From Longimicrobiales bacterium (lineage in GTDB: Bacteria; Gemmatimonadota; Gemmatimonadetes; Longimicrobiales; Gaopeijiaceae): a stretch of 64,000 bases of DNA. Position numbers and translations under genes: made by a program. The notes beneath the pieces were generated by a model. The model was given only the letters and a program-made list of their open reading frames with translations, did not search any database and was not told the DNA's origin. How positions within the stretch are numbered: the first letter of the stretch is position 1; each line of letters begins with the position of its first letter. Positions 1-64,000 of the stretch are shown here, in pieces. The DNA is taken from positions 288,001 through 352,000 of the forward strand of contig CBDBCF010000001.1 in assembly GCA_965202985.1 (NCBI GenBank), in the 5' to 3' direction.

Positions 1-1
1 G

Positions 2-769
2 CGCGCCGGACGCGACCGCGCGCAGGCTTGGTCCGCCCTGGCGGAGATGCTTCAAGAGGAGGTGTCCGTCGGCGGGTCCAGCCCGCGCAGCAACCGCGAG
101 AAGACGGTCACGATCCTGACGCGAATCTGGTGCGGACCGCCGCCGGGACTTCTTCCGCTGCGCGACGCTGGCCTGCGTCTTCTGGACGGCGTTGGGCTGG
201 CGGGGGCCACGAAGCCAGCGGAGGCCATGGAGTCAGCCGGGCTCACGGAACCGGCGGCGACCACCGAACCGGCGGGCGCCACGGAGCCCACCGGGCGCTT
301 GGCCGTCCACTGGGGCATGACGCTGGCGACCTATCCCTTCTGGAACGCCGTCGCCGCCCAGGTCGGCCGGCTCCTCCGGCTGCAGGGGGTCGCCACAGCC
401 GCCCAAGTCCACCGTCGCGTCCAGGAGCAGTACGGCGAGCGCCCCACCGTCGCTCGGGCCACGCAGCGCGTCGTGCGGTCGTTCGTGGACTGGGGAGTTC
501 TGGCCGACACCGAGACGCCGGGCCGGTACGTCGCCGGCGATCCGTGCCCGGTCCACGCCCCGGCGCTGGTCGCTTGGCTGGCGGAGGCAACCCTTCACGT
601 CCGAGTCGGCGAGCCCGCCGCGCCCCAGGAGTTGCTCGGGCAGCCCGGCCTCTTCCCCTTTCGCGTGTCCTACGTGACGGCCCGTAGCCTCGTCGCCGAG
701 TCGCCCCGGCTGGACATGGCGCACCAAGGGCTGGACACGGAGGTGGTGATGCTGGGTATGCCGGGTTGA
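2..769 (+). CDS. BrxA-like protein of type 3 BREX loci (5' end outside window)
   Basis: Frame is open from base 2. Segments NREKTVTILTRIW, LAVHWGMTLATYPFW, QVGRLLRLQG and QYGERPTVARATQRVVRSFVDWGVL resemble the gene found after pglZ in BREX-3 loci, as I recall it. A pglZ-like remnant precedes its duplicate at ~2 kb. Confidence 0.7.
   Translation, partial: RAGRDRAQAWSALAEMLQEEVSVGGSSPRSNREKTVTILTRIWCGPPPGLLPLRDAGLRLLDGVGLAGATKPAEAMESAGLTEPAATTEPAGATEPTGRLAVHWGMTLATYPFWNAVAAQVGRLLRLQGVATAAQVHRRVQEQYGERPTVARATQRVVRSFVDWGVLADTETPGRYVAGDPCPVHAPALVAWLAEATLHVRVGEPAAPQELLGQPGLFPFRVSYVTARSLVAESPRLDMAHQGLDTEVVMLGMPG
200..289 (+). repeat. 5 x 18-bp degenerate in-frame tandem repeat (AGATKP/AEAMES/AGLTEP/AATTEP/AGATEP)
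   Basis: Units read directly at 200, 218, 236, 254 and 272. Confidence 0.85.
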
Positions 770-1104
770 TCGGGATGTCCTACCAAACGCGAACGCGGAC
801 GATCCTGGCCCCTGAAGTCCCCGGAGCTGATCAACCAGGAGGGAGTCATCACGGAGTCGGTCAGGACGCTGATTGAGGCTAGGGACTGGGCAGATCGCCG
901 GTGCAATAGTAGTCCGATCCAATTTTGATTGATCAAATTTTGATTTTGGAAAGATCGAAAGAGGGACCCAAAACAAACAGGTAGTGAAGTGCTACACGCC
1001 TGGCTCATGGTCCTCTATCGTAATGCATCGCAAGAGGGCCCTTCCGGCCCACAACCTACCGGACCGCGTCTCTCGGCGTCGGCTCCGAAAAGACAGGAGA
1101 AACA

Positions 1105-1551
1105 ATGAACACTTTAGTTCGAATCGTCTATGATACCAACGTGCTGGTGTCCGCGCTCGTTGTGTCGGCCGACAAATGGGCTTGGCATCGGCAGCTCTGG
1201 CAGAGCGGCCGAGTCATCCCACTCGCAAGTCAACAGACGACGGATGAGTTTGTACGGGTACTGTCATACAAGAAGTTCGCCCTGGAGCCTGCGGATAAGC
1301 GGGAACTTCTGGCGGCGTATTCGGTGTACTCGGAGGCCATTGAAGTGTCGAATGCGCCCGCTACACCCAGTGTTCGCGATGATTCTGACCGACCGTTCCT
1401 TGAGCTTGCCCTCGTCGGACGGGCCGACGCTCTAGTGACCGGCGACCGCGATCTTCTGGAAGTCGCCCCAACGTTCTCCGTGCCTATCCTTACGCCTCGA
1501 CAGTTCGCGAATGGCTTCGAGAACGAGGAGGGTAGGTCGGCTCGGCTCTAG
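1105..1551 (+). CDS. PIN-domain (PIN_3/VapC-like) toxin
   Basis: Motifs IVYDTNVLVSAL, DDSDRPFLELA and LVTGDRDLL; AGGAG RBS upstream. Confidence 0.9.
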   Translation: MNTLVRIVYDTNVLVSALVVSADKWAWHRQLWQSGRVIPLASQQTTDEFVRVLSYKKFALEPADKRELLAAYSVYSEAIEVSNAPATPSVRDDSDRPFLELALVGRADALVTGDRDLLEVAPTFSVPILTPRQFANGFENEEGRSARL

Positions 1552-1781
1552 TCTTGGGCAGCGGAACTGCGCGCCCACTCCACGGCGTCGGCGACATCCT
1601 CCTCGGTGATGCCCATTTTGGCCAGCTTGGCGCGAACCGCAGCAGCGCGAACGACCTGGACGGGCGTCAAGACGATGCGGTCGGCCTCCATGGCCACCTC
1701 GAGGTACTCCGTGCCTTCTAGTCTGCCGATCACGGCCTCGGGCAACGTGAGTTGGTTGTCGGACGATAGTCTGGCCAGCAT
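1548..1781 (-). CDS. AbrB/MazE/SpoVT-family antitoxin (77 aa)
   Basis: MLARLSSDNQLTLPEAV...RIVLTPV swapped-hairpin pattern and C-terminal VRAKLAKMGITEEDVADAVEWAR; GGAG upstream of the ATG at 1781. Confidence 0.85.
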   Translation of the reverse strand: MLARLSSDNQLTLPEAVIGRLEGTEYLEVAMEADRIVLTPVQVVRAAAVRAKLAKMGITEEDVADAVEWARSSAAQD

Positions 1782-1937
1782 AAGCTCTCGCTCCGTCGTT
1801 GCCGCAAAATGGAATGGACTTGATGAAGATAACCTCCGCATCCCGCCGGACGCAAGCTTTAATCCAGCAGGGCAGGCACGACTCCGCGGACCGACAAAGC
1901 GGCCGTCGCCGCATTCCGGGACACGGGGCCGGGGCCA

Positions 1938-2085
1938 CTGGCGGGCCTGCCTCAAGGCTGCCTGCCCTGCTGACCCCCGGACGCTCCGCGTTCGTTCGCT
2001 AGGAGAAGTGGTGGTCGCCCACGGTGGCGCTTCATTGGAGGAGGTCGTCGTGCTGCTGGTCGGCGTCAAGCGGGTGGAGCCATGA
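1938..2085 (+). pseudogene. Remnant of the 3' end of a PglZ-like (BREX) gene
   Basis: Frameshifted pieces LLTPGRSAFVR and GEVVVAHGGASLEEVVV match the PglZ C-terminal HGG.S.EE motif. The stop overlaps an ATGA that starts the brxA-like remnant. Confidence 0.65.
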
Positions 2086-2452
2086 GCGGCCCGGCGTCGC
2101 AGTCGGTCGCCGGACGCGACCGGGCACACTTGGTCAGCCCTGGTCCAGGTCGGTAGGCTACTCCGTCCCCAGGGGGTTGCCGCGACCGTCCAGGTCCGCC
2201 GTCGCGTTCAAGAGCAGTACGGCGAACGCCCCACTGTCGCCTGGCCGTGCGTCGCATCGTGCGGTCATTCGTGGACTGGAGGAGGCCTGGCCGACACCGA
2301 GACGCGGAGCCGGTACGTCGCCGGCGATCCCGTGCCAGTTCGCCCCAGCGCTCGTCGCCTGGCTGGCGGAGGCCGCCCTTCACGTTCGGGGCGGCGAGCT
2401 CGCTGTGCCCTTCCAGGCGCTACTCGGACAGCCCGGCCTCTTTCCCTTCGCG
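2082..2452 (+). pseudogene. Decayed, internally deleted second copy of the brxA-like gene
   Basis: 2107-2142 matches ~4-41 and ~2143-2452 matches ~358-665 (e.g. gagcagtacggcga, ctggccgacaccgagacgc, gccggtacgtcgccggcgatcc, cagcccggcctctt); multiple indels. Confidence 0.9.
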
Positions 2453-2592
2453 GGCATCCGTATGGCCGTCTGGGCTGTTCCGCTGTGGAGGGCACGCGGT
2501 CACTTGCAACCGGAAAGATGTGGGGCCATGTTCCCTTCCCCACCGTCCAACGCCCCTGCTGACGCCAGCTCGTCCGATCGAGAGGCTGACCG

Positions 2593-3006
2593 TTGATCGA
2601 CTCCACGCTGCCGCAGAACATCGAGAGTCCGGAGAAGGCCGTTGCTTCGGGTACCGGTCCTGCGAGGGTTCTGCGCAAGATACTGAGAACTTGGCGGTTG
2701 GACGGTCAGGACGAAGCGATGGCGGCCTTGCTCGGACTGGATGAATCCGACAATGCCCTCGCGCTCGACTTACTGGCCGGGCGTGGCGAGCTGCGAGGGC
2801 GTGATGTAGAAGACCGACTTGTTTGTCTGTATCAGATCAGAAAGACGTTGCACTCGCTCCTTCGGGACGAGCAAGTAGAGAACGAGTGGCTCCGGGAGCG
2901 ACATCCTGGACTGGAGGGCAAGCGCCCAATGGACCTGATGCTGAAGGGGTCCATGGAGAACCTGCTGCTCGTTCGGGACTACGTGGAAGCGATCGCGGGC
3001 CTATAG
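2593..3006 (+). CDS. Xre/MbcA/ParS-type (DUF2384-like) antitoxin
   Basis: C-terminal ENEWLRERHPGLEGKRPMDLMLKGSMENLLLVRDYVE and N-terminal HTH-like AMAALLGL. Confidence 0.8.
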   Translation: MIDSTLPQNIESPEKAVASGTGPARVLRKILRTWRLDGQDEAMAALLGLDESDNALALDLLAGRGELRGRDVEDRLVCLYQIRKTLHSLLRDEQVENEWLRERHPGLEGKRPMDLMLKGSMENLLLVRDYVEAIAGL

Positions 3007-3008
3007 TC

Positions 3009-4253
3009 ATGCACGAGCCGAATCGACCACAAGACGACGACCGACGGTTTCTCACCCGAGTCGTGCTGCGCAACTACAAGAGCATCGCGGCGGCAGACGT
3101 CTCTCCTTCCCAAGTCTCGTTCCTGGTAGGACCCAACGGCTCCGGCAAGAGCAACTTCCTTGATGCGCTGCGCTTCGTGGCGGAGTCATTGCGATCAACG
3201 ATGGATCATGCGATCCGCGAACGAGGAGGAATCAACGTAGTCCGAAGGCGATCCAGAGGACACCCCAACCACTTTGGCATTCGCATTGACTTCCGTTCAG
3301 CGCAATTTCGGGGTCGTTATGCGTTCACGGTGGGAGCCAAGGCGGGTGGCGACTATGAAATACGGGAAGAAGAATGCTACATCAAGACGACCGAAGATCC
3401 TACCTACGACTACTACAGCGTGAAGGGCGGTAACGTCCAGCAGAGCACGCTTCAAGTGCCTCCCCGCGCTCACCCTCGTCGTTTGTACCTAGTTGCAACA
3501 TCTGGAATCGAACCTTTCGGACAACTGTACGACGCGTTTCTTGAAATGGGATTCTACAACCTGGTCCCAGAGGTCATTCGGAGTCTCCAGCCGCCGGGAC
3601 CAGGCGACCTCTTGGCCAGAGACGGCAGGAACGCGGCTGGCGTCTTGGCCAATTTGGCAGCGCGCTCCCCGACGTTCAAGAAACGCATCGAAGATTACCT
3701 TGGCCGCATCGTGCCCGGCGTGGTCGGAGTGGAACGAGTGGTAGCGAGGGATAGGGAAACGCTTGAGTTCGACCAGAAAGTAAAGGGAGCGCAACACCCG
3801 TGGCGGTTCGGCGCAACCAACATGTCCGACGGCACGCTTCGAGCGTTCGGAGTCCTGCTCGCGCTCTTTCAGAGTGGGCGAGACGGGATCGGCTTGGCGC
3901 AACCCTTTATTGGGATCGAAGAACCGGAGCTGGCGGTGCATCCAGCTGCGACGGCCGTGCTTTTGGATGCGCTTCGAGAGACAGCCCGGCACTCTCAGGT
4001 GTTGGTCACCAGTCACAGCGCCGACCTTCTCGACAATGTAGGAACCTCCGACGATTCGGTGCTGGCGGTGCTGGCCGAAGATGGAGTCACACGCATAGGC
4101 CCGCTGGACGAGGCCGGACGTTCGGCGCTCAAGAAGGGGCTCTTCACCGCCGGTGAACTCCTTCGCGTGGACCAGCTGATACCGGACCCGAACAGCACGA
4201 ACCTGAAGCCGCAGCAGCTCCCATTGTTTGGATCCGGTAAAGGGGCCGGATGA
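3009..4253 (+). CDS. ABC-type ATPase (AAA_21/AAA_15 family)
   Basis: LRNYKSI, Walker A GPNGSGKS, signature MSDGT, Walker B IGIEEPE, H-loop TSHS. Confidence 0.92.
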   Translation: MHEPNRPQDDDRRFLTRVVLRNYKSIAAADVSPSQVSFLVGPNGSGKSNFLDALRFVAESLRSTMDHAIRERGGINVVRRRSRGHPNHFGIRIDFRSAQFRGRYAFTVGAKAGGDYEIREEECYIKTTEDPTYDYYSVKGGNVQQSTLQVPPRAHPRRLYLVATSGIEPFGQLYDAFLEMGFYNLVPEVIRSLQPPGPGDLLARDGRNAAGVLANLAARSPTFKKRIEDYLGRIVPGVVGVERVVARDRETLEFDQKVKGAQHPWRFGATNMSDGTLRAFGVLLALFQSGRDGIGLAQPFIGIEEPELAVHPAATAVLLDALRETARHSQVLVTSHSADLLDNVGTSDDSVLAVLAEDGVTRIGPLDEAGRSALKKGLFTAGELLRVDQLIPDPNSTNLKPQQLPLFGSGKGAG

Positions 4254-4838
4254 TCACGATCGCCTCCATAGTCGAGGGGCACGGCGAGGTAGCGGCTCTG
4301 CCTCTGCTCCTGCGACGCATCGCCGGACAGGTGGCGGCAGGGCGCGTTGTCAACGCTTCACGCCCATTTCGGGTTCGGCGCCAGAACTTCCTCAAGCCCG
4401 ACGAGGTCGAACGCAGCGTAGAGTTCGTCGCCAACCGATCCGGGGTGGACGGAAGGATACTGATACTGCTGGACGCGAACAGCGACTGCCCAAAGACGCT
4501 TGCGGCCGAGATTGTCGAGCGTGCTCGGCAAGCTCGGGGCGACCGGGCCATACAGGTCGTATTGGCCAAGGTGGAGTACGAGGCGTGGTTTCTGGCCGCG
4601 GCCGAATCCGTGGCCGATCACAGGGGCATCAAACCCGATGTCGTCTCTCCTTCCAACCCCGAGGCCGTCCAAAGATGCGAAAGGGTGGATCAGCAAACGG
4701 ATGGAGCCTGGGCGCTCGTACAGCCCATCGACCGACCAGCCAGCGTTGACCGCCGTCTTCGACATGGATGTCGCCCGCAAGCGAGCGGCCTCGTTCGACA
4801 AGCTGTACCGCGCCGTGGAGTCCCTGCTGGTGGATTGA
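4250..4838 (+). pseudogene. DUF4276-like (TOPRIM-related) protein, frameshifted near 4670
   Basis: IVEGHGE, LLDANSDCP and EYEAWFLA lie in one frame; DAKGWIS...YSPSTDQPALT...SFDKL lie in another. Removing one base at 4670-4673 restores 195 aa. Start overlaps the ATPase stop (ATGA). Confidence 0.8.
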
Positions 4839-4946
4839 CGGGGCCGGGTGGGCTTCACCCGCCGGAAGCTTGCGACCTATCGCGAGAAGTAGTACGATGT
4901 TTCCAGAGATCGGTCTTGTCCCAGCACTACGGAAGAGGTCCGCGAC

Positions 4947-6149
4947 ATGATCGCCGAATCAAGCCCATTTGCTCCGGGAGCGCCGGTTCCGGCCGAGCTT
5001 TTCGTCGGGCGCCGGGGCGAAATCGAGCACGTCCGCGGCTTGGTGCGAGCCGCAAGGGACGGCCGGACCAGGGTGGGCTTCGTCAGCGGGGAACGCGGCA
5101 TCGGCAAGAGTTCCTTGGCTGGATTCGTCCGGTGGCTCGCCGAACGTCACGACGGAGTCGTCGGCTGTCACGTCTACTTGGGCGGCGTGCAAACCCTGGA
5201 GGGGATGCTGCAACGGACCTTCGACCGCCTGCTGAAGGACAGCATCGAACGCCCATGGCACGAGCAGATGCGCGATTCCCTGGGCGAACGAGTTCGCAGC
5301 GTCGGCCTCTTCGGCGCCACGCTCGAGCTTCGGCTCGGTAGCGACGACCTGCAAGTCATCGAGCGCAACTTTGCTCATTCGATTCGGGATTTTCTCAAGA
5401 AGACGGGGAACAAGAAAGCCCTCTTGCTGATTCTCGACGACGTCAACGGACTGGCCGATTCGGTGCAGTTCGCCAACTGGCTCAAGAGCACCGTGGACGA
5501 GATTGCCACGTCGCGGCACCGGACCCGACTGTGCGTTCTGATGGTCGGCCTGGACGAGAGACGGCGGCAAATGATCGCCGGACAGCCTTCCCTGGCGCGC
5601 GTCTTCGAGCTGGTCAAGATCGCCCCGTGGTCTGCCGACGAGGTCGAAGAGTTCTATCGGCAGTCGTTTCGTTCCTCTGGTGCGGAGGCGTCTCCCCGAG
5701 ACTTGGACCTGCTAGTGGACTTCACGGGCGGGCTTCCCGTCTTGGCTCACGAGATCGGCGACGCCGTTTGGCGCGTCGCTCGGACCCCGGCCCTCACGCG
5801 GAGCGATATCGAGACGGGCATTGTTCTGGCCGCCGCAACCGTGGGCAGCAAGTACTTGGGACCCCAGGTCTTGGCTGCAACTCGCAGCGCGCGTTATCGA
5901 TCGATCCTTGAAGCAATCGTGCGACACTTGGATGTTCGTTTCACCCGAACCGAGATCATCCAACACCTTGCGCACGACGATCAGCCAGTGCTGGACCACT
6001 TCCTGCGCCGAATGAGACAACTGGGCGTGCTGGAGGCGGTCCCCAAGACTCGAGGCGAGTACCAGTTCCCAAACCGTCTCTCATGGCTGTACTTCCGGAT
6101 GTCGGCCAGGTCGGCACCCCTTGTCGATCGCCAGAGCCTGCGCCCATGA
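4947..6149 (+). CDS. AAA_16/ORC1-like P-loop ATPase with C-terminal winged helix
   Basis: SPFAPG, FVGRRGEI, Walker A GERGIGKS, Walker B LLILDD, TGGLP motif. Confidence 0.85.
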   Translation: MIAESSPFAPGAPVPAELFVGRRGEIEHVRGLVRAARDGRTRVGFVSGERGIGKSSLAGFVRWLAERHDGVVGCHVYLGGVQTLEGMLQRTFDRLLKDSIERPWHEQMRDSLGERVRSVGLFGATLELRLGSDDLQVIERNFAHSIRDFLKKTGNKKALLLILDDVNGLADSVQFANWLKSTVDEIATSRHRTRLCVLMVGLDERRRQMIAGQPSLARVFELVKIAPWSADEVEEFYRQSFRSSGAEASPRDLDLLVDFTGGLPVLAHEIGDAVWRVARTPALTRSDIETGIVLAAATVGSKYLGPQVLAATRSARYRSILEAIVRHLDVRFTRTEIIQHLAHDDQPVLDHFLRRMRQLGVLEAVPKTRGEYQFPNRLSWLYFRMSARSAPLVDRQSLRP

Positions 6150-6268
6150 CCAAGAACAGCCCGTTGCACGATGATTCACTCCGCAACGCCGGACTTGAAC
6201 AACAAGAGCTATACGGTTTGCTGTGGGTAAGCGCACACTTCAACAGGCTTGCTCGAAGAGGCTGATCA

Positions 6269-6643
6269 ATGCTTGATTCCACATTCTTGCAGAACATCGA
6301 GAGCCGAGAAAAGGAAGTTACCTGGGGGATGGTTGGGTCCCGGCGCCGACTCGATGCCGCGATTCTTACCGACCCCGACGTCACGGAGCTCTTGACTGCA
6401 CTGCGTGACCATCCAGCTGCCCGGACACAGCTTGTCGTCAGGATTGGCACTTTGGCAACCCTAGGTGGCGATCCCGATTACATCCACCGCTACGACCTAG
6501 CGATCTTCGCGTACCTTCGTGCACTGGACATCTTCGACCCCGATCTCGCTGCCGTGGCGGCGTCCAGCGTAGCGACGCTAGGCAACGTGTGGTGGTCGCG
6601 ACCACTTGCTCTCCGTCTCCTCGGGCTCTCGCATACCAGCTGA
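6269..6643 (+). CDS. Hypothetical protein (124 aa)
   Basis: ORF with GAGG RBS, co-oriented with the island genes; no motif recognised. Confidence 0.5.
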   Translation: MLDSTFLQNIESREKEVTWGMVGSRRRLDAAILTDPDVTELLTALRDHPAARTQLVVRIGTLATLGGDPDYIHRYDLAIFAYLRALDIFDPDLAAVAASSVATLGNVWWSRPLALRLLGLSHTS

Positions 6644-6676
6644 GATCGCACGACAACCACCTCCACCGAACCTCCA

Positions 6677-7237
6677 ATGCCCCCGAAGACCAAGACCTAC
6701 CAACTCCGCATAGCTCTGGAAGGCGCCCGGCCTTCTATCTGGCGACGGTTTCTCGTCCCGAGTTCGATCAGCCTGCCCATGCTCCACCACGTCCTGCAGA
6801 TCGTCATGGGGTGGCAGGATTGTCACCTGCACAGATTTGTCAAGGGCGATCGGCAGTTTTATATGCCGAGTCCCTGGTCCGATCCATGGGCTCCCGACTT
6901 GCTGGACGAAAGGAAGTATCGGCTCGACCAGCTGCTGACCAAGCCGAAGGACTGGATGAGATACGTGTACGACTTCGGCGACAACTGGCGGCACAAGATC
7001 ACGTTGCAGAAGGTCCTGCCTGCCGATCCGAAGCAACGGTTGCCGATCTGCCTTTCCGGCAAGCGTCGGTGCCCTCCCGAGGACAGCGGCGGACTGTGGG
7101 GCTACTACCACATGCTGGAGGTCGTCGCCGACCCGACGCACGAAGAACATGAACTGTATTCCGAATGGCTCGACGACGACTTTGACCCGGCAGACTTCGA
7201 CGTGAGCGCCGTGAACTTCGCACTGGGGATCCGCTGA
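6677..7237 (+). CDS. Plasmid pRiA4b ORF-3 family protein
   Basis: YQLRIAL...PSIWRRFLVP, LHHVLQIVMGWQDCHLHRF, YVYDFGDNWRH, CPPEDSGG. Confidence 0.92.
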   Translation: MPPKTKTYQLRIALEGARPSIWRRFLVPSSISLPMLHHVLQIVMGWQDCHLHRFVKGDRQFYMPSPWSDPWAPDLLDERKYRLDQLLTKPKDWMRYVYDFGDNWRHKITLQKVLPADPKQRLPICLSGKRRCPPEDSGGLWGYYHMLEVVADPTHEEHELYSEWLDDDFDPADFDVSAVNFALGIR

Positions 7238-7267
7238 GGACGTGGTTGCCGGCGCACCGTTGTGCCG

Positions 7268-8227
7268 CTACTCCGTCACATCCAGGCTCCACAGGCCGAA
7301 AATGTCGTTTCCTGCCGCTAGAAAGCGCCGCCGCGCCATGTCCAGGTAGTCCGGGCTGACTTCCACGCCGACGCTGTTGCGGCCCGCCAAGGCGGCGGCC
7401 AGCGACGTCGTGCCCGTTCCCAGGAACGGATCCAGAACCGTGTCGCCCACGAACGAGAACATGCGCACGAGGCGGTTGGCGAGTTCCAGCGGGTAGGGGG
7501 CGGGATGGTCGCGGGTCGATGCGCCCGGCAATGTCCAAATCTGACTGAACCACTTCCGATGATCGGCCTCGGAAATGACGCTCATGGCTCGGGCCGCGAG
7601 CGAGGGGCTGCGGTAGCCGCCGGGCTTGCGTTGCATGAGAATGAACTCGATGTCGTTCTTGACGATGGCGTTCGGTTCGTATGGCTTGCCGAGGAAGCCG
7701 CCGGGTCCCATCTCGAACTCCGCGTTGGCGATCTTGTGCCAAATGATCGGTGCCAAGTTGTCGAACCCCATCTTGCGACAGGATTCCTGAATGCTCGCAT
7801 GGAGCGGATAGACGACGTGACGACCGTGCCGTCGCCGGGAAAGACAGACGTCTCCCACAACGATAATCAACCGACCTCCAGGCACTAGCAGCCGACTGCA
7901 CTCTCGCCACACCTTGGCAACCTCGGCCACAAATGCGTCGTAGTCGGCAACGCGACCCAGCTGGTCTGCGCCGTCCTTGTACTCTTTGAGCGTCCAGTAC
8001 GGCGGCGACGTAACGACCAAGTGAACCGGTTCCGTCACTACTTGCGAAAGCCACCGCGCGTCGCCCCGTATCATCCGATGGCGCGACGGCATCTCCCGCA
8101 GTGCATCCGCAACTCGTGCCACTTGCTCGGGGTCCCTGGCCATTTGCGGCAACGCGGTCTTCAGGGAGATCTCGGAAAGATCGACGCTCGGCAAGTGTTT
8201 GTCGACCAGCGCGGCCATCGTCTCCAT
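7268..8227 (-). CDS. Beta-class site-specific DNA methyltransferase (probably N4-cytosine)
   Basis: Catalytic VVTSPPY precedes HPAPYP and the SAM-binding VLDPFLGTGTT. Confidence 0.92.
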   Translation of the reverse strand: METMAALVDKHLPSVDLSEISLKTALPQMARDPEQVARVADALREMPSRHRMIRGDARWLSQVVTEPVHLVVTSPPYWTLKEYKDGADQLGRVADYDAFVAEVAKVWRECSRLLVPGGRLIIVVGDVCLSRRRHGRHVVYPLHASIQESCRKMGFDNLAPIIWHKIANAEFEMGPGGFLGKPYEPNAIVKNDIEFILMQRKPGGYRSPSLAARAMSVISEADHRKWFSQIWTLPGASTRDHPAPYPLELANRLVRMFSFVGDTVLDPFLGTGTTSLAAALAGRNSVGVEVSPDYLDMARRRFLAAGNDIFGLWSLDVTE

Positions 8228-8826
8228 TAGCCGGTCCCAATCGACGGATTTCTCTTGCGAACCTGGTCAACTAGGCAATCGAAGAAATCTCGCCCCGCTT
8301 CTTCGCCGGACACAATTCGGGGGCCGTGCGCAAAGTCGACCTCGACGAACCACGACGCCTCGATCATGCCAGTACTCCACGACGGCGGGCGACGGCCAGA
8401 GAGCCGACGAAGTCGATTCCGCAACAGCTCCGACCACGTGCACTTGTGCCGCGAACTGAATGCGTCTTCGGCAATGTTGAACACCATTACGTATCCGGTC
8501 ACGATTTCCGGAGAATACATCTGCACATTGGTCACTTCCCCGATCAGGTCGTCGATTCGGTTGGGTACCGTTCCTCCGGGATTCCGAAGCAGTGACTTCA
8601 ACGAAACAACCAACCTCGGCTTGCGGTCTGCGTTCCAAGATACATCCCAAGACTTGCGTCTCGCACCACCGGCCACGGAAGCCTCCGTGAGTGCACCTAC
8701 AAGGCCCCGTCGCGCAAGCTCCTTGACGACTAACTGAGCCAGGGCTTGCAACCTTGCGGTTGAAGTCGGCTTCTCTTCGACGATGGCGATTCTGTGCAGG
8801 TCGGCGATCGCGTTCTGGAGGCTCAT
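8227..8826 (-). CDS. Putative type II restriction endonuclease (PD-(D/E)xK fold)
   Basis: KSWDV...VVSLKS...PNRIDDLIGE pattern; stop overlaps the methyltransferase start (TAATG). Confidence 0.7.
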   Translation of the reverse strand: MSLQNAIADLHRIAIVEEKPTSTARLQALAQLVVKELARRGLVGALTEASVAGGARRKSWDVSWNADRKPRLVVSLKSLLRNPGGTVPNRIDDLIGEVTNVQMYSPEIVTGYVMVFNIAEDAFSSRHKCTWSELLRNRLRRLSGRRPPSWSTGMIEASWFVEVDFAHGPRIVSGEEAGRDFFDCLVDQVRKRNPSIGTG

Positions 8827-8980
8827 GTGTTTGAACCTAACGTGATGTCCGCCCTGCCGCGACTGCCGGCCGATCCTTCGCGGGAGGCCGACTGGTCGGC
8901 CCAAGACCCCCTGTCACACCCCCTCGCTATCCTTCGCCGTTTTCTGTCTTCCCCCCGGAACCAGAAGGAACCGCGCCACC

Positions 8981-9568
8981 GTGACAGGCCCACCCCACTT
9001 CGCCCGCACCCAGACCCGCCGTCGCCGCGCCGCCACCCAGCCCACTGCCGTCCGCGACACGCTCTTCCCCCGCCCGGCTCCGCGCCTCCCTCGCCTCGCC
9101 TTGCTGGCCGCCACGGCACTCGCCGCCGGCCTGGCCACCGGATGCGCGGGCAAGTTCATGGATCGCGGGCCGAACCCGGCGTTCTGCGACACCTCCAAGG
9201 TCTACGCGGGGATCGACGCGGGCGTGGGGGCGGCGGCGCTCTTCTGGGGGCTCCAGGTCGACATGGACCGCATGACCAACCACTTCACCTTCAAGCGGCT
9301 GGAAGACGGATCGCTGGGCGGCGCTTACGAGGCGATCCAGCTGGCCGCGGGGGTCGTCGCGGGGGCGTCGTTCTTGGTCGAGGCGGGGCGCAGCTTCAAG
9401 GCCGCCAACCGCTGCATCCGCATCAAGCGCCTGCAGGACTCGCAGCGCAGGGACGCGGAGCAGACAGACACGCTCCGAACCAGGATGGACACGGCGACGG
9501 CGCCCGACCGAGCCGCGTTGGCGCGCGCCGAGATGCGGGCCGTCCGCAACAGGCTCCGCAATCGCTGA
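8981..9568 (+). CDS. Hypothetical lipoprotein/membrane protein
   Basis: Lipobox-like LATGC after a hydrophobic stretch, two further hydrophobic segments; stop overlaps the next start (TGATG). Confidence 0.6.
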   Translation: MTGPPHFARTQTRRRRAATQPTAVRDTLFPRPAPRLPRLALLAATALAAGLATGCAGKFMDRGPNPAFCDTSKVYAGIDAGVGAAALFWGLQVDMDRMTNHFTFKRLEDGSLGGAYEAIQLAAGVVAGASFLVEAGRSFKAANRCIRIKRLQDSQRRDAEQTDTLRTRMDTATAPDRAALARAEMRAVRNRLRNR

Positions 9569-11868
9569 TGCGTCTGGGTGCGCAGCAGCCAACTCCGACA
9601 AGCCGGCTGGCCACCACCTTCGCGCTTGCGACCATCGCCCTGGCAGTCGCGGCAACCGCCTCCTGCGACACGCCCGAGTTCGTGGACCCGTCCGGCCGGA
9701 CACCTCCGCCTCCGCCGCCGGTCGAGGGCTCCGTGTCCGGCGTCGTCCGCGTCGAGGGCCAGTCCACATCCGGCGTGCGCGCGTCCCTGACCCCGGGCAG
9801 CGCCTCCGACTGGACCGACGCGACCGGCTCGTTCCGCTTTGCCGGTCTGGACTCGGGTTCGTACACGGTCGCGATCACGCCGCCGCGCCTGACCGCCTTC
9901 GACAGCGTCGCCAAGCCGGCGACCGTGTCACGCGAGTCGCCGCACGTTGTCGTGGCGTTCAACGGCGCGTGGTTCCCCACGGCGTCGATCCGGGGCTTGG
10001 TCGCCATCGAAGGACAGCCGGCGGACCGCACGGTTCTCTTGACCGGCGACGCCATCGAGGCCGACCGCGAAGCGCCGGGCCCCGAGTTCGCCTTCGACAG
10101 CTTGCCGGCGGGACGCTACGTCCTGACCGCGCGGCCGCTGTCCACCGAGCCGGACCTTCGCTTCGACACGCTGGAGATCGAGTTGGAGCGCGCCCAGGCG
10201 GTGGTGGACACGGTGAACGGAGCTTGGCTTCGGACCGCCGCCATCCGCGGCTCCGTGGTCATCGACGGGCTGGAAGACCGCACCCCCGGAAGGCGCATCG
10301 TGCTCGAATCCGGCGTCCTCCCCGACGACAGCTTGGTGTTCGTGCTCGGGGGCTCCGGCGGCTTCGCCTTCAACGACTTGCGCGCCGCGTCGTATACGGT
10401 CACGGCACGCGCCGGCTCCGAAGAGGACGTGGCCTTCGACCTGACGCGCGTGAACGTGTCGCCCGGAGACACGATCCTGCAGAACGCCCGGGGCCGCTGG
10501 ATACGCGAGTCGGCGATCGAGGGCTACCTCACGATCGACGGCAAGCTGATCGAGCCCCTGCCGCACAGGGTCATCCGCCTCACGGCGCCGTTCCTGCCTT
10601 CGCCGTTGGAGTTTCTGTCGTCCAGGAGCCCGTCCACGAGCACGGCGTGGTTCGCGCGCGAGCGCCTGCGGTCCGGGCGCTACACGGTCACGGCCGTGCC
10701 GCTGAACCACGAAGCGGGACTTGTGTTCGACCGCGTGTCCGTCACGGTGGAGAACTACCGGGTGGGCCGCGTCGCCGTCAACGGCCAGTGGCAGGGCGGC
10801 CTGGCACAGGCCAACACCACCGCCTACCTGGTGCAGTCGATCCAGCGAAGAGACGGAGCGGTCGATCTTGTGCTCGGCAAGCCGACGCTGTTGCGGGCGT
10901 TCGTCACGTCCACGCTGCCCCGTCCGTGGCCCGATTCGGTGACCGCCGACATCGTGGTCGAGGTGCCCGGCGGCACGATTGCTCGGCGCTTTCGCCTGGA
11001 GCGCGGCCGGTCGCGCACCAATACGGGGCTGCCGGACGCGGTCAAGGAATGGTACTTGGGATCGTCCTACAACGTGCTGTTGCCCGACGGCATCGTCGTG
11101 CCCGGCAACGGCCTTCACGTCACCACGCAAGCCCACTTCGGCGCCGCCGCTCGGCAGTCCTTCAACACCGAGAGCCGCTTTCGCCACGATCAGCGGCGGG
11201 CGGTCCACGCGCCGGCGAAGGACTTTCGCGTCATCGTGGTTCCTTTCCACACAGGCGACCAGGAGGCGAACGCAAGGCTGGACGCCCGCGTCGGGGGCCT
11301 GAACCGGCGGGACCCGTTCTTCGCGCTGGCGCTGGAGGCGTTGCCGCTGGGGGTCTTTTCGCTCGACGTGCGCGATCCCGTCAGGATCGACCCGACCGCC
11401 TACGGCTCGATCTGCTCGTGGCTCGGCGTGCTGGACGAACGGAGGCACGGCGACCAGACCAGCTTCTACTACGGCGTCTTCGACTACTACGCCGACGACG
11501 TGGGCGGGCCGTACGCGGGTTGCGCGTGGCTGGGCTTCCCGACCACCGTCGGCTTCATCAGCACGACCGACCCCGGCCGAGCCGCCGGCACGTTCGCCCA
11601 CGAGATCGGCCACAACCTGTCGCTTATGCACGCGCCCTGCGGCAACCCGTCCGGCGTCGATCCCAACTTCCCCTACCTGGGCGGCTCGATCGGCGTCTGG
11701 GGCTACCGGGCGTCCACCGGCGAAGTGGTGCCCCACGACATGCCCGACCTAATGAGCTATTGCGGGGGCGGCAACGAGTGGATCAGCGACTACCACTTCG
11801 AGCGGGCCTTGGATTTCGTGAACACCGCTTGGTCCAAGCGCGACGGACCCAAGATCGCGATCCCGTAG
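9568..11868 (+). CDS. Lipoprotein with repeated beta-sandwich (carboxypeptidase-regulatory-like) domains and a C-terminal M66-like zinc metallopeptidase
   Basis: Signal ending AATASC; four repeats of the type A.I.G.V.IDG...F..L..G.Y.VT; HEIGHNLSLMHAPCG zinc motif and DLMSYC Met-turn. Confidence 0.8.
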   Translation: MRLGAQQPTPTSRLATTFALATIALAVAATASCDTPEFVDPSGRTPPPPPPVEGSVSGVVRVEGQSTSGVRASLTPGSASDWTDATGSFRFAGLDSGSYTVAITPPRLTAFDSVAKPATVSRESPHVVVAFNGAWFPTASIRGLVAIEGQPADRTVLLTGDAIEADREAPGPEFAFDSLPAGRYVLTARPLSTEPDLRFDTLEIELERAQAVVDTVNGAWLRTAAIRGSVVIDGLEDRTPGRRIVLESGVLPDDSLVFVLGGSGGFAFNDLRAASYTVTARAGSEEDVAFDLTRVNVSPGDTILQNARGRWIRESAIEGYLTIDGKLIEPLPHRVIRLTAPFLPSPLEFLSSRSPSTSTAWFARERLRSGRYTVTAVPLNHEAGLVFDRVSVTVENYRVGRVAVNGQWQGGLAQANTTAYLVQSIQRRDGAVDLVLGKPTLLRAFVTSTLPRPWPDSVTADIVVEVPGGTIARRFRLERGRSRTNTGLPDAVKEWYLGSSYNVLLPDGIVVPGNGLHVTTQAHFGAAARQSFNTESRFRHDQRRAVHAPAKDFRVIVVPFHTGDQEANARLDARVGGLNRRDPFFALALEALPLGVFSLDVRDPVRIDPTAYGSICSWLGVLDERRHGDQTSFYYGVFDYYADDVGGPYAGCAWLGFPTTVGFISTTDPGRAAGTFAHEIGHNLSLMHAPCGNPSGVDPNFPYLGGSIGVWGYRASTGEVVPHDMPDLMSYCGGGNEWISDYHFERALDFVNTAWSKRDGPKIAIP

Positions 11869-11879
11869 CCTCCGGAAAG

Positions 11880-12206
11880 CTATGCTTGCACGCTCTCCAG
11901 TGCCCGCTCGAAGCTGACCAGCCGGCGGATCAGGGCGTTGTAGCGCGAGTGGGCGTCCGCCGGGTGCCGGCGCTCAATGGCAAGGTACAGCGCGATCTCC
12001 GGCGACGTGTCCGGCGGCGATGTCGACGGCACGTCCAGCCCCGCGGCCCGGAGCCTCGGCGCCCCGACCAGCACCAGCAATGCCTCGACGGTAATGTCGC
12101 CCCGGCGCAACGCTTCAAGCCCGGACGCCACCAACTCCGCTCCAGGCAAGTTGCACGGAAACGGCAACGGCTCGGCCGCCGAGGTTGGGCCGCGCGCGTC
12201 GGTCAC
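11880..12206 (-). CDS. Conserved hypothetical protein, partner of the DUF6036-like nucleotidyltransferase
   Basis: LPGAELV..GL..L...EALLVLVGAPRL and AHSRYNALIRRLVSFERAL; 4-bp overlap with the upstream gene. Confidence 0.65.
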   Translation of the reverse strand: MTDARGPTSAAEPLPFPCNLPGAELVASGLEALRRGDITVEALLVLVGAPRLRAAGLDVPSTSPPDTSPEIALYLAIERRHPADAHSRYNALIRRLVSFERALESVQA

Positions 12207-12757
12207 TTGCTCCCGGCCTGTCCAGACGTCATTGCGGCCACTGCGCCTTCAAGCTTCGTCCGAAAGCAGTGTGCGGTAATGGCGGGGTAGCGCACAAGTT
12301 CGGGTTCGATCTCTTTGAAGAACGACGCCAGCCGGACCGGGGCGATCAGATCCAGCGCGTGCATGGCCTGGACATCGCGCAAGTCTTGTACATGTCCGCG
12401 TTCGATCTTGGCCAGCGCCTGGCCGTAGAAGTCGTAGTGAAAGAAGTCGACAAGCCCCTCCCGCGATATGAAGCGGCTCCGCTCTCGCCACCCCGGCACG
12501 GGCGGCACGAAGTCGTCGGGAGCCGACAGTTCCACGTTGATCTTCAACGCCTCCTTGGCTCGGGCGATCGCGTCCAGCGCTCCCAGCGGCTCAGGGTCCA
12601 GCTTCAGGTCCACATCGATCGTCGTGTCGCGCCAACCCAGAAGCACCGCCGAACTTCCGCCCACCAAGTAGACGCACCCGCCGCTGCGCGACTCTGCGCC
12701 GATCCGTCGCATGAGCCCCCGCACTTGAAGGGCGCCCGTCGTACCGCGCCCGTGCAC
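12203..12757 (-). CDS. DUF6036-like / AbiEii-related nucleotidyltransferase
   Basis: YLVGGSSA...RDTTIDVD (GG..S/DxD) and KIERGHVQDLRD; start codon uncertain. Confidence 0.75.
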   Translation of the reverse strand: MHGRGTTGALQVRGLMRRIGAESRSGGCVYLVGGSSAVLLGWRDTTIDVDLKLDPEPLGALDAIARAKEALKINVELSAPDDFVPPVPGWRERSRFISREGLVDFFHYDFYGQALAKIERGHVQDLRDVQAMHALDLIAPVRLASFFKEIEPELVRYPAITAHCFRTKLEGAVAAMTSGQAGSK

Positions 12758-12794
12758 GCCGCCCGAGTTGCTCAGGTCGCCCGGGCCGCCCGGC

Positions 12795-13484
12795 CTAGTC
12801 ACCCGTCGCCGGCCCGCCGTCCGACAGTTGCGCGACCAGCGCATCCAGGACCCGCCGCGAGGTCCGCTCTTCGCGCCCGAACGCGTACTTCCACGGCCCC
12901 AACGCCGCCAAGACGCCGCCCGCCAACGCCGCCGGCACGACCACGACCGCCGTCGCCGCCCCCAACGCCGCGGTCAGCGCGCCCGTAGCGGCCGCGGCAA
13001 TGGGACCCACGCCGCCGCCGAGCACGAGCAACCCGTCCCGGTAGTTGCCGAGCACGCGAATGCGGGTCGCGTTCCCCTCCGGCCGTATGGAGACGTAGCG
13101 CCCTCCCATGGCGCTTCGGGCACGCCATTCGAAGCCGCCCAGCACCTCCTCCACGATCCCTTGGCGCGCGAACTCGCTCCGAATCAGGTTCAGCAACTCG
13201 GGCAGGCGCTCCCGGGTCAGCGGCACCGGCACGCGCCGTTCCAGCTGCACCGTCGTGGGCATCCCCAGCACCGCCCCGGTCACGGGCCGCGGACGCCGCA
13301 ACGCCAACGACCCCGCCGCCGTTTCTATGCGGGTCGCGTCGATCCCCGCTTCCGCCCCGATCTCCTTCAGTTCGGCAAGGGTCAGCCCCCGCCCCGGCTC
13401 GCCCTCCGAACCGTCCGCCGCGGGGTCCACCGCCCGCCGCAAGATCAAGGCCACCTCTTCGTCGCTGTAACGACGTTCCGCCAT
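12795..13484 (-). CDS. Hypothetical membrane protein
   Basis: RRYSDEEVALILRRA...GLTLAELKEIGAEAGID N-terminus and two C-terminal hydrophobic segments; GGAGG RBS. Confidence 0.7.
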   Translation of the reverse strand: MAERRYSDEEVALILRRAVDPAADGSEGEPGRGLTLAELKEIGAEAGIDATRIETAAGSLALRRPRPVTGAVLGMPTTVQLERRVPVPLTRERLPELLNLIRSEFARQGIVEEVLGGFEWRARSAMGGRYVSIRPEGNATRIRVLGNYRDGLLVLGGGVGPIAAAATGALTAALGAATAVVVVPAALAGGVLAALGPWKYAFGREERTSRRVLDALVAQLSDGGPATGD

Positions 13485-13511
13485 CTGGTTCCCCGCCTCC
13501 TCCCCGTCCCT

Positions 13512-15977
13512 TCAGTTGTTGATCCCGGCCAGCGCCTCCAGCCGCGCCCGGGCCTCGTCGAACACGCTCGTCAGCTTGGGAATCGCAGTGTCGCCGTAGC
13601 CCGCTTCCAGCCGCGCACGCGACGTCGCCAGCACTTCCAGAAGCTCGCGAGCAGCGGACCGACGCGCCACGGGGTCCGTGCTTCCGCGCTCGCCGATCCA
13701 CACGGGCGCGGTGTGGGCAAAGGGCGACGTGTCCATCGACGGCCAGCGGGTCTCGCCGCCCTGGGCGCGAGCGGCGATCCATCCGCCGGCGGGCAGTTCC
13801 AAGGCACCCTCGTACTCGCGGCTCCCCGGAGCGTCCAAGCCGGCTCCGCTCCAGGCGACTTGGCCATTGACAAGCACCTCCACCTGCGAAACGGGCGTGG
13901 CGCTGGCCATCTCCAGCGACCAGCGCACGCGACCCGGCCCCGCGACGCCGCCCGGCCCCGCGACGATGTCCCCGCTCTCCACGCGAAAGTCCAGGAACGG
14001 GCCGTTGGTCACGAACGAACGCCCCTCGCGAAGCCCGTCCAAGTACGCCGGCCAGTTCGTCGCGCCGCCGGTCTGCACGTACACACGGGTCGTGCCCAGC
14101 GCCATTGTGCGGTACAGGTTGAGCATGACGTCGGTTCCGGCCGAAGGCGCCACCTCCAATCCCAGGTTCAGAAGCCGATGCCACAGGGCGGCGGTGCCCT
14201 CGAAGCTGCTCCACAGGCACATGATCTCCAGGGCGTCCACATGGCCCAGCACGGCGTCCGCCACCAGCTCGACGGGGACCCGGCCCCGACCCTCTTCCGA
14301 GAACGGGTCGGCCACGGCCACCGGGTGCACGTAGTAGCCCATTCCGCCATTGCGGCGCGCAAACGACAGCACCTCGGCGTTGCTCCGGTCGTCGGCGCCG
14401 AACACTTCGTAGCCGGGACCCCAGACCCACGGCCAGTGCAGGCCCGGCACTTCCAGCAGCCCCACGTGTCCCAGGAAGTGCGAACGAACCTCCTGCCCGA
14501 AGCGGACCAGCGGCGGCCCGCTCGGCGTCTCCCACCCCCACATTTCCTGGTCCTCGTACCGGTTGTGAAGGTTTGCCAGCAAGGGCGTGGCCATGTCCAG
14601 ATCTTCCCCTCGCATCTTGAGCAGCATGTCCTCCGGCGACAGGTCGTAGGGTCCGCCGTAGTTCAGGTGGAAGTGGTGGTCCCCGGAGACCCAGCCGGTT
14701 GCGCGCGCGTCCCAAACCGGGTCCAGGTCCAGCACCACTTCGGCAACTTCTCCGGCCGTCGTCACGACGCTTGCGCTCGACTCCGGCGTAGCCAAGCCCC
14801 ACACTGCGGACACGCGCGTCCGGCCCGCCGGCACGACTACCTCCACCAGTCCGGGACTGTAGAAGAAGACTCGACCGTTGGCGCCGTCGAAGTGGGGGGC
14901 GCCGATCTCCGGAAGCGCCGGATGGCCGGATTCGTCCACGGCGCTCAGGCGGGCCGGGACCGTTCCTTCCTCCCCGGCGACCCGCGTCCGAATGCGCAAT
15001 CGGGACATTGCCGCGCCCGGCCCCCAGTCCCAAGCGCGCACGATCACGTTCTCGACCGGACCGCCCGTGCTCGGCACGCGCCTCAGGCCCACCCGCTCCT
15101 GCTCGTCGGCCTGCGCGAAGTAGACCCAGCGGCCGTCCGCGCTCCAGGCCGGCGCCAGCGGCGGCACGTCCCCGGCGAACAACCGCACGGGCGCTCCGGG
15201 CCGGGCCAGGTCGTGAAGGCGCAGCTCCCAGCCGTCGGGGCCGGGCCAGTTGAGAGCGAAGGAGCGTCCGTCGGGGTGGAGCGCTGGTCGCGCCATCGAC
15301 GCGATGCTTCCCGAGACGAGGGGCCGGGCGCTTTCCGCGGTGCGGAGCTCAACGCGATCGCCGCCGCGCTTGGCCAGCACCAGAATGCCCGCCCCGTCGG
15401 CCAGCGGCTGGGGCCGCATCTCGAGACCGGGGTCGGAGGTGAGGGGCCGGGCGTCCCCCGTGGCCATGTCGGTGACCCAGACGTCGAGGGTTCCCGCTTG
15501 CCCAGAGGTGTAGAAGAGGACGTCGCCGTCGGGCTGCCAGGCCGGGTCCAGGTCGAGCGCGGGCGTGTCGATGAAGGCCAGCTCGACGCCGGATTGGGCA
15601 TCGGCGATCACGATGCGAGTGTCGGCGCCGTCGTCACGCACGAAGGCGATTCGGTCGCCGTCGGGGCTCCACGCCGGGCGAAAGTCCATGCCGCCCCCGC
15701 TCGTCAACCGTCGGGCGATCCCCGACTCCAGGTCCATGACCCATATCCAGCCCCGCGCCGAGAACGCCAGTCGCCGCCCGTCGGGCCCCGGCGCCGGGTC
15801 CATTGGGCCAACCGTCAAGACGGGCAACTCGTATCCTTCCAGGTAGACGTGATGTCCGTACCCCTCCACCCTGGGATACCGATTCCGCCATTGCGCCGCG
15901 CCGGCCACCGGAACCGCGCCGACCAGCAGGGTCAGTAGCGCCGTTGCAGCAACCGCGCGCCAAGTCTCTTGCCTCAT
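13512..15977 (-). CDS. Secreted TolB-like beta-propeller + CehA/McbA-type PHP metallohydrolase
   Basis: Signal peptide, PAWSPDG repeats, GDHHFH, YYVHP, AGTD, GRSFVTNGP. Confidence 0.85.
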   Translation of the reverse strand: MRQETWRAVAATALLTLLVGAVPVAGAAQWRNRYPRVEGYGHHVYLEGYELPVLTVGPMDPAPGPDGRRLAFSARGWIWVMDLESGIARRLTSGGGMDFRPAWSPDGDRIAFVRDDGADTRIVIADAQSGVELAFIDTPALDLDPAWQPDGDVLFYTSGQAGTLDVWVTDMATGDARPLTSDPGLEMRPQPLADGAGILVLAKRGGDRVELRTAESARPLVSGSIASMARPALHPDGRSFALNWPGPDGWELRLHDLARPGAPVRLFAGDVPPLAPAWSADGRWVYFAQADEQERVGLRRVPSTGGPVENVIVRAWDWGPGAAMSRLRIRTRVAGEEGTVPARLSAVDESGHPALPEIGAPHFDGANGRVFFYSPGLVEVVVPAGRTRVSAVWGLATPESSASVVTTAGEVAEVVLDLDPVWDARATGWVSGDHHFHLNYGGPYDLSPEDMLLKMRGEDLDMATPLLANLHNRYEDQEMWGWETPSGPPLVRFGQEVRSHFLGHVGLLEVPGLHWPWVWGPGYEVFGADDRSNAEVLSFARRNGGMGYYVHPVAVADPFSEEGRGRVPVELVADAVLGHVDALEIMCLWSSFEGTAALWHRLLNLGLEVAPSAGTDVMLNLYRTMALGTTRVYVQTGGATNWPAYLDGLREGRSFVTNGPFLDFRVESGDIVAGPGGVAGPGRVRWSLEMASATPVSQVEVLVNGQVAWSGAGLDAPGSREYEGALELPAGGWIAARAQGGETRWPSMDTSPFAHTAPVWIGERGSTDPVARRSAARELLEVLATSRARLEAGYGDTAIPKLTSVFDEARARLEALAGINN

Positions 15978-16179
15978 GTCTCTGCCTTTCGCCCCGGGCA
16001 CTATTCGCGATCCCCCAGCATCGGCCCCGAGGACCGTCTCTGGCAAGCGCGCGCCGCCGGCCTTGACACATGCTCGCGACGAGCGCGACAGTTTGGACCA
16101 GTTCGACAGTTACCCACTTTGCGAGGCGAGCGCGACGGTCACGGCGGAGTCGCCCCGCAATGCAAAACGGAGACGAACC

Positions 16180-16794
16180 ATGAACGCATTCCCTACCCCG
16201 ATTCGCCCGACCCTCTCCCCGCTTGCGCCCGCATACCGCAGCTCGCTCGCCTTCCGAAGCCTCCCCGCGCTCGGCAGACTCCTCGCCCTCGGCAGCTTCC
16301 TCCCCTTCCGCAGCTCCCTCGCCCTCGGCGGCTTGCTCGCCCTGGGCCTGACCGCGATTCTCGCCCCAGCGACAGCTCAAGCGCCTCCGGCCCCCGACGG
16401 CCACGGCAACATCTTCCACGACGGCAGCGCCCTCGCCTGGGGCGAGCCCGACAACGGCGTCCGCTTCCTGCCCCTCTACGGCAGCTACGACCAGGAGGGC
16501 GAGTCCTTCGCCTTTCGACTGCACGTCCAGCCCGGATTCGAACTCGGACCCCACACCCATCCGGGCGTGGAGCATCTGACGATCCTCTCGGGAAGCCTCT
16601 TCGTGGGCATCGGCGAGACCATGGATCGGGCGGCAGCCATCGCCTATGGACCGGGCAGCTACCTGGCGATCGGCGCCGGCGTGGCGGCGTACATGTGGGC
16701 TGCGGAAGAAACGGTGGTGCAAGTCCACGGGATCGGCCCGTTTTCGACCGACTTCGTGGAGCCGGTCGGCAACCCATCTCGCCCACGCAGGTGA
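16180..16794 (+). CDS. Secreted cupin-domain protein
   Basis: PHTHPGVEHLTILSG and TVVQVHGIGPF; signal region extended by repeats. Confidence 0.8.
   Translation: MNAFPTPIRPTLSPLAPAYRSSLAFRSLPALGRLLALGSFLPFRSSLALGGLLALGLTAILAPATAQAPPAPDGHGNIFHDGSALAWGEPDNGVRFLPLYGSYDQEGESFAFRLHVQPGFELGPHTHPGVEHLTILSGSLFVGIGETMDRAAAIAYGPGSYLAIGAGVAAYMWAAEETVVQVHGIGPFSTDFVEPVGNPSRPRR
16237..16344 (+). repeat. 6 x 18-bp degenerate tandem repeat in the cupin signal region
   Basis: RSSLAF/RSLPAL/GRLLAL/GSFLPF/RSSLAL/GGLLAL. Confidence 0.8.
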
Positions 16795-17351
16795 CGCTCT
16801 CCCGTCGCCGCCCCCCGACCCGCGGCCACTCGGGCGCGGGCATGGGCGCGGTCCTGGCCATTGCCCTGCCCGCCGTGTGCGCTTCGTCGTGCATCCCGTC
16901 GGAGGCGCCCACGCTGAGCCGCGGCGACCCCGCGCCCGACTTCGCCGCCGTGTCACTGAAGGGTGGATTCCCCGTGTCCTTGGGCGACTACCGCGGTCAC
17001 ACGCTGCTAGTAAACCTGTGGGCGACCTGGTGCGAGCCCTGCAAGACCGAGACGCCCTACCTTCAGTCGCTCTACGAGGAGCATCGCGACAGGGGCTTGC
17101 GCATTCTGGGCGTGTCCGTGGACCGCAAGGCCGACCTGCGCGCCGTGGCCGACTTCGCCCGGGACATGGGCGTCGAATACGACATTGCGCTGGATCCCAC
17201 GGCAACGTCGAGAGAGGCGTTCCGCGCCCGGGGCCTGCCCACGTCGGTCCTGATCGACCGCGAAGGCGTCGTCTACTTCAGCTGGATCGGCCCGGTGCCC
17301 GAAGACGACCCGACCTTCCTGGCCGGCCTGAACGACGTGCTATCGCGCTGA
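16791..17351 (+). CDS. TlpA/ResA-like thiol-disulfide reductase
   Basis: LVNLWATWCEPCK and GLPTSVLIDREG; GTGA overlap with the cupin stop. Confidence 0.9.
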   Translation: MTLSRRRPPTRGHSGAGMGAVLAIALPAVCASSCIPSEAPTLSRGDPAPDFAAVSLKGGFPVSLGDYRGHTLLVNLWATWCEPCKTETPYLQSLYEEHRDRGLRILGVSVDRKADLRAVADFARDMGVEYDIALDPTATSREAFRARGLPTSVLIDREGVVYFSWIGPVPEDDPTFLAGLNDVLSR

Positions 17352-17549
17352 ATCGCCCCGCGCCCGCTTTCTTATCCACATCACGAAGCCCCCGACCATC
17401 CCCAGCGGCAACAGCGTGAGCAAACCCGTTGTCGCCAGGAATGCGATCCGCGCCTCGTCGTCGCGGTCGAAGCAGACGGGGCACGCATAGGCAAGGTCGG
17501 GCGACAAAGCGAGCAACCCGACGGCGCACGCCAGTGCGGCCAAAGGCAT
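17340..17549 (-). CDS. Small membrane protein with ACPVC motif, last gene of the oxidase operon
   Basis: Signal-like N-terminus, CxxC, one C-terminal TM helix. Confidence 0.65.
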   Translation of the reverse strand: MPLAALACAVGLLALSPDLAYACPVCFDRDDEARIAFLATTGLLTLLPLGMVGGFVMWIRKRARGDSAR

Positions 17550-17562
17550 CCTCGCACGCACG

Positions 17563-18162
17563 CTACAAGTACACCTGCAGGTACAGGAAGGGCCAAACCA
17601 GCACCACGAAGTACCAGAACAGCGCCACGGTGGACAGCGTCTCCTTGGCCAAGCGGCCCGCGCGCAACCGCCCCCAGGCCCACGCCAGCGCGCAGATCGC
17701 AACGACCGCGTGCAACGCGTGGGCACCGATGATCGTGTAGAAGAGGCTGCCGTAGGTGGAAGAAGTCAGCGTGAGTCCTTCCGCGAGCAGCGCCGCCCAT
17801 TCCACGCCCTGCAAGGCCACGAAGGCGCCCCCGAGCAGCGTCGCCAGCAACAACAGAACGCCGACCCCCTTCTGCCGGTCCCGCTGGTACGCCCGGTGCG
17901 CCACCAGCAGCAGAACGCCGCTCAGAACGAGCGCGCCGGTGTTGACGGCGGTTCGCTCGAAGGGAAGGCGCGGCTGGCCCGGCGGTGGCCACACCGAACC
18001 CAGCGCCCGCGACTTCACGATCACGAACGCGGATATGAAGCCCGCAAAGAGCATCACCTCCACGAACACGATCAGGATCATCCCCATCACGCCGTTGGAG
18101 AGCAGCTTGTCCGGCTTGCGCGGGCGAGGCCGGAACGGAAGGATCGTCGCGTCCGCGGTCAC
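17563..18162 (-). CDS. ctaE: Cytochrome c oxidase subunit III-like (second copy)
   Basis: GMILIVFVEVMLFAGF, NTGALVLS, HALH, FWYFVVLVW. Confidence 0.85.
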   Translation of the reverse strand: MTADATILPFRPRPRKPDKLLSNGVMGMILIVFVEVMLFAGFISAFVIVKSRALGSVWPPPGQPRLPFERTAVNTGALVLSGVLLLVAHRAYQRDRQKGVGVLLLLATLLGGAFVALQGVEWAALLAEGLTLTSSTYGSLFYTIIGAHALHAVVAICALAWAWGRLRAGRLAKETLSTVALFWYFVVLVWPFLYLQVYL

Positions 18163-18181
18163 GGCAGTCGGCCCTCCCTCC

Positions 18182-18949
18182 CTATGCCTCGCGCCGCCGC
18201 CCGGCCCGCCACTCCCGAAGCCCCTTCAGCGTCTCCAGGATCAGCAGTCCGGCGCCGATGCTGAGCAGGATCGCCACGGCGTTGGTCCCGACGGCCACGA
18301 GCCCCACCACCGACCAGAACGCCGCATGCGTGAAGTTGTACCCGCCCGGCAGCAGGTTGGCGTTGGACTTGGCGGTGGGCACCAGCCCGGCCTCCGAGCC
18401 GCCGGCATCGCCGTCCGAACCGTGCGTCGCTTCGCTGTCGTGCGCGTCCGTCGTCCCGGCAGCCTCGGCGTCGTGGGTCGTTCCGGCCTCGCCGGCAGCT
18501 CCCGCATCGTGCGCTTCCCCCTCGTCCCCATGGGCCTCCGGCTCCGAAATCCCGCGCGCGACCGCCGCCTGCGCGGCCACGTTCTCCCAGTTGGCGCCGG
18601 CGTGGTTCTGCACGTCGGGCGCAATGCCGCCCCAGAAGAGCGCCAAGAGCAGCACCGACGCCGCCAGGAACCACTTCGCAATCGGCCGCTCGATCGACAG
18701 ATGCATGAAGTGCTTGACGACCAGCCACGCCTTCACCACCGCGATCCCGAACGCCGTCACCAACGTCACGAACGTGGCCACGCGGATGCCCAGTCCGGGG
18801 AACTGGCCTTCGCCCAGCCTGGGCGCCACCATGGGGCCCACGATGCTGATCGCCAGGAGCCCCATTAGGATCAGGTAGATCTTGACGTAGTGGTTGGAAA
18901 GCCAGCCGCCGGAGCGGGCGTCGGAACCGGAGTTGGAGTGCGCGGCCAT
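18182..18949 (-). CDS. Cytochrome c oxidase subunit IV family protein with long His/acidic extension
   Basis: IAVVKAWLVVKHFMHL subunit IV motif, then an EAHG/AHDA-rich linker and further TM helices. Confidence 0.75.
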   Translation of the reverse strand: MAAHSNSGSDARSGGWLSNHYVKIYLILMGLLAISIVGPMVAPRLGEGQFPGLGIRVATFVTLVTAFGIAVVKAWLVVKHFMHLSIERPIAKWFLAASVLLLALFWGGIAPDVQNHAGANWENVAAQAAVARGISEPEAHGDEGEAHDAGAAGEAGTTHDAEAAGTTDAHDSEATHGSDGDAGGSEAGLVPTAKSNANLLPGGYNFTHAAFWSVVGLVAVGTNAVAILLSIGAGLLILETLKGLREWRAGRRREA

Positions 18950-18958
18950 ATCAGTCGC

Positions 18959-19524
<566 letters not shown>

Positions 19525-19528
<4 letters not shown>

Positions 19529-21261
19529 TTCGGTTCGCTTCTAGGCGGGGAGTTCTGCGGCCAGTAGTCGTCCTTCCGGTCGGGCACGCTGTATTCGTAG
19601 GGGCCTCGGTACACGACCGGCATCTCGTCGGGACGCCAGTTGCCGTGGGGCGGCGGCGACTCGGTGGTCCACTCCAGCGAGTTGGCCTTCCAGGGGTTGC
19701 GGGACGCCTTCCGGCCTCGTCGCCACGACTTCCAGCAGTTGTAGAAGAACACGAACTGGAACGCCAGCATGACCAGCAGCGCAATCGTGGCGATCTCGCG
19801 CATGTTCTGGAACTCGGGGATGCCCAGCTCGGGGAAGTTCGTGTAGTCGTAGATGCGTCGGTGCTGTCCCCCCATTCCCAGCACGAACAAGGGAATGAAG
19901 ATCAAGTTGAACGGGATGATCGTGCCCCAGAAGTGCCACTTGCCCAGGCGGTCGTCCATCATCTTGCCGAACATCTTGGGGAACCAGTAGGTGAACGCCG
20001 CGAAGGTCCCGATGATGGCGATGGGGAAGAACGTGTAGTGGAAGTGGGCCAGGACGAAGTAGGTGTCGTGGAAGTAGATGTCGGCGCCGGCCGCGCCCAG
20101 GAAGATTCCCGTCACGCCGCCGATCAGGAATTCGGCGACGAACGCCAGCGCCCAGAGCATCGGCGTGTTCAGCGTGATGGAGCCGCCGTACAAGGTGGCG
20201 ATGTAGACGAAGCACAGCTCGGCGATCGGCACCGAAATGAGCAGCGTGGTGATCGTGAACAGGTTGGCCATCCGGGGGTCGATCCCGGCAATGAACTGGT
20301 GGTGCGCCCAGACGAAGAAGCTGAGGACGCCGGTGGCCACCACCGTGAAGATGACCGTGCGGTAGGCGAACAGCTTCTTGCGCGCGAAGGTGGTCATGAT
20401 CTCGGCGACCACGCCCATCGCCGGCAGCAGCACCACGTACACCTCCGGGTGCCCGAAGAACCAGAACAGGTGCTGCCATAGGATCGGGTCGCCCCCGGTG
20501 GCCGGGTTGAAGAACCCCGTGCCCAGCGTCTGGTCGAAGAGCAGCATGACGGCGCCGGCCAGCAGCGGCCCCACCGACAGCATGAACAAGATGCTGGCGA
20601 TCACGATCATCCACACGACCACGGGCACGTCGAACGCCCGCATCCCCGGCGCGCGCGAGTTCATGAGCGTGGTGATGAAGTTGATCCCGCCCAGCAGGAA
20701 GGCCACGAACTCCAAGCCGACCCCGATCAGCCACAGCGTGCTTCCCAACGGCGTCAGGTTGTACGCTCCGTCTGCGGAGAGCGGCGGATAGGCCGTCCAA
20801 GCGCCCGCGAAGCCGCCGCCCTCCACGACCAGCGACGCCAAGATGACGATGGTGCTGACGAAGAACACCTGGAACGACAAGCGGTTGATCTTGGGGAACA
20901 CCATGTCGTCCGCCCCGACCATGAGCGGAATCAAGTAGTTCCCGAAGGCGGCCAGCAACACGGGCATCGCCACCCAGAAGATCATGATCGTGCCGTGGTT
21001 CGTGACCAGCGCGTTGTACTCGCCGGGCGACACCATGCCGAAGCCGGGCACCTCGATGCCCGGGAAGGCCAGCTGCATGCGGAAGACGTACGCCATGAAG
21101 CCGCCCACCAGCGCCATGAACATGCCCGTGAACATGTACTGCATGGCGATGACCTTGTGGTCGGTGGACCACACGTACTTCAGCCATCCCTGGGGACCGT
21201 GGTGGGCGTGTTCCTCGTCGCGGTCAGGCTCGTGGACCGGAGCGAGTGCGGGCTCGGCCAT
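19525..21261 (-). CDS. ctaD: A-family cytochrome c oxidase subunit I
   Basis: STDHK, HGTIM, WFFGHPEVY, WAHH, HDTYFVLAHFHY, RR pair. Confidence 0.97.
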
Positions 21262-21963
21262 CTATGCGTCTCCTAGCGTGCGGGGCGTGTTCGCCGCGAT
21301 CCAGGCCGCGTGCGCTTCCGGGTCCTCCACCGTCACCTCCGCCAGCATGACGCCGTGCCCAAAGCCGCAGATCTCCGCACACTGGACCTCGAAGGTGCCC
21401 GTTGCGGTCGGCTGGAACCAGCCCGTGATGCTGCGCCCCGGAATGGCGTCCTGCTTGATCCGCCACGCCGGAACCGAAAAGCTGTGCAGCACGTCGGTGG
21501 CCTCGAGCTTGAAGTGGTAGACCTTGCCGTTCTCGACGTGCAGGTCGTCCACCGTGAAGATGTCGTCGGGCGTGTCCAGTTCGTTGTCGGCGCCGGGGTG
21601 CTGGAACGTCCAAGCCCACTGCTGGCCGACGATCCGGATCACGGCGTCCGGGTTCTCGGGCAAGTCCAGCTTGATTGCGTGCCACACCTGGAACGAAACG
21701 ACCACGATCGCCACGTCGCACACGAGGACCAGCAGGTGAGGGATCGTGATCCACCGCTTGTGGCGCTTGTTCTTGCCGTCGATGTACTCGGCCCGCCGAC
21801 CCGGCTTGGCCCGGAACCTCATGATGAAGTACAGGAACAAGGCTTCGGCGGCCAGGAACCACACGCCCACCACCACGAGCACAAGAAGGATGAGGAAGTC
21901 GATCTGGCCCGCGTAGGACGACGCGACCCGGATCAAGCCGTCGAAGAAGTGGGTTTCGTTCAT
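21262..21963 (-). CDS. ctaC: Cytochrome c oxidase subunit II (CuA)
   Basis: Two TM helices, GQQWAW, DVLHSF, CAEICGFGHGVM. Confidence 0.95.
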   Translation of the reverse strand: MNETHFFDGLIRVASSYAGQIDFLILLVLVVVGVWFLAAEALFLYFIMRFRAKPGRRAEYIDGKNKRHKRWITIPHLLVLVCDVAIVVVSFQVWHAIKLDLPENPDAVIRIVGQQWAWTFQHPGADNELDTPDDIFTVDDLHVENGKVYHFKLEATDVLHSFSVPAWRIKQDAIPGRSITGWFQPTATGTFEVQCAEICGFGHGVMLAEVTVEDPEAHAAWIAANTPRTLGDA

Positions 21964-21976
21964 GGCAGGGCGTCCC

Positions 21977-22171
21977 CTACAGCAAGGCGTAGACGACCGC
22001 GGCGGCAACGAACAAGACGACGCCGACCACGGTCACGTGGAACGTCTTCTTGGCGAACTGGATCGACTCGTTCTCGTCGTCCGGCGGGGGCGGCGGGAGC
22101 TTCGCCGCCAGCTCAGCGTGGGTGGGCGGACGGCTCTCGGCGGGCGCGTTCGGCGAAGGCGTGGATTCCAT
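21977..22171 (-). CDS. Small membrane protein (64 aa)
   Basis: Pro-rich N-terminus and a single C-terminal TM helix, in operon position. Confidence 0.6.
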   Translation of the reverse strand: MESTPSPNAPAESRPPTHAELAAKLPPPPPDDENESIQFAKKTFHVTVVGVVLFVAAAVVYALL

Positions 22172-22195
22172 GGTCGTCGGTCTGCGGCTCCGGGT

Positions 22196-23230
22196 TCAGC
22201 GGCTCAAGGCGTACACGTAGGCCGCCACTGCTCGGACTTGGTCGTCGGTGAGCGGCATGCCGGCACGGGGCTGCATCGTTCCCGGATGCTCCACGGGCTG
22301 CGGCACGCCGGTGATCACCAGCTGCACGATCGACTCGTACTCGCCGTCGACGTTCAGCCAGACGTCGTCGGTCAAGTCGGGCGCTAGAGGACCGCCGGCG
22401 CCGCCCTCCGTGTGGCAGGTGTAGCAAATCCCCACCCCGTGGAAGATCGACTGGCCCTCCTCGACCATGCCCACCGTGACGCCCTCCGGCAGGATCGCCG
22501 GGTCGACGCTGACCGGCGGCGGCCCTGTCGGCTGGGCCGCGGCCGTCTCGCGCTTCCGGGGCAGGCGCTGCATCGTCATGACGTAGGCGACCACGTCTTC
22601 GATCTGGGGGTCGGACATGCCGACCACCGGCGCCCGCATCGTGGCCCCGGCCGCGTCTCCCGGCGTGGCGCCCCGAATCCCCGCCCGGTACTTCTTGAGC
22701 GCGGAGGTCATGTACCAGTCGCTCAGATGAAGGAGCGACGGCGCGTTCAGGCTGCGCATCCCGCGTCCGTCTCGGCCGTGGCAGTTGGCGCACAGCAGCG
22801 CGTACTGCTCCTCGCCGGCCTCGGCGTCGCCGAACCCGGTGGCGGGCGGGTCGGCCAAGGGCAGGCTGGCCACGTAGGCGGCGATCGCGTCGATCTCGCC
22901 GTTGTTCGAGTCCAGCGCGCGGGACATTGGGCGCATCCGCAGCCCCTCGGCGTCCTGGTAGTGGTAGCCCCGGCGCCGCTCCTGGAACGCGGTCAGCTGG
23001 GCCTTGAGGTACCACTCCGAGGCTCCGGCGATGGCGGGCGCCGCCAAGTCGAGTCTGCCCGCGCCGTCCTTGCCGTGGCAGGGCGCGCAGGTGTCGAACA
23101 GCCCCGCGCCCCGTTCGAGCTGCGGGTCGGACTCGCCGCACGCCGTCAGGAGCAGCGGGGCGAAGGCAAGGCCGGCCAAGACGAGCGCCGACGGGGAACC
23201 GAGAGAAGGTCCTGGCAGGAACCGTGTCAT
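22196..23230 (-). CDS. Triheme c-type cytochrome lipoprotein (c4-like dyad + third domain)
   Basis: Lipobox LTAC; CAPCH, CANCH, CYTCH. Confidence 0.9.
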   Translation of the reverse strand: MTRFLPGPSLGSPSALVLAGLAFAPLLLTACGESDPQLERGAGLFDTCAPCHGKDGAGRLDLAAPAIAGASEWYLKAQLTAFQERRRGYHYQDAEGLRMRPMSRALDSNNGEIDAIAAYVASLPLADPPATGFGDAEAGEEQYALLCANCHGRDGRGMRSLNAPSLLHLSDWYMTSALKKYRAGIRGATPGDAAGATMRAPVVGMSDPQIEDVVAYVMTMQRLPRKRETAAAQPTGPPPVSVDPAILPEGVTVGMVEEGQSIFHGVGICYTCHTEGGAGGPLAPDLTDDVWLNVDGEYESIVQLVITGVPQPVEHPGTMQPRAGMPLTDDQVRAVAAYVYALSR

Positions 23231-23250
23231 GGTCGAAAGATAAGCCCCCG

Positions 23251-24255
23251 CTAGAAGATGTCCAAGTCCGCGGCGGAGGCCAGCGAGCCGTCGTAGCCGG
23301 CGGCGCGAATTTCGCGCACCAGGTCGTCGTCGCTGGCGCCCCAGTAGAGCTGGTGGTAGAGGACAAGCAGGCCGGGGCGCGCCCGGTTCGCCAGCGCCGC
23401 CAGCTCGACCGTCGAAGTGTGGGCTCGGGCGTGGTAGGCCTGCCATTCGGGCGGCCGTCGTCGGAAGGCCTCCGCCGAATAGACCTCGTGGACCAGCACG
23501 TCGCAGCCGGCGCAGGCTTCGACCAGCGACTCGCTGGGACGCGCGTCCCCGGACACGACCACCACCCGACCCCCGCCCTCGAAGCGGTAGCCCAGCGCGT
23601 GCGTCCAAGAGCCGTGAAGAACGGGGACGGCGGCGACGCTGACGTTGGCGTCCTCGTAGACCAGCCCGCCCGTCGTTTCCCGGACCGGTGCCCGGTAGGC
23701 GTCCGGGTTCGCGTCCCGAGGCTCCAACCCGGAGAGCCGCACCTGGATGTCCTCCTGCCACGCGGCCAGCACGTGCCCGACCATCGCCTCGGCGCCCGGC
23801 GGCCCCGCAATGCGGATCGGGTCGGGCCGGTCCAGGACCCACGGCGCCAGGATCAGGTCGGGCAGCCCCGTGGTGTGGTCGGAGTGCAGATGCGTAAGGA
23901 ACAGCCGGTTCAGCCGCTCCGGCGCCAACGCGGCGATGCCGTGGTCCCTGGCGGCCCGGGCGGCGCGGCGAACCACGCCCGGACCCGCGTCGACCAAGTA
24001 CGCCTTTCCGCCCGCCACGATCGCCACCGCCGGCCCGGATCGCTCGGGGTCGGCATTGGGCGTGCCCGTCCCAAGGATCACAACGCGCATGGCGGAATCG
24101 GGCAGCTGTTCGGCGCGCCCCGGCGTCGGCAAGGCGGCCGATGCAAGCGTCAGCGCCGCGGCCAGCGGCACAAGCAGACTCAAGGCGGCTCCTTTGGACG
24201 GGATCGGTGTGGTCGAGCGAGTGCGACCATACGGGGGATGCGCGGCCGCCGGCAA
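23251..24255 (-). CDS. Secreted MBL-fold metallohydrolase (RNase Z/arylsulfatase-like)
   Basis: ILGTGTP, LVDAGPG, THLHSDH, SGD, LVHE, AHTS; signal-like segment; start uncertain. Confidence 0.88.
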   Translation of the reverse strand: MPAAAHPPYGRTRSTTPIPSKGAALSLLVPLAAALTLASAALPTPGRAEQLPDSAMRVVILGTGTPNADPERSGPAVAIVAGGKAYLVDAGPGVVRRAARAARDHGIAALAPERLNRLFLTHLHSDHTTGLPDLILAPWVLDRPDPIRIAGPPGAEAMVGHVLAAWQEDIQVRLSGLEPRDANPDAYRAPVRETTGGLVYEDANVSVAAVPVLHGSWTHALGYRFEGGGRVVVVSGDARPSESLVEACAGCDVLVHEVYSAEAFRRRPPEWQAYHARAHTSTVELAALANRARPGLLVLYHQLYWGASDDDLVREIRAAGYDGSLASAADLDIF

Positions 24256-24373
24256 GAGTCATTCCGCCGCTCGCTTGCCCGCAACTGCGCTGCGACATAG
24301 GTTGCCCCCAATCATGCAAGTGCCCCGCCTGGGCGCTCGACACCTCGTCCCCTTTGGCACAGGAGAACGCCAC

Positions 24374-27300
24374 ATGACATCAGCACCAAGTTCGATACCT
24401 CACTCGCGGCTACGGAGGCGAACCCTGTCGGCGGCCGGGGCGGCCGGGCTCCTGGGCTTGGCGCTGGCGTTGTGGGCCGTGCCGGCGGGCGCCCAGAACA
24501 CGATCACGGGAACGGTGGTCGACGCGGCCAGCCAGCGTCCGTTGGCCGGCGCGCAGGTGGCAGTCGACGGGACCGACACCGGCACGCTGACCGACAACCG
24601 GGGCCGCTTCCTGATCCTGAACGCGCCCAGCGGGCCGGTCACGCTGCGCGTGGTCATGATCGGGTACCGGGAGGCCACGGCGACGGCCAGCGGCGACGAG
24701 GCCGTCGTCATTCAGCTGAGCGAGACGGCGATTTCGCTGGACGAGATCGTGGTCACGGGGGTGGTGGGCGAGCAGGCCGCCCGCGCCATCGGCAACACGA
24801 TCGGCCAAGTGGACGCCGCTCGGCTGGAAGAGGTGGCGCCCGCCATGGACGTGCAGCGCATGATCAGCGCCACCGTGCCCGGCGTGCGCGTGTCGATGAG
24901 CGGCGGCGAGGTCGGCACCGGCGGCACCACGCGCGTCCGGGGCATCGCCAGCCTGTCGCTGGGCGCCCAGCCGCTGGTGTACGTGGACGGCGTGCGCGTC
25001 AACGGCGACGAGACCAACGCCGCCTTCGGGAGCACCGGCTTCCGCAGCAACTCGCAGCCGTCGCGCCTGGGCGACTTCAACCCCGACGAGATCGAGAACA
25101 TCGAGATCATCAAGGGGCCGGCGGCGGCGACGCTGTACGGCACGGAGGCGTCCAACGGCGTCATCAACATCATCACGAAGCGGGGCCGGACGGGCGCGCC
25201 GCGCATCAACGTGACGATGAAGCAGGGCGCCAACTTCTACCCCGACGTGTACAACCTGTTCCCCGACGTCTGGTACCAGTGCAACGGCGTGTCCCAGACG
25301 GTGGACGTGGACGAGCGCCTGCGCTGCACGCCGGGAAGCGTCGCGTCGTTCAACGTCCTGGAGATCGACCGGGACGTGTACGGAAACGAGTGGTTCCAAA
25401 CGGGCCACGCGCACTCGTACGGCGCCGACGTGAGCGGCGGTTCCCAGCAGATCACGTACTTCGTGTCCGCCGACTGGGACCGGGACGAAGGCGTGGTCTC
25501 GTACAACTGGCGGAACCGCATGAGCGGGCGGGCCAACCTGACCTATGCGCCCAGCGACCAGCTCGAGCTCAACTTCAGCTTGGGCGCGATCCGCAGCAAG
25601 GCGCAGTCGGCCTCCGCGCAGCAGCCCTTGCCCACGGCGATCATCTGGGCCTGCCCGGCGCCGGGGTGCGAAGCCGGCGACACCAACGCCCCCAGTCGCA
25701 TCGACGGCCCCTACCGCGGGTACATCGCCTACCTGCCGGAAGCCTACGAGAACGAGATCGAAGGCTTCCAGGACGTGGACCGCACCACGTTCTCCTTGGA
25801 GGCCCGCCACGAGCCCTACGACTGGTTCAGCCACCGCGCAATCGTGGGCGGCGACTTCAGCGGCGTGAAGAACTCGGAGCTCTACCGGGCCACCGGCAAC
25901 ATCGGCCAGTTCACGCCGTGGGGTCGCAAGACCGTCATCAACCTGCAGGACAGCTACTTCTCGCTGGACTACCAGGCCAACGGCACGTGGGACGCGGGCG
26001 ACGCCTTGAGCCTGACCACGTCCGCCGGTGTCCAGTACTACAACCGGCAGCAGTCGTCCACGGAAGCGCACGGCGAGACCTTCCCCGTCGAGGCGCTGGA
26101 AACGGTTTCTTCCGGCGCCACCAAGCGCGCCGAAGAGGACTTCTTCGAGAACAAGACCTTCGGCGTGTTCGTGCAGGAGCAGCTGGCGTGGAACGACCGG
26201 CTGTTCCTGACCGGCGCCGTGCGGGGCGACGACAACAGCGCGTTCGGGAAGAACTTCGACTTCGTGGTGTACCCCAAGCTGTCGGCCGCCTACGTGATCA
26301 GCGACGAGGACTTCTTCGGCGACGGCGGCGGCTTCGTGAACACGCTGAAGCTCCGGGCCGCCTGGGGCGCCGCCGGGAAGCAGCCCGACGTGTTCGACGC
26401 GATCCAGACCTACGAGCCCACGGTCGGACCCGACGGGGCTTCGGTGCTGACGCCCGAGAACATCGGCAACCCGGACCTGAAGCCCGAGGTGGGCACCGAG
26501 ATCGAGGTCGGCTTCGACGCCGGCATCCTGGACGACGCCATGGCCATCGAGTTCACCTTGTACAGCCAGGTCACCACCGACGCCCTGGTCCGCGTGCCGG
26601 TCATTCCGTCGCTGGGCTTCCCCGGCGTGCAGTTCCGCAACATCGGCGAGGTCAGGAACCGGGGCGTGGAGCTGGCCGTCCACGGAACGGTGTACAGCTC
26701 GGACGACATCGGGGTCGATCTGGGCGGCACCTTCTCCGCCTTCAAGAACGAGGTGTCGGACTTGGGAGGCCAGCCGCCGATCACCCAGAGCTCGTCCAGC
26801 TTGAACCGGCAGTTCCACGTCGAGGGGTTCCCGCTGGGCTCCATGTTCTACAAGCGCGTGGTCAGCGCCGACCTGGACGCCTCCAGCGGCCGCAACGTGG
26901 CGGTGAACCTAATGTGCGAAGGCGGCGAGCTGGCCACTCCCGGCGAGAACTACTCGTGGGGCGGCGGCGCGCCCGTGCCCTGCGACCAAGCGCCCGAAGT
27001 GTACTGGGGTCAGCCGATCCCCAACCGCGAGGGCGGCGTGTACGCCAACGTGCGGATCGGCCAGAATCTGTCGCTGTACGCCTTGGTGGACTACGTGGGC
27101 GGGCACGCCCTCAGCCTGGGCGACGTGAGCGCCCAGCACCGCTTCTTCAACAACTCGAGGGCGATCTTGGAGCGCACGGACCCGATCCTGCTGGGCTACG
27201 AGGCTCTTGGGGCGCAGGGATTGGCCCAGTCGGGCGTGGTGGACGGCGACTTCGTCAAGCTGCGCACGGTGTCGGCCTCGTACACGCTGCCCGCTTCGCT

Positions 27301-27514
27301 GGCGACGGCGATGCGGGCCAGCCGCGTGGCGATCACGACTTCGGTGGAGAATCTGTGGACGATCTGGCAGAAGTCCACCGAGTCCTTCGGGCACCCCATC
27401 ATGGACATCGAGCGGGCGCGCCAGACCGCGGGCACGTTCGGGCTCAACGGATACGTGCAGGAAGGCTGGCCGCAGATGACCCGCTTCGTGTCCACCGTTC
27501 GGTTCACCTTCTGA
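24374..27514 (+). CDS. susC: SusC/RagA-like TonB-dependent receptor
   Basis: N-terminal carboxypeptidase-like domain, PLVYVDGV, IEIIKGPAAATLYGTEASNGVINIITK, NPDLKPE, C-terminal Phe. Confidence 0.93.
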   Translation: MTSAPSSIPHSRLRRRTLSAAGAAGLLGLALALWAVPAGAQNTITGTVVDAASQRPLAGAQVAVDGTDTGTLTDNRGRFLILNAPSGPVTLRVVMIGYREATATASGDEAVVIQLSETAISLDEIVVTGVVGEQAARAIGNTIGQVDAARLEEVAPAMDVQRMISATVPGVRVSMSGGEVGTGGTTRVRGIASLSLGAQPLVYVDGVRVNGDETNAAFGSTGFRSNSQPSRLGDFNPDEIENIEIIKGPAAATLYGTEASNGVINIITKRGRTGAPRINVTMKQGANFYPDVYNLFPDVWYQCNGVSQTVDVDERLRCTPGSVASFNVLEIDRDVYGNEWFQTGHAHSYGADVSGGSQQITYFVSADWDRDEGVVSYNWRNRMSGRANLTYAPSDQLELNFSLGAIRSKAQSASAQQPLPTAIIWACPAPGCEAGDTNAPSRIDGPYRGYIAYLPEAYENEIEGFQDVDRTTFSLEARHEPYDWFSHRAIVGGDFSGVKNSELYRATGNIGQFTPWGRKTVINLQDSYFSLDYQANGTWDAGDALSLTTSAGVQYYNRQQSSTEAHGETFPVEALETVSSGATKRAEEDFFENKTFGVFVQEQLAWNDRLFLTGAVRGDDNSAFGKNFDFVVYPKLSAAYVISDEDFFGDGGGFVNTLKLRAAWGAAGKQPDVFDAIQTYEPTVGPDGASVLTPENIGNPDLKPEVGTEIEVGFDAGILDDAMAIEFTLYSQVTTDALVRVPVIPSLGFPGVQFRNIGEVRNRGVELAVHGTVYSSDDIGVDLGGTFSAFKNEVSDLGGQPPITQSSSSLNRQFHVEGFPLGSMFYKRVVSADLDASSGRNVAVNLMCEGGELATPGENYSWGGGAPVPCDQAPEVYWGQPIPNREGGVYANVRIGQNLSLYALVDYVGGHALSLGDVSAQHRFFNNSRAILERTDPILLGYEALGAQGLAQSGVVDGDFVKLRTVSASYTLPASLATAMRASRVAITTSVENLWTIWQKSTESFGHPIMDIERARQTAGTFGLNGYVQEGWPQMTRFVSTVRFTF

Positions 27515-27533
27515 GCACGAGGAGAGAGAAGAC

Positions 27534-28865
27534 ATGTTGACAAGCAAGAGGCTTGTGCGTTCGGCACTGCTGGCCGTGGTTCTCGTCGTGCCGGCGGGAT
27601 GCGACCTGGACGAAATCCTGAGCGTGCGCGTGCCCGGCAAGGTTCTGGAAGAAGCGCTCGACAACGCCGGCTTGGCGGACGTGCTGGCCACGGGCGTCGT
27701 CGCCGAGGCGGAGTGCAGCTGGAACCAGTACGTGGCCGGGGCCTCGCACCACTCCGACGAATACATCCCCACTTCCGGCAACCTGACGATGAGGAACTGG
27801 GGCCAGCGCAAGATCTACGCAAGCGACGCCGGCTATTCGCAGGGCACGTGCGGCGGCTGGGGCTACCCCATGTACACGCCGCTTCACACGGCCCGTTTCC
27901 AAGCCGAAGACGTGGCCGAACGGCTTTCGGGCTTTTCCGCGGAAGACGTGCCCAACTTGGCGTCGTTGCAGGCGACCGTGGCCGTATGGGGCGCGTTTCC
28001 CTTGGTGGCCATGGGCGAAGGCTTCTGCAGGATGGCGATCAACGGCGGACCTGAAATGAGGCCCGCCGACGTGCAGGCGGAAGCCGAGAACCGGTTCACT
28101 TCGGCGATCTCCATGGCCCAGGCCGCCGGCGACGAGACGCTTGCGATGCAGGCCATCCTTGGCCGGGCGCGCGTTCGGCTGGCGAGCGGCAACCACAGCG
28201 GCGCCTTGACCGACGCGGCGCAGATCCCCGACGGCTTCAAGGTGGACGTGACCCGCGACGATTCGGAGTCCCGGCGCTACAACTACTACTTCGAGCGCCT
28301 GAACGCGCCCACCGGCTTTCGCGCCCACGGATCGGTCGCCGACGACTACCACGACCTGACGATCGCCGAAGACGGAATGCCCACCGAGGGCGACGGCGTC
28401 AAGGATGTCCGGGCCAACGTCAAGACCGACGGAACGCAGGCCGCGGACTTCGCCACCGTGCTGTACTACCACGACAAGTACAACTCGCGGACGGCCCCGT
28501 TGCCGCTGGTGCACTGGCACGAGGCACGCATCTACGAGGCGGAAGCCTTGGCGGCACAGGGCGACGTGGCCGGCGCGCTGGCCAAGATCAACGTCCTGCG
28601 CGAAGACGCGGACCTGCCCCTGGTGACGGCGGAGGTCGGGGCGGACGCAATCATGGACCTGGTCAAGGAAGAGAGGCGGCGGCAGCTGTTCGTGGTCGGC
28701 GGGCACCGGCTGCACGACATGCTGCGCTTCGGCATCCCGTTCCTGGGCGAACCGGGGTCGATTCACCCCAACGGCGTGGACCAGACGGGCGCCGAGTACG
28801 GCGATCTGACCTGCTTCCAGCTGCCCGAGGTGGAGATCAAGGGCAACGAGAACATCAGCGGCTGA
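27534..28865 (+). CDS. susD: SusD/RagB-like lipoprotein
   Basis: Lipobox PAGC, EARIYEAEA, ERRRQLF..GHRLHDMLRF; directly after susC. Confidence 0.88.
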   Translation: MLTSKRLVRSALLAVVLVVPAGCDLDEILSVRVPGKVLEEALDNAGLADVLATGVVAEAECSWNQYVAGASHHSDEYIPTSGNLTMRNWGQRKIYASDAGYSQGTCGGWGYPMYTPLHTARFQAEDVAERLSGFSAEDVPNLASLQATVAVWGAFPLVAMGEGFCRMAINGGPEMRPADVQAEAENRFTSAISMAQAAGDETLAMQAILGRARVRLASGNHSGALTDAAQIPDGFKVDVTRDDSESRRYNYYFERLNAPTGFRAHGSVADDYHDLTIAEDGMPTEGDGVKDVRANVKTDGTQAADFATVLYYHDKYNSRTAPLPLVHWHEARIYEAEALAAQGDVAGALAKINVLREDADLPLVTAEVGADAIMDLVKEERRRQLFVVGGHRLHDMLRFGIPFLGEPGSIHPNGVDQTGAEYGDLTCFQLPEVEIKGNENISG

Positions 28866-28886
28866 CCAAGCCGCCCTTACAAACAA

Positions 28887-28933
28887 CGAGCGGGGGCGGC
28901 GCTCCGCAGTAGCTGGGGCGCCGTCCCCGCTCG
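28887..28933. terminator. GC-rich hairpin between convergent genes, possible bidirectional terminator
   Basis: cgagcgggggcggcgc (28887-28902) pairs with gcgccgtccccgctcg (28918-28933) with one G-U pair. Confidence 0.65.
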
Positions 28934-28955
28934 CTCGTCGTGCTTAGGGGGCCGC

Positions 28956-31469
28956 TTACCCTCCTACGACGTCCACCTTCACGTAGGTGATGCGGCCCGT
29001 GATCCCGTAGGGCGACTCGGTGGGGTAGTCGAACGACCAAAGCTGGCCCACGTGTCCGTCCGGCAGCTTGTTGGGCAGCTTGTCCAGCAAGTTGTTCGCG
29101 CCGACCGCCAAGCGAATCCTGTCGGCCACGTCGATCGTCACCTCCACGTCGGCGATCATGGCTGCGTCCAAGGTGACCGGCTCTTCGAACACGAACGGAG
29201 ACGTAAGCGAACCGATGTGGTTCACGCGGAACCTGGCTCCGACGCCCCGCCCCGACCGCACGTCCACGCTGGCCCCGAACCGCTGCTTGGGCTGGGCCGA
29301 CTCGATGAGCAGGGTCTGCGTGTCGCGCACGAAGTTCGGGTTGCGGTTGCTGGTGATCTCGGTATCGTTGCGATGCCAGCTGGCCGACAGGTCGGCGGCG
29401 CCCCAGGACTTGCCCCGAACGCGCCACGTCGCCACCACGTCCAAGCCCCAAGTGCGCGTGTCGACGGCGTTGGTCCAGAACGCCACGCCGTTCACGGGCC
29501 GCCCCTGGAACTGGGCGTTCTCGCGCAGGCCGTGCGACGGTCCCAGCCCCTCGGTCAGGACGATGGCGTCCGCCACGGCCACCCGGTAGTAGTCGGCGGT
29601 GAGCAGAAAGCCCCTGTCGCTCTCGTACACGAAGCCGCCGGTCAAGCTGACCGACGTCTCGTGCTTGAGCGAGCACGCCTGGAAGTCCTGGCAGGCAATG
29701 TCGTCGCCCTCGGGCAGGAAGCCCGTGCTGGTCAGCCCGCCGCCCCCGCCCTGGAAGATGACGGTGTTGAAGCCCCGCTGTGGAAGGCGCGGGGCGCGAA
29801 AGCCGGTGGAGAACCCGGCGCGCAGGGCGGAACCCGATTCGCCGAGCGCAAGTCGCCCCGCCAAGCCGCCGGTCAGGGAGTTGCCCGCGTCGCTGTAGTT
29901 CTCGAAGCGAAGCGACGCCCTCATGTCCGCGGCGTCCGACACTTCGGCGTCCATGTCCACGTAGGCGCCCATGCTGTTGCGGCTCCGCTCGCTCGCCGTC
30001 GCGCTTTGCGGACTGTAGCCGGGGTAGCCCTGAATGCCGCAGCTGGCAAAGGCCGAACCGTCGGTGTTCTGCTGGTGGGCGGCGGGAAAGCTGCCCGGCG
30101 AGTTGCTCGGTCCGCACGCGTACGAGGCCAGATCGCCTTCCTCCATCCAGAAGCTGTCGCGGCGGAACGCGGCCCCGAGCGCCAGGAACCCGGTCCGCTC
30201 GCCCATGTCGATCTCCCGAGACAGGTCGGCGTTGACGTCCATCTGGCGGATGTTGAGGCCCCCGCTGAACACGTTGGACGGTCCTGCGTTGGCGGCGATC
30301 GCCGCGCCGTCGGCGCCGGGGTTGCGCGCCAAGAACTCGGCCGCGTAGGACGGATTGATGGAGTTGGCGGCGTTGAAGGCGAACCGGCCCTGGCCGAAGC
30401 CCGCGCTCAGGTCCGCGTTCCAGTCCGACAGCGAGCCGCGCGCGCCGATCACGGCGGAGGCGTCGGTCAAGTCGGACTCCTCCATGGGGAAGAAGCCGTT
30501 GGGATGCACGTAGGACACGTTCCTGGGCACCCAGTCCGCCTTCCGATACAGCCCGTCGCTAACGGCTCGCCGGCCCGCGTACCCGCCGAAGAGGTAGAAC
30601 TCTCCCGACTCGCCCATGGGCAGCGCGGAGTTGACCATGAGCGCGGCGCCCTCGTAGTCGGGCTCGCCGATGCGCTGGAGCTGCTCCACTCGGCCGCCCC
30701 CGGCGCAGGGCGCGTAGTTGGGGTCGGGGCCGAAGCACGTGGGCGCGGTTCCGGCGCGGGTCGTAGCCCCCTGTCGGGCGACCTCCATAGTCAGGTTCAC
30801 GAAGCCGTCGCCCAGCGCAACGCCCGCGTTCCCCGACGTGAGGAAGCGCGTGCCGTCGCCCCAGGAGGTCCGGCCCAGGTACGTGGAGCCGGTCATGCCG
30901 TCGTCCGCGTCCTTGAGCACGATGTTGATGACGCCCGCGACGGCGTCGGAGCCGTACATGGCGGCCGCGCCCTCGCGCAGGACCTCGATCCGCTTGACGG
31001 CGCTGATCGGGATGGCGCGCAGGTCCGTGCCCGTGGTGCCCAGCCCCAGCGAGGCGATGACCTTGGGGAACGCCACGCCGTGCCGACGCTTGCCGTTGAC
31101 CAGCACCAGCACCTGGTCCGGGTTCATGCCGCGGAGCGTGGCCACGTGGAGCGCGGCGCCGTCTCCCACGTTGAGGCGCGTGGAGTTGAACGAAGGCGCG
31201 ATGCTGCCCAGCGCCTCGGCAAGATCGACCTCTCCCAGGCGTTCGAGCTCCTCGGCGCCGTAGATGTCCACGGGCACCGCCAGCTCCGCCGGGTTGCGTA
31301 TCTGAGCGCGGGAGCCCACGACCACCTCCAGCTCTTCGAGCGCGAAGACCGAGTCGGGAGGCGGCGTCTGGGCGGCGGTCGGGGCGGGCGCGAAGGCGGC
31401 GGGCGCCAGCGCCAGCACCGACAGTGCGACGAGGGAGTGGGCAGGACGGGGTGCGGACGAACCGAACAT
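28956..31469 (-). CDS. TonB-dependent receptor
   Basis: Signal peptide, TonB-box-like EVVVGSR, LRGM.PDQVLVLVNGKR, IEVLREGAAAMYGSDAVAGVINI. Confidence 0.93.
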   Translation of the reverse strand: MFGSSAPRPAHSLVALSVLALAPAAFAPAPTAAQTPPPDSVFALEELEVVVGSRAQIRNPAELAVPVDIYGAEELERLGEVDLAEALGSIAPSFNSTRLNVGDGAALHVATLRGMNPDQVLVLVNGKRRHGVAFPKVIASLGLGTTGTDLRAIPISAVKRIEVLREGAAAMYGSDAVAGVINIVLKDADDGMTGSTYLGRTSWGDGTRFLTSGNAGVALGDGFVNLTMEVARQGATTRAGTAPTCFGPDPNYAPCAGGGRVEQLQRIGEPDYEGAALMVNSALPMGESGEFYLFGGYAGRRAVSDGLYRKADWVPRNVSYVHPNGFFPMEESDLTDASAVIGARGSLSDWNADLSAGFGQGRFAFNAANSINPSYAAEFLARNPGADGAAIAANAGPSNVFSGGLNIRQMDVNADLSREIDMGERTGFLALGAAFRRDSFWMEEGDLASYACGPSNSPGSFPAAHQQNTDGSAFASCGIQGYPGYSPQSATASERSRNSMGAYVDMDAEVSDAADMRASLRFENYSDAGNSLTGGLAGRLALGESGSALRAGFSTGFRAPRLPQRGFNTVIFQGGGGGLTSTGFLPEGDDIACQDFQACSLKHETSVSLTGGFVYESDRGFLLTADYYRVAVADAIVLTEGLGPSHGLRENAQFQGRPVNGVAFWTNAVDTRTWGLDVVATWRVRGKSWGAADLSASWHRNDTEITSNRNPNFVRDTQTLLIESAQPKQRFGASVDVRSGRGVGARFRVNHIGSLTSPFVFEEPVTLDAAMIADVEVTIDVADRIRLAVGANNLLDKLPNKLPDGHVGQLWSFDYPTESPYGITGRITYVKVDVVGG

Positions 31470-31493
31470 GGGACAGGCTCCTGGAAGGAAAGG

Positions 31494-31529
31494 CGGGAAA
31501 CAGGACGCAACCGGGAAACAGGACGCAAC
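31494..31529. repeat. Exact 2 x 18-bp tandem repeat (cgggaaacaggacgcaac) upstream of the TonB receptor
   Basis: Read directly. Confidence 0.9.
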
Positions 31530-31601
31530 CTGAATTCTAGTATGAAAGAACGCCCGCGGGGCGCAAGCCCGCTCGGCCCATGGCGCACGCAGCCGCCGGG
31601 G

Positions 31602-32936
31602 TCAGTCGCCCGTCTCGAACTCCTCTTCCGACAGGCGGAAGCCCTCCGCGAGCTCCGGGTCCGTCTCGGTTCCGAGGATCCGTCCGGCCAAGTACTCGCC
31701 CACCACGGGGCCAAACTTGAACCCTTCGGCCGAACCGCCGCCGGCCAGCCACGCGTTGTCGAACTCGGGGTGGCGGTCGAGGATGAAGTTGCGGGTCGCG
31801 GACACCTCGTAGTGACAGGCGCGGGTCTCGCTCACGGGGGCGTCGGCCAAGCCGGGAAACCGCTCGCTCACGACGGCGCGGGGGCGCTCCAACTCTTCCG
31901 GCAGAAGCAGGCGGCGACTGGTGTCGGGGTCCTCGGGGCCGCGCCCGCCCGTCCTGACGCGGAAGCCGCGGTTGTCGGGGGTCAGCGCCGGCCAACCGGT
32001 GACGCCCGGAAAGTTCCAGCTGGGCAGGTTCGGGTGGCTGTAGCGGTTGTCGCCAGGCGGCGTGCGGAAGTAGGCGACGTTGCCCACCGGAATGCGCAAG
32101 CGACTTCCCATGAGGGCGGGGAACGCCTTGGGGAACCACGGACCCAGCGCGAAGACGAACGTGCCCGCGAACACGGCGTCGCCGCTCGGACGGATTTCGA
32201 GGGCGTTCAGCCGGCGGCCGGTGACGGACCCGGGGCCGGCCCAAGCGGTCTCGACGCGCCCGCCCGCTTGGCGGAAGACTTCGACCACCGATTCGACGGC
32301 CCGCCTGGCCCGGACCACCCCGGCGTCGTGCTCGTGGAGCGCCACGGTCATGCCGGACACGTCGATCACGGGCCAGCGCCGGGCCACTTCGTCGGCGTCC
32401 AGCACGTCGTAGCGGACGCCGGTCTCGTCCCAGTGCTTCCGCGTGTCCTCCATGAAGTCGGTCCACTCGTCGCGCACGATCAAGTCCGACATGGCGAAGA
32501 ACACGCGCGGAAGCAGCATGTCGCGCCACTGCTCGTCCCACTCCCTCCACCTCTCGATCGCCCGCTTGGCCCAGCGCGTCCACAGCAGGCCGTGGGGGCG
32601 GTCGCCGTAGCCGGTTCGGACGCCCCGCGTCTCGCCCCCGGAGGTCGCGCGCGAGTTGGCCGGCCCGTACTGGTCCAGCAGCACGACCTGGGCGCCGGAC
32701 TGCTGCAGGTGAAGGGCCGTCCACGCGCCGAAGGCCCCCGCGCCCACCACCGCCACGTCGGGAGACTGGGGGCCGCGGACGGCGGAGGCTCGGCGGCCCG
32801 GCTCGACGGACTTCGCATCGGCGGCGGCGGCAGCGGTGGACTCCTCGGCGGCAGCGGCCGACTCCGAGCCCGCCAGCAACGCTCCCGTGGCCGCGGTGGC
32901 CGCCCGGAGGAAGCGCCTGCGGTCGAGCCGCGTCAA
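31602..32936 (-). CDS. Tat-exported FAD-dependent oxidoreductase (sarcosine oxidase/DAO family)
   Basis: DRRRFL Tat motif, VVGAGAFG, TSGGETR, CHY...NFILDRHP, GFKFGP; TTG start overlaps the upstream stop. Confidence 0.88.
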   Translation of the reverse strand: MTRLDRRRFLRAATAATGALLAGSESAAAAEESTAAAAADAKSVEPGRRASAVRGPQSPDVAVVGAGAFGAWTALHLQQSGAQVVLLDQYGPANSRATSGGETRGVRTGYGDRPHGLLWTRWAKRAIERWREWDEQWRDMLLPRVFFAMSDLIVRDEWTDFMEDTRKHWDETGVRYDVLDADEVARRWPVIDVSGMTVALHEHDAGVVRARRAVESVVEVFRQAGGRVETAWAGPGSVTGRRLNALEIRPSGDAVFAGTFVFALGPWFPKAFPALMGSRLRIPVGNVAYFRTPPGDNRYSHPNLPSWNFPGVTGWPALTPDNRGFRVRTGGRGPEDPDTSRRLLLPEELERPRAVVSERFPGLADAPVSETRACHYEVSATRNFILDRHPEFDNAWLAGGGSAEGFKFGPVVGEYLAGRILGTETDPELAEGFRLSEEEFETGD

Positions 32937-33556
32937 GAGCCGCCTTCGGTCGGCGCCATGCGCACCTCGCGCATCGGCGAGTCCGCCGTCAGCTCGGAGG
33001 CTCCGGGAGCGTGCCCGTTCATGCGCAGGATGTACGACACCACGTCCAGATAGACCTCTTCGTCCAGCCCTCCGGGGTTGTCGTCGGGCATCGTGGAGCG
33101 CACCGTGCGGTAGAACGAGTACACGGTCCGGCGCCCCCAGTTGCGCTGGAAGGCGCCGCCGCGAAACTCGCTGTTGGTGTGGCAATCCGAACACGCTTGG
33201 TCGAAGGTGTCGCGGCCCCGGCTGGCCTGGACGTCGGTGAAGATGGCGTGGACGGCGGCGGGCGGCGCTTCGGCAGGGGGCGGCGACTCGGCGGGCGGCC
33301 CTTCATTAGGCGGCGGCGCGGGCCGAGAAGCCGTTGCCGAGCCGGGAGCCGATTCCGCGTTCGGGGCGGGTTCTGCGTTCGGGGCGGGTTCCGTGGAACC
33401 GGGCGCAGCCGTCTCTCGTGGGCTGCCCGAGGCGCAGGCGCCGAACAACCCGGCGCAAAGAAGCAGGACCAGCGTCCCCTGGGCACGTCGAACAACGCTG
33501 GCAAATCGAGCGCGCCCGGCCCGTGCGGGGAGCCGAATCCATGGCTTGCCCCTCAT
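32933..33556 (-). CDS. Monoheme cytochrome c lipoprotein
   Basis: Lipobox FGAC, Pro/Ala linker, CSDCH, axial Met in TMP; start uncertain. Confidence 0.85.
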   Translation of the reverse strand: MRGKPWIRLPARAGRARFASVVRRAQGTLVLLLCAGLFGACASGSPRETAAPGSTEPAPNAEPAPNAESAPGSATASRPAPPPNEGPPAESPPPAEAPPAAVHAIFTDVQASRGRDTFDQACSDCHTNSEFRGGAFQRNWGRRTVYSFYRTVRSTMPDDNPGGLDEEVYLDVVSYILRMNGHAPGASELTADSPMREVRMAPTEGGS

Positions 33557-33670
33557 CTCCACGGCTTGATCTCCATCGACGGAACCTCGTGCTCCCGGTT
33601 TGGCGTATTGTTGTGGGTTGAGAGTATTTTCCGGGCACTCCACGCACTCAATATAAGGAAGGCTGAACGC

Positions 33671-34759
33671 ATGAACAGACGAGCCCTCGGCCCGCGACGA
33701 ATCCTTGCCGCCGGCAGATCAGACTTGGCTGTGGACGGGCGGACGATCGCCCCCTGGGCCGCGGCCGCGGCCCTTGCGGTCGCGGCGGCGGCTGCGTGCG
33801 GCGAACTGCCGCTGGCCATGGGCGACGAGAACAGCATCGTGGCGACGGTGTCGCCCGACCTGTGGACCGACATCGAACCCGTGCTGGTCCCCGCCTTGGA
33901 GCGAACCGTCTTCACCGTGCGCGACGAGAAGACCTTCACGGTCACTCACGCCGACCCGCGCGACGAGGACTGGGGCAAGCTGCGTCTCCTGCGACAGCAG
34001 TTGGTCGTCGGCACGCCGCAGGACCCGTGGGTTGCGGACGTGCTGGCGAAGGCGGACGACGACGCCTCGCTTCCGGGCGTGGTGCAAGTGCGGGACGTGT
34101 GGGCTCGCCGCCAATCGGTGACCGCGCTGGTGATCGACGGCGAAGCCGAAGCGACCTCGTTCGTAGCCTCGCACGCATTCGAGGTTTCGGGGCTTCTGGA
34201 CAGCCAGTACCGGGCCTGGGCCGTGAGCAAGATGTTCGTGACCGGCCGAAACGAGGAGCTGACGCAGGCGTTGCAGGAGCAGGCCGGGTTCGGCCTCGTG
34301 GTGCCCGCCGTCTACGAGCACGCGGTCCCGGCGGACTCGGTCCACATCTTCCGCAACGACAACCCGGACCCGTCGGAGCTGATCCGCCAGATCGCGGTGA
34401 CGTGGCGGAGTCCCATGCCGCCCCCGCCGGTGCAAGGCGAATTCCTTCTCGATTGGCGCGCCCAGCTGGTCGAGGCCCACTACGACTTCCCCCAAGAGGT
34501 GAAGCTGGACCGGGTGTCCGCCGTCCCCACCCCTCAGTTCTACACGGTGCAGGCGGTCTGGGAGAATCCGCCGGACGCCTTTCCGGCCGCCGGGCCGTTC
34601 ATCATGCGCGCCTACGTCTGCCATTCCCAGAACCGCATGTACCTGCTCGACGCGTGGTTGTACGCCCCCGGCAAGGAGAAGTACGAGTACATGATCCAGC
34701 TCGAAGAGATCCTGGACTCGTTCTCCTGCGGGGATGCGGAAGAGGGCCGATCGGCATAA
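33671..34759 (+). CDS. DUF4837-like lipoprotein
   Basis: Lipobox AAAC, DVWARRQ, AGPF, DAWLYAPGKEKYEYMIQLE. Confidence 0.75.
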   Translation: MNRRALGPRRILAAGRSDLAVDGRTIAPWAAAAALAVAAAAACGELPLAMGDENSIVATVSPDLWTDIEPVLVPALERTVFTVRDEKTFTVTHADPRDEDWGKLRLLRQQLVVGTPQDPWVADVLAKADDDASLPGVVQVRDVWARRQSVTALVIDGEAEATSFVASHAFEVSGLLDSQYRAWAVSKMFVTGRNEELTQALQEQAGFGLVVPAVYEHAVPADSVHIFRNDNPDPSELIRQIAVTWRSPMPPPPVQGEFLLDWRAQLVEAHYDFPQEVKLDRVSAVPTPQFYTVQAVWENPPDAFPAAGPFIMRAYVCHSQNRMYLLDAWLYAPGKEKYEYMIQLEEILDSFSCGDAEEGRSA

Positions 34760-34820
34760 AGTTCATGAACCACCGAAACTCTCCCGCCACCCAAGCACCG
34801 GAACTGGAACCGACCCGCAA

Positions 34821-36389
34821 ATGAGCCCAACCAGCCCCGCTGCGCCGCCTCGCTCCGCCCTCCCGCACCTGCTCGTCTATGCCCCGCTGCTCGTCGTCGT
34901 CCTCGCCTCGGCGATGACGATGTGCGGCCCGGCATCTTCCGACGGCGACCCCGCCTCGTCCGACGCCGCCCGGCCGGCGGGCGCCCTTCAAGCCGGCGAG
35001 TTCGGCGCCGAGGGCGCGGGGTACGGATCGCCCGGATACCCTCACCAGATCGCGTCGATCGACTCCGTCATGATGCTGCCGATCCGCGACGGGCGGATCG
35101 CCGGGGCGTCGGTCGGCGTCGTGCACGCGGGCCACGACGTGGCGTTCCGCGCCTACGGCTGGGCCGACCTGGAGCTGGGCGCGCCCACGCCCGTCGACGC
35201 GGTGTACGAGGTCGGCTCGATCGCGAAGCAGTTCACGGCGGCGGCGCTGTTGCAGATGCAGGAAGAGGAGCTGGTGGACCTGGACGCGGAGATGTCCCGC
35301 TGGCTGCCCGACTTCCCCACGCAGGGGAACCGGATCACGGTGCGGCGCCTGCTGAACCACACCTCGGGGATCCGCGGCTACACCGAGATGCCCGCGGCCA
35401 TCCCGTACTTCGTTCGCCGCGTGCCCCGGGACAGCTTGCTGGCGCTGGTGGCCGCCCACCCCTTCGACTTCGCCACGGGCGATCACCTCATCTACAACAA
35501 CTCGGCCTACTACTTGGCGGGCATGATCCTGGAAGAGGCGTCGGGCGTTTCCTACGAGGAGTACTTGGAGGAGCGGCTGTTGGGAGAGCTCGAAATGGAT
35601 CGCTCGCGCTATTGCAGCGAGACCGAGATCCAAGAGGGCAAGGTCGAGGGGTACGACGCGGACGAAGACGGACTGCGCCACAAAGGCTTCATCGTGCACA
35701 ACGTGCCCTACGCCGCCGGTTCCCTGTGCTCCACGGCCCGGGACCTGACGAGGTGGATTGCGGCGCTGCACGGCGGTCGCGTGCTGTCGGAGGAGTCCTA
35801 CCGCCAGATCACGGAGCCGGCCACGCTGAACGACGGCACGCGAACCCGCTACGCCCTGGGGCTGATGGTCAGCGACATCCTGGGCCACCAGGCGATTCAC
35901 CACGGCGGGGGCATCTTCGGCTTCTTGGCCGAGTCGCTCTACCTGCCGGAGGACGACCTGATCGTGGTCGTGCTGACCAACACCGCGGGGCCGCCGGGGC
36001 CAAGCGAGCTGGCCCGGGCGATCGTGAAGACCATGGTGGGCGAAGTCGTGCGCGAGCCGGAGACGTTCGAGGGCGACTTGGCCTGGTACGAAGGCACGTT
36101 CGACGGTCCCGCCCGAGGCGGACGCGCCGCCGTGCGCATTGCGGCCGACGGCGACGTGCTCACGGCGACCCTGGTGGAGACGGCAGGCGAGGCGGTCCCC
36201 GAAGCCCGCCAAGAGACCGACACCCTGATCTACCGGAGCGGCACGACCTTCGCCAACGGAGACGCCCTCCTGACCTTCGAGACAGGCCCGGACCCGGCCG
36301 GCGGAGACCCGGACGCCCCCGCTCCCGACGCAGCAACCACGCTTCGCTGGGACATGGTGGCGGGGTACACCGTCATGAGGCGGCGTTAG
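34821..36389 (+). CDS. Serine hydrolase, beta-lactamase class C-like
   Basis: SxxK (GSIAK), LLNHTSG, YxN (YNN), HHGG. Confidence 0.9.
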   Translation: MSPTSPAAPPRSALPHLLVYAPLLVVVLASAMTMCGPASSDGDPASSDAARPAGALQAGEFGAEGAGYGSPGYPHQIASIDSVMMLPIRDGRIAGASVGVVHAGHDVAFRAYGWADLELGAPTPVDAVYEVGSIAKQFTAAALLQMQEEELVDLDAEMSRWLPDFPTQGNRITVRRLLNHTSGIRGYTEMPAAIPYFVRRVPRDSLLALVAAHPFDFATGDHLIYNNSAYYLAGMILEEASGVSYEEYLEERLLGELEMDRSRYCSETEIQEGKVEGYDADEDGLRHKGFIVHNVPYAAGSLCSTARDLTRWIAALHGGRVLSEESYRQITEPATLNDGTRTRYALGLMVSDILGHQAIHHGGGIFGFLAESLYLPEDDLIVVVLTNTAGPPGPSELARAIVKTMVGEVVREPETFEGDLAWYEGTFDGPARGGRAAVRIAADGDVLTATLVETAGEAVPEARQETDTLIYRSGTTFANGDALLTFETGPDPAGGDPDAPAPDAATTLRWDMVAGYTVMRRR

Positions 36390-36404
36390 GCGGGGGAGGG
36401 CGGA

Positions 36405-37590
36405 TCAGCGGGTCCACTCGCCTTCCCAGAGGCCGGCCGCGAACTCGCGTGCGGGAACGATCTCGATCCCGTCTTCCGTGCGCCGGCGGCGGGGCTCCCG
36501 GCATACCACGATTCGCCGCCGGACCGTCGGGTGGTCCCGGACCAAGCTCCGCAACCCCTTGAGATGCCCCCGAACGACGTTGCGGCTGGACTTGGCCTCC
36601 AACGCCACCTCCATCTCCCCGATCACGAAGTCCACCTCCGTGCCTCCCGCCAGCCGCCAAAACGAGAGATCGGCCTCGGCCTGCCGGTAGCCCAGATAGG
36701 CGGCCAACTCGTGGAACACCCAGTTCTCGAACGCCTTGCCGTAGTCCGCGGACCCGGAGAGCACCCGTCCTCGGCGCGCCAGCCGGTTCACCACGCCCAC
36801 ATCCGAGAAGTAGAACTTGGGCGCGTGCGCGACGCGCCGCTTGGCCCGCTTGCGGTAGGCCGGCAGCCACGTTCCCAGCAGCGTGTCCGCCAGCACTTCG
36901 AAGTGGCTTCTCGCGGTGTGGCCGGAAACACCGCACTCGCGGGCAATGTTGGCGAAGTTCACGACCTCGCCGTCGCACAGCGCCGCCGCCTCCAGGAAGT
37001 TGGAGAACCGAGGAATGTTCCGCACCAGCCCTTCCGCCGCGATTTCCTCCTTCAAGTAGTCGCCCACGTACGCGTCCAGCAACCGCCCCGGCCGGCTCGC
37101 GCGGTAGACCCGAGGCAGGTAGCCGTGGTTCAGGATGCGGTCCAGGTCGAAGTCGTCGGCCAGCTCGCCCGCCGTCATCCCGCGCAGTTCGTACCGATGG
37201 GCCCGTCCCCCGAGCAGGTTCGCCCCGCCCCGCCGAACCTTCCGGGCGCTCGACCCCGCAGAGCGCGAAGCAGTGGCCGCGCGCCTCCATCAGCCAGTGC
37301 ACTTCGTCGAGCAGCGCCGGGACCTTCTGGATCTCGTCGATCACGATCTGCCTTGACGGTGCGGCGCCCCCGGCGTCGCCGGCCGACTCGGCCTCCAGCT
37401 CCTGGCGAAGCAGCTCCGGGCGAGCGGCGTACCTGCGGAAGTGGTCGGCCTTCAGCAGGTCGATCCAGCGGGCGTCGGGAAAGACCTCGCGCAGGAGCGT
37501 GCTCTTGCCGGTCTGCCGAGGTCCCCACAGGAAGAAGGTCTCGGTTCCCGCCGCCGGAAGAGAAAGCGCTCTTCGGAAGTGAGACTTCAT
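36405..37590 (-). pseudogene. AAA_14 ATPase + DUF4143 protein, frameshifted at ~37255
   Basis: GPRQTGKS and IDEIQK lie in one frame; KFYFSDVG, FENWV, EVDF and EAK lie in another. Removing one base from the C4 run at 37254-37257 restores CGSSARK...LGGRA. Confidence 0.85.
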
Positions 37591-37832
37591 TTTTTCACGA
37601 ATATGTGAAGTGGTGATTCGGATCAGTCGCTTGCCGATATCTAGTGAATTCCAACTGGCGGGGCAAGGTAGAGGACTGAGCGCGTGCCGCTCGCCACCTC
37701 CTGCGCGACTGCAGTTCTTGAGCCGGGTCGACCCCGGAGGCGTGCCGACGACGCCCGCCTTGGATGCCGCCGGCCCGCCGCGGGGCTCGCTGTCGCCGGG
37801 CGCGGTTGCTGGACAGGTGCGGCGTCGGCCGG

Positions 37833-38477
37833 TCACCTGAAAACCGTGTCGGGATCGGGGTTGTGCGGCCAGGAGTACCATATGAGCCAGAGTTGTTCTC
37901 CTGGGTAGCGTGCGGCCGCCTCCTCGATTGGAATCAAGACGTGTCCACTGCACGCCTCGGGGCACAGCCCGGAGTCGGGTCCGCGAGCGAAGCGCAGGCC
38001 CCAAAGCGTCTCCGGTCTGAGCGTCCAAGACGCAAAACCGTCGGCGACGACCGAGCCATCGTGCACCAACTTGGCGAAGACAGTTACGAGTCCGGTCCTC
38101 CCCGCCTTTACACGCACCTCGTAGTCCCGCGCCACCAAGAAGTCTTCTGGACCGAACGTTCGGCCATGCACCTCGATCTGCAGGCCCGCAAGGTCAGCCG
38201 GGTCCGTAAAGCGGACGACGGGGCGCCTCACGACGACCGAGTCCGGATTGTCTATTACGTATCCGGGACGCATCACAAGCCAGCAGCAACCGTCGTCGCA
38301 TCCGTTGGCCAAGCTGGCGACCAATAGGCCGATGGCCCGCAACGCGTGGCCGGGCGCGGCGCCCCACCGTCCGATGAGGCGTCGCACACCCGCCACGTCT
38401 GCGCGAGCGGCCTCCGTGCGTTCAGTCAAGTCAAAGCAGTCCACCGTCAATGCACCTGACCCACGACCTGAGGTCAT
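37833..38477 (-). CDS. Hypothetical protein, possibly lipoprotein
   Basis: ORF with hydrophobic segment ending LANGC; true start probably downstream of 38477. Confidence 0.4.
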   Translation of the reverse strand: MTSGRGSGALTVDCFDLTERTEAARADVAGVRRLIGRWGAAPGHALRAIGLLVASLANGCDDGCCWLVMRPGYVIDNPDSVVVRRPVVRFTDPADLAGLQIEVHGRTFGPEDFLVARDYEVRVKAGRTGLVTVFAKLVHDGSVVADGFASWTLRPETLWGLRFARGPDSGLCPEACSGHVLIPIEEAAARYPGEQLWLIWYSWPHNPDPDTVFR

Positions 38478-39072
38478 ACCACTTTTTGTCTGAGTTCCAT
38501 TCGGGGGTGGTCGAGATAAAGCAGAACTGCGTGGGGTTGTTCCTGTTTGCCCCTTCGATGCTCCGAGCTAGGCCCCAGACGCAGTTGCCGTAGGCAATCC
38601 ACCGTTGGGCCTTTTCGGTATTGCGAATGAAGTCCCATGCGCCGGGACGGTCGCGGTAGTTCTCCAGGAAGCACTCGACCACATAGGCAGCCGCTCTATC
38701 GTCTGTCGTGGCCCGACTCGGCTCCCGCCAGTCCGGAGCCATCATGTTCAGCATGAGCCTGTGGGTGTCGGGAAGTCTGATGCCGATTAGGTTAAGGTCG
38801 TGGTCGCCGTCTGGATACGACGCCTGCCAGACGACATGCGAGAAGTTGTCCGCGTGCTCTCTGGTGAGTACGGCGATCTCGTCTAGGCCGCGAACGGGTC
38901 CGTTGGTCGATAGGAAGTGCGCGAACGCCGCACGCTCGGGCACCTGATCGGCTTCCTGAGGACGGATGGTGATTTCCGCCGCTTCGCAGGCCGCGAGGAC
39001 GAGGAGCGTGGCCGGAACTACTCGAGCGAAAGCGCTCGCCAAGTCCCCGAGGTGGTTGGTGAAGCTGGCCAT
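38431..39072 (-). CDS. Hypothetical lipoprotein
   Basis: GGAGG RBS, lipobox LAAC. Confidence 0.6.
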   Translation of the reverse strand: MASFTNHLGDLASAFARVVPATLLVLAACEAAEITIRPQEADQVPERAAFAHFLSTNGPVRGLDEIAVLTREHADNFSHVVWQASYPDGDHDLNLIGIRLPDTHRLMLNMMAPDWREPSRATTDDRAAAYVVECFLENYRDRPGAWDFIRNTEKAQRWIAYGNCVWGLARSIEGANRNNPTQFCFISTTPEWNSDKKWYDLRSWVRCIDGGLL

Positions 39073-39722
39073 CGGTTTGCCTCCGTTTGGGATGAGATTG
39101 AACTTCGAAGCCGCGTGCTGCGACTACGTGCCATAGATGCGTTCCAACCCGGCCAACGGGGTGTCGAAATCGGCAACGGCACCGCTCGCGCAGCATCGAC
39201 TGCGACGGTCGACGGAGCTGGCACGAATTTGTCGCTCAGCGGATCCACTCGTCTTCCCAGAGTCCAGCCGCGAACCGCGTCCGCGTCCGCATACTTCAGC
39301 GCGATGGCTCCAATGGTCGTGAGTTGGTCGTCAGTTCTGTAGCGCAATGTCGCAAGCGGAACCATCGGCGCTGAGAGCGTGTGGAGTTCAGCCGCCGTCG
39401 TTTTGGCGTAGGCGATCACCGGACTTTCGGGGCACACCCGGCGGAACCAACGCACGGGGTCGTGAGAAGAGTCGCTCGACGGCACGGTCGGGTCAACGAA
39501 CGCCGGCGAACCCGGGAACCTCGTGGACAGATCCCGAAGGTGGTCCCAACCGGAGGCAACACGCACCCCGCCCAGGACCCGATGTGCTCCGCCGGTCCGC
39601 AGCCCCATGTGTACGCGGGCTCGCAACCTGGAGCTGTGCGTGAGTACCAATGCAGGTGGCCTCAACGGGGCACCCTCGGTCGCTCGCAAGGCTGGGGACG
39701 GCGAAGTATGCGTACCCATCAC
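39018..39722 (-). CDS. Hypothetical protein, possibly truncated receiver-like regulator
   Basis: Coupled to the sigma factor stop (GTGA). An alpha/beta pattern (AFVDP, PVIAY) is followed by a tail that overlaps the next gene by 55 bp. Confidence 0.35.
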   Translation of the reverse strand: MMGTHTSPSPALRATEGAPLRPPALVLTHSSRLRARVHMGLRTGGAHRVLGGVRVASGWDHLRDLSTRFPGSPAFVDPTVPSSDSSHDPVRWFRRVCPESPVIAYAKTTAAELHTLSAPMVPLATLRYRTDDQLTTIGAIALKYADADAVRGWTLGRRVDPLSDKFVPAPSTVAVDAARAVPLPISTPRWPGWNASMARSRSTRLRSSISSQTEANRWPASPTTSGTWRALSLE

Positions 39723-40378
39723 GTGGCGTCCAGCGCTGCTTCGGCGAGTTCTTCCATCCCGGCCAACCCATCGAGCCCGTGACGTGCCAGCACGGCGGCC
39801 GCGCGAACAGCGATCCCCATGGCCTGGGCAACCTCCCTTGGGCTCCGCCCCTCACCGTACCGGGCCAAGACCGCCTCGCGTTCCCGCTCGTCCAGCCGCG
39901 CCAACGCCTTGCGCACTACCGCGGCCCGCAAACGGCGCTCCATGGCTTCGTGCAGATCAGGGACCGGGTCCGCAAGGTCCTCGCAGTCTTCAAGGGCCAC
40001 CATCTGGGCATCGCCCGACTGCCGGACCTGTTCCCGGCACACGTTCGTGCAGACGCTCCAGGTCCAGGCCAGCAGCGAGCCCCTGCCGGAGAAGGCAGTC
40101 CGCTTCTCCCAGACACGGATCATCGTCAGTTGCGCCAAGTCGTCGGCGTCGTCCGCGTCCCTGGCCCAGCGCCGCGTCACGGCCTCGAGGCTGGGACGCA
40201 ACCGTCGGTCCACCTCGGCGAAGAGCGCTTTGTCCCCATCGTGAAAGAGCCGGAGGTCGAACTCAAGGCCCGGCGCGACGCACCCGAACGGGACCAGGAC
40301 CGGCGCCGGGGCGTTCGCGGAAGGGCGGGCGCTCTCGGCAGCGGGTGCGTCCATACGGGGGGAGGCGGGCGTGTTCAT
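39719..40378 (-). CDS. ECF-type sigma-70 factor
   Basis: Region 2 DADDLAQ...RVW...F.GRGS..AW...V.TN; region 4 LARLDEREREAV...EGRSPREVA..MG. Confidence 0.85.
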   Translation of the reverse strand: MNTPASPRMDAPAAESARPSANAPAPVLVPFGCVAPGLEFDLRLFHDGDKALFAEVDRRLRPSLEAVTRRWARDADDADDLAQLTMIRVWEKRTAFSGRGSLLAWTWSVCTNVCREQVRQSGDAQMVALEDCEDLADPVPDLHEAMERRLRAAVVRKALARLDEREREAVLARYGEGRSPREVAQAMGIAVRAAAVLARHGLDGLAGMEELAEAALDAT

Positions 40379-40550
40379 GCAGGTGGATACTCCAGGACGC
40401 CCGAAAAAGTTCCCACGGCCCTCGGCCGCTCCGTAGATTGGCCGGCACGGCGCCCGGGCCTTACCGTTCAGCCCACCGTCTCCGCCGGCCCCCCGCGACC
40501 CGGTCGGTCCACGCCACCCCCAGCCTCCACCAGGAAGGCGGACGCCCCTC

Positions 40551-43500
40551 GTGTCCTTCGTTCACCTGCACACCCACTCCGAGTACTCGCTGCTGGACGG
40601 GGCCAACCGCCTGTCCGGTCTGATCCGCAGGGCCAAGGAGTTCGAAATGCCGGGGCTGGCCCTGACGGACCACGGCTGCATGTACGGCGCCTGGACGTTC
40701 CAGAAGCTGGCGCAGAAGGAGGGGATCAAGCCGATCGTCGGCATGGAAGCGTACGTGGCGCCCAACGACCGCCGGGAGCGGGCCAAGTCCGGCCAGGGGG
40801 GCAAGTCCGCATACCACCTGGTGCTGCTGGCGCGGGACGCCGAGGGCTACCGGAACCTGGTCAAGCTGTCGTCGATCGGGTACACGGAGGGCTTCTACTA
40901 CCACCCGCGCGTGGACCGCGAGACGCTGGCCCGCCACTCGGAGGGGCTCGTGGTGACCTCCGCGTGCATGGCCGGCGAGCTGGCCCGCCACATGGCCGCC
41001 GGCAACGACGAAGCCGCGCGCGAGACCGCCGAGTGGTACGCCAACGCCTTCCCGGACCGGTACTACTTGGAGGTGCAGGCCCACGGCACGCCGGGCCAGG
41101 CCGAACTCAACCAGCAGGTCTTCGCGCTTGCCGCCGAACTGGGCCTGCCCGTGGTCGCCACCAACGACGCCCACTTCCTGCGCAAGGACCATCACGGCGC
41201 GCACGACATCCTGGTATGCATCGGCACCGCCAAGAACCACGACGACGACAACCGCCTGATCTACGACGACGGCCTCTACTTCAAGAACCCCGAAGAGATG
41301 GCGGCGGCGTTCCCCGACCATCCCGAGGCGATCGAGAACACCTTGAAGATCGCGGACGAGGTGTCGCTCTCGCTGGAGAAGAAGTACCACCTGCCCAGCT
41401 TTCCCTTGCCCGTCGGCTTCGCCGAAGACGACGCCTACCTGGTGCACTTGGCCGAAGAGGGCGCTCGCGAGCGCTACTGCGGCGCGAACGCCGCCGAGGG
41501 GTCGTCGGCTGGGGCCGAAGGCGCGCTGGCCGATGCAGAAGGTGCGACCGCCGATTCGGAGGGCACGCCGGCCGAGCAAGCCCCCGCGCTCCCCCCCGAA
41601 GTCGCCGCCCGCCTCAAGTACGAGCTGGACGTGATCCTGAAGACGGGCTACGCGGGGTACTTTCTCATCACCTGGGACTTCATCCGCTGGGCGCGCGAGA
41701 ACGGCATCCCCGTCGGGCCGGGCCGGGGGTCCGCCGCCGGTTCGCTCGTGTCGTACGCGCTGGGGATCACCAACCTGGACCCGCTGGCCCACGGCCTGCT
41801 CTTCGAGCGCTTCCTGAACCCGGAGCGCATCTCGATGCCGGACATCGACATCGACTTCTGCTACGAGCGCCGGGGCGAAGTGATCGAGTACGTGCGCCGG
41901 AAGTACGGTCGGGACGCGGTGGGCCAGATCGTGACGTTCGGCACCATGAAGAGCCGCGCTGCGATCCGCGACGTGGGGCGCGTGCTGGGCTTCGAGGTCG
42001 CCGAGATGGACCGCGTCGCCAAGATGATCCCCAACCAGCCGGGCAAGGCGTACACGCTTGAAGAGGCCGTCAAGGAGATCCGCGACGTGAAGAGCCTCTA
42101 CGAGTCCGAGGAGCGCTACCGGCAGCTGTTCGACTACTCGATGACGCTGGAGGGGCTGTCGCGTCACGCTTCGGTCCACGCCGCCGGAGTGGTGATCGCG
42201 CCGGGGCCGCTGGACGACTACGTGCCCGTGTGCACCCAGGCCAAGGGCGGACGGAACGGCAGCCCCGCGGCGGGAGAAGCGCCGGGCGCGGACGGGCCGG
42301 ATGTGGTCACGCAGTACGACATGAGCTGCCTGGAAGACGCCGGGATGCTCAAGATGGATTTCTTGGGCCTGAAGACGCTGACCGTGGTTTACGACGCTGT
42401 GCAAGCCGTCAAGGAACGCCTGGGCGAGTTCCGACATCCGGACACGGGCGCGCTCTACCGGTCGGACACCATGGACGATGTGCCCTTGGACGACCCGAAG
42501 GTCTACGAGATGCTGGCCTCGGGCGGCACCTCGGGCGTCTTCCAGTTCGAGTCGAACTTGGCCTTGGACAAGCTTCGGGCCATGCGCTGCGACCGCTTCG
42601 ACGACCTGGTGGCCACGAACGCACTGATCCGGCCCGGACCGCTGGATTCGGGGATGACCGACCGCTACATCCGGCGCAAGCTGGGCGACGAACCCGTCTC
42701 CTACCCCGCCCCCGGACTGGACGACGTGCTGTCGCCCACCTACGGGATCATCGTGTACCAGGAGCAGGTCATGCGCATCGCCAGCGACCTGGCCGGCTAC
42801 TCGCTGGGCGAAGCCGACGTGCTGCGGAAGGCGATGGGCAAGAAGGACAAGAAGCTGATCCAGGCCGAGCTGGACCGCTTCAAGTCGCGTGCGCAGGAGC
42901 GGGGATTGGACGCCGCCACGGCGGGCCGGCTGGCCGGGCAGATCGAGACGTTCGGGCGCTACGGCTTCAACAAGTCGCACTCCGCCGCGTACTCGCTGCT
43001 TTCCTATCAGACGGCGTGGCTCAAGCGCCGCTATCCGGCCGAGTTCATGGCGGCGCTGCTGTCTTCCGTGCTGGACAAGACCGACGACGTGGTCAAGTAC
43101 ATGGGCGAGTGCCGGGAGATGGGCCGCTACGTGCCCGGCCTGGACGACGGCTTGGAGGTGCTGCCGCCGGACATCAACCAGTGCGGCTGGAAGTTCACCG
43201 TGGTCGGCGCCCGAACGATCCGCTTCGGCTTGGGGGCAGTGCGGGGCGTGGGGAGCGCGGCGGTGCAGTCGGTGCTGGAAGCGCGCAAGGAGGGCGGCCC
43301 GTTCGCCAGCCTGTTCGATCTGCTGGAGCGTACCGACGTCCGGGCGCTCAACAAGCGGGCGTGCGAGGCGCTGATCGCGTCGGGGGCGCTGGATTCGCTT
43401 GGGCACAGGGCGCAGCTGGCCGCGGGGCTGGACGCCGCCTTCGCCGAGGCCCAGGCACGCATGGAAGAGGCCGAGGCCGGCCAGGGATCGCTGTTCGGCG

Positions 43501-44219
43501 GGGCGGGCGAAGAGGCGCCCCCGCGGCCCGTGCCCGCGTTGCCTACGGTGCCCGAGTGGGGCGACCGCGAGCGCTTGGCGCGCGAGAAGGAGGCGCTGGG
43601 GTTCTTCATCTCCGGGCACCCGTTGGACCGCTATCGCGCGGTGGTGCGGCTCTTCGACGAAGCCGGCGCGGAAGCCCTCAAGAACCGGCCGGGCCAGACC
43701 GTGGAGCTGGCGTGCGTGGTGACCGCCGTGGCCCGGCAAGTGTCCCGTCGCGACGGCTCCGAGTGGGCCAAGATCACCGTGGAGGGCTACCGCGGCACGG
43801 CCACCGTCCTGGCGTTCCGCGAAGCGTGGCAGTCCCACAGGGACATTCTCGCGCCCGACTCCGTCGTGCTCCTTCGGGGCAAGGTGAGCGACAGGGAACG
43901 CGACGAAGAGGCCCCGCCCGTCTTCCTGGACGGCGCCGAGCCGTTGAAGAACGTGCCCGGCGGCGGACGCTTGGCGTTGCGGATCGCGCTGGAGTGGGAC
44001 GCTGACCTGCCGGAAGAAGCCTTCGCCCAGGCCCGAAGCATCTTGTCCGACAGCGCGGGAAGCGCCCCCGTGGAGGTCGTGGTCGGCAGAGGAAACGGCG
44101 CCGGTGGCGCGCAACCCCGGCTCCGGTCGCGCACGTTGAAGGCGGCGGCGGACCGGGAAACGTTGCGGGCGCTGGAAGCCGTGTTCGGCAAGGGCGCGGT
44201 GGAGGTGGTGCGGGCCTAG
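40551..44219 (+). CDS. dnaE: DNA polymerase III alpha subunit
   Basis: FVHLHTHSEYSLLDG, GPGRGSAAGS, PDIDIDF, LKMDFLGL, YGFNKSH. Confidence 0.98.
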   Translation: MSFVHLHTHSEYSLLDGANRLSGLIRRAKEFEMPGLALTDHGCMYGAWTFQKLAQKEGIKPIVGMEAYVAPNDRRERAKSGQGGKSAYHLVLLARDAEGYRNLVKLSSIGYTEGFYYHPRVDRETLARHSEGLVVTSACMAGELARHMAAGNDEAARETAEWYANAFPDRYYLEVQAHGTPGQAELNQQVFALAAELGLPVVATNDAHFLRKDHHGAHDILVCIGTAKNHDDDNRLIYDDGLYFKNPEEMAAAFPDHPEAIENTLKIADEVSLSLEKKYHLPSFPLPVGFAEDDAYLVHLAEEGARERYCGANAAEGSSAGAEGALADAEGATADSEGTPAEQAPALPPEVAARLKYELDVILKTGYAGYFLITWDFIRWARENGIPVGPGRGSAAGSLVSYALGITNLDPLAHGLLFERFLNPERISMPDIDIDFCYERRGEVIEYVRRKYGRDAVGQIVTFGTMKSRAAIRDVGRVLGFEVAEMDRVAKMIPNQPGKAYTLEEAVKEIRDVKSLYESEERYRQLFDYSMTLEGLSRHASVHAAGVVIAPGPLDDYVPVCTQAKGGRNGSPAAGEAPGADGPDVVTQYDMSCLEDAGMLKMDFLGLKTLTVVYDAVQAVKERLGEFRHPDTGALYRSDTMDDVPLDDPKVYEMLASGGTSGVFQFESNLALDKLRAMRCDRFDDLVATNALIRPGPLDSGMTDRYIRRKLGDEPVSYPAPGLDDVLSPTYGIIVYQEQVMRIASDLAGYSLGEADVLRKAMGKKDKKLIQAELDRFKSRAQERGLDAATAGRLAGQIETFGRYGFNKSHSAAYSLLSYQTAWLKRRYPAEFMAALLSSVLDKTDDVVKYMGECREMGRYVPGLDDGLEVLPPDINQCGWKFTVVGARTIRFGLGAVRGVGSAAVQSVLEARKEGGPFASLFDLLERTDVRALNKRACEALIASGALDSLGHRAQLAAGLDAAFAEAQARMEEAEAGQGSLFGGAGEEAPPRPVPALPTVPEWGDRERLAREKEALGFFISGHPLDRYRAVVRLFDEAGAEALKNRPGQTVELACVVTAVARQVSRRDGSEWAKITVEGYRGTATVLAFREAWQSHRDILAPDSVVLLRGKVSDRERDEEAPPVFLDGAEPLKNVPGGGRLALRIALEWDADLPEEAFAQARSILSDSAGSAPVEVVVGRGNGAGGAQPRLRSRTLKAAADRETLRALEAVFGKGAVEVVRA
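41493..41576 (+). repeat. 4 x 21-bp degenerate in-frame repeat within dnaE
   Basis: AEGSSAG/AEGALAD/AEGATAD/SEGTPAE. Confidence 0.8.
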
Positions 44220-44307
44220 CGCCGGCTAGACGGGGATCGCCGGACTGCGACCTTGCGGCGGCGACCCCCGAGATCAGTCCCAACGAGACCAGAAGGAGGA
44301 AGACGAC

Positions 44308-45816
44308 GTGAGAGACGCGATTGTGTTGTCGGCGGCGGTGCTTGCGCTGGCGTCCTGGGTGGGCGCAGGAGCCGACGCACAGGAGGCGCAGGGCCGTTCG
44401 CCCGAGCCCAGCCCGTTCGTCGGGCAGTGGGCGGGGGCCATCGAGGTGCCTGGCGCGGGCGTCACGCTCCGGCTGCGCTTCCACGTGACCGAGGCGGACG
44501 ACGGCGGGCTGGAGGCCGTCATGATCTCCGTGGACCAGGGGAACGCCCGGGTTCCCTTCGAGACGGTGGAGGCGGCGGGCCGGGACTTGACCATGTCCAT
44601 TTCGGCGTTGGCGGTGTCGTTCGAGGGCGTTCTGTCGGAGGACGGCGACACCATCGAAGGCACCTTCACGCAGGCGGGGAACGCGCTGCCGCTGGTGTTG
44701 GAGCGGAGCACGGAGGCCGAAGGCGAAGAGGCGGCCCGGCGGCCCCAGGACCCCGAGGAGCCGCTTCCCTACCACGCGGAAGACGTGTCCTACCCCAACC
44801 CGGACGAAGGCCACGTGCTGGCGGGCACGTTCACCCGGCCGCCCGGCGACGGTCCGTTCCCGGCGGTGCTTCTCGTCTCCGGTTCGGGTCCCCAGGACCG
44901 AGACGAGGCCCTGTTGGGGCACCGGCCCTTTCTGGTGTTGTCGGACCATCTGACGCGCAGCGGCTTGGCGGTGCTGCGCTTCGACGACCGAGGCGTGGGC
45001 GAGTCCGGGGGCGACTTCGCCTCCGCCACGTCCGCCGACTTCGCCTCCGACGCGCTGGCGGGCGTTGCCTACTTGAGGACCCGCGCCGACGTGGACGCCG
45101 GCAGGATCGGCCTAGCGGGCCACTCGGAGGGCGGACTGGTCGCGCCGATGGCGGCCGTCCGGTCGCCCGACGTGGCGTTCATCGTCCTCATGGCCGGGCC
45201 GGGCGTCACCGGAGAGCGCATCCTCTACGCCCAGGGCGCGCTCATCGCTCGGGCGTCCGGCGCGTCCGAAGAAGCCATTGCCAAGAACCTGGAACGACAG
45301 CGCGCGATCTTCGACGTCTTGAAGTCGGAGCCGGACACGGTGGCGGCCGCCCGCCGAATCGAGGCGCTGGTCCTGGCCGGGCTAGAAGAGGCCACCGAAG
45401 AGGAGCGCAACCAGGCCGGAGTCGACAAGGACGCTTCGTTGGAAGAGGTGGCGGCCGCCCAGGCCGCCCAGGTGAATACGCCCTGGTTCCGCTACTTTCT
45501 GGTGCACGACCCGGCCCCGGTGCTGGAGCAGGTCGCCGTGCCCGTGCTGGCCGTCAACGGCGAGAAGGACCTGCAAGTCCCGTACGAAGAGAACCTGCGC
45601 GAGATCGAAGCGGCCCTGAAGCGCGGCGGCAACACGCGCTGGGAGGTTCACGCGCTACCGGACCACAACCACCTCTTCCAGCGCGCCGAAACCGGCGCCC
45701 CCAGCGAGTACCAAGGCATCGACGAAACCTGGTCGGTCGAGTCGATGGAGCTGATCGCCCAGTGGATCTTGAAGACGGTCGCAACCGAACGGCGGGTGCC
45801 GAACAAGGCGAAATAG
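44308..45816 (+). CDS. Secreted alpha/beta hydrolase
   Basis: Signal peptide, SGSGPQDRDE, nucleophile GHSEG, GEKDLQV, NHLFQ. Confidence 0.92.
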   Translation: MRDAIVLSAAVLALASWVGAGADAQEAQGRSPEPSPFVGQWAGAIEVPGAGVTLRLRFHVTEADDGGLEAVMISVDQGNARVPFETVEAAGRDLTMSISALAVSFEGVLSEDGDTIEGTFTQAGNALPLVLERSTEAEGEEAARRPQDPEEPLPYHAEDVSYPNPDEGHVLAGTFTRPPGDGPFPAVLLVSGSGPQDRDEALLGHRPFLVLSDHLTRSGLAVLRFDDRGVGESGGDFASATSADFASDALAGVAYLRTRADVDAGRIGLAGHSEGGLVAPMAAVRSPDVAFIVLMAGPGVTGERILYAQGALIARASGASEEAIAKNLERQRAIFDVLKSEPDTVAAARRIEALVLAGLEEATEEERNQAGVDKDASLEEVAAAQAAQVNTPWFRYFLVHDPAPVLEQVAVPVLAVNGEKDLQVPYEENLREIEAALKRGGNTRWEVHALPDHNHLFQRAETGAPSEYQGIDETWSVESMELIAQWILKTVATERRVPNKAK

Positions 45817-45866
45817 TAACCGCGTAGGCCGAACGAGGACCAGATAGGCCACGGGCTTTGTCCCCG

Positions 45867-45907
45867 TTGACAAATTGTGGTACGAATTTGTCAAAGAATC
45901 TGTCAAC
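45867..45907. repeat. AT-rich perfect inverted repeat TTGACAAATT-N8-AATTTGTCAA plus a third arm (AATCTGTCAAC)
   Basis: Arms at 45867-45876, 45885-45894 and 45897-45907. Confidence 0.85.
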
Positions 45908-47708
45908 GCGAGTAGCGCACCACCCCGCCTACGATCGTCAAGTCCACTTGTGCGTCCGGCAGCTCCGCGTCGGCAACTTGAAGGATGTCGCGGTCGAGCA
46001 CCACGATGTCGGCCAGCTTGCCGGTCTCGATCGATCCCTTGTGCTCCTCCTCGAAGGCGGCGAAGGCGTTGTTGACGGTGTAGCTGCGAAGCGCCTCCAT
46101 CCGCGTCATGCGTTGCGCGGGGAAGAAGTCGTCTCCGGCGGCCGTCTTGCGCACCACCGACGCGTAGAAGCTGGCCAAGGGATCGATGTCTTCGACCGGC
46201 ACGTCGGTTCCGTTGTTGACGACGACGCCCGCGTCGATGAACGCCCGCCACAGGTAGGCCCCCGACTCGGCGCGCTCGACGCCCAGGCGACGATAGACCC
46301 ACGGCGCGTCCGAAGTGGCGTGCACGCCCTGCATGGAAGCGATCACGCCCAGTTCGGCGAAGCGGGCCACGTCCGACGGATGCACGTGCTGGGCATGCTC
46401 GATCCGCCAGCGCAAGCCGGCGCCCTCCACGCCCGCCGAGTCGAATACGGACTGGTAGATGTCGAGCACTTCCCGGTTGGCGCGATCGCCGATGGCATGC
46501 GTGTTGACCTGGTAGCCGTGCTTGACGGCGACGTGAGCCGTACCCGCAATGTCTTCCACCGTCTCCAGCACAAGGCCGGTGGACGACGGCATGTCTTCGT
46601 AGGGCTCCAGCAGCCAAGCGCCGTGCGAGCCCAACGCGCCGTCGATCTGCCGCTTGATCGATCGCACGGTCAGATAGTCGTCGCCCTCGGAGGGCATGTA
46701 GTACTCCGGCAGGCGGGCGTCCATCTCCTCGTTGGACCGGCCTCTGACCATGACGTAGAGCCGCACCGGCAGGACGCCTTCGGCCTCCAGCTCCTTGAAG
46801 CGGTCGATCGTGGCGAACCCTGCGCCGGCGTCCTGAAACGACGTGACGCCCTTCGACAGCGCCTCTTCCGCGGCCAGCGCCGCCTCTCGCCGAAACGCCG
46901 CGTCGATCTCCTCGGGGGAGCGCCCGGACTGGGCCTCCGCAAAGGCGGCCGCCACGGGTCGCTCGGCCGTCTCGCGAAGAAGTCCGGTCAGGGCGCCCTC
47001 GGCGTCGCGAACCAGCTCGCCTCCGGGGGGCGGCTCGGAGTCGCGGTCGTAGCCGGCAAGCTCCATCGCAAGCGCATTGGCGAAGCCGGCGTGACCCGAC
47101 GCGTGGCCCAAGAGCACCGGGTTGTCGGGGCTGATCGCCGACAGCGAGGCGTGAACCGGCCCGCCTTCGACCATTGGATCGGGCGGGCGATCCCACTTCT
47201 CCTGATGCCAGCCCCGGCCGCGAATCCACTCGCCGGGTTCGGCGCTCGCCACCGCCTCGGCCACCATGGCCACGATCGCGGCCCAGTTGGGCGCGTCGTT
47301 CAAGTCCAGGATCGTCTTGGCGTTGCCCAAGCTCATGTAGTGGCCGTGCCCCTCGATGAAGCCGGGAACGACCAGGCGTCCGTCGAGCTCAATCACCTCC
47401 GTGTCCGGCCCGATCAACGCCGCCACATCCTCGTCGACGCCCACCGCGGCGATCCATGCGCCCCGCACTGCCACCGCTTCGACGACGGCGTTGTCGGCGT
47501 CCACCGTGGCCACGCGCCCGCCGCGCAGGACCAGGTCGGCGGGTTCCGGGTTGTCGCCGGCGTCGGCGCACGCCGCCAATAGCGGAAGGAGCGCCGCGGC
47601 CGCCCCCGCCAACCCGAGCCCGTGCTTGGTCAACGGTTTCGTGCTTGTCCGCTCGACGCGTGCAACTGCGGGTCGCCGCACGTCCACTGTCAGCATTTCC
47701 ATGCCCAC
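45903..47708 (-). CDS. Amidohydrolase family 3 (YtcJ-like) lipoprotein
   Basis: Lipobox LAAC, PGFIEGHGH, DGALGS, HAIGDRAN, RIEHAQ, GTD, GKLAD. Confidence 0.92.
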   Translation of the reverse strand: MGMEMLTVDVRRPAVARVERTSTKPLTKHGLGLAGAAAALLPLLAACADAGDNPEPADLVLRGGRVATVDADNAVVEAVAVRGAWIAAVGVDEDVAALIGPDTEVIELDGRLVVPGFIEGHGHYMSLGNAKTILDLNDAPNWAAIVAMVAEAVASAEPGEWIRGRGWHQEKWDRPPDPMVEGGPVHASLSAISPDNPVLLGHASGHAGFANALAMELAGYDRDSEPPPGGELVRDAEGALTGLLRETAERPVAAAFAEAQSGRSPEEIDAAFRREAALAAEEALSKGVTSFQDAGAGFATIDRFKELEAEGVLPVRLYVMVRGRSNEEMDARLPEYYMPSEGDDYLTVRSIKRQIDGALGSHGAWLLEPYEDMPSSTGLVLETVEDIAGTAHVAVKHGYQVNTHAIGDRANREVLDIYQSVFDSAGVEGAGLRWRIEHAQHVHPSDVARFAELGVIASMQGVHATSDAPWVYRRLGVERAESGAYLWRAFIDAGVVVNNGTDVPVEDIDPLASFYASVVRKTAAGDDFFPAQRMTRMEALRSYTVNNAFAAFEEEHKGSIETGKLADIVVLDRDILQVADAELPDAQVDLTIVGGVVRYSR

Positions 47709-47718
47709 TCCATCCCTG

Positions 47719-48027
47719 TCACTCTGTCTGCGCCTGGGCGTCCGGCGCGGCGGCAGTGCGCTCGAGAAGGACGGCGACAGACTCGCTCAGCCCACGGAGC
47801 ACGGCGTCGCGCTGCCGGCCCGCTTCCATGAGTTCGCCGATCCGCCGGTCCAGGCGTTGCTCCACTCGATCGATTCGTTCCTCCACTCGGCTGATCCGCG
47901 CCTCCATCCGCATCTCCAATCTGTCCATCTGCGTGCCAAGCACCGTCCAGAAGACCCAGAAAGCCGCCGCCAGCGCCGTCGCGGTTCCCGCCACCGCCGG
48001 CCACCGTTCCACCAACCACGTTCGCAC
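47719..48027 (-). CDS. Small protein with one TM helix and a coiled coil
   Basis: GAGGAGG RBS; heptad pattern MDRLE/ISRVEE/IDRVEQ. Confidence 0.7.
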   Translation of the reverse strand: MRTWLVERWPAVAGTATALAAAFWVFWTVLGTQMDRLEMRMEARISRVEERIDRVEQRLDRRIGELMEAGRQRDAVLRGLSESVAVLLERTAAAPDAQAQTE

Positions 48028-48239
48028 TAGTGCCGCCTCCTCTCGCGTGTGTGCTGCTTGCCTGACTTGCCCGGCGATGATCCTCGTCCGGGCCGAGCGT
48101 GCACGTTACATCGGGGAACGGGCGACGTCAAGGAACTCGCCCTGGGCCACTGGAGAGAGCAGCGAGGTACCCAGGTTGCCGACAGCCGGCCCAACGAGCG
48201 CCAGAAACAGCCACCCGACCCGCGCCTCTCGACGGCACG

Positions 48240-48268
48240 TTGACGGCCGAACGCTCTCAAGCGATACT
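48240..48268 (+). promoter_or_regulatory. Putative sigma-70 promoter of the NTPase cassette
   Basis: TTGACG-17 bp-GATACT, about 60 bp upstream of the ATG at 48330. Confidence 0.55.
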
Positions 48269-48329
48269 GAAGGATCGTCCGGCGACCACCCCAGAGTCGC
48301 GAAAGCCGCATGCTCTAACCTTCGGCGTC

Positions 48330-50729
48330 ATGACAACAGCAGAAGAAACGATCACGAAAGCCGAAAAGTTGCTTGCGAAAGGCCACGCAAAGGAGCCCCA
48401 GCAACTCTTGACCGATCTTATTCAGCAGATGAACGCAACCGCCCTCTCTGATTGGCGCGCCGACCTTCTCAAGACGATCGACAAGTTTCAGCCGAAGTAC
48501 CGTCGAAAACTGTTGCAGCTTCTAGATCGCAAGAAGGTCACACCATCCGTTGTCCGCGAGTCCGCCACCGTTGCCTACCAGGCTCCGGTGACCTCAGCAA
48601 CTCCCGGCGACTTGCCCGGCGAAGACGCCTTCCGGCGGGATCTTGCAATACTTTCCGAGCGGCACATATTTCAATGGTCAAGCCACTACGATGCATGCCT
48701 AGCACGACACTTTGATATTTACTTCGCGCATCTGAAACAAACACCACCGGCCAAACACTATGCGGAATCCGCTCGAAGGCTCCTGCGTGAACACGCTCAC
48801 GACATCTTTTCCAAGGGCTATGGGTTTCAAGTAGAGCGCGTGGGGCAACCAACTGCAATGCAGAAATCGATTGGTGGACTCGCGCGATTTCTTGAACTTC
48901 CGCTTGCATACTACTCCGCACGATCATCCGACGCTGTCGATCGCGTCTCGATCCGGGCCCTTCGAGCTCTCTTCTCGTCTTCTCTGCTTGGCATCATGCA
49001 GGGATACGAATCGATCAAATTCGATCTCGGCACAGGCGCTACGGTACTGCCCCGCCACTTCAAGAGACTCGCCTACTATCTCGCGTTCCTGGAGCCCGCC
49101 GTGGCGGCGAAGGTCGTCGACCTCATCACCGAAGACGATGTGGCCGATCGGCTCCGTCGGGCGGTCATTCCTCTGCTCGAATCACTGGACACCCTGATTC
49201 GCAAGGATCACGAGGACTACTATCCGCTTCCCATCTTCGGTCGCTATCTCGATTCGCAGGGTCGGTTCGAGATCGGCGTGCGGGCACCCCAATCCGTGAC
49301 GTCGCGCTATGCGATCGAGGCGCACGCCTACTTGAACTATGAGCATGCTACTCCGTTGGTACTCGACGAAGCGCTGGCAAGTGGCGTCGCGCTTGTCGTG
49401 GCACCCTTGCCGCCCGATGTCGCGGCGCACGTATCGTCAAATCAACGCTTGGCCGATATTGTGGTCAAGACCAGCAGACCGCAAGAAGATGTGATTCAAG
49501 CAGCGGTCCACGCCTGGGATCGGGCGATCTATTCGCTCCGCAGCAAGCGTGCACAGACGACACCGTACAACATTGCAAGAGAGTTTCCTTTACGTGAGCC
49601 GGCCAAGGCCAAATTCTATCATGTCCAGCGCAACAGTGTGCGGGACCTGCTCCGGACGTTCGATCGCAAGAACGGGGTAAGGTTGTGGTGCAGCGTCAGG
49701 CGAAGCGGCAAGACAACCGCGTGCTTCGACTTCGACTTCACTGCTGGCGATTCCGCGATAGTCCCCCAGACATGTGGTACCAAGCCAACTCCAAACGGGC
49801 GGTTGTTCTACGACAGAATATGCGATGCCGTGGCGTTGCAAGCCCCGATCGGCAACGACTTCGTGACCAACCTTGTCCAGGAATGCGCGCCGGTTCCAAT
49901 GGAAGGCGGTCAACGAATCGTCTTTGTCGTCGACGAATACGAGACGTTGTTTGGGTATTTGCAAAGCGCAGCCGACCAGAACAGATTCCTGCGCTACACG
50001 ATCGTTCAACCTCTTCTCAATCAACTTGTGGAATTTGCTCGCGACAATTTGCTGGTGTTTCTGGGCCAACAACCGGACGCCCACTTCATTCTCATGGACC
50101 AGAACCAGCTTGCTCCCTACGTCGAACAGGATCGTTTTCCATTGTTCGGACACGTCGAAGGAACCGGCGCCGGCGAATTTGGACGACTGGTCGGAAAAAT
50201 CCTCTCCGATCGGATCGAAGTAAGTCCAGGTTTTTTGGACGCGCTCTATCGCGAGACTGCTGGCCATCCCTTTCTGACGGCCAACGTGCTGTGTGTGTTT
50301 GTGGACTGGCTGATTGAACAACAGTGGTCGCTTCGGGGATTGCGCCTTCGAGAACGTCATTTGCAATCCTTTCACGAACAGAAACACGGGTTTGAACAAC
50401 TGTCTCTTTACGAAGACTACAGCTTCTTTCGGAAAGCAGCACGACAAGCGATGAGCGAACGGGGTTATCGTTCGAACCGGTGGTTGTACACCGTATATTG
50501 GGTTCTTCGCGAGATTGCCATGTCGAATCGCTCGGAGTTGGCCGTGTCGCGCAACGACTTTGCAGAGGTCTTGGACCGCATCCCAGCCCCTGGGGACTTG
50601 CCGGACGCAAACGAGATTCTCCGCACGGCGTCGCAGGCCAACTTTCTTCGCGTGTCCGACGATCAAGTGAGCGTCAAGATTGGAACGTTGGGCAGGCTGG
50701 CGGCGTCGGTGCGGCCAGCGCAGGCGTGA
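48330..50729 (+). CDS. Large STAND-like P-loop NTPase with unrecognised ~430-aa N-terminal region (799 aa)
   Basis: Walker A variant SVRRSGKTT, Walker B IVFVVDEYE, STAND GxP motif TAGHPFL, C-terminal winged-helix-like end; atypical codon usage. Confidence 0.75.
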   Translation: MTTAEETITKAEKLLAKGHAKEPQQLLTDLIQQMNATALSDWRADLLKTIDKFQPKYRRKLLQLLDRKKVTPSVVRESATVAYQAPVTSATPGDLPGEDAFRRDLAILSERHIFQWSSHYDACLARHFDIYFAHLKQTPPAKHYAESARRLLREHAHDIFSKGYGFQVERVGQPTAMQKSIGGLARFLELPLAYYSARSSDAVDRVSIRALRALFSSSLLGIMQGYESIKFDLGTGATVLPRHFKRLAYYLAFLEPAVAAKVVDLITEDDVADRLRRAVIPLLESLDTLIRKDHEDYYPLPIFGRYLDSQGRFEIGVRAPQSVTSRYAIEAHAYLNYEHATPLVLDEALASGVALVVAPLPPDVAAHVSSNQRLADIVVKTSRPQEDVIQAAVHAWDRAIYSLRSKRAQTTPYNIAREFPLREPAKAKFYHVQRNSVRDLLRTFDRKNGVRLWCSVRRSGKTTACFDFDFTAGDSAIVPQTCGTKPTPNGRLFYDRICDAVALQAPIGNDFVTNLVQECAPVPMEGGQRIVFVVDEYETLFGYLQSAADQNRFLRYTIVQPLLNQLVEFARDNLLVFLGQQPDAHFILMDQNQLAPYVEQDRFPLFGHVEGTGAGEFGRLVGKILSDRIEVSPGFLDALYRETAGHPFLTANVLCVFVDWLIEQQWSLRGLRLRERHLQSFHEQKHGFEQLSLYEDYSFFRKAARQAMSERGYRSNRWLYTVYWVLREIAMSNRSELAVSRNDFAEVLDRIPAPGDLPDANEILRTASQANFLRVSDDQVSVKIGTLGRLAASVRPAQA

Positions 50730-50759
50730 AACGAAACGGGAAGGAGGGGTAGGCGGACG

Positions 50760-51776
50760 GTGATCAAGGCGTCTGACGTAGTTGAGGATATCCGAAAGCG
50801 TCGAGGCAGCTCGAAAGAGCCAGTGCGGTTCTACTGGGTAACGGTGACTTCGCAGACCGAGCCCGCTGATCGAAGTGCGTTCGTGGACGCCGTACGGCAC
50901 CTGACATCGGATGAGGCGGCATGCTCGATCGCTTTGCGTACAGAACGGTTCACTCATCCAGACATGGTCATGGACGATCTCGCAAAGACGCTTGAAGAGA
51001 TCAAGAGCCAGGTGCTCGCGTCGGAATTGAAGGTGCGAGTTGAGAAGGCCGGATCACTGGACGTGGTCGTCGTGTCGCGAAAGAGCTTCGAGTTGGCCGT
51101 CAACACGTCGCCACTCCAACTGCCGGAGTGGTTTCCGGTGTCGCCTGAACAGGTCGTCAATGCTTCGGTGACCGACTTGACGCTGCGTGTGGCGGTGCCC
51201 CTGTCCCACGTCGACACGGGCGAGCTCTGTCGCTTGCTTTACGAGCTGGACCGTGGGTTGCTGAGGCGAATCAAGGCTGGATTGGACGCGGACCCGAAGT
51301 TGGTCAATCAATTTCTCACCGAGTGTCGGGACAGGACCAGGGGAGTGGCGTCTTATCAAGAGGTGCTGGTCGACGTCGAGAGGAAGCTGGACGACGTCCG
51401 GAATCCAAGGGACTATCGCCCGAGTAGGGCCGGAAGCTGTACTCTGGTGGGCCACATTTGGCACTTGGCCAATACGAAGTCAGCCAACGATCTGGTCAAG
51501 ATTGCGAAGAGCCTGGCCTGTGCGGCTGGGATGGGAGCTGCGAGCGTGGATGATTTCCCCGAGGCCCTGTTGACCGTGCTTGGTCGTCCCAGGATTCGGC
51601 ACGCGGACTCTCGATGGGCATACAACGTGATCATGAGCACCCAAGGCGCGTGTCAATTGATTACGGCAGCCGCGCACGCCGACCGCTACGGGCGGTACCC
51701 GGCCTGGTTGCTGCGGTCGTTGTCGCTGGACCTGCGGAGGTCCCTCGACGACGCCGTACGATTGCTGGCGAGTTGA
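50760..51776 (+). CDS. Hypothetical protein (338 aa), partner of the NTPase
   Basis: AAGGAGG RBS, 30 bp after the NTPase, same atypical composition. Confidence 0.75.
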   Translation: MIKASDVVEDIRKRRGSSKEPVRFYWVTVTSQTEPADRSAFVDAVRHLTSDEAACSIALRTERFTHPDMVMDDLAKTLEEIKSQVLASELKVRVEKAGSLDVVVVSRKSFELAVNTSPLQLPEWFPVSPEQVVNASVTDLTLRVAVPLSHVDTGELCRLLYELDRGLLRRIKAGLDADPKLVNQFLTECRDRTRGVASYQEVLVDVERKLDDVRNPRDYRPSRAGSCTLVGHIWHLANTKSANDLVKIAKSLACAAGMGAASVDDFPEALLTVLGRPRIRHADSRWAYNVIMSTQGACQLITAAAHADRYGRYPAWLLRSLSLDLRRSLDDAVRLLAS

Positions 51777-51792
51777 CCTCTTTCGAGCCGCC

Positions 51793-52983
51793 CTACCCGC
51801 CCCGCCCCAGGAAGGCGTGCCACTGGGCCAGCGCCTCCCTCTCCCGGGCGGCGTCGATGCCGGCGCGCAACGCGGCTTGGCGCTCGGCGGGACGCGAGAA
51901 GTGGTACTCCAGCGTGGCGGAGGTCGTGTCGGCCAAGGAGCGGAACGTCAGGCCCTTTTCCACTTCGGGCGCGAGGTCGAAGCGGGCGAACCCTTCCCAG
52001 CCGTCTCGGGCCGGGCGCCACACGGGCAGCTCTCGGTAGGGACGCAGGCCGGCGTCGATCAGGAAGTCCGCGTCCACCCAGGTGAAGGTGGTCTCGGCGG
52101 TGGTGACGGCGCGGATGCCGTAGAGCAGTTCGGCCATGGGCCTGGGCGTGCGCGGACCCACGACGTTGTACGTGCCCGACTCGCCGTCTTCGGCCATGCG
52201 CACAAGCCACTCGCCGAAGTCGCGCGCGTCGATGATCTGCACGGGGTCGGAGCCGTCGCCGGGTGCCAGGACCTCGCCGCCTCGGTGGATGCGGACGGGC
52301 CAGTAGGTGAAGCGGTCGGTCGTGTCGCCCGGTCCGATGATGAGACCGGGACGGAAGACCAGGGTTCGATCCGGGCCGAACGCGTCTCGCGCCCGCTGCT
52401 CCGCCAGCGCCTTGGACAGCCCGTAGGGAAGCCGCTCCGCGCCGGGTTCGACGCCCGCCGACTCGTAGGTCCACACCGGTTCGGCGACGGACATCGGCAC
52501 TTGGCTGGGATCGGCGTACACCGAGCGCGTGGACACGAAGACGTAGCGCTCGCAGGCGTCCTTGAGCAGTCCGGCGCTGCGCTCCACCCACTCCGGGTTG
52601 ATCGCCGAGTTGTCCACTACCACATCCCACGACCGGCCCTCCAGCGCGCTCAGGTCGCCGGTGCGGTCGCCCACCAGCTTCTCGACGCCCGGGAAGAGGT
52701 GCGGGTTGGTGCGGCCTCGGTTGAAGAGCGTGACCTCGTGGCCGCGGGCCAGGGCGTACTCGACTTGGTGCGGGCCGATGAAGTTCGTGCCGCCCAGCAC
52801 CAGAATGCGGAGCGCGCGAGCGGGCGAGGGCTTCGCGGCTGCTTGCCCAGCGGTGTTGCCGGGAGCGCCGGAATCGACGCGGGCGCGTCCCGCCAGCCCC
52901 GAGGGGCGACCCGTGCTCGCCAGCAGGGCACCGCCCGCGGCCGCCGTCGTCTTCAGAAACCGTCTCCGGTTGGTCCAGGTCAC
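51793..52983 (-). CDS. Tat-signal NAD-dependent epimerase/dehydratase (atypical SDR)
   Basis: NRRRFLK, ILVLGGTNFIG, YGLSK, RPGLIIGPGD. Confidence 0.9.
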   Translation of the reverse strand: MTWTNRRRFLKTTAAAGGALLASTGRPSGLAGRARVDSGAPGNTAGQAAAKPSPARALRILVLGGTNFIGPHQVEYALARGHEVTLFNRGRTNPHLFPGVEKLVGDRTGDLSALEGRSWDVVVDNSAINPEWVERSAGLLKDACERYVFVSTRSVYADPSQVPMSVAEPVWTYESAGVEPGAERLPYGLSKALAEQRARDAFGPDRTLVFRPGLIIGPGDTTDRFTYWPVRIHRGGEVLAPGDGSDPVQIIDARDFGEWLVRMAEDGESGTYNVVGPRTPRPMAELLYGIRAVTTAETTFTWVDADFLIDAGLRPYRELPVWRPARDGWEGFARFDLAPEVEKGLTFRSLADTTSATLEYHFSRPAERQAALRAGIDAAREREALAQWHAFLGRGG

Positions 52984-53013
52984 AGGTTCTCCTCCGTGCT
53001 TTGGATTCTCAAC

Positions 53014-53835
53014 TCAAAGGTCGCGCTTGCGCATTGCCAAGTACCCGATCGCCAGGAACGCCGCAACATACGAGAGCGCAAGAGCGGTCACGACGCCAGC
53101 ATCGGGAAACTCGAGAGGCGGAGCCCCCGCCTGGGCCCTCTGGGCGTTCGTTTCCGCGAGACGCTCGGGGTAGTGAAACCGCGAGTCGATCAAGATTTGG
53201 AATGTTCGGAAGGGCAGGTAGTCCAACAAGCCCTTCAGGCTGTCGAAGCGGCTCAAGATGAGGCCCGCGAACTGCTCCATCAGCATGCACCCGAACAGGA
53301 GGCCCATTGCGGGCCCCGACGCCCGGACGGTGGCCGCGAGCATCACGCTGCCGCTGCCAACTAGGAGGAGGGCGAACGCAAAGCCGCGGAGCAAGGAAAG
53401 GTCGGTGCTTCGAAGCAGGTCCGGGCCGTTGTCTCCCGGGCTGAGCAGCGCCGCTCCGCCGCCGATCGCCACCGAGAACGTGAAGAACGCGGCCGCGAGC
53501 AAGCCCAGGACCATGAGCTTGCCTGCGTAGAACCGGTCCTTGCTCATGCCGTCGATGATGTTCTGCCTCGCCGTCCGCCACTGGAACTCGGGAGCGAAGA
53601 GCAGGATCAGGAGCACGCCCAGAAAGAACGGCCCGATGTTCGACGGGTACCCCAGAATGCTGGCCCAGTCGTCCGGCAGGAAGAACGGCCACTCGGGCTC
53701 GGCGAACTCCCTTCGCACCTGGTCGAACGAATCGCCGACCAGCGGGATCAGGAAGATCGCCAGCACGACCCACAACGCCCGACGCTTTCGGGCCTTGAGG
53801 ACCTCGTTCCGGAAGATCGCCGCCATGCCGGTCAC
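53014..53835 (-). CDS. ABC-2 type transporter permease
   Basis: Six TM segments, EFQWRTARQNIIDG..K; GTGA overlap with the ATPase gene. Confidence 0.88.
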   Translation of the reverse strand: MTGMAAIFRNEVLKARKRRALWVVLAIFLIPLVGDSFDQVRREFAEPEWPFFLPDDWASILGYPSNIGPFFLGVLLILLFAPEFQWRTARQNIIDGMSKDRFYAGKLMVLGLLAAAFFTFSVAIGGGAALLSPGDNGPDLLRSTDLSLLRGFAFALLLVGSGSVMLAATVRASGPAMGLLFGCMLMEQFAGLILSRFDSLKGLLDYLPFRTFQILIDSRFHYPERLAETNAQRAQAGAPPLEFPDAGVVTALALSYVAAFLAIGYLAMRKRDL

Positions 53836-54818
53836 GAGCGGCCCTCCGACGACGCACCGGCTTCTGCTTGGCCCGCCCCGGCCTCCGACGCGATCCCCGT
53901 CATCGACGAGAAGTCGCCCTCGGTCAGGTCGATGAACGCGTCCTCCAAACTCCGCTTGCGGCGCGCCAAGTGGGAGACGAAGACGCCGCGACCGGCCAGG
54001 TGCCGGTTCAGGTCCGCCAAGTCGCCGGACTCGAGGTCCACCAGCGTGCCGCCGTCGCCGGGACGAACCGCCTCCGCGCCCCCGTACTCGGCCAGGGCCG
54101 CCCGCAGGGCCTCGTCGTCGTCCGACTTGACCAGCGCCGTGACCTTGTCGCCCGCGATCTCGGAGACGGCCCCGCTGCGCACGATCCTTCCCTTGCGCAC
54201 GATGGCGACATGGGTGCAGGTGCGCTCCACCTCCCACAGAAGGTGGCTGGACAGGAAGATCGTCCTTCCGCGCTCCGCCAGGAGGCCGATGATCTCGCGG
54301 ATTTCGCGCATTCCCTGGGGGTCCAGCCCGTTGGCGGGCTCGTCCAGAACGATCAGCTCGGGGTCGTTCAGCATGGTGGCGGCCAGGGCCAGGCGCTGCT
54401 TCATCCCCAGCGAGTAGGCGCGGAAGCGGTCTTTCGCGCGGTCCGCCAAGCCGACCAGCTCCAGGCACTCGTCGATGCGCCGTCCGTCCACGCCCTTCAC
54501 GCGAGCCGCGATCCGCAGGTTGTCGCGCCCGCTCAGGTACGGGTAGAAGTTCGGCATCTCCAAGGTGGCGCCGACGCGCGAGCGGGCGGCCAGCAGGTCC
54601 CTGGGGCTCGACGCGCCGAAGAGGCGAAAGCTCCCGGCTGTGGGCGTGACGATCCCGACCAGCATCCCGATCGTGGTGGTCTTGCCGCTCCCGTTGGGAC
54701 CCAGGAACCCGAAGACTTGTCCCGCCTCCACCGCAAGGTCCACGTGGTCCACGGCCAGCACCTCCCGGCGGCGGCTCTTGTAGAGCTTCGTGAGTGCGTC
54801 GGTCTCGATTACGGTCAT
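53832..54818 (-). CDS. ABC transporter ATP-binding protein
   Basis: GPNGSGKTT, YSLGMKQR, LDEPANGLDP, SSH. Confidence 0.95.
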   Translation of the reverse strand: MTVIETDALTKLYKSRRREVLAVDHVDLAVEAGQVFGFLGPNGSGKTTTIGMLVGIVTPTAGSFRLFGASSPRDLLAARSRVGATLEMPNFYPYLSGRDNLRIAARVKGVDGRRIDECLELVGLADRAKDRFRAYSLGMKQRLALAATMLNDPELIVLDEPANGLDPQGMREIREIIGLLAERGRTIFLSSHLLWEVERTCTHVAIVRKGRIVRSGAVSEIAGDKVTALVKSDDDEALRAALAEYGGAEAVRPGDGGTLVDLESGDLADLNRHLAGRGVFVSHLARRKRSLEDAFIDLTEGDFSSMTGIASEAGAGQAEAGASSEGRS

Positions 54819-55062
54819 GTGCGTTGGGTTCGGAGTCGGTACATCATGTTCGAGCCCCCAGTGCAGGGGCAACCCTTGCGGGACGTCCGACAGGCAACGC
54901 GGGGCGCGGGCGCGGGCGTCCAACTTCTGTTCCGGGCGCAGGCTCGGGTTGCGTCGCGCTTCGGCCGTTCTTTACTTGGGAGGGTGGCGTCGCGCGCAAC
55001 CAGCGTCCGCCCGGGCTGTCGCCAATCCGCGAACCACACCGCCTGATGAGAGAACCGACACC

Positions 55063-56889
55063 ATGAATCGGAAGCTGGAGTTCGGCCGCTTCTGGAGGGA
55101 ACTCCGTCGGCGCCACGTGGTGCGAGCGGGGGGCATGTACGCCGTCTCGGCCTTCGTCGTCTTGCAGCTGGGCGAGATCGTCTTGCCCGCATTCAACACG
55201 CCGGACTGGGCACTGCAATCGTTGGTGGTGGCGGCCTTCTTGGGCCTTCCGGTGGTGCTTTCCTTGGCGTGGGCGTACGACCTGACGTCCGAGGGTCTCC
55301 GCCGGACGCGCCACGACGGCCGGACCGGGAAGTCTTCGGCGGCGCCGCGCTGGGCGCTCCTGGGAGTGACGACCGTCTCCGTGGCCTTCGCCGGCTTCTG
55401 GTTCAGCCGAAGCTTCCTGGGGAACGGGAGCGGCGGCGGAGCGGACGGGACCTCGGCTGCAAGCGCGTCGGCGGACGGCGCCCAGCCCGGTGGGGGAGCG
55501 GTCTTCGCCAGCTACGACCCCAGCGTCCCGATCACGGCCGTGGCGGTCCTGCCGCTGGCCAACTTCGCGCAGGGAGACGACCTGTTCGCCCGTCAGCTGC
55601 ACGACGAGATCATCACGCAGCTGTCCAAGGCGACCCGCTTCCGCGTGGCGTCGCGCGCTTCCGTGGTGCGCTACTCGGAGACGGAGCTTCCGCTGCCCCG
55701 CGTCGCCGAGGAGCTGCGGGTGCAGGCCGTCGTGACGGGTTCGGTCGCCATGGCGGGCGACAGCGACAGCGTGCGCGTCAGCATCCAGCTCGTTCACGCG
55801 CCTTCGGACACCCATCTGCTCACGCGGACGTTTCAGCGGGAAATGAAGGATGTCTTGCGCCTCCAAACCGAAGTGGCGAACGAAATCGCTCGGGCCGTGC
55901 GGGGCGAAGTCGAGAACGAGGAAGGGGAGGCGGAGAGCGAAATGGCGCACCTGGCGCCCGTGGACCCGGAGGCACACCGGGCCTTCCTGCGGGGCTGGGA
56001 GAACTTGGAGCGGCCGGTGCCCAACGTGGAAGCGGCGATGGACCACTTCGGCGCCGCCGTGACGGCCGACCCCGATTTCGTGGGAGCGTGGGTGAGCTTG
56101 GCGGAGGCGAGCCTCCTGATGCTGGCGGACACGCCCCCCGACGCGCCGCCCGACGACCTGGTCCAGCGCGTGGAGGAATCGGTTCGCCGGGCGGAGGCTC
56201 TGGGCGGCGCCGAGGACGACGTGGTCGCGCTTCGGCTCATGTTTTCGGAAGCGATGGGAGATGCGCCCCGCTCCGAGTCCGATTCCTTGTCGCGCATGTG
56301 GGTGCGCGAGTTCACGGACATCGGCCGGCGGATGGCGCGCTCCATGGCGGGACGGGTCGCCGCCGCGCAGTACTTCTTCGAGACGGGCCGCTACGACAGC
56401 GCCGCCGTCGTCTTGCACGACCTGCTGGAGGCCGATTCCGCCGACTCGGAAGCGTGGCGGGCGCTCGAAGACATGTACGTGTTGCTGGAAGACTATTCCC
56501 GAGCGCTGGAGGTGCGGGCCGAACGGACCCTGGCCGAGACCGGGCAGGAGGTGCAGAGCATCGAGATCGAGCGCGACGCGGACGACCCGGCGACGAGCTA
56601 CTGGAGGCTGCGCCGCCAGGACAACAGGGCCCGTCAGGCCTGGGGGATCCCCGTGCCGCACGTGGCGTTGGCGGCAACGGCCCTGGGGCTGGGAGAACGG
56701 GACGAAGCGATTCGGCAGCTGGAGTTGGCGGTGGCCCAACGGGCGCCCGGCCTGGGCACGTTGAGGAACAGCCCCATCTGGGACTCCCTGCGAGACGACC
56801 CCGAGTTTCGGGAGATCGCCAGGCGGGCGAGAGACCTGTGGCGGCCCGGCGGCCGCAGGGCGACTTCGGGCAGGCCCGGGACGCGCTAG
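55063..56889 (+). CDS. Membrane protein with TolB-N-like and TPR domains
   Basis: ELRRRHVVR...Y with three TM helices, AVAVLPLAN, ASRASV, TPR region, WDSLRDDPEF ending. Confidence 0.8.
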   Translation: MNRKLEFGRFWRELRRRHVVRAGGMYAVSAFVVLQLGEIVLPAFNTPDWALQSLVVAAFLGLPVVLSLAWAYDLTSEGLRRTRHDGRTGKSSAAPRWALLGVTTVSVAFAGFWFSRSFLGNGSGGGADGTSAASASADGAQPGGGAVFASYDPSVPITAVAVLPLANFAQGDDLFARQLHDEIITQLSKATRFRVASRASVVRYSETELPLPRVAEELRVQAVVTGSVAMAGDSDSVRVSIQLVHAPSDTHLLTRTFQREMKDVLRLQTEVANEIARAVRGEVENEEGEAESEMAHLAPVDPEAHRAFLRGWENLERPVPNVEAAMDHFGAAVTADPDFVGAWVSLAEASLLMLADTPPDAPPDDLVQRVEESVRRAEALGGAEDDVVALRLMFSEAMGDAPRSESDSLSRMWVREFTDIGRRMARSMAGRVAAAQYFFETGRYDSAAVVLHDLLEADSADSEAWRALEDMYVLLEDYSRALEVRAERTLAETGQEVQSIEIERDADDPATSYWRLRRQDNRARQAWGIPVPHVALAATALGLGERDEAIRQLELAVAQRAPGLGTLRNSPIWDSLRDDPEFREIARRARDLWRPGGRRATSGRPGTR

Positions 56890-56893
56890 GCTT

Positions 56894-57418
56894 CTATGGG
56901 GTGGCGGGCATCCGCAGAACCAAAGCCCCGCCTTCGTCCATCGTCACCAGGGCCACTTCCCCCGCGGCCAGCTCCACTTCGCCTTCCCAAGCGACGGGGG
57001 CGGAAACTGGGTCCGGCGAGTCCGCGGCTTCGGGCGGCACGGGCTCGAAGCGAACCGACAGGGCCGCTCGACCGGCTTCGACTGGAAGGTTGCGGAAGAC
57101 ATAGACGGGCTGGTCGCCCCGCGCTCCCTTGGGAAACACGGTGTCGCGGACGACCGCACGACCGCCGACGGACACGTCCAGCGCGAAGGGGACCGGCGTT
57201 CGGGTGCACTCGCGGGGGTTGCGCATGTGGACCGGAAGGGCTTCCAGCTCTTGGGCCGAGCGGATTCTGCACGCTTCGACAGACGCGCCGGCCGCGCGCC
57301 ACGAAAGGCGAATCAGCGCATCGGCGCGGCCGAACTCGGACGGCACTCGGGACAGGAATGCGACTGCGGTCGCCATCGCCACGGCGAGAACGGCGGCTGC
57401 GGCCCGGCGCACCGTCAC
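56894..57418 (-). CDS. Membrane-anchored hypothetical protein coupled to the cytochrome b fusion
   Basis: GTGA overlap, N-terminal anchor, C...LPVHMR...C segment, beta-rich C-terminus. Confidence 0.7.
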   Translation of the reverse strand: MTVRRAAAAVLAVAMATAVAFLSRVPSEFGRADALIRLSWRAAGASVEACRIRSAQELEALPVHMRNPRECTRTPVPFALDVSVGGRAVVRDTVFPKGARGDQPVYVFRNLPVEAGRAALSVRFEPVPPEAADSPDPVSAPVAWEGEVELAAGEVALVTMDEGGALVLRMPATP

Positions 57419-59037
57419 GTCGCGGCCTCCTCGATCTCGCACTCCGCGCCGACGTCGAAGTCCTGCTCGGCGCGCGCCGCCTCCATCGACACGACGCGAG
57501 ATCGGAAGCGGCGCACGGCGTCCCGCAGCACCCTTCCTTCGCCCGAGCCGGCGTAGACGACCGTGATCCGACTGCGGTCGACGCGGTCCTGAAGCTCGGC
57601 GTCGCGACCGCTCCAAACCCGCTCGTCGAACCACTTCACCCCTTCGCGGCTTCGACAGTCCCTGGGCGGGCACGCCGCTATCACCACGCCCCCCGCCCCG
57701 GCCCGGACCAAGTACTCGATCGCCGACGTGTGAAGGTTTCCCACGCACCCGATGGGGAACGTCCGCAACGAGCCTGTCCCGTTGCTTCCCGCGGCGTCGG
57801 CCTCCTCCGCGGCAATGCGCCCGGCCGCGCCATGCATGCACCCGACCACCACCAAGTCGTGGGGACCGGGTCGCACCTGGGCCACGAAGTCGTTCACCCT
57901 GGCCAGCTGGTCGCGCCCCGTCCGTCCCGGCGGCCCGACCCCCATGGGGGCGCACGACCCCGCGCAAACGCCGCAGCTCACGCACTTGGCGGGGTCCACT
58001 AGGCCGACGAGGCCATCCCGTCCGTCGTCCCGTTCGACCATGGAGATGGCCTCGTAGGGACAGTCCACGTAGCACTGCTCGCAACCGGTGCAGTAGCGGG
58101 GGTTCACCCAAGACGGCTGCGGGGCCTTTCCCGCGCGCGGCTTGGTCAGCAGCGGAACCAGCAGGATCGCCAGAACCACGACGCCCCCCGCAACCCACAC
58201 CCAGCCGGCCGCCATCGACCGAGCCGCCGGAAGCCAGAAGCCGTACGCCCAGTCGGTCGGCACGCGCCCGGGCTGCCGCAGCAGGTCGGCTTCCGGGCCC
58301 AGCGGGGGAGGCCACGCCAAGGCCACGGTGGCAACGAGGGCCACGGCGCCCCACATTAGCGGCTTGGGCGGCAGCAGCTGCGCCCTGGCCAGACGCGACA
58401 CGTGAACCCAGAGAAAGAGCGCGATCCCGACGGGCAATGCGATGTGGGCAAACAGGTTCATGAAGAAGAACGCGTCCGGCACGGGCTCTTCGCCGGTGAA
58501 CGCCCGGCCCAGGGGCTCGGAGAAGACCGGCAGCGCGTCCAGAAGCCGCGCGCCCTCGACGGCGAGAAGCTGGCCGTGGGCGTCCCACACCATGACGTAC
58601 CCGGTCCAGCCGCACACGAAGAAGATGCCCAGGAGCACGACGCCCGAGACCCACGCCAGTGCCCGCGGTCCCCACGTTCGGCGTTGCGCGAACATGCGAA
58701 AGCCGTGGAAGAGCGCCGCGACGACGGCCAGGTCCGAGACGTAGCGGTGCATTCCCCGAATCCACCGTCCGCCCCACCACTGCGCGTGGATCCCCGCGAC
58801 CGACTCGTAGGGCGCGCCGATCCGGTAGAACAGAAGCAGATAGACGCCGGTCACCATGAGCACCGCGAAGCAGGCGACCACGAGCGCCCCCGAGTGGTAG
58901 AGGGGGTTGCCTCGCCACGTGTACAGCGCGTTGAACGCGGCGTCCATCCGGGCCAACGCGCCAATGCCGGCGCCGCTGCCGGGCCGTTGCCGCTTGGCGG
59001 CTCGGCGCGTTCCTTGCGCGCCTTCGGGATTGATCAT
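57415..59037 (-). CDS. Fusion: cytochrome b N-terminal domain + 2x[4Fe-4S] ferredoxin + MvhD/FlpD-like domain
   Basis: Two His pairs 14 residues apart (MH...FH, AH...VH), GWTGYVMVWD, CTGCEQCYVDCP, CVSCGVCAGSC, GC...CVG...GAGGVVIAACPPRDC; start uncertain. Confidence 0.88.
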   Translation of the reverse strand: MINPEGAQGTRRAAKRQRPGSGAGIGALARMDAAFNALYTWRGNPLYHSGALVVACFAVLMVTGVYLLLFYRIGAPYESVAGIHAQWWGGRWIRGMHRYVSDLAVVAALFHGFRMFAQRRTWGPRALAWVSGVVLLGIFFVCGWTGYVMVWDAHGQLLAVEGARLLDALPVFSEPLGRAFTGEEPVPDAFFFMNLFAHIALPVGIALFLWVHVSRLARAQLLPPKPLMWGAVALVATVALAWPPPLGPEADLLRQPGRVPTDWAYGFWLPAARSMAAGWVWVAGGVVVLAILLVPLLTKPRAGKAPQPSWVNPRYCTGCEQCYVDCPYEAISMVERDDGRDGLVGLVDPAKCVSCGVCAGSCAPMGVGPPGRTGRDQLARVNDFVAQVRPGPHDLVVVGCMHGAAGRIAAEEADAAGSNGTGSLRTFPIGCVGNLHTSAIEYLVRAGAGGVVIAACPPRDCRSREGVKWFDERVWSGRDAELQDRVDRSRITVVYAGSGEGRVLRDAVRRFRSRVVSMEAARAEQDFDVGAECEIEEAAT

Positions 59038-59052
59038 ATCTTCATGATAATC
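59028..59052. promoter_or_regulatory. Candidate Rrf2 operator (imperfect inverted repeat)
   Basis: GATTGATCAT-N6-ATGATAATC in the AT-rich divergent region. Confidence 0.4.
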
Positions 59053-59075
59053 GGAACAAACCCGAGAGCAACCTC

Positions 59076-59525
59076 GTGATCGCCTCCCAGACCACCGTGT
59101 ACGCCCTTCGAGCAATGCTCTACTTGGCCGAACGAATCGACACCCACCCGGTGCGCGTGGACGACATCGCGACGGCGCTGGAAGTCCCGCGCAACTACCT
59201 GTCCAAGATCCTTCACGTGCTGGCGCGGCGCGGATTGCTCCGCTCGGCCAGGGGCCCGGGCGGCGGGTTCAGCTTGGCCAAGTCCCCGCGCCGCACGACG
59301 CTGCTGGAAATCGCCGCCCACTTCGACGACATGAGCCCCGGGCGCTGCCTCTTGGGCCGTCCCGAGTGCCGGGACGACGACCCGTGCCCCGCTCACGGCC
59401 AGTGGAGGGAAGTGGCGACGACCCTGCACGCGTTCTTCCGCGACACGACCCTGGCCGACTTGGCCCGTCGCTCGGATGCGACGGCGCGCCCCGAACCCCG
59501 ACCCCCAAGCGAGAAGGCCGACTAG
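59076..59525 (+). CDS. Rrf2-family Fe-S transcriptional regulator
   Basis: YALRAMLYLA, YLSKIL, SARGPGGGF, CLLGRPECRDDDPCPAH. Confidence 0.95.
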   Translation: MIASQTTVYALRAMLYLAERIDTHPVRVDDIATALEVPRNYLSKILHVLARRGLLRSARGPGGGFSLAKSPRRTTLLEIAAHFDDMSPGRCLLGRPECRDDDPCPAHGQWREVATTLHAFFRDTTLADLARRSDATARPEPRPPSEKAD

Positions 59526-59527
59526 AG

Positions 59528-59698
59528 ATGAACCACGACGATCCCGAAGCCCAACCGAACGACGAAGCCCCTTTCCTTCAGAGACTGTACGACCGGCCCT
59601 TCGTGCTGCTGGCGTTGGGCTTGGCCGTCATGTTGATCCTGTTCACCGGGTGGGGGCTTTGGGAGGTGGCGACGCTTCCCGAAGCCACGCTGCCGTAG
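59528..59698 (+). CDS. Small single-TM subunit of the heme-copper oxidoreductase cluster
   Basis: QRLYDRPFVLLALGL...GWGLWEV, located between rrf2 and subunit II. Confidence 0.7.
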   Translation: MNHDDPEAQPNDEAPFLQRLYDRPFVLLALGLAVMLILFTGWGLWEVATLPEATLP

Positions 59699-59728
59699 GA
59701 CGCCGAAGCGGCGCCAAGGAGCAAGCCG

Positions 59729-60274
59729 ATGCATGCAACGGGCATGACGCCACCCCAGGGGGTCTGGTGGAAGCCGGCCCACAAGGCCGAGAAGGTGTGG
59801 GCCGTCGTCGCCTTCGTGTGGTGCATGGTGCTCTTCGCCATGATGCCGTTCTGGCACCTTCGCGGCGGGCAGAATCCGTCGGGGATCCGCGCCAAGGTGG
59901 ACCCGGCGGAGTACCAGGCGCGGACGATGGAGTTCATTCGCAACTACCAGGTCGGCACCGACAACGGCTTTCCGGTCGTCGCGCCGCCGCCGGGCAGCGA
60001 CGTGTACCTGATCGGCCAGATGTGGTCGTGGCTCCCCGTCCTCCAGCTCGAGAAGGGGGTCGAGTACACCCTGCACTTGTCGGCGCTGGACGTGAACCAC
60101 GGCTTCAATCTGTATCCCTTCAACGTCAACTTCCAAGTGGTTCCGGGCTACGACTACGGCCTGCGGATCGTGCCCACCGAAGCCGGCGAATACGGCGTGG
60201 TCTGCAACGAGTTCTGCGGCGTCGGCCACCACTTGATGGTGGGCAAGGTCGTCGTCACGGAGGGCGAGCCGTGA
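59729..60274 (+). CDS. B-family-type heme-copper oxidoreductase subunit II (CuA)
   Basis: One TM helix, DVNHGF, CNEFCGVGHHLM. Confidence 0.92.
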   Translation: MHATGMTPPQGVWWKPAHKAEKVWAVVAFVWCMVLFAMMPFWHLRGGQNPSGIRAKVDPAEYQARTMEFIRNYQVGTDNGFPVVAPPPGSDVYLIGQMWSWLPVLQLEKGVEYTLHLSALDVNHGFNLYPFNVNFQVVPGYDYGLRIVPTEAGEYGVVCNEFCGVGHHLMVGKVVVTEGEP

Positions 60275-61992
60275 GCAACCGCTTCCGGACCTGCCTCACG
60301 ACGGGCCTCGCCGTGCACAAGGACGCCGACGCCCTGATCAAGGCCAACGCCGTGGCCGCCACCGTGGCCCTGCTGATCGGGGGAATCGCGGCTGTGCTCG
60401 TCCTGCTCACGCGCTGGCAGGCCGTGCATCTGCTGAACGACGTTTGGTTCTACCGGATCCTCACGGTGCACGGGATGAACATGCTGATCTTCTTCATCCT
60501 GTTCTTCGAGATGGCGATCCTCTACTTCGCGTCCGCCGTGCTGCTGAACTCGCGGGTTGCAACGCCGAAGGCCGGTTGGATCGCGTTTGGGCTCATGGTG
60601 GCGGGCGCTGCCATGGTCGAATGGACGATGCTCGCGGGCAAGGCCGACGTGCTGTTCACGTCCTACGTGCCGCTCAAGGCGCACTGGGCGTTCTACTTGG
60701 GCGTCATTCTGTTCGCGGTCGGCGCAATCGTGGTGACCACGATCTTCTTTGCGACGCTGGTCGTTGCCAAGCGGGAGAAGACGTACACCGGATCGGTGCC
60801 CCTGGTGACGTTCGGGGCCGTCACGGCAGCGATCATCGCGGCGATCACGCTGCTTCACGGCGCAGCGATCTACATCCCCACCTTCCTGTGGTCGCTGGGC
60901 CTCATGGACGTGGACGCGCAAGTGTACCGCCTGGTCTGGTGGGGACTGGGCCATTCGTCGCAGCAGATCAACGTGGCGGCCATGGTGGCGATATGGTACC
61001 TGCTGGGCGCGCTCACCGTCGGCGCCGTCGTAGTGAACGAGAAGATCAGCCGCACGGCCTTCGTCTTGTACATCCTGTTCATCTCCATGGCCTCGGCCCA
61101 CCACCTGCTCGTAGACCCCGGGTTCGGCCCGTCGTGGAAGGTCGTGAACACGTCGTACTTCATGTACATGGCCGTGCTGGCGTCGATGCTGCACGGATTC
61201 ACGGTGCCCGCCGGCATCGAGATGGGGATGCGCTTGCGCGGCTTCACGCAGGGAGTGTTCGGCTGGCTTCGGCGCGCGCCGTGGCACGACCCCGGCTTTT
61301 CGTCGCTCTGCCTTTCGGTCGTGGTGTTCGGGTTCGTGGGCGGCATCACCGGCGTGACGTTCGGCACCGAGCAGATCAACATCATCGCGCACAACACGCT
61401 CCGCATTCCCGGCCACTTTCACGCGACGGTGGTGAGCGGCACCGCCATGGCGTTCATGGGCGTCACCTACTACGTGATCCCGCTGATCTTCCGCAAGCGA
61501 GTCGCGTTCTACGGCATGGCGAAGTGGCAACCGTGGGTGTTCAGCGCGGGCATGCTGGTGTTCTCGATGGCGATGACGTTCGCCGGCACCTTCGGCGTGC
61601 CGCGTCGGCATTGGGACATCACGTTCTCGGGCGCTCCGTTCGGCGTGGAGTATTCTCCCGCGGTGGACTTGATGTTCGCCGTCATGGCGATCGGAGGCCT
61701 AGTGGCGGCCGTGGGCGGCGCCATGTACATCGTGGTCACCGTGACGTCGGTCTTCTTCGGCAAGCCGCTCGGAGACGAGACGACCGAAGCGGCGCTGGCA
61801 GGCGCCGTGCCGCCCGGCCTGTACACGCGACCCTTCACCGAACTCCCGTCCGAACCGGTCGAGCTCCGCGAGCACGGAAAGCTGGGGATGATGCCGGGCA
61901 CGATGATCCTCGTGGCCGTGTTCATGCTGGCGTTCGTGGTCTACTACTTCGTCAACTGGAAGCTGCTGTCGGCGATGTGGCAGATCGGGTGA
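60271..61992 (+). CDS. Heme-copper oxidoreductase subunit I lacking the cross-link Tyr (eNOR-like nitric oxide reductase)
   Basis: Six His ligands present (TVHG, GHSSQQ, AHH, GHFH) and GVPRR, but Gln at His+4. Confidence 0.8.
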   Translation: MSNRFRTCLTTGLAVHKDADALIKANAVAATVALLIGGIAAVLVLLTRWQAVHLLNDVWFYRILTVHGMNMLIFFILFFEMAILYFASAVLLNSRVATPKAGWIAFGLMVAGAAMVEWTMLAGKADVLFTSYVPLKAHWAFYLGVILFAVGAIVVTTIFFATLVVAKREKTYTGSVPLVTFGAVTAAIIAAITLLHGAAIYIPTFLWSLGLMDVDAQVYRLVWWGLGHSSQQINVAAMVAIWYLLGALTVGAVVVNEKISRTAFVLYILFISMASAHHLLVDPGFGPSWKVVNTSYFMYMAVLASMLHGFTVPAGIEMGMRLRGFTQGVFGWLRRAPWHDPGFSSLCLSVVVFGFVGGITGVTFGTEQINIIAHNTLRIPGHFHATVVSGTAMAFMGVTYYVIPLIFRKRVAFYGMAKWQPWVFSAGMLVFSMAMTFAGTFGVPRRHWDITFSGAPFGVEYSPAVDLMFAVMAIGGLVAAVGGAMYIVVTVTSVFFGKPLGDETTEAALAGAVPPGLYTRPFTELPSEPVELREHGKLGMMPGTMILVAVFMLAFVVYYFVNWKLLSAMWQIG

Positions 61993-62068
61993 GCCGAGCG
62001 CCGGCGGCGGGCAACCGAAGGCGGGGTTCGAGCGTGGTTGGGCCGCCCGCGGCGCGGGGCCGTCGTCT

Positions 62069-62989
62069 GTGGTGGAGCGGCGGTCGGTGATCGTGCGTCC
62101 GGAGGACCGCTGGCCCTTGGGGGCGGCCGGCTTCATCCTGGCCGTGTCCGCCGCGTGGTGGGGGTTCGCGCTCTTCTCGGTGCCCGGCGCCCCCGAGTGG
62201 ATGGAGCGCGCGCGGGCCGTCTGCTTCAACCTCGGCGAGAGCGGCCTGCCCGACGCCAAGGGTTGGTTGCTGCTGATCGGCCAGCCCCCGTCGATGCTCC
62301 TGGCTCTTTACGCCGGCTGGCGGGACCAAGTGCGCAGCACGCTCCGCCACTTGACCGACTCGCGTCTGGGGCGGCGCATCTTGGCGGGGTCGGCCGTGGC
62401 CGCGCTGTCGTTTCTGGCCATTGCCGCGGCCCAAGTCGTCAGCCTTCGCCTTCCGCCGGCGACGCTGGCCGCCGACTTCGGCGCGAACGCCGGCGAGCCG
62501 CTGCCCGAGACCTATCCTCGCATCGACCGACCCTGGCCCGGCACGACAGGCCTCGTGGACCAGCACGGAAACCCGTTCGCGCTGGAGAGCCTGGACGGCC
62601 GCCGCTCCTTTGTCGCCTTCGCGTTCGGCCACTGCACCACGATCTGCCCCGTAGTCGTGCGCAACTCGTTGCAAGCGCGACAGGCCGCGTCGCACGACAT
62701 GTCGGTCGTGGCGCTCACCCTGGACCCGTGGCGCGACACGCCCAGCCGGCTCCCCTCTCTAGCGGAGCGCTACGGCCTGGACCCCGCCCGCGATTTCCTG
62801 GTCGGCGGCAGCCCCGAAGCCGTAACGGCCGCCCTCGAGGCGTTCAACATGGCCCACCGCCGCGACCCCCGGACAGGCGACATCATTCACCCCTCCCTGG
62901 TCTATCTGGCCGAAGCGGACGGCACGCTGGCCTACGCCTCCACCGGCTCAACGACCCACTTGGTGCAGTTGGCGGCTCGGCTGCAGTAG
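62069..62989 (+). CDS. SCO-family copper chaperone with N-terminal membrane extension
   Basis: FGHCTTICP, TLDPWRDTP, IIH. Confidence 0.9.
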   Translation: MVERRSVIVRPEDRWPLGAAGFILAVSAAWWGFALFSVPGAPEWMERARAVCFNLGESGLPDAKGWLLLIGQPPSMLLALYAGWRDQVRSTLRHLTDSRLGRRILAGSAVAALSFLAIAAAQVVSLRLPPATLAADFGANAGEPLPETYPRIDRPWPGTTGLVDQHGNPFALESLDGRRSFVAFAFGHCTTICPVVVRNSLQARQAASHDMSVVALTLDPWRDTPSRLPSLAERYGLDPARDFLVGGSPEAVTAALEAFNMAHRRDPRTGDIIHPSLVYLAEADGTLAYASTGSTTHLVQLAARLQ

Positions 62990-63055
62990 CGGGAGCGACT
63001 GCACTGGCGGCCGCGGACCCGTTAGCGGCCCCCCCGTGAGATCTCGCGGCACGCC

Positions 63056-63707
63056 TCAGTCGGGCGCAGTGAGATGAACAACCCGTTGTTCTTCCGGACG
63101 GATCGACGGCCGGAACCGGTGCTCGCTTTTCCGCAGCCCATCCGCATAGCCGTGGCCATCGTCGTCGTAGAAGTTCCGCAACACGAAGTCCATGAACAGG
63201 TGGGGCGTCAACGGAGCGGAGACGGGAATCCGGCAACCTCGATACTGCCCCAGCGTCATGTGGCACTTCGGGTGCGCGAAGGGAAGCTCTCGCCCGTTGG
63301 CATTGTAATCAATCCTCAACGGTAGTGGGGCCAAGCGACGCCCTACGATGTGAACGTGACGTTCGTCTCGGAGGTAGTCTTCCGGTGCATTCTGGAATTC
63401 GTCCAAGTCCGGTGCCGGCAGGAACGCCAATCGGTGACGGAGCAAACGGCGTTGCTCGAACTGATACCATCGCGCCGTCGAGCATCATTGCATTATAGGC
63501 CCTCATGGCAGCCATGTGTTTGTAGCTTCCAGCGTATTCCTTCATGCTCATCGCCCTGGCGATATGCTCGTGTCCTCCAAAGGAAACTGATGAGATCGAC
63601 CGCACGCGCTTTTGGGTTGGCCACTGCTGGGATCGGACAAGGCCCATCTCCATTAGACGGATCGTTATGCTCCGGATCTCGGCCACAACGCGATCAAGGC
63701 CCGTCAC
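63056..63707 (-). pseudogene. DUF2290-like protein, frameshifted near 63466
   Basis: YNAMMLDGAM lies in one frame; YQF...HRLAF, LRIDY, HPKCHMTLGQYRGCRIPVSAPLTP..F.DFVLRNFY lie in another. Confidence 0.8.
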
Positions 63708-64000
63708 GTCCTCGGTTTTCGCTCCCTGACAGCAAGTAGTCGTTCCAGTGCCGGGCGAAGATCTTCGACATCTTCTAGATACACTTCGCCTGCGTCAAGA
63801 TTGTCGCCAAACCGTCTCACAGCGCTTCGGAATTCCTTTACCACATCGGCACCCTCGCGAGACATATCCCGATGAACCACACGCATTCGATCCAGCTCCG
63901 CCTTGGTCGGATACCTGAATTTCAACCTGTATTCGTTCGCTTTTAATTGTGCATGTTCCTGAGACAGCTTCCGCATGTCTTCGCCTATGCCTGCCACGCG
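63704..64000 (-). CDS. C-terminus of a probable superfamily-1 helicase-like protein (5' part outside window)
   Basis: RVAGIG...LKFRYPTKAEL..MRVVHRD tail; 4-bp overlap with the DUF2290 gene; helicase motifs not visible in the window. Confidence 0.6.
   Translation of the reverse strand, partial: RVAGIGEDMRKLSQEHAQLKANEYRLKFRYPTKAELDRMRVVHRDMSREGADVVKEFRSAVRRFGDNLDAGEVYLEDVEDLRPALERLLAVRERKPRT

Follow-up and report, generated by a model that had tools for sequence, protein, structure and literature searches.

A widespread, uncatalogued two-gene module of a STAND/Orc1-like ATPase and a Walker-less partner, with a predicted role in defence

Introduction

The nSTAND2 family (PF20702) has been described as a predicted mobile two-gene operon, in which the first gene has the architecture '??+STAND+wHTH' and the second encodes an NTPase module whose NTP-binding motifs are eroded, followed by a C-terminal HEPN domain (Kaur et al. 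2021, PMC8195603). The second proteins are mostly either 486-640 aa long, with wHTH and TPRs, or 736-768 aa long, with GT4 (PMC8195603). Compact inactive STANDs are described in the accessible part of a BREX paper (PMC12839542), and a review of HEPN domains, in its accessible part, defines the Rx4-6H motif and notes an Arg-less family (PMC3710099). Here, we compare with these systems a pair of genes encoded in a 64,000-nucleotide window (the whole stretch of DNA that was analysed) from a Longimicrobiales bacterium.

Comparison with described systems

The pair resembles nSTAND2 in being a two-gene mobile unit, with the first genes compared by their published architecture. However, gene 2 encodes only ~338 aa, without wHTH, TPRs or GT4, and the arginine finger kept in nSTAND2 proteins has no counterpart at the usual position in gene 1. 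PF20702 matched none of the window proteins, 58 homologues and 142 gene 2 members; together with the much shorter second protein lacking wHTH and TPRs, this led us to reject membership of the pair in nSTAND2. A 101-aa nSTAND2 fragment compared with the two family profiles gave P=0.4 and 0.24, and genome searches for nSTAND2 gave no complete locus (0/301, 0/401, and one fragment in 401 genomes).

The archaeal Walker-type ATPases PAB2304 (2qen) and SSO1545 (2fna) and Cdc6/Orc1 share 11-14% identity with gene 1, which differs from all of them in its extra 410-aa N-terminal region and obligate partner. With Avs and bacterial NLR-like receptors, as presented in the accessible text of PMC13581612, the pair shares a STAND-like switch with GxP and a defence-island context, but it lacks both a C-terminal TPR/WD40 sensor and a recognised N-terminal effector (no Pfam or PADLOC match to such a domain in gene 1) and requires a second gene. 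Gene 2 is reminiscent of BrxB, as far as the accessible part of PMC12839542 goes, in its compact alpha/beta core, which has neither Walker motifs nor the AAA+ helical bundle, and in being encoded beside an Orc1/Cdc6-like ATPase; unlike in BrxB, this core is fused to a His-bearing bundle. The similarity of gene 2 to a profile of 20 BrxB sequences is not significant (P=0.15), and neither conserved PglX, PglZ or BrxC neighbours nor a PADLOC BREX operon were found beside the pair. Gene 2 is also similar to the Arg-less Parep1/8-type HEPN proteins outlined in the accessible part of PMC3710099, with a helical bundle, an early acidic residue, a late invariant His and conserved basic residues elsewhere. 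The pair is probably a compact variant of the predicted design that combines an active STAND with an inactive-STAND effector.

The original prediction assigned the pair to no named system, in agreement with our searches: neither window protein has a Pfam, PADLOC 2.0 or NCBIfam match below E 0.01, and none of 35 gene 1 and 23 gene 2 homologues reaches a Pfam cut-off. Weak AAA/AAA_22 matches in 6 of the 35 gene 1 homologues were the only recurring sensible Pfam matches, and PADLOC produced one weak PrimPol-profile match in 2/58 homologues. Sequence searches of solved structures yielded nothing below E 0.027, and the viral fold library nothing at E<=0.001. No description of the pair was found in a literature search that covered neither subscription journals nor any defence catalogue more recent than PADLOC 2.0. 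The accessible portion of PMC13581612 does not mention the pair, and motif searches of its supplements found nothing, although the pair could be among the 589 clades of that STAND survey; no matching system appears in the accessible parts of PMC10853773 and 10.1101/2025.01.08.631966. Scoring of 8000 candidates yielded 499 gene 1 relatives, and the gene 2 family falls into 424 clusters at 50% identity. The pair is a real, widespread and uncatalogued two-gene module.

Layout and composition of the locus

Gene 1 (799 aa; 48330..50729, ATG start at 48330) and gene 2 (338 aa; 50760..51776, GTG start) are separated by 30 nt and both lie on the + strand, as predicted. The GC content is 56-58% over the pair and ~68-71% around it in the window GC profile, and GC3 is 0.64 for gene 1 and 0.73 for gene 2, against 0.87-0.92 for five flanking genes, which confirms the predicted excess of A/T-ending codons. 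In a same-genus genome, DNA similarity spans exactly 48330 to 51777; the edge of this block at 48330 supports the start codon of gene 1, and the confinement of the similarity to 48330-51777 indicates that the pair moves as two bare genes. The proposal that the cassette has its own promoter did not hold: a sigma-70-like -35/-10 match exists (48240..48268, + strand; 9/12 positions) but is at chance level, given that one site was found and 1.0 +/- 1.0 were expected from shuffles.

The flanks had been read as unrelated metabolic genes on the opposite strand. This is true of an amidohydrolase to the left and an NAD-dependent epimerase to the right, both on the - strand, but the nearest left neighbour, beyond which the amidohydrolase lies, is a 102-aa ORF (47719-48027, - strand) with GC3 of 0.81. 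Its product has a hydrophobic helix at the N terminus, a coiled-coil-like repeat and a weak HalX match below the cut-off. The ORF is not a conserved neighbour of the pair at other loci. Elsewhere in the window, the lower-GC stretches at 1000-9000 and 63000-64000 (58-66%) may be other acquired DNA.

Domain architecture of the two proteins

In the predicted structure of gene 1, a helical cap (aa 1-70; 48330..48545, + strand) is followed by a linker, a helical domain (aa 95-290) and an alpha/beta domain (aa 295-405), so that the model reproduces the predicted division of the N-terminal half; aa 410-799 comprise a STAND/Orc1-like ATPase, a helical domain and a winged helix. A GxP motif in the helical domain and a winged helix after it are features of STAND/Orc1-Cdc6-like NTPases. 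The Walker A motif (aa 455-463; 49692..49718, + strand; S[VI]RRSGK[TS] in 107/107 pairs), the Walker B motif (DEY[ED]) and the GHP/GxP motif of the helical domain, after which the winged helix comes, are found where they had been placed and are kept in all 107 full-length pairs. Gene 1 has a STAND/Orc1-like fold with its ATP-binding motifs intact. Its model stops at a winged-helix-like unit at aa 799, and homologues stop at the same place, which bears out the predicted absence of a C-terminal TPR/WD40 sensor.

Foldseek searches with the gene 1 model gave Cdc6/Orc1 matches at the top (E 1.4e-4), tied with plant NLR matches (all within E 1.4e-4 to 2.5e-4), and TnsC lower. The ESM Atlas neighbours of gene 1 carry AAA_22/nSTAND1 on 12-94% of their members, and the first match is an unnamed 801-aa cluster, possibly gene 1's own. 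In the whole-protein fold search, aa 1-405 returned generic helical-repeat matches only and no known effector fold; the strand order of the alpha/beta domain, judged solely by secondary structure, is nuclease-like, but a conserved catalytic Lys is missing. The cap is tandemly duplicated in 6/76 genome loci. Its interpretation as an effector-associated domain was rejected because the cap profile matched no other ORF in the 76 loci, including the NYN proteins discussed below.

Gene 2 has the predicted alpha/beta N-terminal and helical C-terminal halves, namely a core without Walker motifs (aa 1-144) and a helical bundle (aa 145-338), and its family consists of two-domain proteins of ~330-350 aa. 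Arginines R38, R60 and R107 are conserved in the core, and R220 and H306 are invariant in the bundle. The possibility that gene 2 is a duplicate of the gene 1 ATPase found no support in whole-profile comparison; in a domain-level alignment, the two are in register (W26/W453, strand 2/strand 2) with P=0.094. The lack of longer fused forms of gene 2 among the sequences found is weak evidence.

The overall interpretation of a sensor/effector pair, in which gene 2 would be a HEPN-fold protein devoid of the motif Arg, is supported in part. The His is invariant and Rx4-6H is absent, with Arg at position -5 in 0/150 sequences, and HEPN family profiles had no match at E<=0.1 among 142 gene 2 members. 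Position -7 from the His is occupied by Arg in 15/150 and by Gln in 135/150, the window copy among the latter. In place of the upstream Ex3[KR] motif of HEPN RNases, the early acidic residue E/D164 is present in 147/150, with a mostly hydrophobic residue at +4 and a conserved Arg at +6. REase, death-fold and HEPN structures were not prominent among the fold matches listed, an absence that excludes none of these folds. The ESM Atlas gave no usable gene 2 match.

Pairing, distribution and mobility

Homologues occur as a pair: gene 2 follows gene 1 in 72/76 genome loci, the exceptions being two contig ends and two truncated gene 1 copies, and in 69/74 metagenome loci, where all five exceptions have <=140 nt of contig left. 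The pairwise identities of gene 1 and gene 2 correlate (Spearman 0.77, 107 loci). Among 61 genomes around the window's own, the pair is present in 3 (3/4 within the genus, 0/57 beyond), with the same-genus copies at different chromosomal sites, so that synteny of the housekeeping type across the lineage is not seen. The flanking genes are scattered in the three same-genus genomes, and therefore no empty insertion site can be defined; a search for flanking repeats, run without a control, found only short pairs, none of which stands out. In the FastTree tree of 62 gene 1 proteins, 8 phyla are represented and the proteins cluster by phylum; four phyla fall into one 100%-supported clade, which would fit transfer as far as an unrooted tree can show.

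Copies of the pair surrounded by IS elements are present on two conjugative Klebsiella plasmids, and in one of these (NZ_CP115715.1; L077:6768-10177) the intact pair lies between IS6 and IS110. At another locus (L071:5668-9711), the pair is immediately preceded by TnsB-like and TniQ-like genes and has a type IIG R-M-like gene downstream, which suggests that this pair is cargo of a Tn7-like element. In Vicinamibacterales (L019-L022 and L029), the pair is inserted between a class I tRNA-synthetase gene and the signal peptidase II / Lgt genes, within an apparent housekeeping operon.

Strict pairing, mobility and plasmid occurrence would also suit an addiction or toxin-antitoxin module, with gene 1 restraining a constitutively toxic gene 2 and defence only a by-product, and HEPN toxins are common in TA systems according to the accessible part of PMC3710099. 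Nevertheless, this reading is improbable. The 76 genome loci include 61 intact pairs, 4 cut by contig ends and 11 broken inside the contig, the latter indicating that the unit is readily lost. Three loci (L038, L061 and L066) have an interrupted gene 1 and an intact gene 2, a state that a cell with a free toxin would not survive unless expression had been lost as well, and that favours activation of gene 2 by gene 1 over neutralisation.

Two other rearrangements were observed. A single ORF that joins part of gene 1 (to ~aa 580) to nearly all of gene 2 (L054:10333-12195), with Azaca genes after it, probably arose by deletion. In one genome, a second, stop-containing gene 2 fragment (G368:C1:3104378-3104647) is located far from the main broken locus.

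Genomic neighbourhood

ORFs within 4 kb of the pair were scanned with PADLOC in 107 loci, leaving out near-duplicate loci and the last 16 listed ORFs. Matches with E<1e-25 to defence-specific profiles were counted, and generic ABC, kinase, RecQ-like, SAM-methylase and CRISPR-accessory profiles were excluded in both the loci and the control. Defence neighbours were detected in 26/107 loci, compared with 0/20 arbitrary 8-kb windows from six host genomes, 4 of which had generic matches only (Fisher p=0.013, with loci that are not fully independent and a small control). The signal is uneven by batch (21/63, 2/24 and 3/20). The neighbours include Gabija (5 loci), Lamassu (3 loci) and type III R-M (3 related loci), along with SIR2-HerA, Azaca, DRT4, PD-Lambda-2, PD-T7-1, AbiE, AbiU-like, other R-M and PADLOC candidate systems. 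The expected proximity of homologues to defence genes stands as an enrichment, but does not extend to most loci, including this window, where PADLOC found no defence neighbour within 4 kb of the pair. The pair is a tightly spaced, co-inherited, mobile unit enriched near defence genes.

The many loci without defence neighbours could instead speak for a non-immune role, in which an Orc1/Cdc6- or TnsC-like DNA-binding ATPase and an inactive partner serve a mobile element or transcriptional control, as might the Foldseek ranking of Cdc6/Orc1 and TnsC and the integrase or transposase genes that adjoin some loci. Yet the pair has no transposase, integrase or target gene as a conserved neighbour and no conspicuous flanking repeats, gene 1 has no match in phage or viral collections, and defence neighbours are enriched, which makes this role very improbable. 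We estimate the probability that the pair is a defence system at roughly 0.7.

No third gene is universal beside the pair. In 14 loci, of which those in the gene 1 tree form one actinomycete clade, a gene with an NYN domain and acidic catalytic-looking motifs is attached, and the pair and the NYN gene constitute a three-gene subtype. The NYN gene (~487 aa; N-terminal NYN and a C-terminal region; for example, L040:13172-14638) is directly downstream of gene 2 (also L042, L044, L048, L049, L053, L057, L073, L092, L099, L100, L102 and L103), or upstream of the pair in L097. After the NYN gene, a fourth gene of ~250 aa with two N-terminal hydrophobic stretches was seen (L044:14923-15663, L045, L092, L099 and L100); the one copy searched had no Pfam match.

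The NYN subtype bears on a defence reading with reversed roles. Gene 2 would then act, without catalysis, as a sensor or regulator (an inactive-STAND sensor joined to an RNA-binding bundle), and the role of effector would fall to the N-terminal half of gene 1 or, in this one clade, to the NYN RNase. However, NYN-bearing loci, too, keep H306 and R220 without exception, which points to a catalytic or ligand site. As noted above, the whole-protein fold search showed no known effector fold in the N-terminal half of gene 1, whose alpha/beta domain has no conserved catalytic Lys. We place this reading on the unlikely side.

Proposed mechanism

Within the defence reading, the pair would be a two-protein anti-invader system, probably anti-phage and of the abortive-infection type. 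The particular mechanism proposed here is tentative, with chances somewhat short of even. Gene 1 would act as both sensor and switch and would recognise its cue through a surface of the N-terminal half, not through C-terminal repeats. Upon an invader cue, it would bind ATP and oligomerise, and could then recruit gene 2 through the Walker-less P-loop core that bears R38, R60 and R107. The clustered helical bundles of gene 2 would form a His site resembling that of HEPN proteins. The Arg that this site lacks might come from elsewhere, R220 or R276, and the His-based site would cut RNA, leading to cell arrest.

A more specific version is unlikely as a whole: an NLR-like ATPase that senses through its N-terminus, without a repeat sensor or an arginine finger of its own, and that fires only by co-assembly with a dead, shrunken duplicate of its ATPase domain, which would supply both the arginine and an Arg-less HEPN-type RNase.

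Significance

Repeat-less STANDs such as gene 1 would fall outside the sensor analysis of the STAND survey PMC13581612, which, according to its accessible text, was limited to C-terminal regions of at least 400 aa. With its 424 gene 2 clusters at 50% identity, this is a large family, which the tree sample shows in 8 phyla and which Pfam, NCBIfam and PADLOC 2.0 all miss. At 3.5 kb, and with culturable hosts in Pseudomonas, Acidovorax and Streptomyces, the pair is a small testable model, which can probe the so far only predicted design of an active STAND with an inactive-STAND effector, and whether HEPN-like domains work without the motif Arg.

What the first reader, a model, noticed from the sequence alone, without database searches (positions are those of the whole stretch)
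56894..59037. Cytochrome b - ferredoxin - MvhD-like triple fusion with a coupled partner, divergent from the eNOR-like operon
Seen: one polypeptide joins a four-His di-heme cytochrome b domain, two [4Fe-4S] motifs and an MvhD/FlpD-like Cys domain. A translationally coupled anchored protein with two Cys follows. No Rieske protein, cytochrome c1, hydrogenase or heterodisulfide reductase gene is nearby. Knowledge: MvhD normally bridges hydrogenase and HdrA, and cytochrome b normally works with a Rieske protein. Inference: a transmembrane electron conduit serving the NO reductase, either as electron supply or for reductive metal-centre assembly in the manner of CcoG or NosR. I know of no characterised example.
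Basis: partly seen in the sequence, partly recalled or inferred. Interest (0 to 1): 0.7.

Follow-up and report, generated by a model that had tools for sequence, protein, structure and literature searches.

The report
Cytochrome b wire serving NO reductase
Two genes encode one membrane machine (two hemes, three iron-sulfur clusters and an outward-facing head) that is almost always inherited with, and apparently switched on with, an eNOR-type nitric-oxide reductase, so it is probably an untested working part of that N2O-producing enzyme system.

Summary
The fusion is real: four heme His, eight ferredoxin Cys and four MvhD Cys are conserved. The partner is the same machine's tail. It is fused on in 102 of 107 long relatives, and its helix occupies cytochrome b helix G. 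That puts the Fe-S block in the cytoplasm and the head in the periplasm. Linkage to eNOR is near-obligate: 58 of 251 Gemmatimonadota genomes have both and two have only one; Myxococcota 18 of 18; 30 of 30 long eNOR-selected metagenome loci. A conserved palindrome between the divergent genes (67 of 75 loci, 0 of 64 controls) suggests shared Rrf2 control. Some divergent eNORs lack it locally. The architecture is published ('PDWF-FeS' clade, 2014), and a 2026 preprint saw relatives in the Ferrigenium eNOR operon; no function has been tested. This scan found it before in other genomes. Best reading: an outward transmembrane electron conduit (about 0.75). Its acceptor is most likely eNOR metal-centre assembly or repair with SCO (0.45) rather than direct respiratory supply (0.30). 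Co-folding was unavailable.

The parts
57415..59037 (-). Fusion gene, 540 aa: cytochrome b (helices A-F), 2x[4Fe-4S] ferredoxin, MvhD-like [2Fe-2S] domain; true start may be downstream of 59037
58390..58908 (-). Di-heme cytochrome b core, residues 44-216. His97/111/198/212; no heme ci Cys (H48 at that position); no His five residues after H212
58144..58365 (-). Helix E, ef loop with degenerate Qo motif (only D262 conserved, 124 of 133), helix F; residues 225-298
57952..58107 (-). 2x[4Fe-4S] ferredoxin domain, residues 311-362; best solved match is the HdrA C-terminal ferredoxin; predicted cytoplasmic
57487..57855 (-). MvhD/FlpD-like domain, residues 395-517, with four conserved Cys; predicted cytoplasmic [2Fe-2S]
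56894..57418 (-). Partner, 174 aa: helix-G-equivalent anchor plus periplasmic beta-sandwich with a C50...H64-M65...C71 hairpin; fused to the cytochrome b protein in most distant relatives
59034..59055 (.). Conserved imperfect palindrome, the predicted shared operator of the divergent transcription units
   Evidence: best hit in the 3.86 Mb genome (28.1 bits, next 19.3) with a matrix trained on other loci
59076..59525 (+). Rrf2-family regulator with three Cys, the presumed operator binder
59528..59698 (+). Small one-helix protein preceding subunit II, conserved in eNOR loci
59729..60274 (+). eNOR subunit II with CuA ligands H124, C159, E161, C163, H167, M170
60271..61992 (+). eNOR-type subunit I: B-family fold, Gln232 in place of the cross-link Tyr (GHSSQQ)
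62069..62989 (+). SCO1/SenC copper chaperone with an N-terminal membrane domain (C189, C193, H274 invariant)

Best explanation
The two genes make one Rieske-less cytochrome b machine dedicated to eNOR. SHOWN (sequence, models, genomes): a bc-type cytochrome b (helices A-G) with an HdrA-type ferredoxin and MvhD block inserted in the cytoplasmic F-G loop; helix G carries a periplasmic beta-sandwich head; the module is inherited with eNOR and shares a conserved operator with it. INFERRED: an unidentified cytoplasmic low-potential donor (ferredoxin or NAD(P)H flavoprotein) reduces the Fe-S clusters. Electrons then cross outward through the inner and outer b hemes to the old Qo face and head. There they reduce the copper or cysteines handled by SCO for CuA loading, or re-reduce NO-damaged centres, so eNOR is built and kept active. 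It would work like CcoG or CcdA/TlpA without belonging to those families. The outward-conduit core is about 0.75 likely; this acceptor, 0.45.
For: Co-occurrence: 58 both, 1 fusion remnant only, 1 eNOR only, 191 neither among 251 Gemmatimonadota; 18 of 151 Myxococcota have each, the same 18; 30 of 30 eNOR-selected metagenome loci with at least 3 kb downstream. The 13 Gemmatimonadota genomes with only ~32% B-family hits lack it; 4 checked carry HPLVY. In Defluviimonas, 13 Myxococcota and the proteobacterial-type loci the gene directly follows SCO among maturation genes. The three eNOR loci without it also lack SCO locally. It keeps no Qi His, no heme ci Cys and only an Asp of the Qo motif. The genome already has a Rieske/cyt b pair and CtaA, so it does not replace them. 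FAD/NAD-domain relatives are published (PMC4122944; bioRxiv 10.64898/2026.01.22.701106). For those, NAD(P)H outward is the only simple downhill direction (my thermodynamic inference), and an outward leak is wasteful as bulk respiration but normal for assembly. CuA assembly needs periplasmic reductant, and CcoG has two [4Fe-4S] clusters and an Ig-like periplasmic domain (PMC7558416). Purified R. marinus eNOR showed two bands (figure legend).
Against: No direct test of donor, direction or acceptor. The head motif is not invariant: HM in 91 of 107 long relatives, the Cys pair in 68 of 107, and 15 of 83 split partners (all proteobacterial-type) lack HM, so a copper site is unproven. Three of 107 long relatives replace the hairpin with a cytochrome c, which points to electron delivery to a carrier. 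L017 and L023 keep fusion, partner and subunits I-II but no SCO in the locus. Gemmatimonadota place it divergent from SCO. No recurring donor gene was found among neighbours in 135 loci. In HdrA the C-terminal clusters are the exit path and MvhD the entry (PMC13580544), so the borrowed block does not fix the direction. Whether R. marinus has the module was not tested.
Confidence: 0.45

Rival explanations
1. Direct catalytic electron supply: the same outward wire feeds subunit II CuA (through the head, a bound metal or a cytochrome c) from cytoplasmic reductant, bypassing quinone and the bc complex. eNOR would then be a self-contained NO sink.
For: Near-obligate linkage and shared operator. Cytochrome c fused to the head in 3 of 107 long relatives. 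This 92%-complete genome has eNOR but no NirK, NirS or NosZ found, which fits NO scavenging where energy yield matters less. The proteins were detected in the Ferrigenium proteome. Some loci keep it without SCO.
Against: Energetically wasteful (inference). It sits among maturation genes in most lineages. eNOR works in vitro with TMPD/ascorbate and has an ordinary CuA subunit. The genome has a Rieske/cyt b complex able to feed cytochrome c.
Confidence: 0.3
2. Quinol-oxidising complex: quinol is oxidised at the retained Qo-like pocket and electrons go inward to a cytoplasmic acceptor (NAD+ by coupling to NO reduction, as Becker et al. propose, or hemerythrin-type iron or repair proteins for FeB), possibly with bifurcation in which the head replaces the Rieske protein.
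For: Full cytochrome b fold with ef loop and conserved D262, W151, D152. The head is tethered on the Qo side. Hemerythrin lies downstream in 18 of 38 proteobacterial-type loci. Proposed in bioRxiv 10.64898/2026.01.22.701106.
Against: The Qo motif is degenerate: Leu/Ile/Val/Phe/Thr rather than Pro before the Asp, Trp in 44 of 133. No Rieske gene is linked. The head has no invariant redox ligand set. Quinol to NAD+ or low-potential Fe-S is uphill in potential and against the membrane potential unless bifurcated (inference).
Confidence: 0.15
3. A general accessory of B-family-derived heme-copper enzymes, for example in heme A(s) synthesis or insertion or as a redox sensor, with the eNOR link being historical.
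For: Adjacent to heme O synthase in Defluviimonas and Myxococcota. The Thermomicrobium eNOR locus lacking it has a CtaA-CtaB fusion. Earlier unchecked notes place copies beside a ba3 oxidase and an nqr operon.
Against: This genome has CtaA elsewhere. Gemmatimonadota loci keep the module without a recurring heme-synthesis neighbour. Tyr-type B-family oxidases in the same phylum do not carry it. It decays together with eNOR in G125.
Confidence: 0.1

Closest known systems
'PDWF-FeS' clade of cytochrome b (Kao and Hunte 2014, PMC4122944)
   Same: Same architecture: cytochrome b + 4Fe-4S + methyl-viologen-reducing hydrogenase delta domain in Magnetospirillum magneticum and Turneriella parva; no Rieske gene (passages).
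   Different: In the passages read: three sequences, no function, and no mention of eNOR, the partner domain or an operator. I did not align their sequences. The motif here is TDWAY-like and degenerate across the family.
The two 'bc1 chain C-like' genes in the Ferrigenium straubiae eNOR operon (Becker et al., bioRxiv 10.64898/2026.01.22.701106)
   Same: Cytochrome b + Fe-S proteins inside an eNOR operon with cyoE and sco; detected in the proteome.
   Different: Described as 'rather unusual' and as possible Ferrigenium markers; my counts show a general feature of a large eNOR clade. One carries FAD/NADH domains absent here. They propose quinol:NAD+ reduction. I could not fetch those sequences.
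Cytochrome b of bc1/bcc and b6 + subunit IV of b6f
   Same: Fold (Z 20-24, rmsd 2.8-4.8 A, about 250-268 residues aligned), four His, ef loop, helix G equivalent.
   Different: No Rieske or c1 partner, degenerate Qo motif, no Qi His or heme ci Cys, Fe-S insert in the F-G loop, periplasmic head after helix G.
HdrA C-terminal ferredoxin + MvhD (HdrA2-type fusion)
   Same: Residues 296-520 match HdrA2 profile 559-773 (E 1e-15); Cys ligands align with 5odc_D.
   Different: No FAD or bifurcation domain; membrane-bound; far below family cut-off (56 vs 1100 bits).
CcoG/FixG cupric reductase (functional analogue)
   Same: Membrane protein with two [4Fe-4S] clusters and a periplasmic Ig-like domain, encoded beside a heme-copper enzyme, needed for its assembly (PMC7558416).
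   Different: No CcoG/FixG family hit; this protein has two b hemes and an MvhD domain; copper reduction untested.

Membership tests
PDWF-FeS cytochrome b clade | Cytochrome b fused to 4Fe-4S and MvhD domains | tested here: met
PDWF-FeS cytochrome b clade | No Rieske gene in the cluster | tested here: met
   no hit in window; no recurring neighbour family identified as Rieske
PDWF-FeS cytochrome b clade | PDWF/PDWY Qo motif | tested here: inconclusive
   Window protein reads PTDWAY; family keeps D (124 of 133) but is otherwise variable
PDWF-FeS cytochrome b clade | Phylogenetic placement with the three named sequences | not tested
   named sequences not fetched
Rieske/cytochrome b (bc1, b6f) complex subunit | Four heme-ligating His and cytochrome b fold | tested here: met
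Rieske/cytochrome b (bc1, b6f) complex subunit | Cognate Rieske gene alongside | tested here: not met
Rieske/cytochrome b (bc1, b6f) complex subunit | Qi-site His (bc1) or heme ci Cys (b6f) | tested here: not met
   H48 aligns to b6 C35, with Q/R/H/Y in the family; residue 217 is Ala. Identity of these sites is recalled knowledge
MvhD/FlpD domain | Pfam PF02662 above cut-off with four Cys ligands | tested here: met
   38.2 vs 22.3 bits; C400/431/456/461
MvhD/FlpD domain | Binds [2Fe-2S] and bridges hydrogenase to HdrA | not testable with these tools
   needs EPR; single FlpD copy in genome, fused here
CcoG/FixG cupric reductase | Sequence family membership | tested here: inconclusive
   no such family listed in Pfam or NCBIfam scans; different membrane domain
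CcoG/FixG cupric reductase | Cu(II) reductase activity | not testable with these tools
   bench assay needed
eNOR (neighbouring subunit I/II) | B-family-derived subunit I with Gln at the cross-link Tyr | tested here: met
   Q232 aligns to ba3 Tyr of HPIVY; criterion from PMC8756737
eNOR (neighbouring subunit I/II) | CuA-binding subunit II | tested here: met
eNOR (neighbouring subunit I/II) | Placement by the curated eNOR HMM or with R. marinus eNOR; NO reductase activity | not testable with these tools

The most novel reading that the evidence does not exclude
A complex-III-derived cytochrome b rewired with a methanogen-type Fe-S block forms a quinone-independent wire from the cytoplasm to the periplasm. 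Its tethered head takes the Rieske position and carries a labile metal or His/Met relay that hands electrons straight to eNOR's CuA, or splits quinol electrons between CuA and the cytoplasmic clusters. That would be a new class of respiratory module and a third functional component of most eNORs.
Probability: 0.2. Interest if true: 0.8.

Novelty: new variant of a known kind. Interest (0 to 1): 0.58.

Why it matters
eNOR is a common N2O source (547 GTDB genomes and 2,709 metagenome sequences in PMC11214002 Table 1), yet its physiological electron donor and metal-loading route are not addressed in the parts of that paper I read. A near-obligate, co-regulated partner makes both questions directly testable by one deletion. 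It may be required for heterologous eNOR expression, and it is a second marker for likely functional eNOR loci. It also corrects two things: these genes are routinely labelled 'hydrogenase iron-sulfur subunit', and they are not Ferrigenium-specific markers. Structurally it shows cytochrome b reused without a Rieske protein.

Tried and rejected
Partner head fold search: no Foldseek match at E<=0.001; best VIA Z 7.1 (rmsd 3.9, 95 aligned) among generic transthyretin/Ig-like sandwiches; no cupredoxin or Rieske chain listed among the top rows, which is inconclusive. RNA evidence: no RNA holder listed. Sigma-70 promoter scan: 0 found. Viral contigs: no relatives. Reaching Rhodothermus, Aromatoleum, Thermomicrobium, Thermus and Natrialba whole genomes through plasmid records gave only the plasmids, so absence of the module there is local only. 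Term search of the PMC11214002 supplements gave 0 occurrences and one file was unreadable; bioRxiv supplements were not seen; either may show eNOR operon maps. Rejected: replacement for a missing bc complex; replacement for heme A synthase in this genome; a hydrogenase or Hdr subunit (single fused FlpD); a chance MAG chimera (2,511 clusters at E<=1e-20 among 8,000 scored); an invariant His-Met copper site. Distance correlations with subunit II (r 0.94; 0.81 within the first 61 rows) are not used as evidence because kin share distances. Literature searches that found no functional study.

Full report
OBSERVATION. The minus-strand ORF 57415-59037 encodes 540 aa with Cytochrome_B at 46-216, ferredoxin motifs at 311-362 and FlpD/MvhD at 410-517. 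Residues 296-520 best match the C-terminal part of the HdrA2 profile, far below its cut-off. In 135 aligned sequences (the query plus the 134 of 150 listed 50%-cluster representatives that are at least 480 aa) the four heme His and eight ferredoxin Cys are 99-100% conserved and the MvhD Cys 98, 98, 98 and 82%. The partner (56894-57418, 174 aa) overlaps the stop by GTGA and has no Pfam or NCBIfam hit. Divergently lie Rrf2, a 56-aa one-helix protein, a CuA subunit II, a ba3-related subunit I with Gln at the cross-link Tyr, and SCO. Gln at that site is the published eNOR criterion (PMC8756737, passages). Closest relatives are Longimicrobiales/Gemmatimonadota MAGs.

ANATOMY. Of 107 representatives of at least 600 aa, 102 carry the partner fused at the C-terminus. 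A naturally fused homologue (P0129) folds with pLDDT 92 and pTM 0.90. In structural alignments to bc1/bcc cytochrome b (Z 20-24), most rows end at model residue 597-598, matched to about residue 344 of mitochondrial chains. I read this as the partner's helix (566-590) taking the place of helix G; only range ends are given, and helix numbering and sidedness are recalled. So the Fe-S block is an insert in the cytoplasmic F-G loop and the head is periplasmic. The Qo motif is degenerate: D262 in 124 of 133, Trp in 44, and no Pro directly before the Asp among the five commonest residues. The heme ci Cys and the Qi His are absent. The head (pLDDT 93) is a generic beta-sandwich, best Z 7.1, with a protruding hairpin. 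HM occurs in 91 of 107 long relatives and the Cys pair in 68; 15 of 83 split partners lack HM; 3 of 107 lack the hairpin and end in a cytochrome c.

DISTRIBUTION. Among 80 loci found with the fusion, subunit I was hit in 73. Where the contig had room, subunit II was present in 71 of 71, the partner in 70 of 70 and SCO in 52 of 55. In 251 Gemmatimonadota genomes, 59 have the fusion, 59 an eNOR-like subunit I (E<1e-100), 58 both and 191 neither. G125 has a frameshifted remnant with subunits I and II gone. G189 has a 44% identical three-gene eNOR without SCO or fusion. The 13 genomes with only ~32% B-family hits lack the fusion; the 4 I checked have HPLVY. In 151 Myxococcota the same 18 genomes have both genes, within about 3 kb; 6 other hits covered only cytochrome b. 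Four of the 18 have the Gemmatimonadota-like eNOR, fusion and divergent layout, and the rest a different subtype in one operon, so the module travels with its eNOR (17 loci examined there, plus L055). From the eNOR side, with a Defluviimonas subunit I as query, 30 of 30 metagenome loci with at least 3 kb downstream contain the fusion; 50 of 80 were dropped as too short, 8 of which still show its start. The Defluviimonas plasmid order is small gene, II, I, cyoE, SCO, fusion, partner, hemerythrin. Against universality: Thermus and Thermomicrobium plasmid eNORs (46-49%) lack fusion and SCO locally; their chromosomes were not searched. Relatives are named from Deltaproteobacteria, Nitrospinota, SAR324 and Spirochaetia without context. 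Kin are not independent, so no p-value is given.

REGULATION. A palindromic motif emerged from the region between the divergent genes. A matrix trained on 75 other loci scores at least 15 bits in 67 of them and in 0 of 64 control stretches downstream of the partner. Its best site in the whole 3.86 Mb genome is window 59034-59055 (28.1 bits, next 19.3). Training loci include close relatives and score themselves; the genome scan is the held-out test. Rrf2 binding and NO response are inferred.

GENOME CONTEXT. The 92% complete genome has CtaA, a Rieske plus cytochrome b pair elsewhere, and an A-family oxidase in the window; NosZ, NirK and NirS were not found. Recurrent neighbours in 135 loci: hemerythrin (18 of 38 proteobacterial-type loci), CopD-like (11), NirS (8), Crp/Fnr (8); no recurring flavoprotein donor.

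MECHANISM. Shown: architecture, predicted topology, linkage, operator. Inferred: electrons run outward from a cytoplasmic donor through Fe-S clusters and both hemes to the periplasmic face. The reasons are the lost Qi features, the eroded Qo motif without a Rieske partner, and published FAD/NAD-fused relatives for which only NAD(P)H outward is simply downhill. An outward wire spends membrane potential, which suits low-flux assembly or repair; the gene follows SCO in most lineages and is missing with it in three divergent loci. I give 0.45 to metal-centre assembly or repair, 0.30 to direct supply of CuA, 0.15 to quinol oxidation or bifurcation, and 0.10 to a general or heme-related role. The Hdr analogy does not fix direction: there MvhD is the entry and the C-terminal clusters the exit (PMC13580544, passages). 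Co-folding was unavailable, so binding partners are open.

WHAT IS KNOWN. Kao and Hunte 2014 (PMC4122944, passages) named the PDWF-FeS clade with this architecture but gave no function. Becker et al. 2026 (bioRxiv 10.64898/2026.01.22.701106; passages, outline and first part of section 6.5) noted two such genes in the Ferrigenium eNOR operon as unusual and proposed quinol:NAD+ reduction. Murali et al. 2024 (PMC11214002, parts 1-3 of 6 and a supplement term search; preprint passages) define eNOR and mention only CtaA as an operon partner in what I read. CcoG and CuA assembly come from a review (PMC7558416, passages). Passages of PMC10734462, PMC8879329, PMC4013037 and PMC6431628 did not describe the fusion. 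Searches found no functional study; subscription journals and unseen supplements may hold more. This scan reported the same family in other genomes; I took the Kao and Hunte lead from there and checked it.

VERDICT. Real, widespread, named but uncharacterised. It works like a transmembrane reductant conduit. It is not a bc1/b6f subunit, not a hydrogenase or Hdr subunit, and not shown to be a CcoG. New here are the quantified two-way eNOR linkage, the reading of the partner as helix G plus head, and the shared operator. Interest 0.58.

Noticed in passing
window 17563-23250 (-): A-family heme-copper oxygen reductase operon (subunits II, I, two subunit III halves, IV-like, preceded by a CxxCH cytochrome c protein), so the organism has both an O2 reductase and eNOR.
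   Followed up: no
L093:8602-10047(-), also L100, L104: Myxococcota eNOR operons start with a ~480-aa degenerate COX1-fold paralogue (Pfam COX1 E 2e-10), possibly the 'eNOR scaffold' of Becker et al.; not seen in the window's operon.
   Followed up: partly
L089 (G059) 8391-13241: An eNOR operon and a Tyr-type B-family oxidase operon lie convergent within about 1.5 kb of each other.
   Followed up: no
L082 (G189) 8592-11001: Minimal three-gene, HGTQQ-type eNOR with no SCO, heme synthase or fusion, beside integrated-element-like genes.
   Followed up: partly
L083 (G125) 9360-11470: Decayed locus: frameshifted SCO and Rrf2 remnants, truncated fusion, intact-looking partner, subunits I and II deleted.
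   Followed up: partly
   Followed up: partly
window 62069-62400: The SCO protein has an extra N-terminal three-helix membrane domain with a Cys-containing loop (RxVCFN consensus) of no known family.
   Followed up: no
window 37587-37608 (G000:C1:325587): A weaker match (16.3 bits) to the operator matrix; probably background, as 9 sites on C1 score at least 15.
   Followed up: no
window 48099-51776 (+) and 63056-64000: Low-GC islands (about 58-60% at 48-52 kb) with an ATPase-like 876-aa ORF and a 338-aa neighbour, and DUF2290-like ORFs near the window end (label recalled); look horizontally acquired.
   Followed up: no
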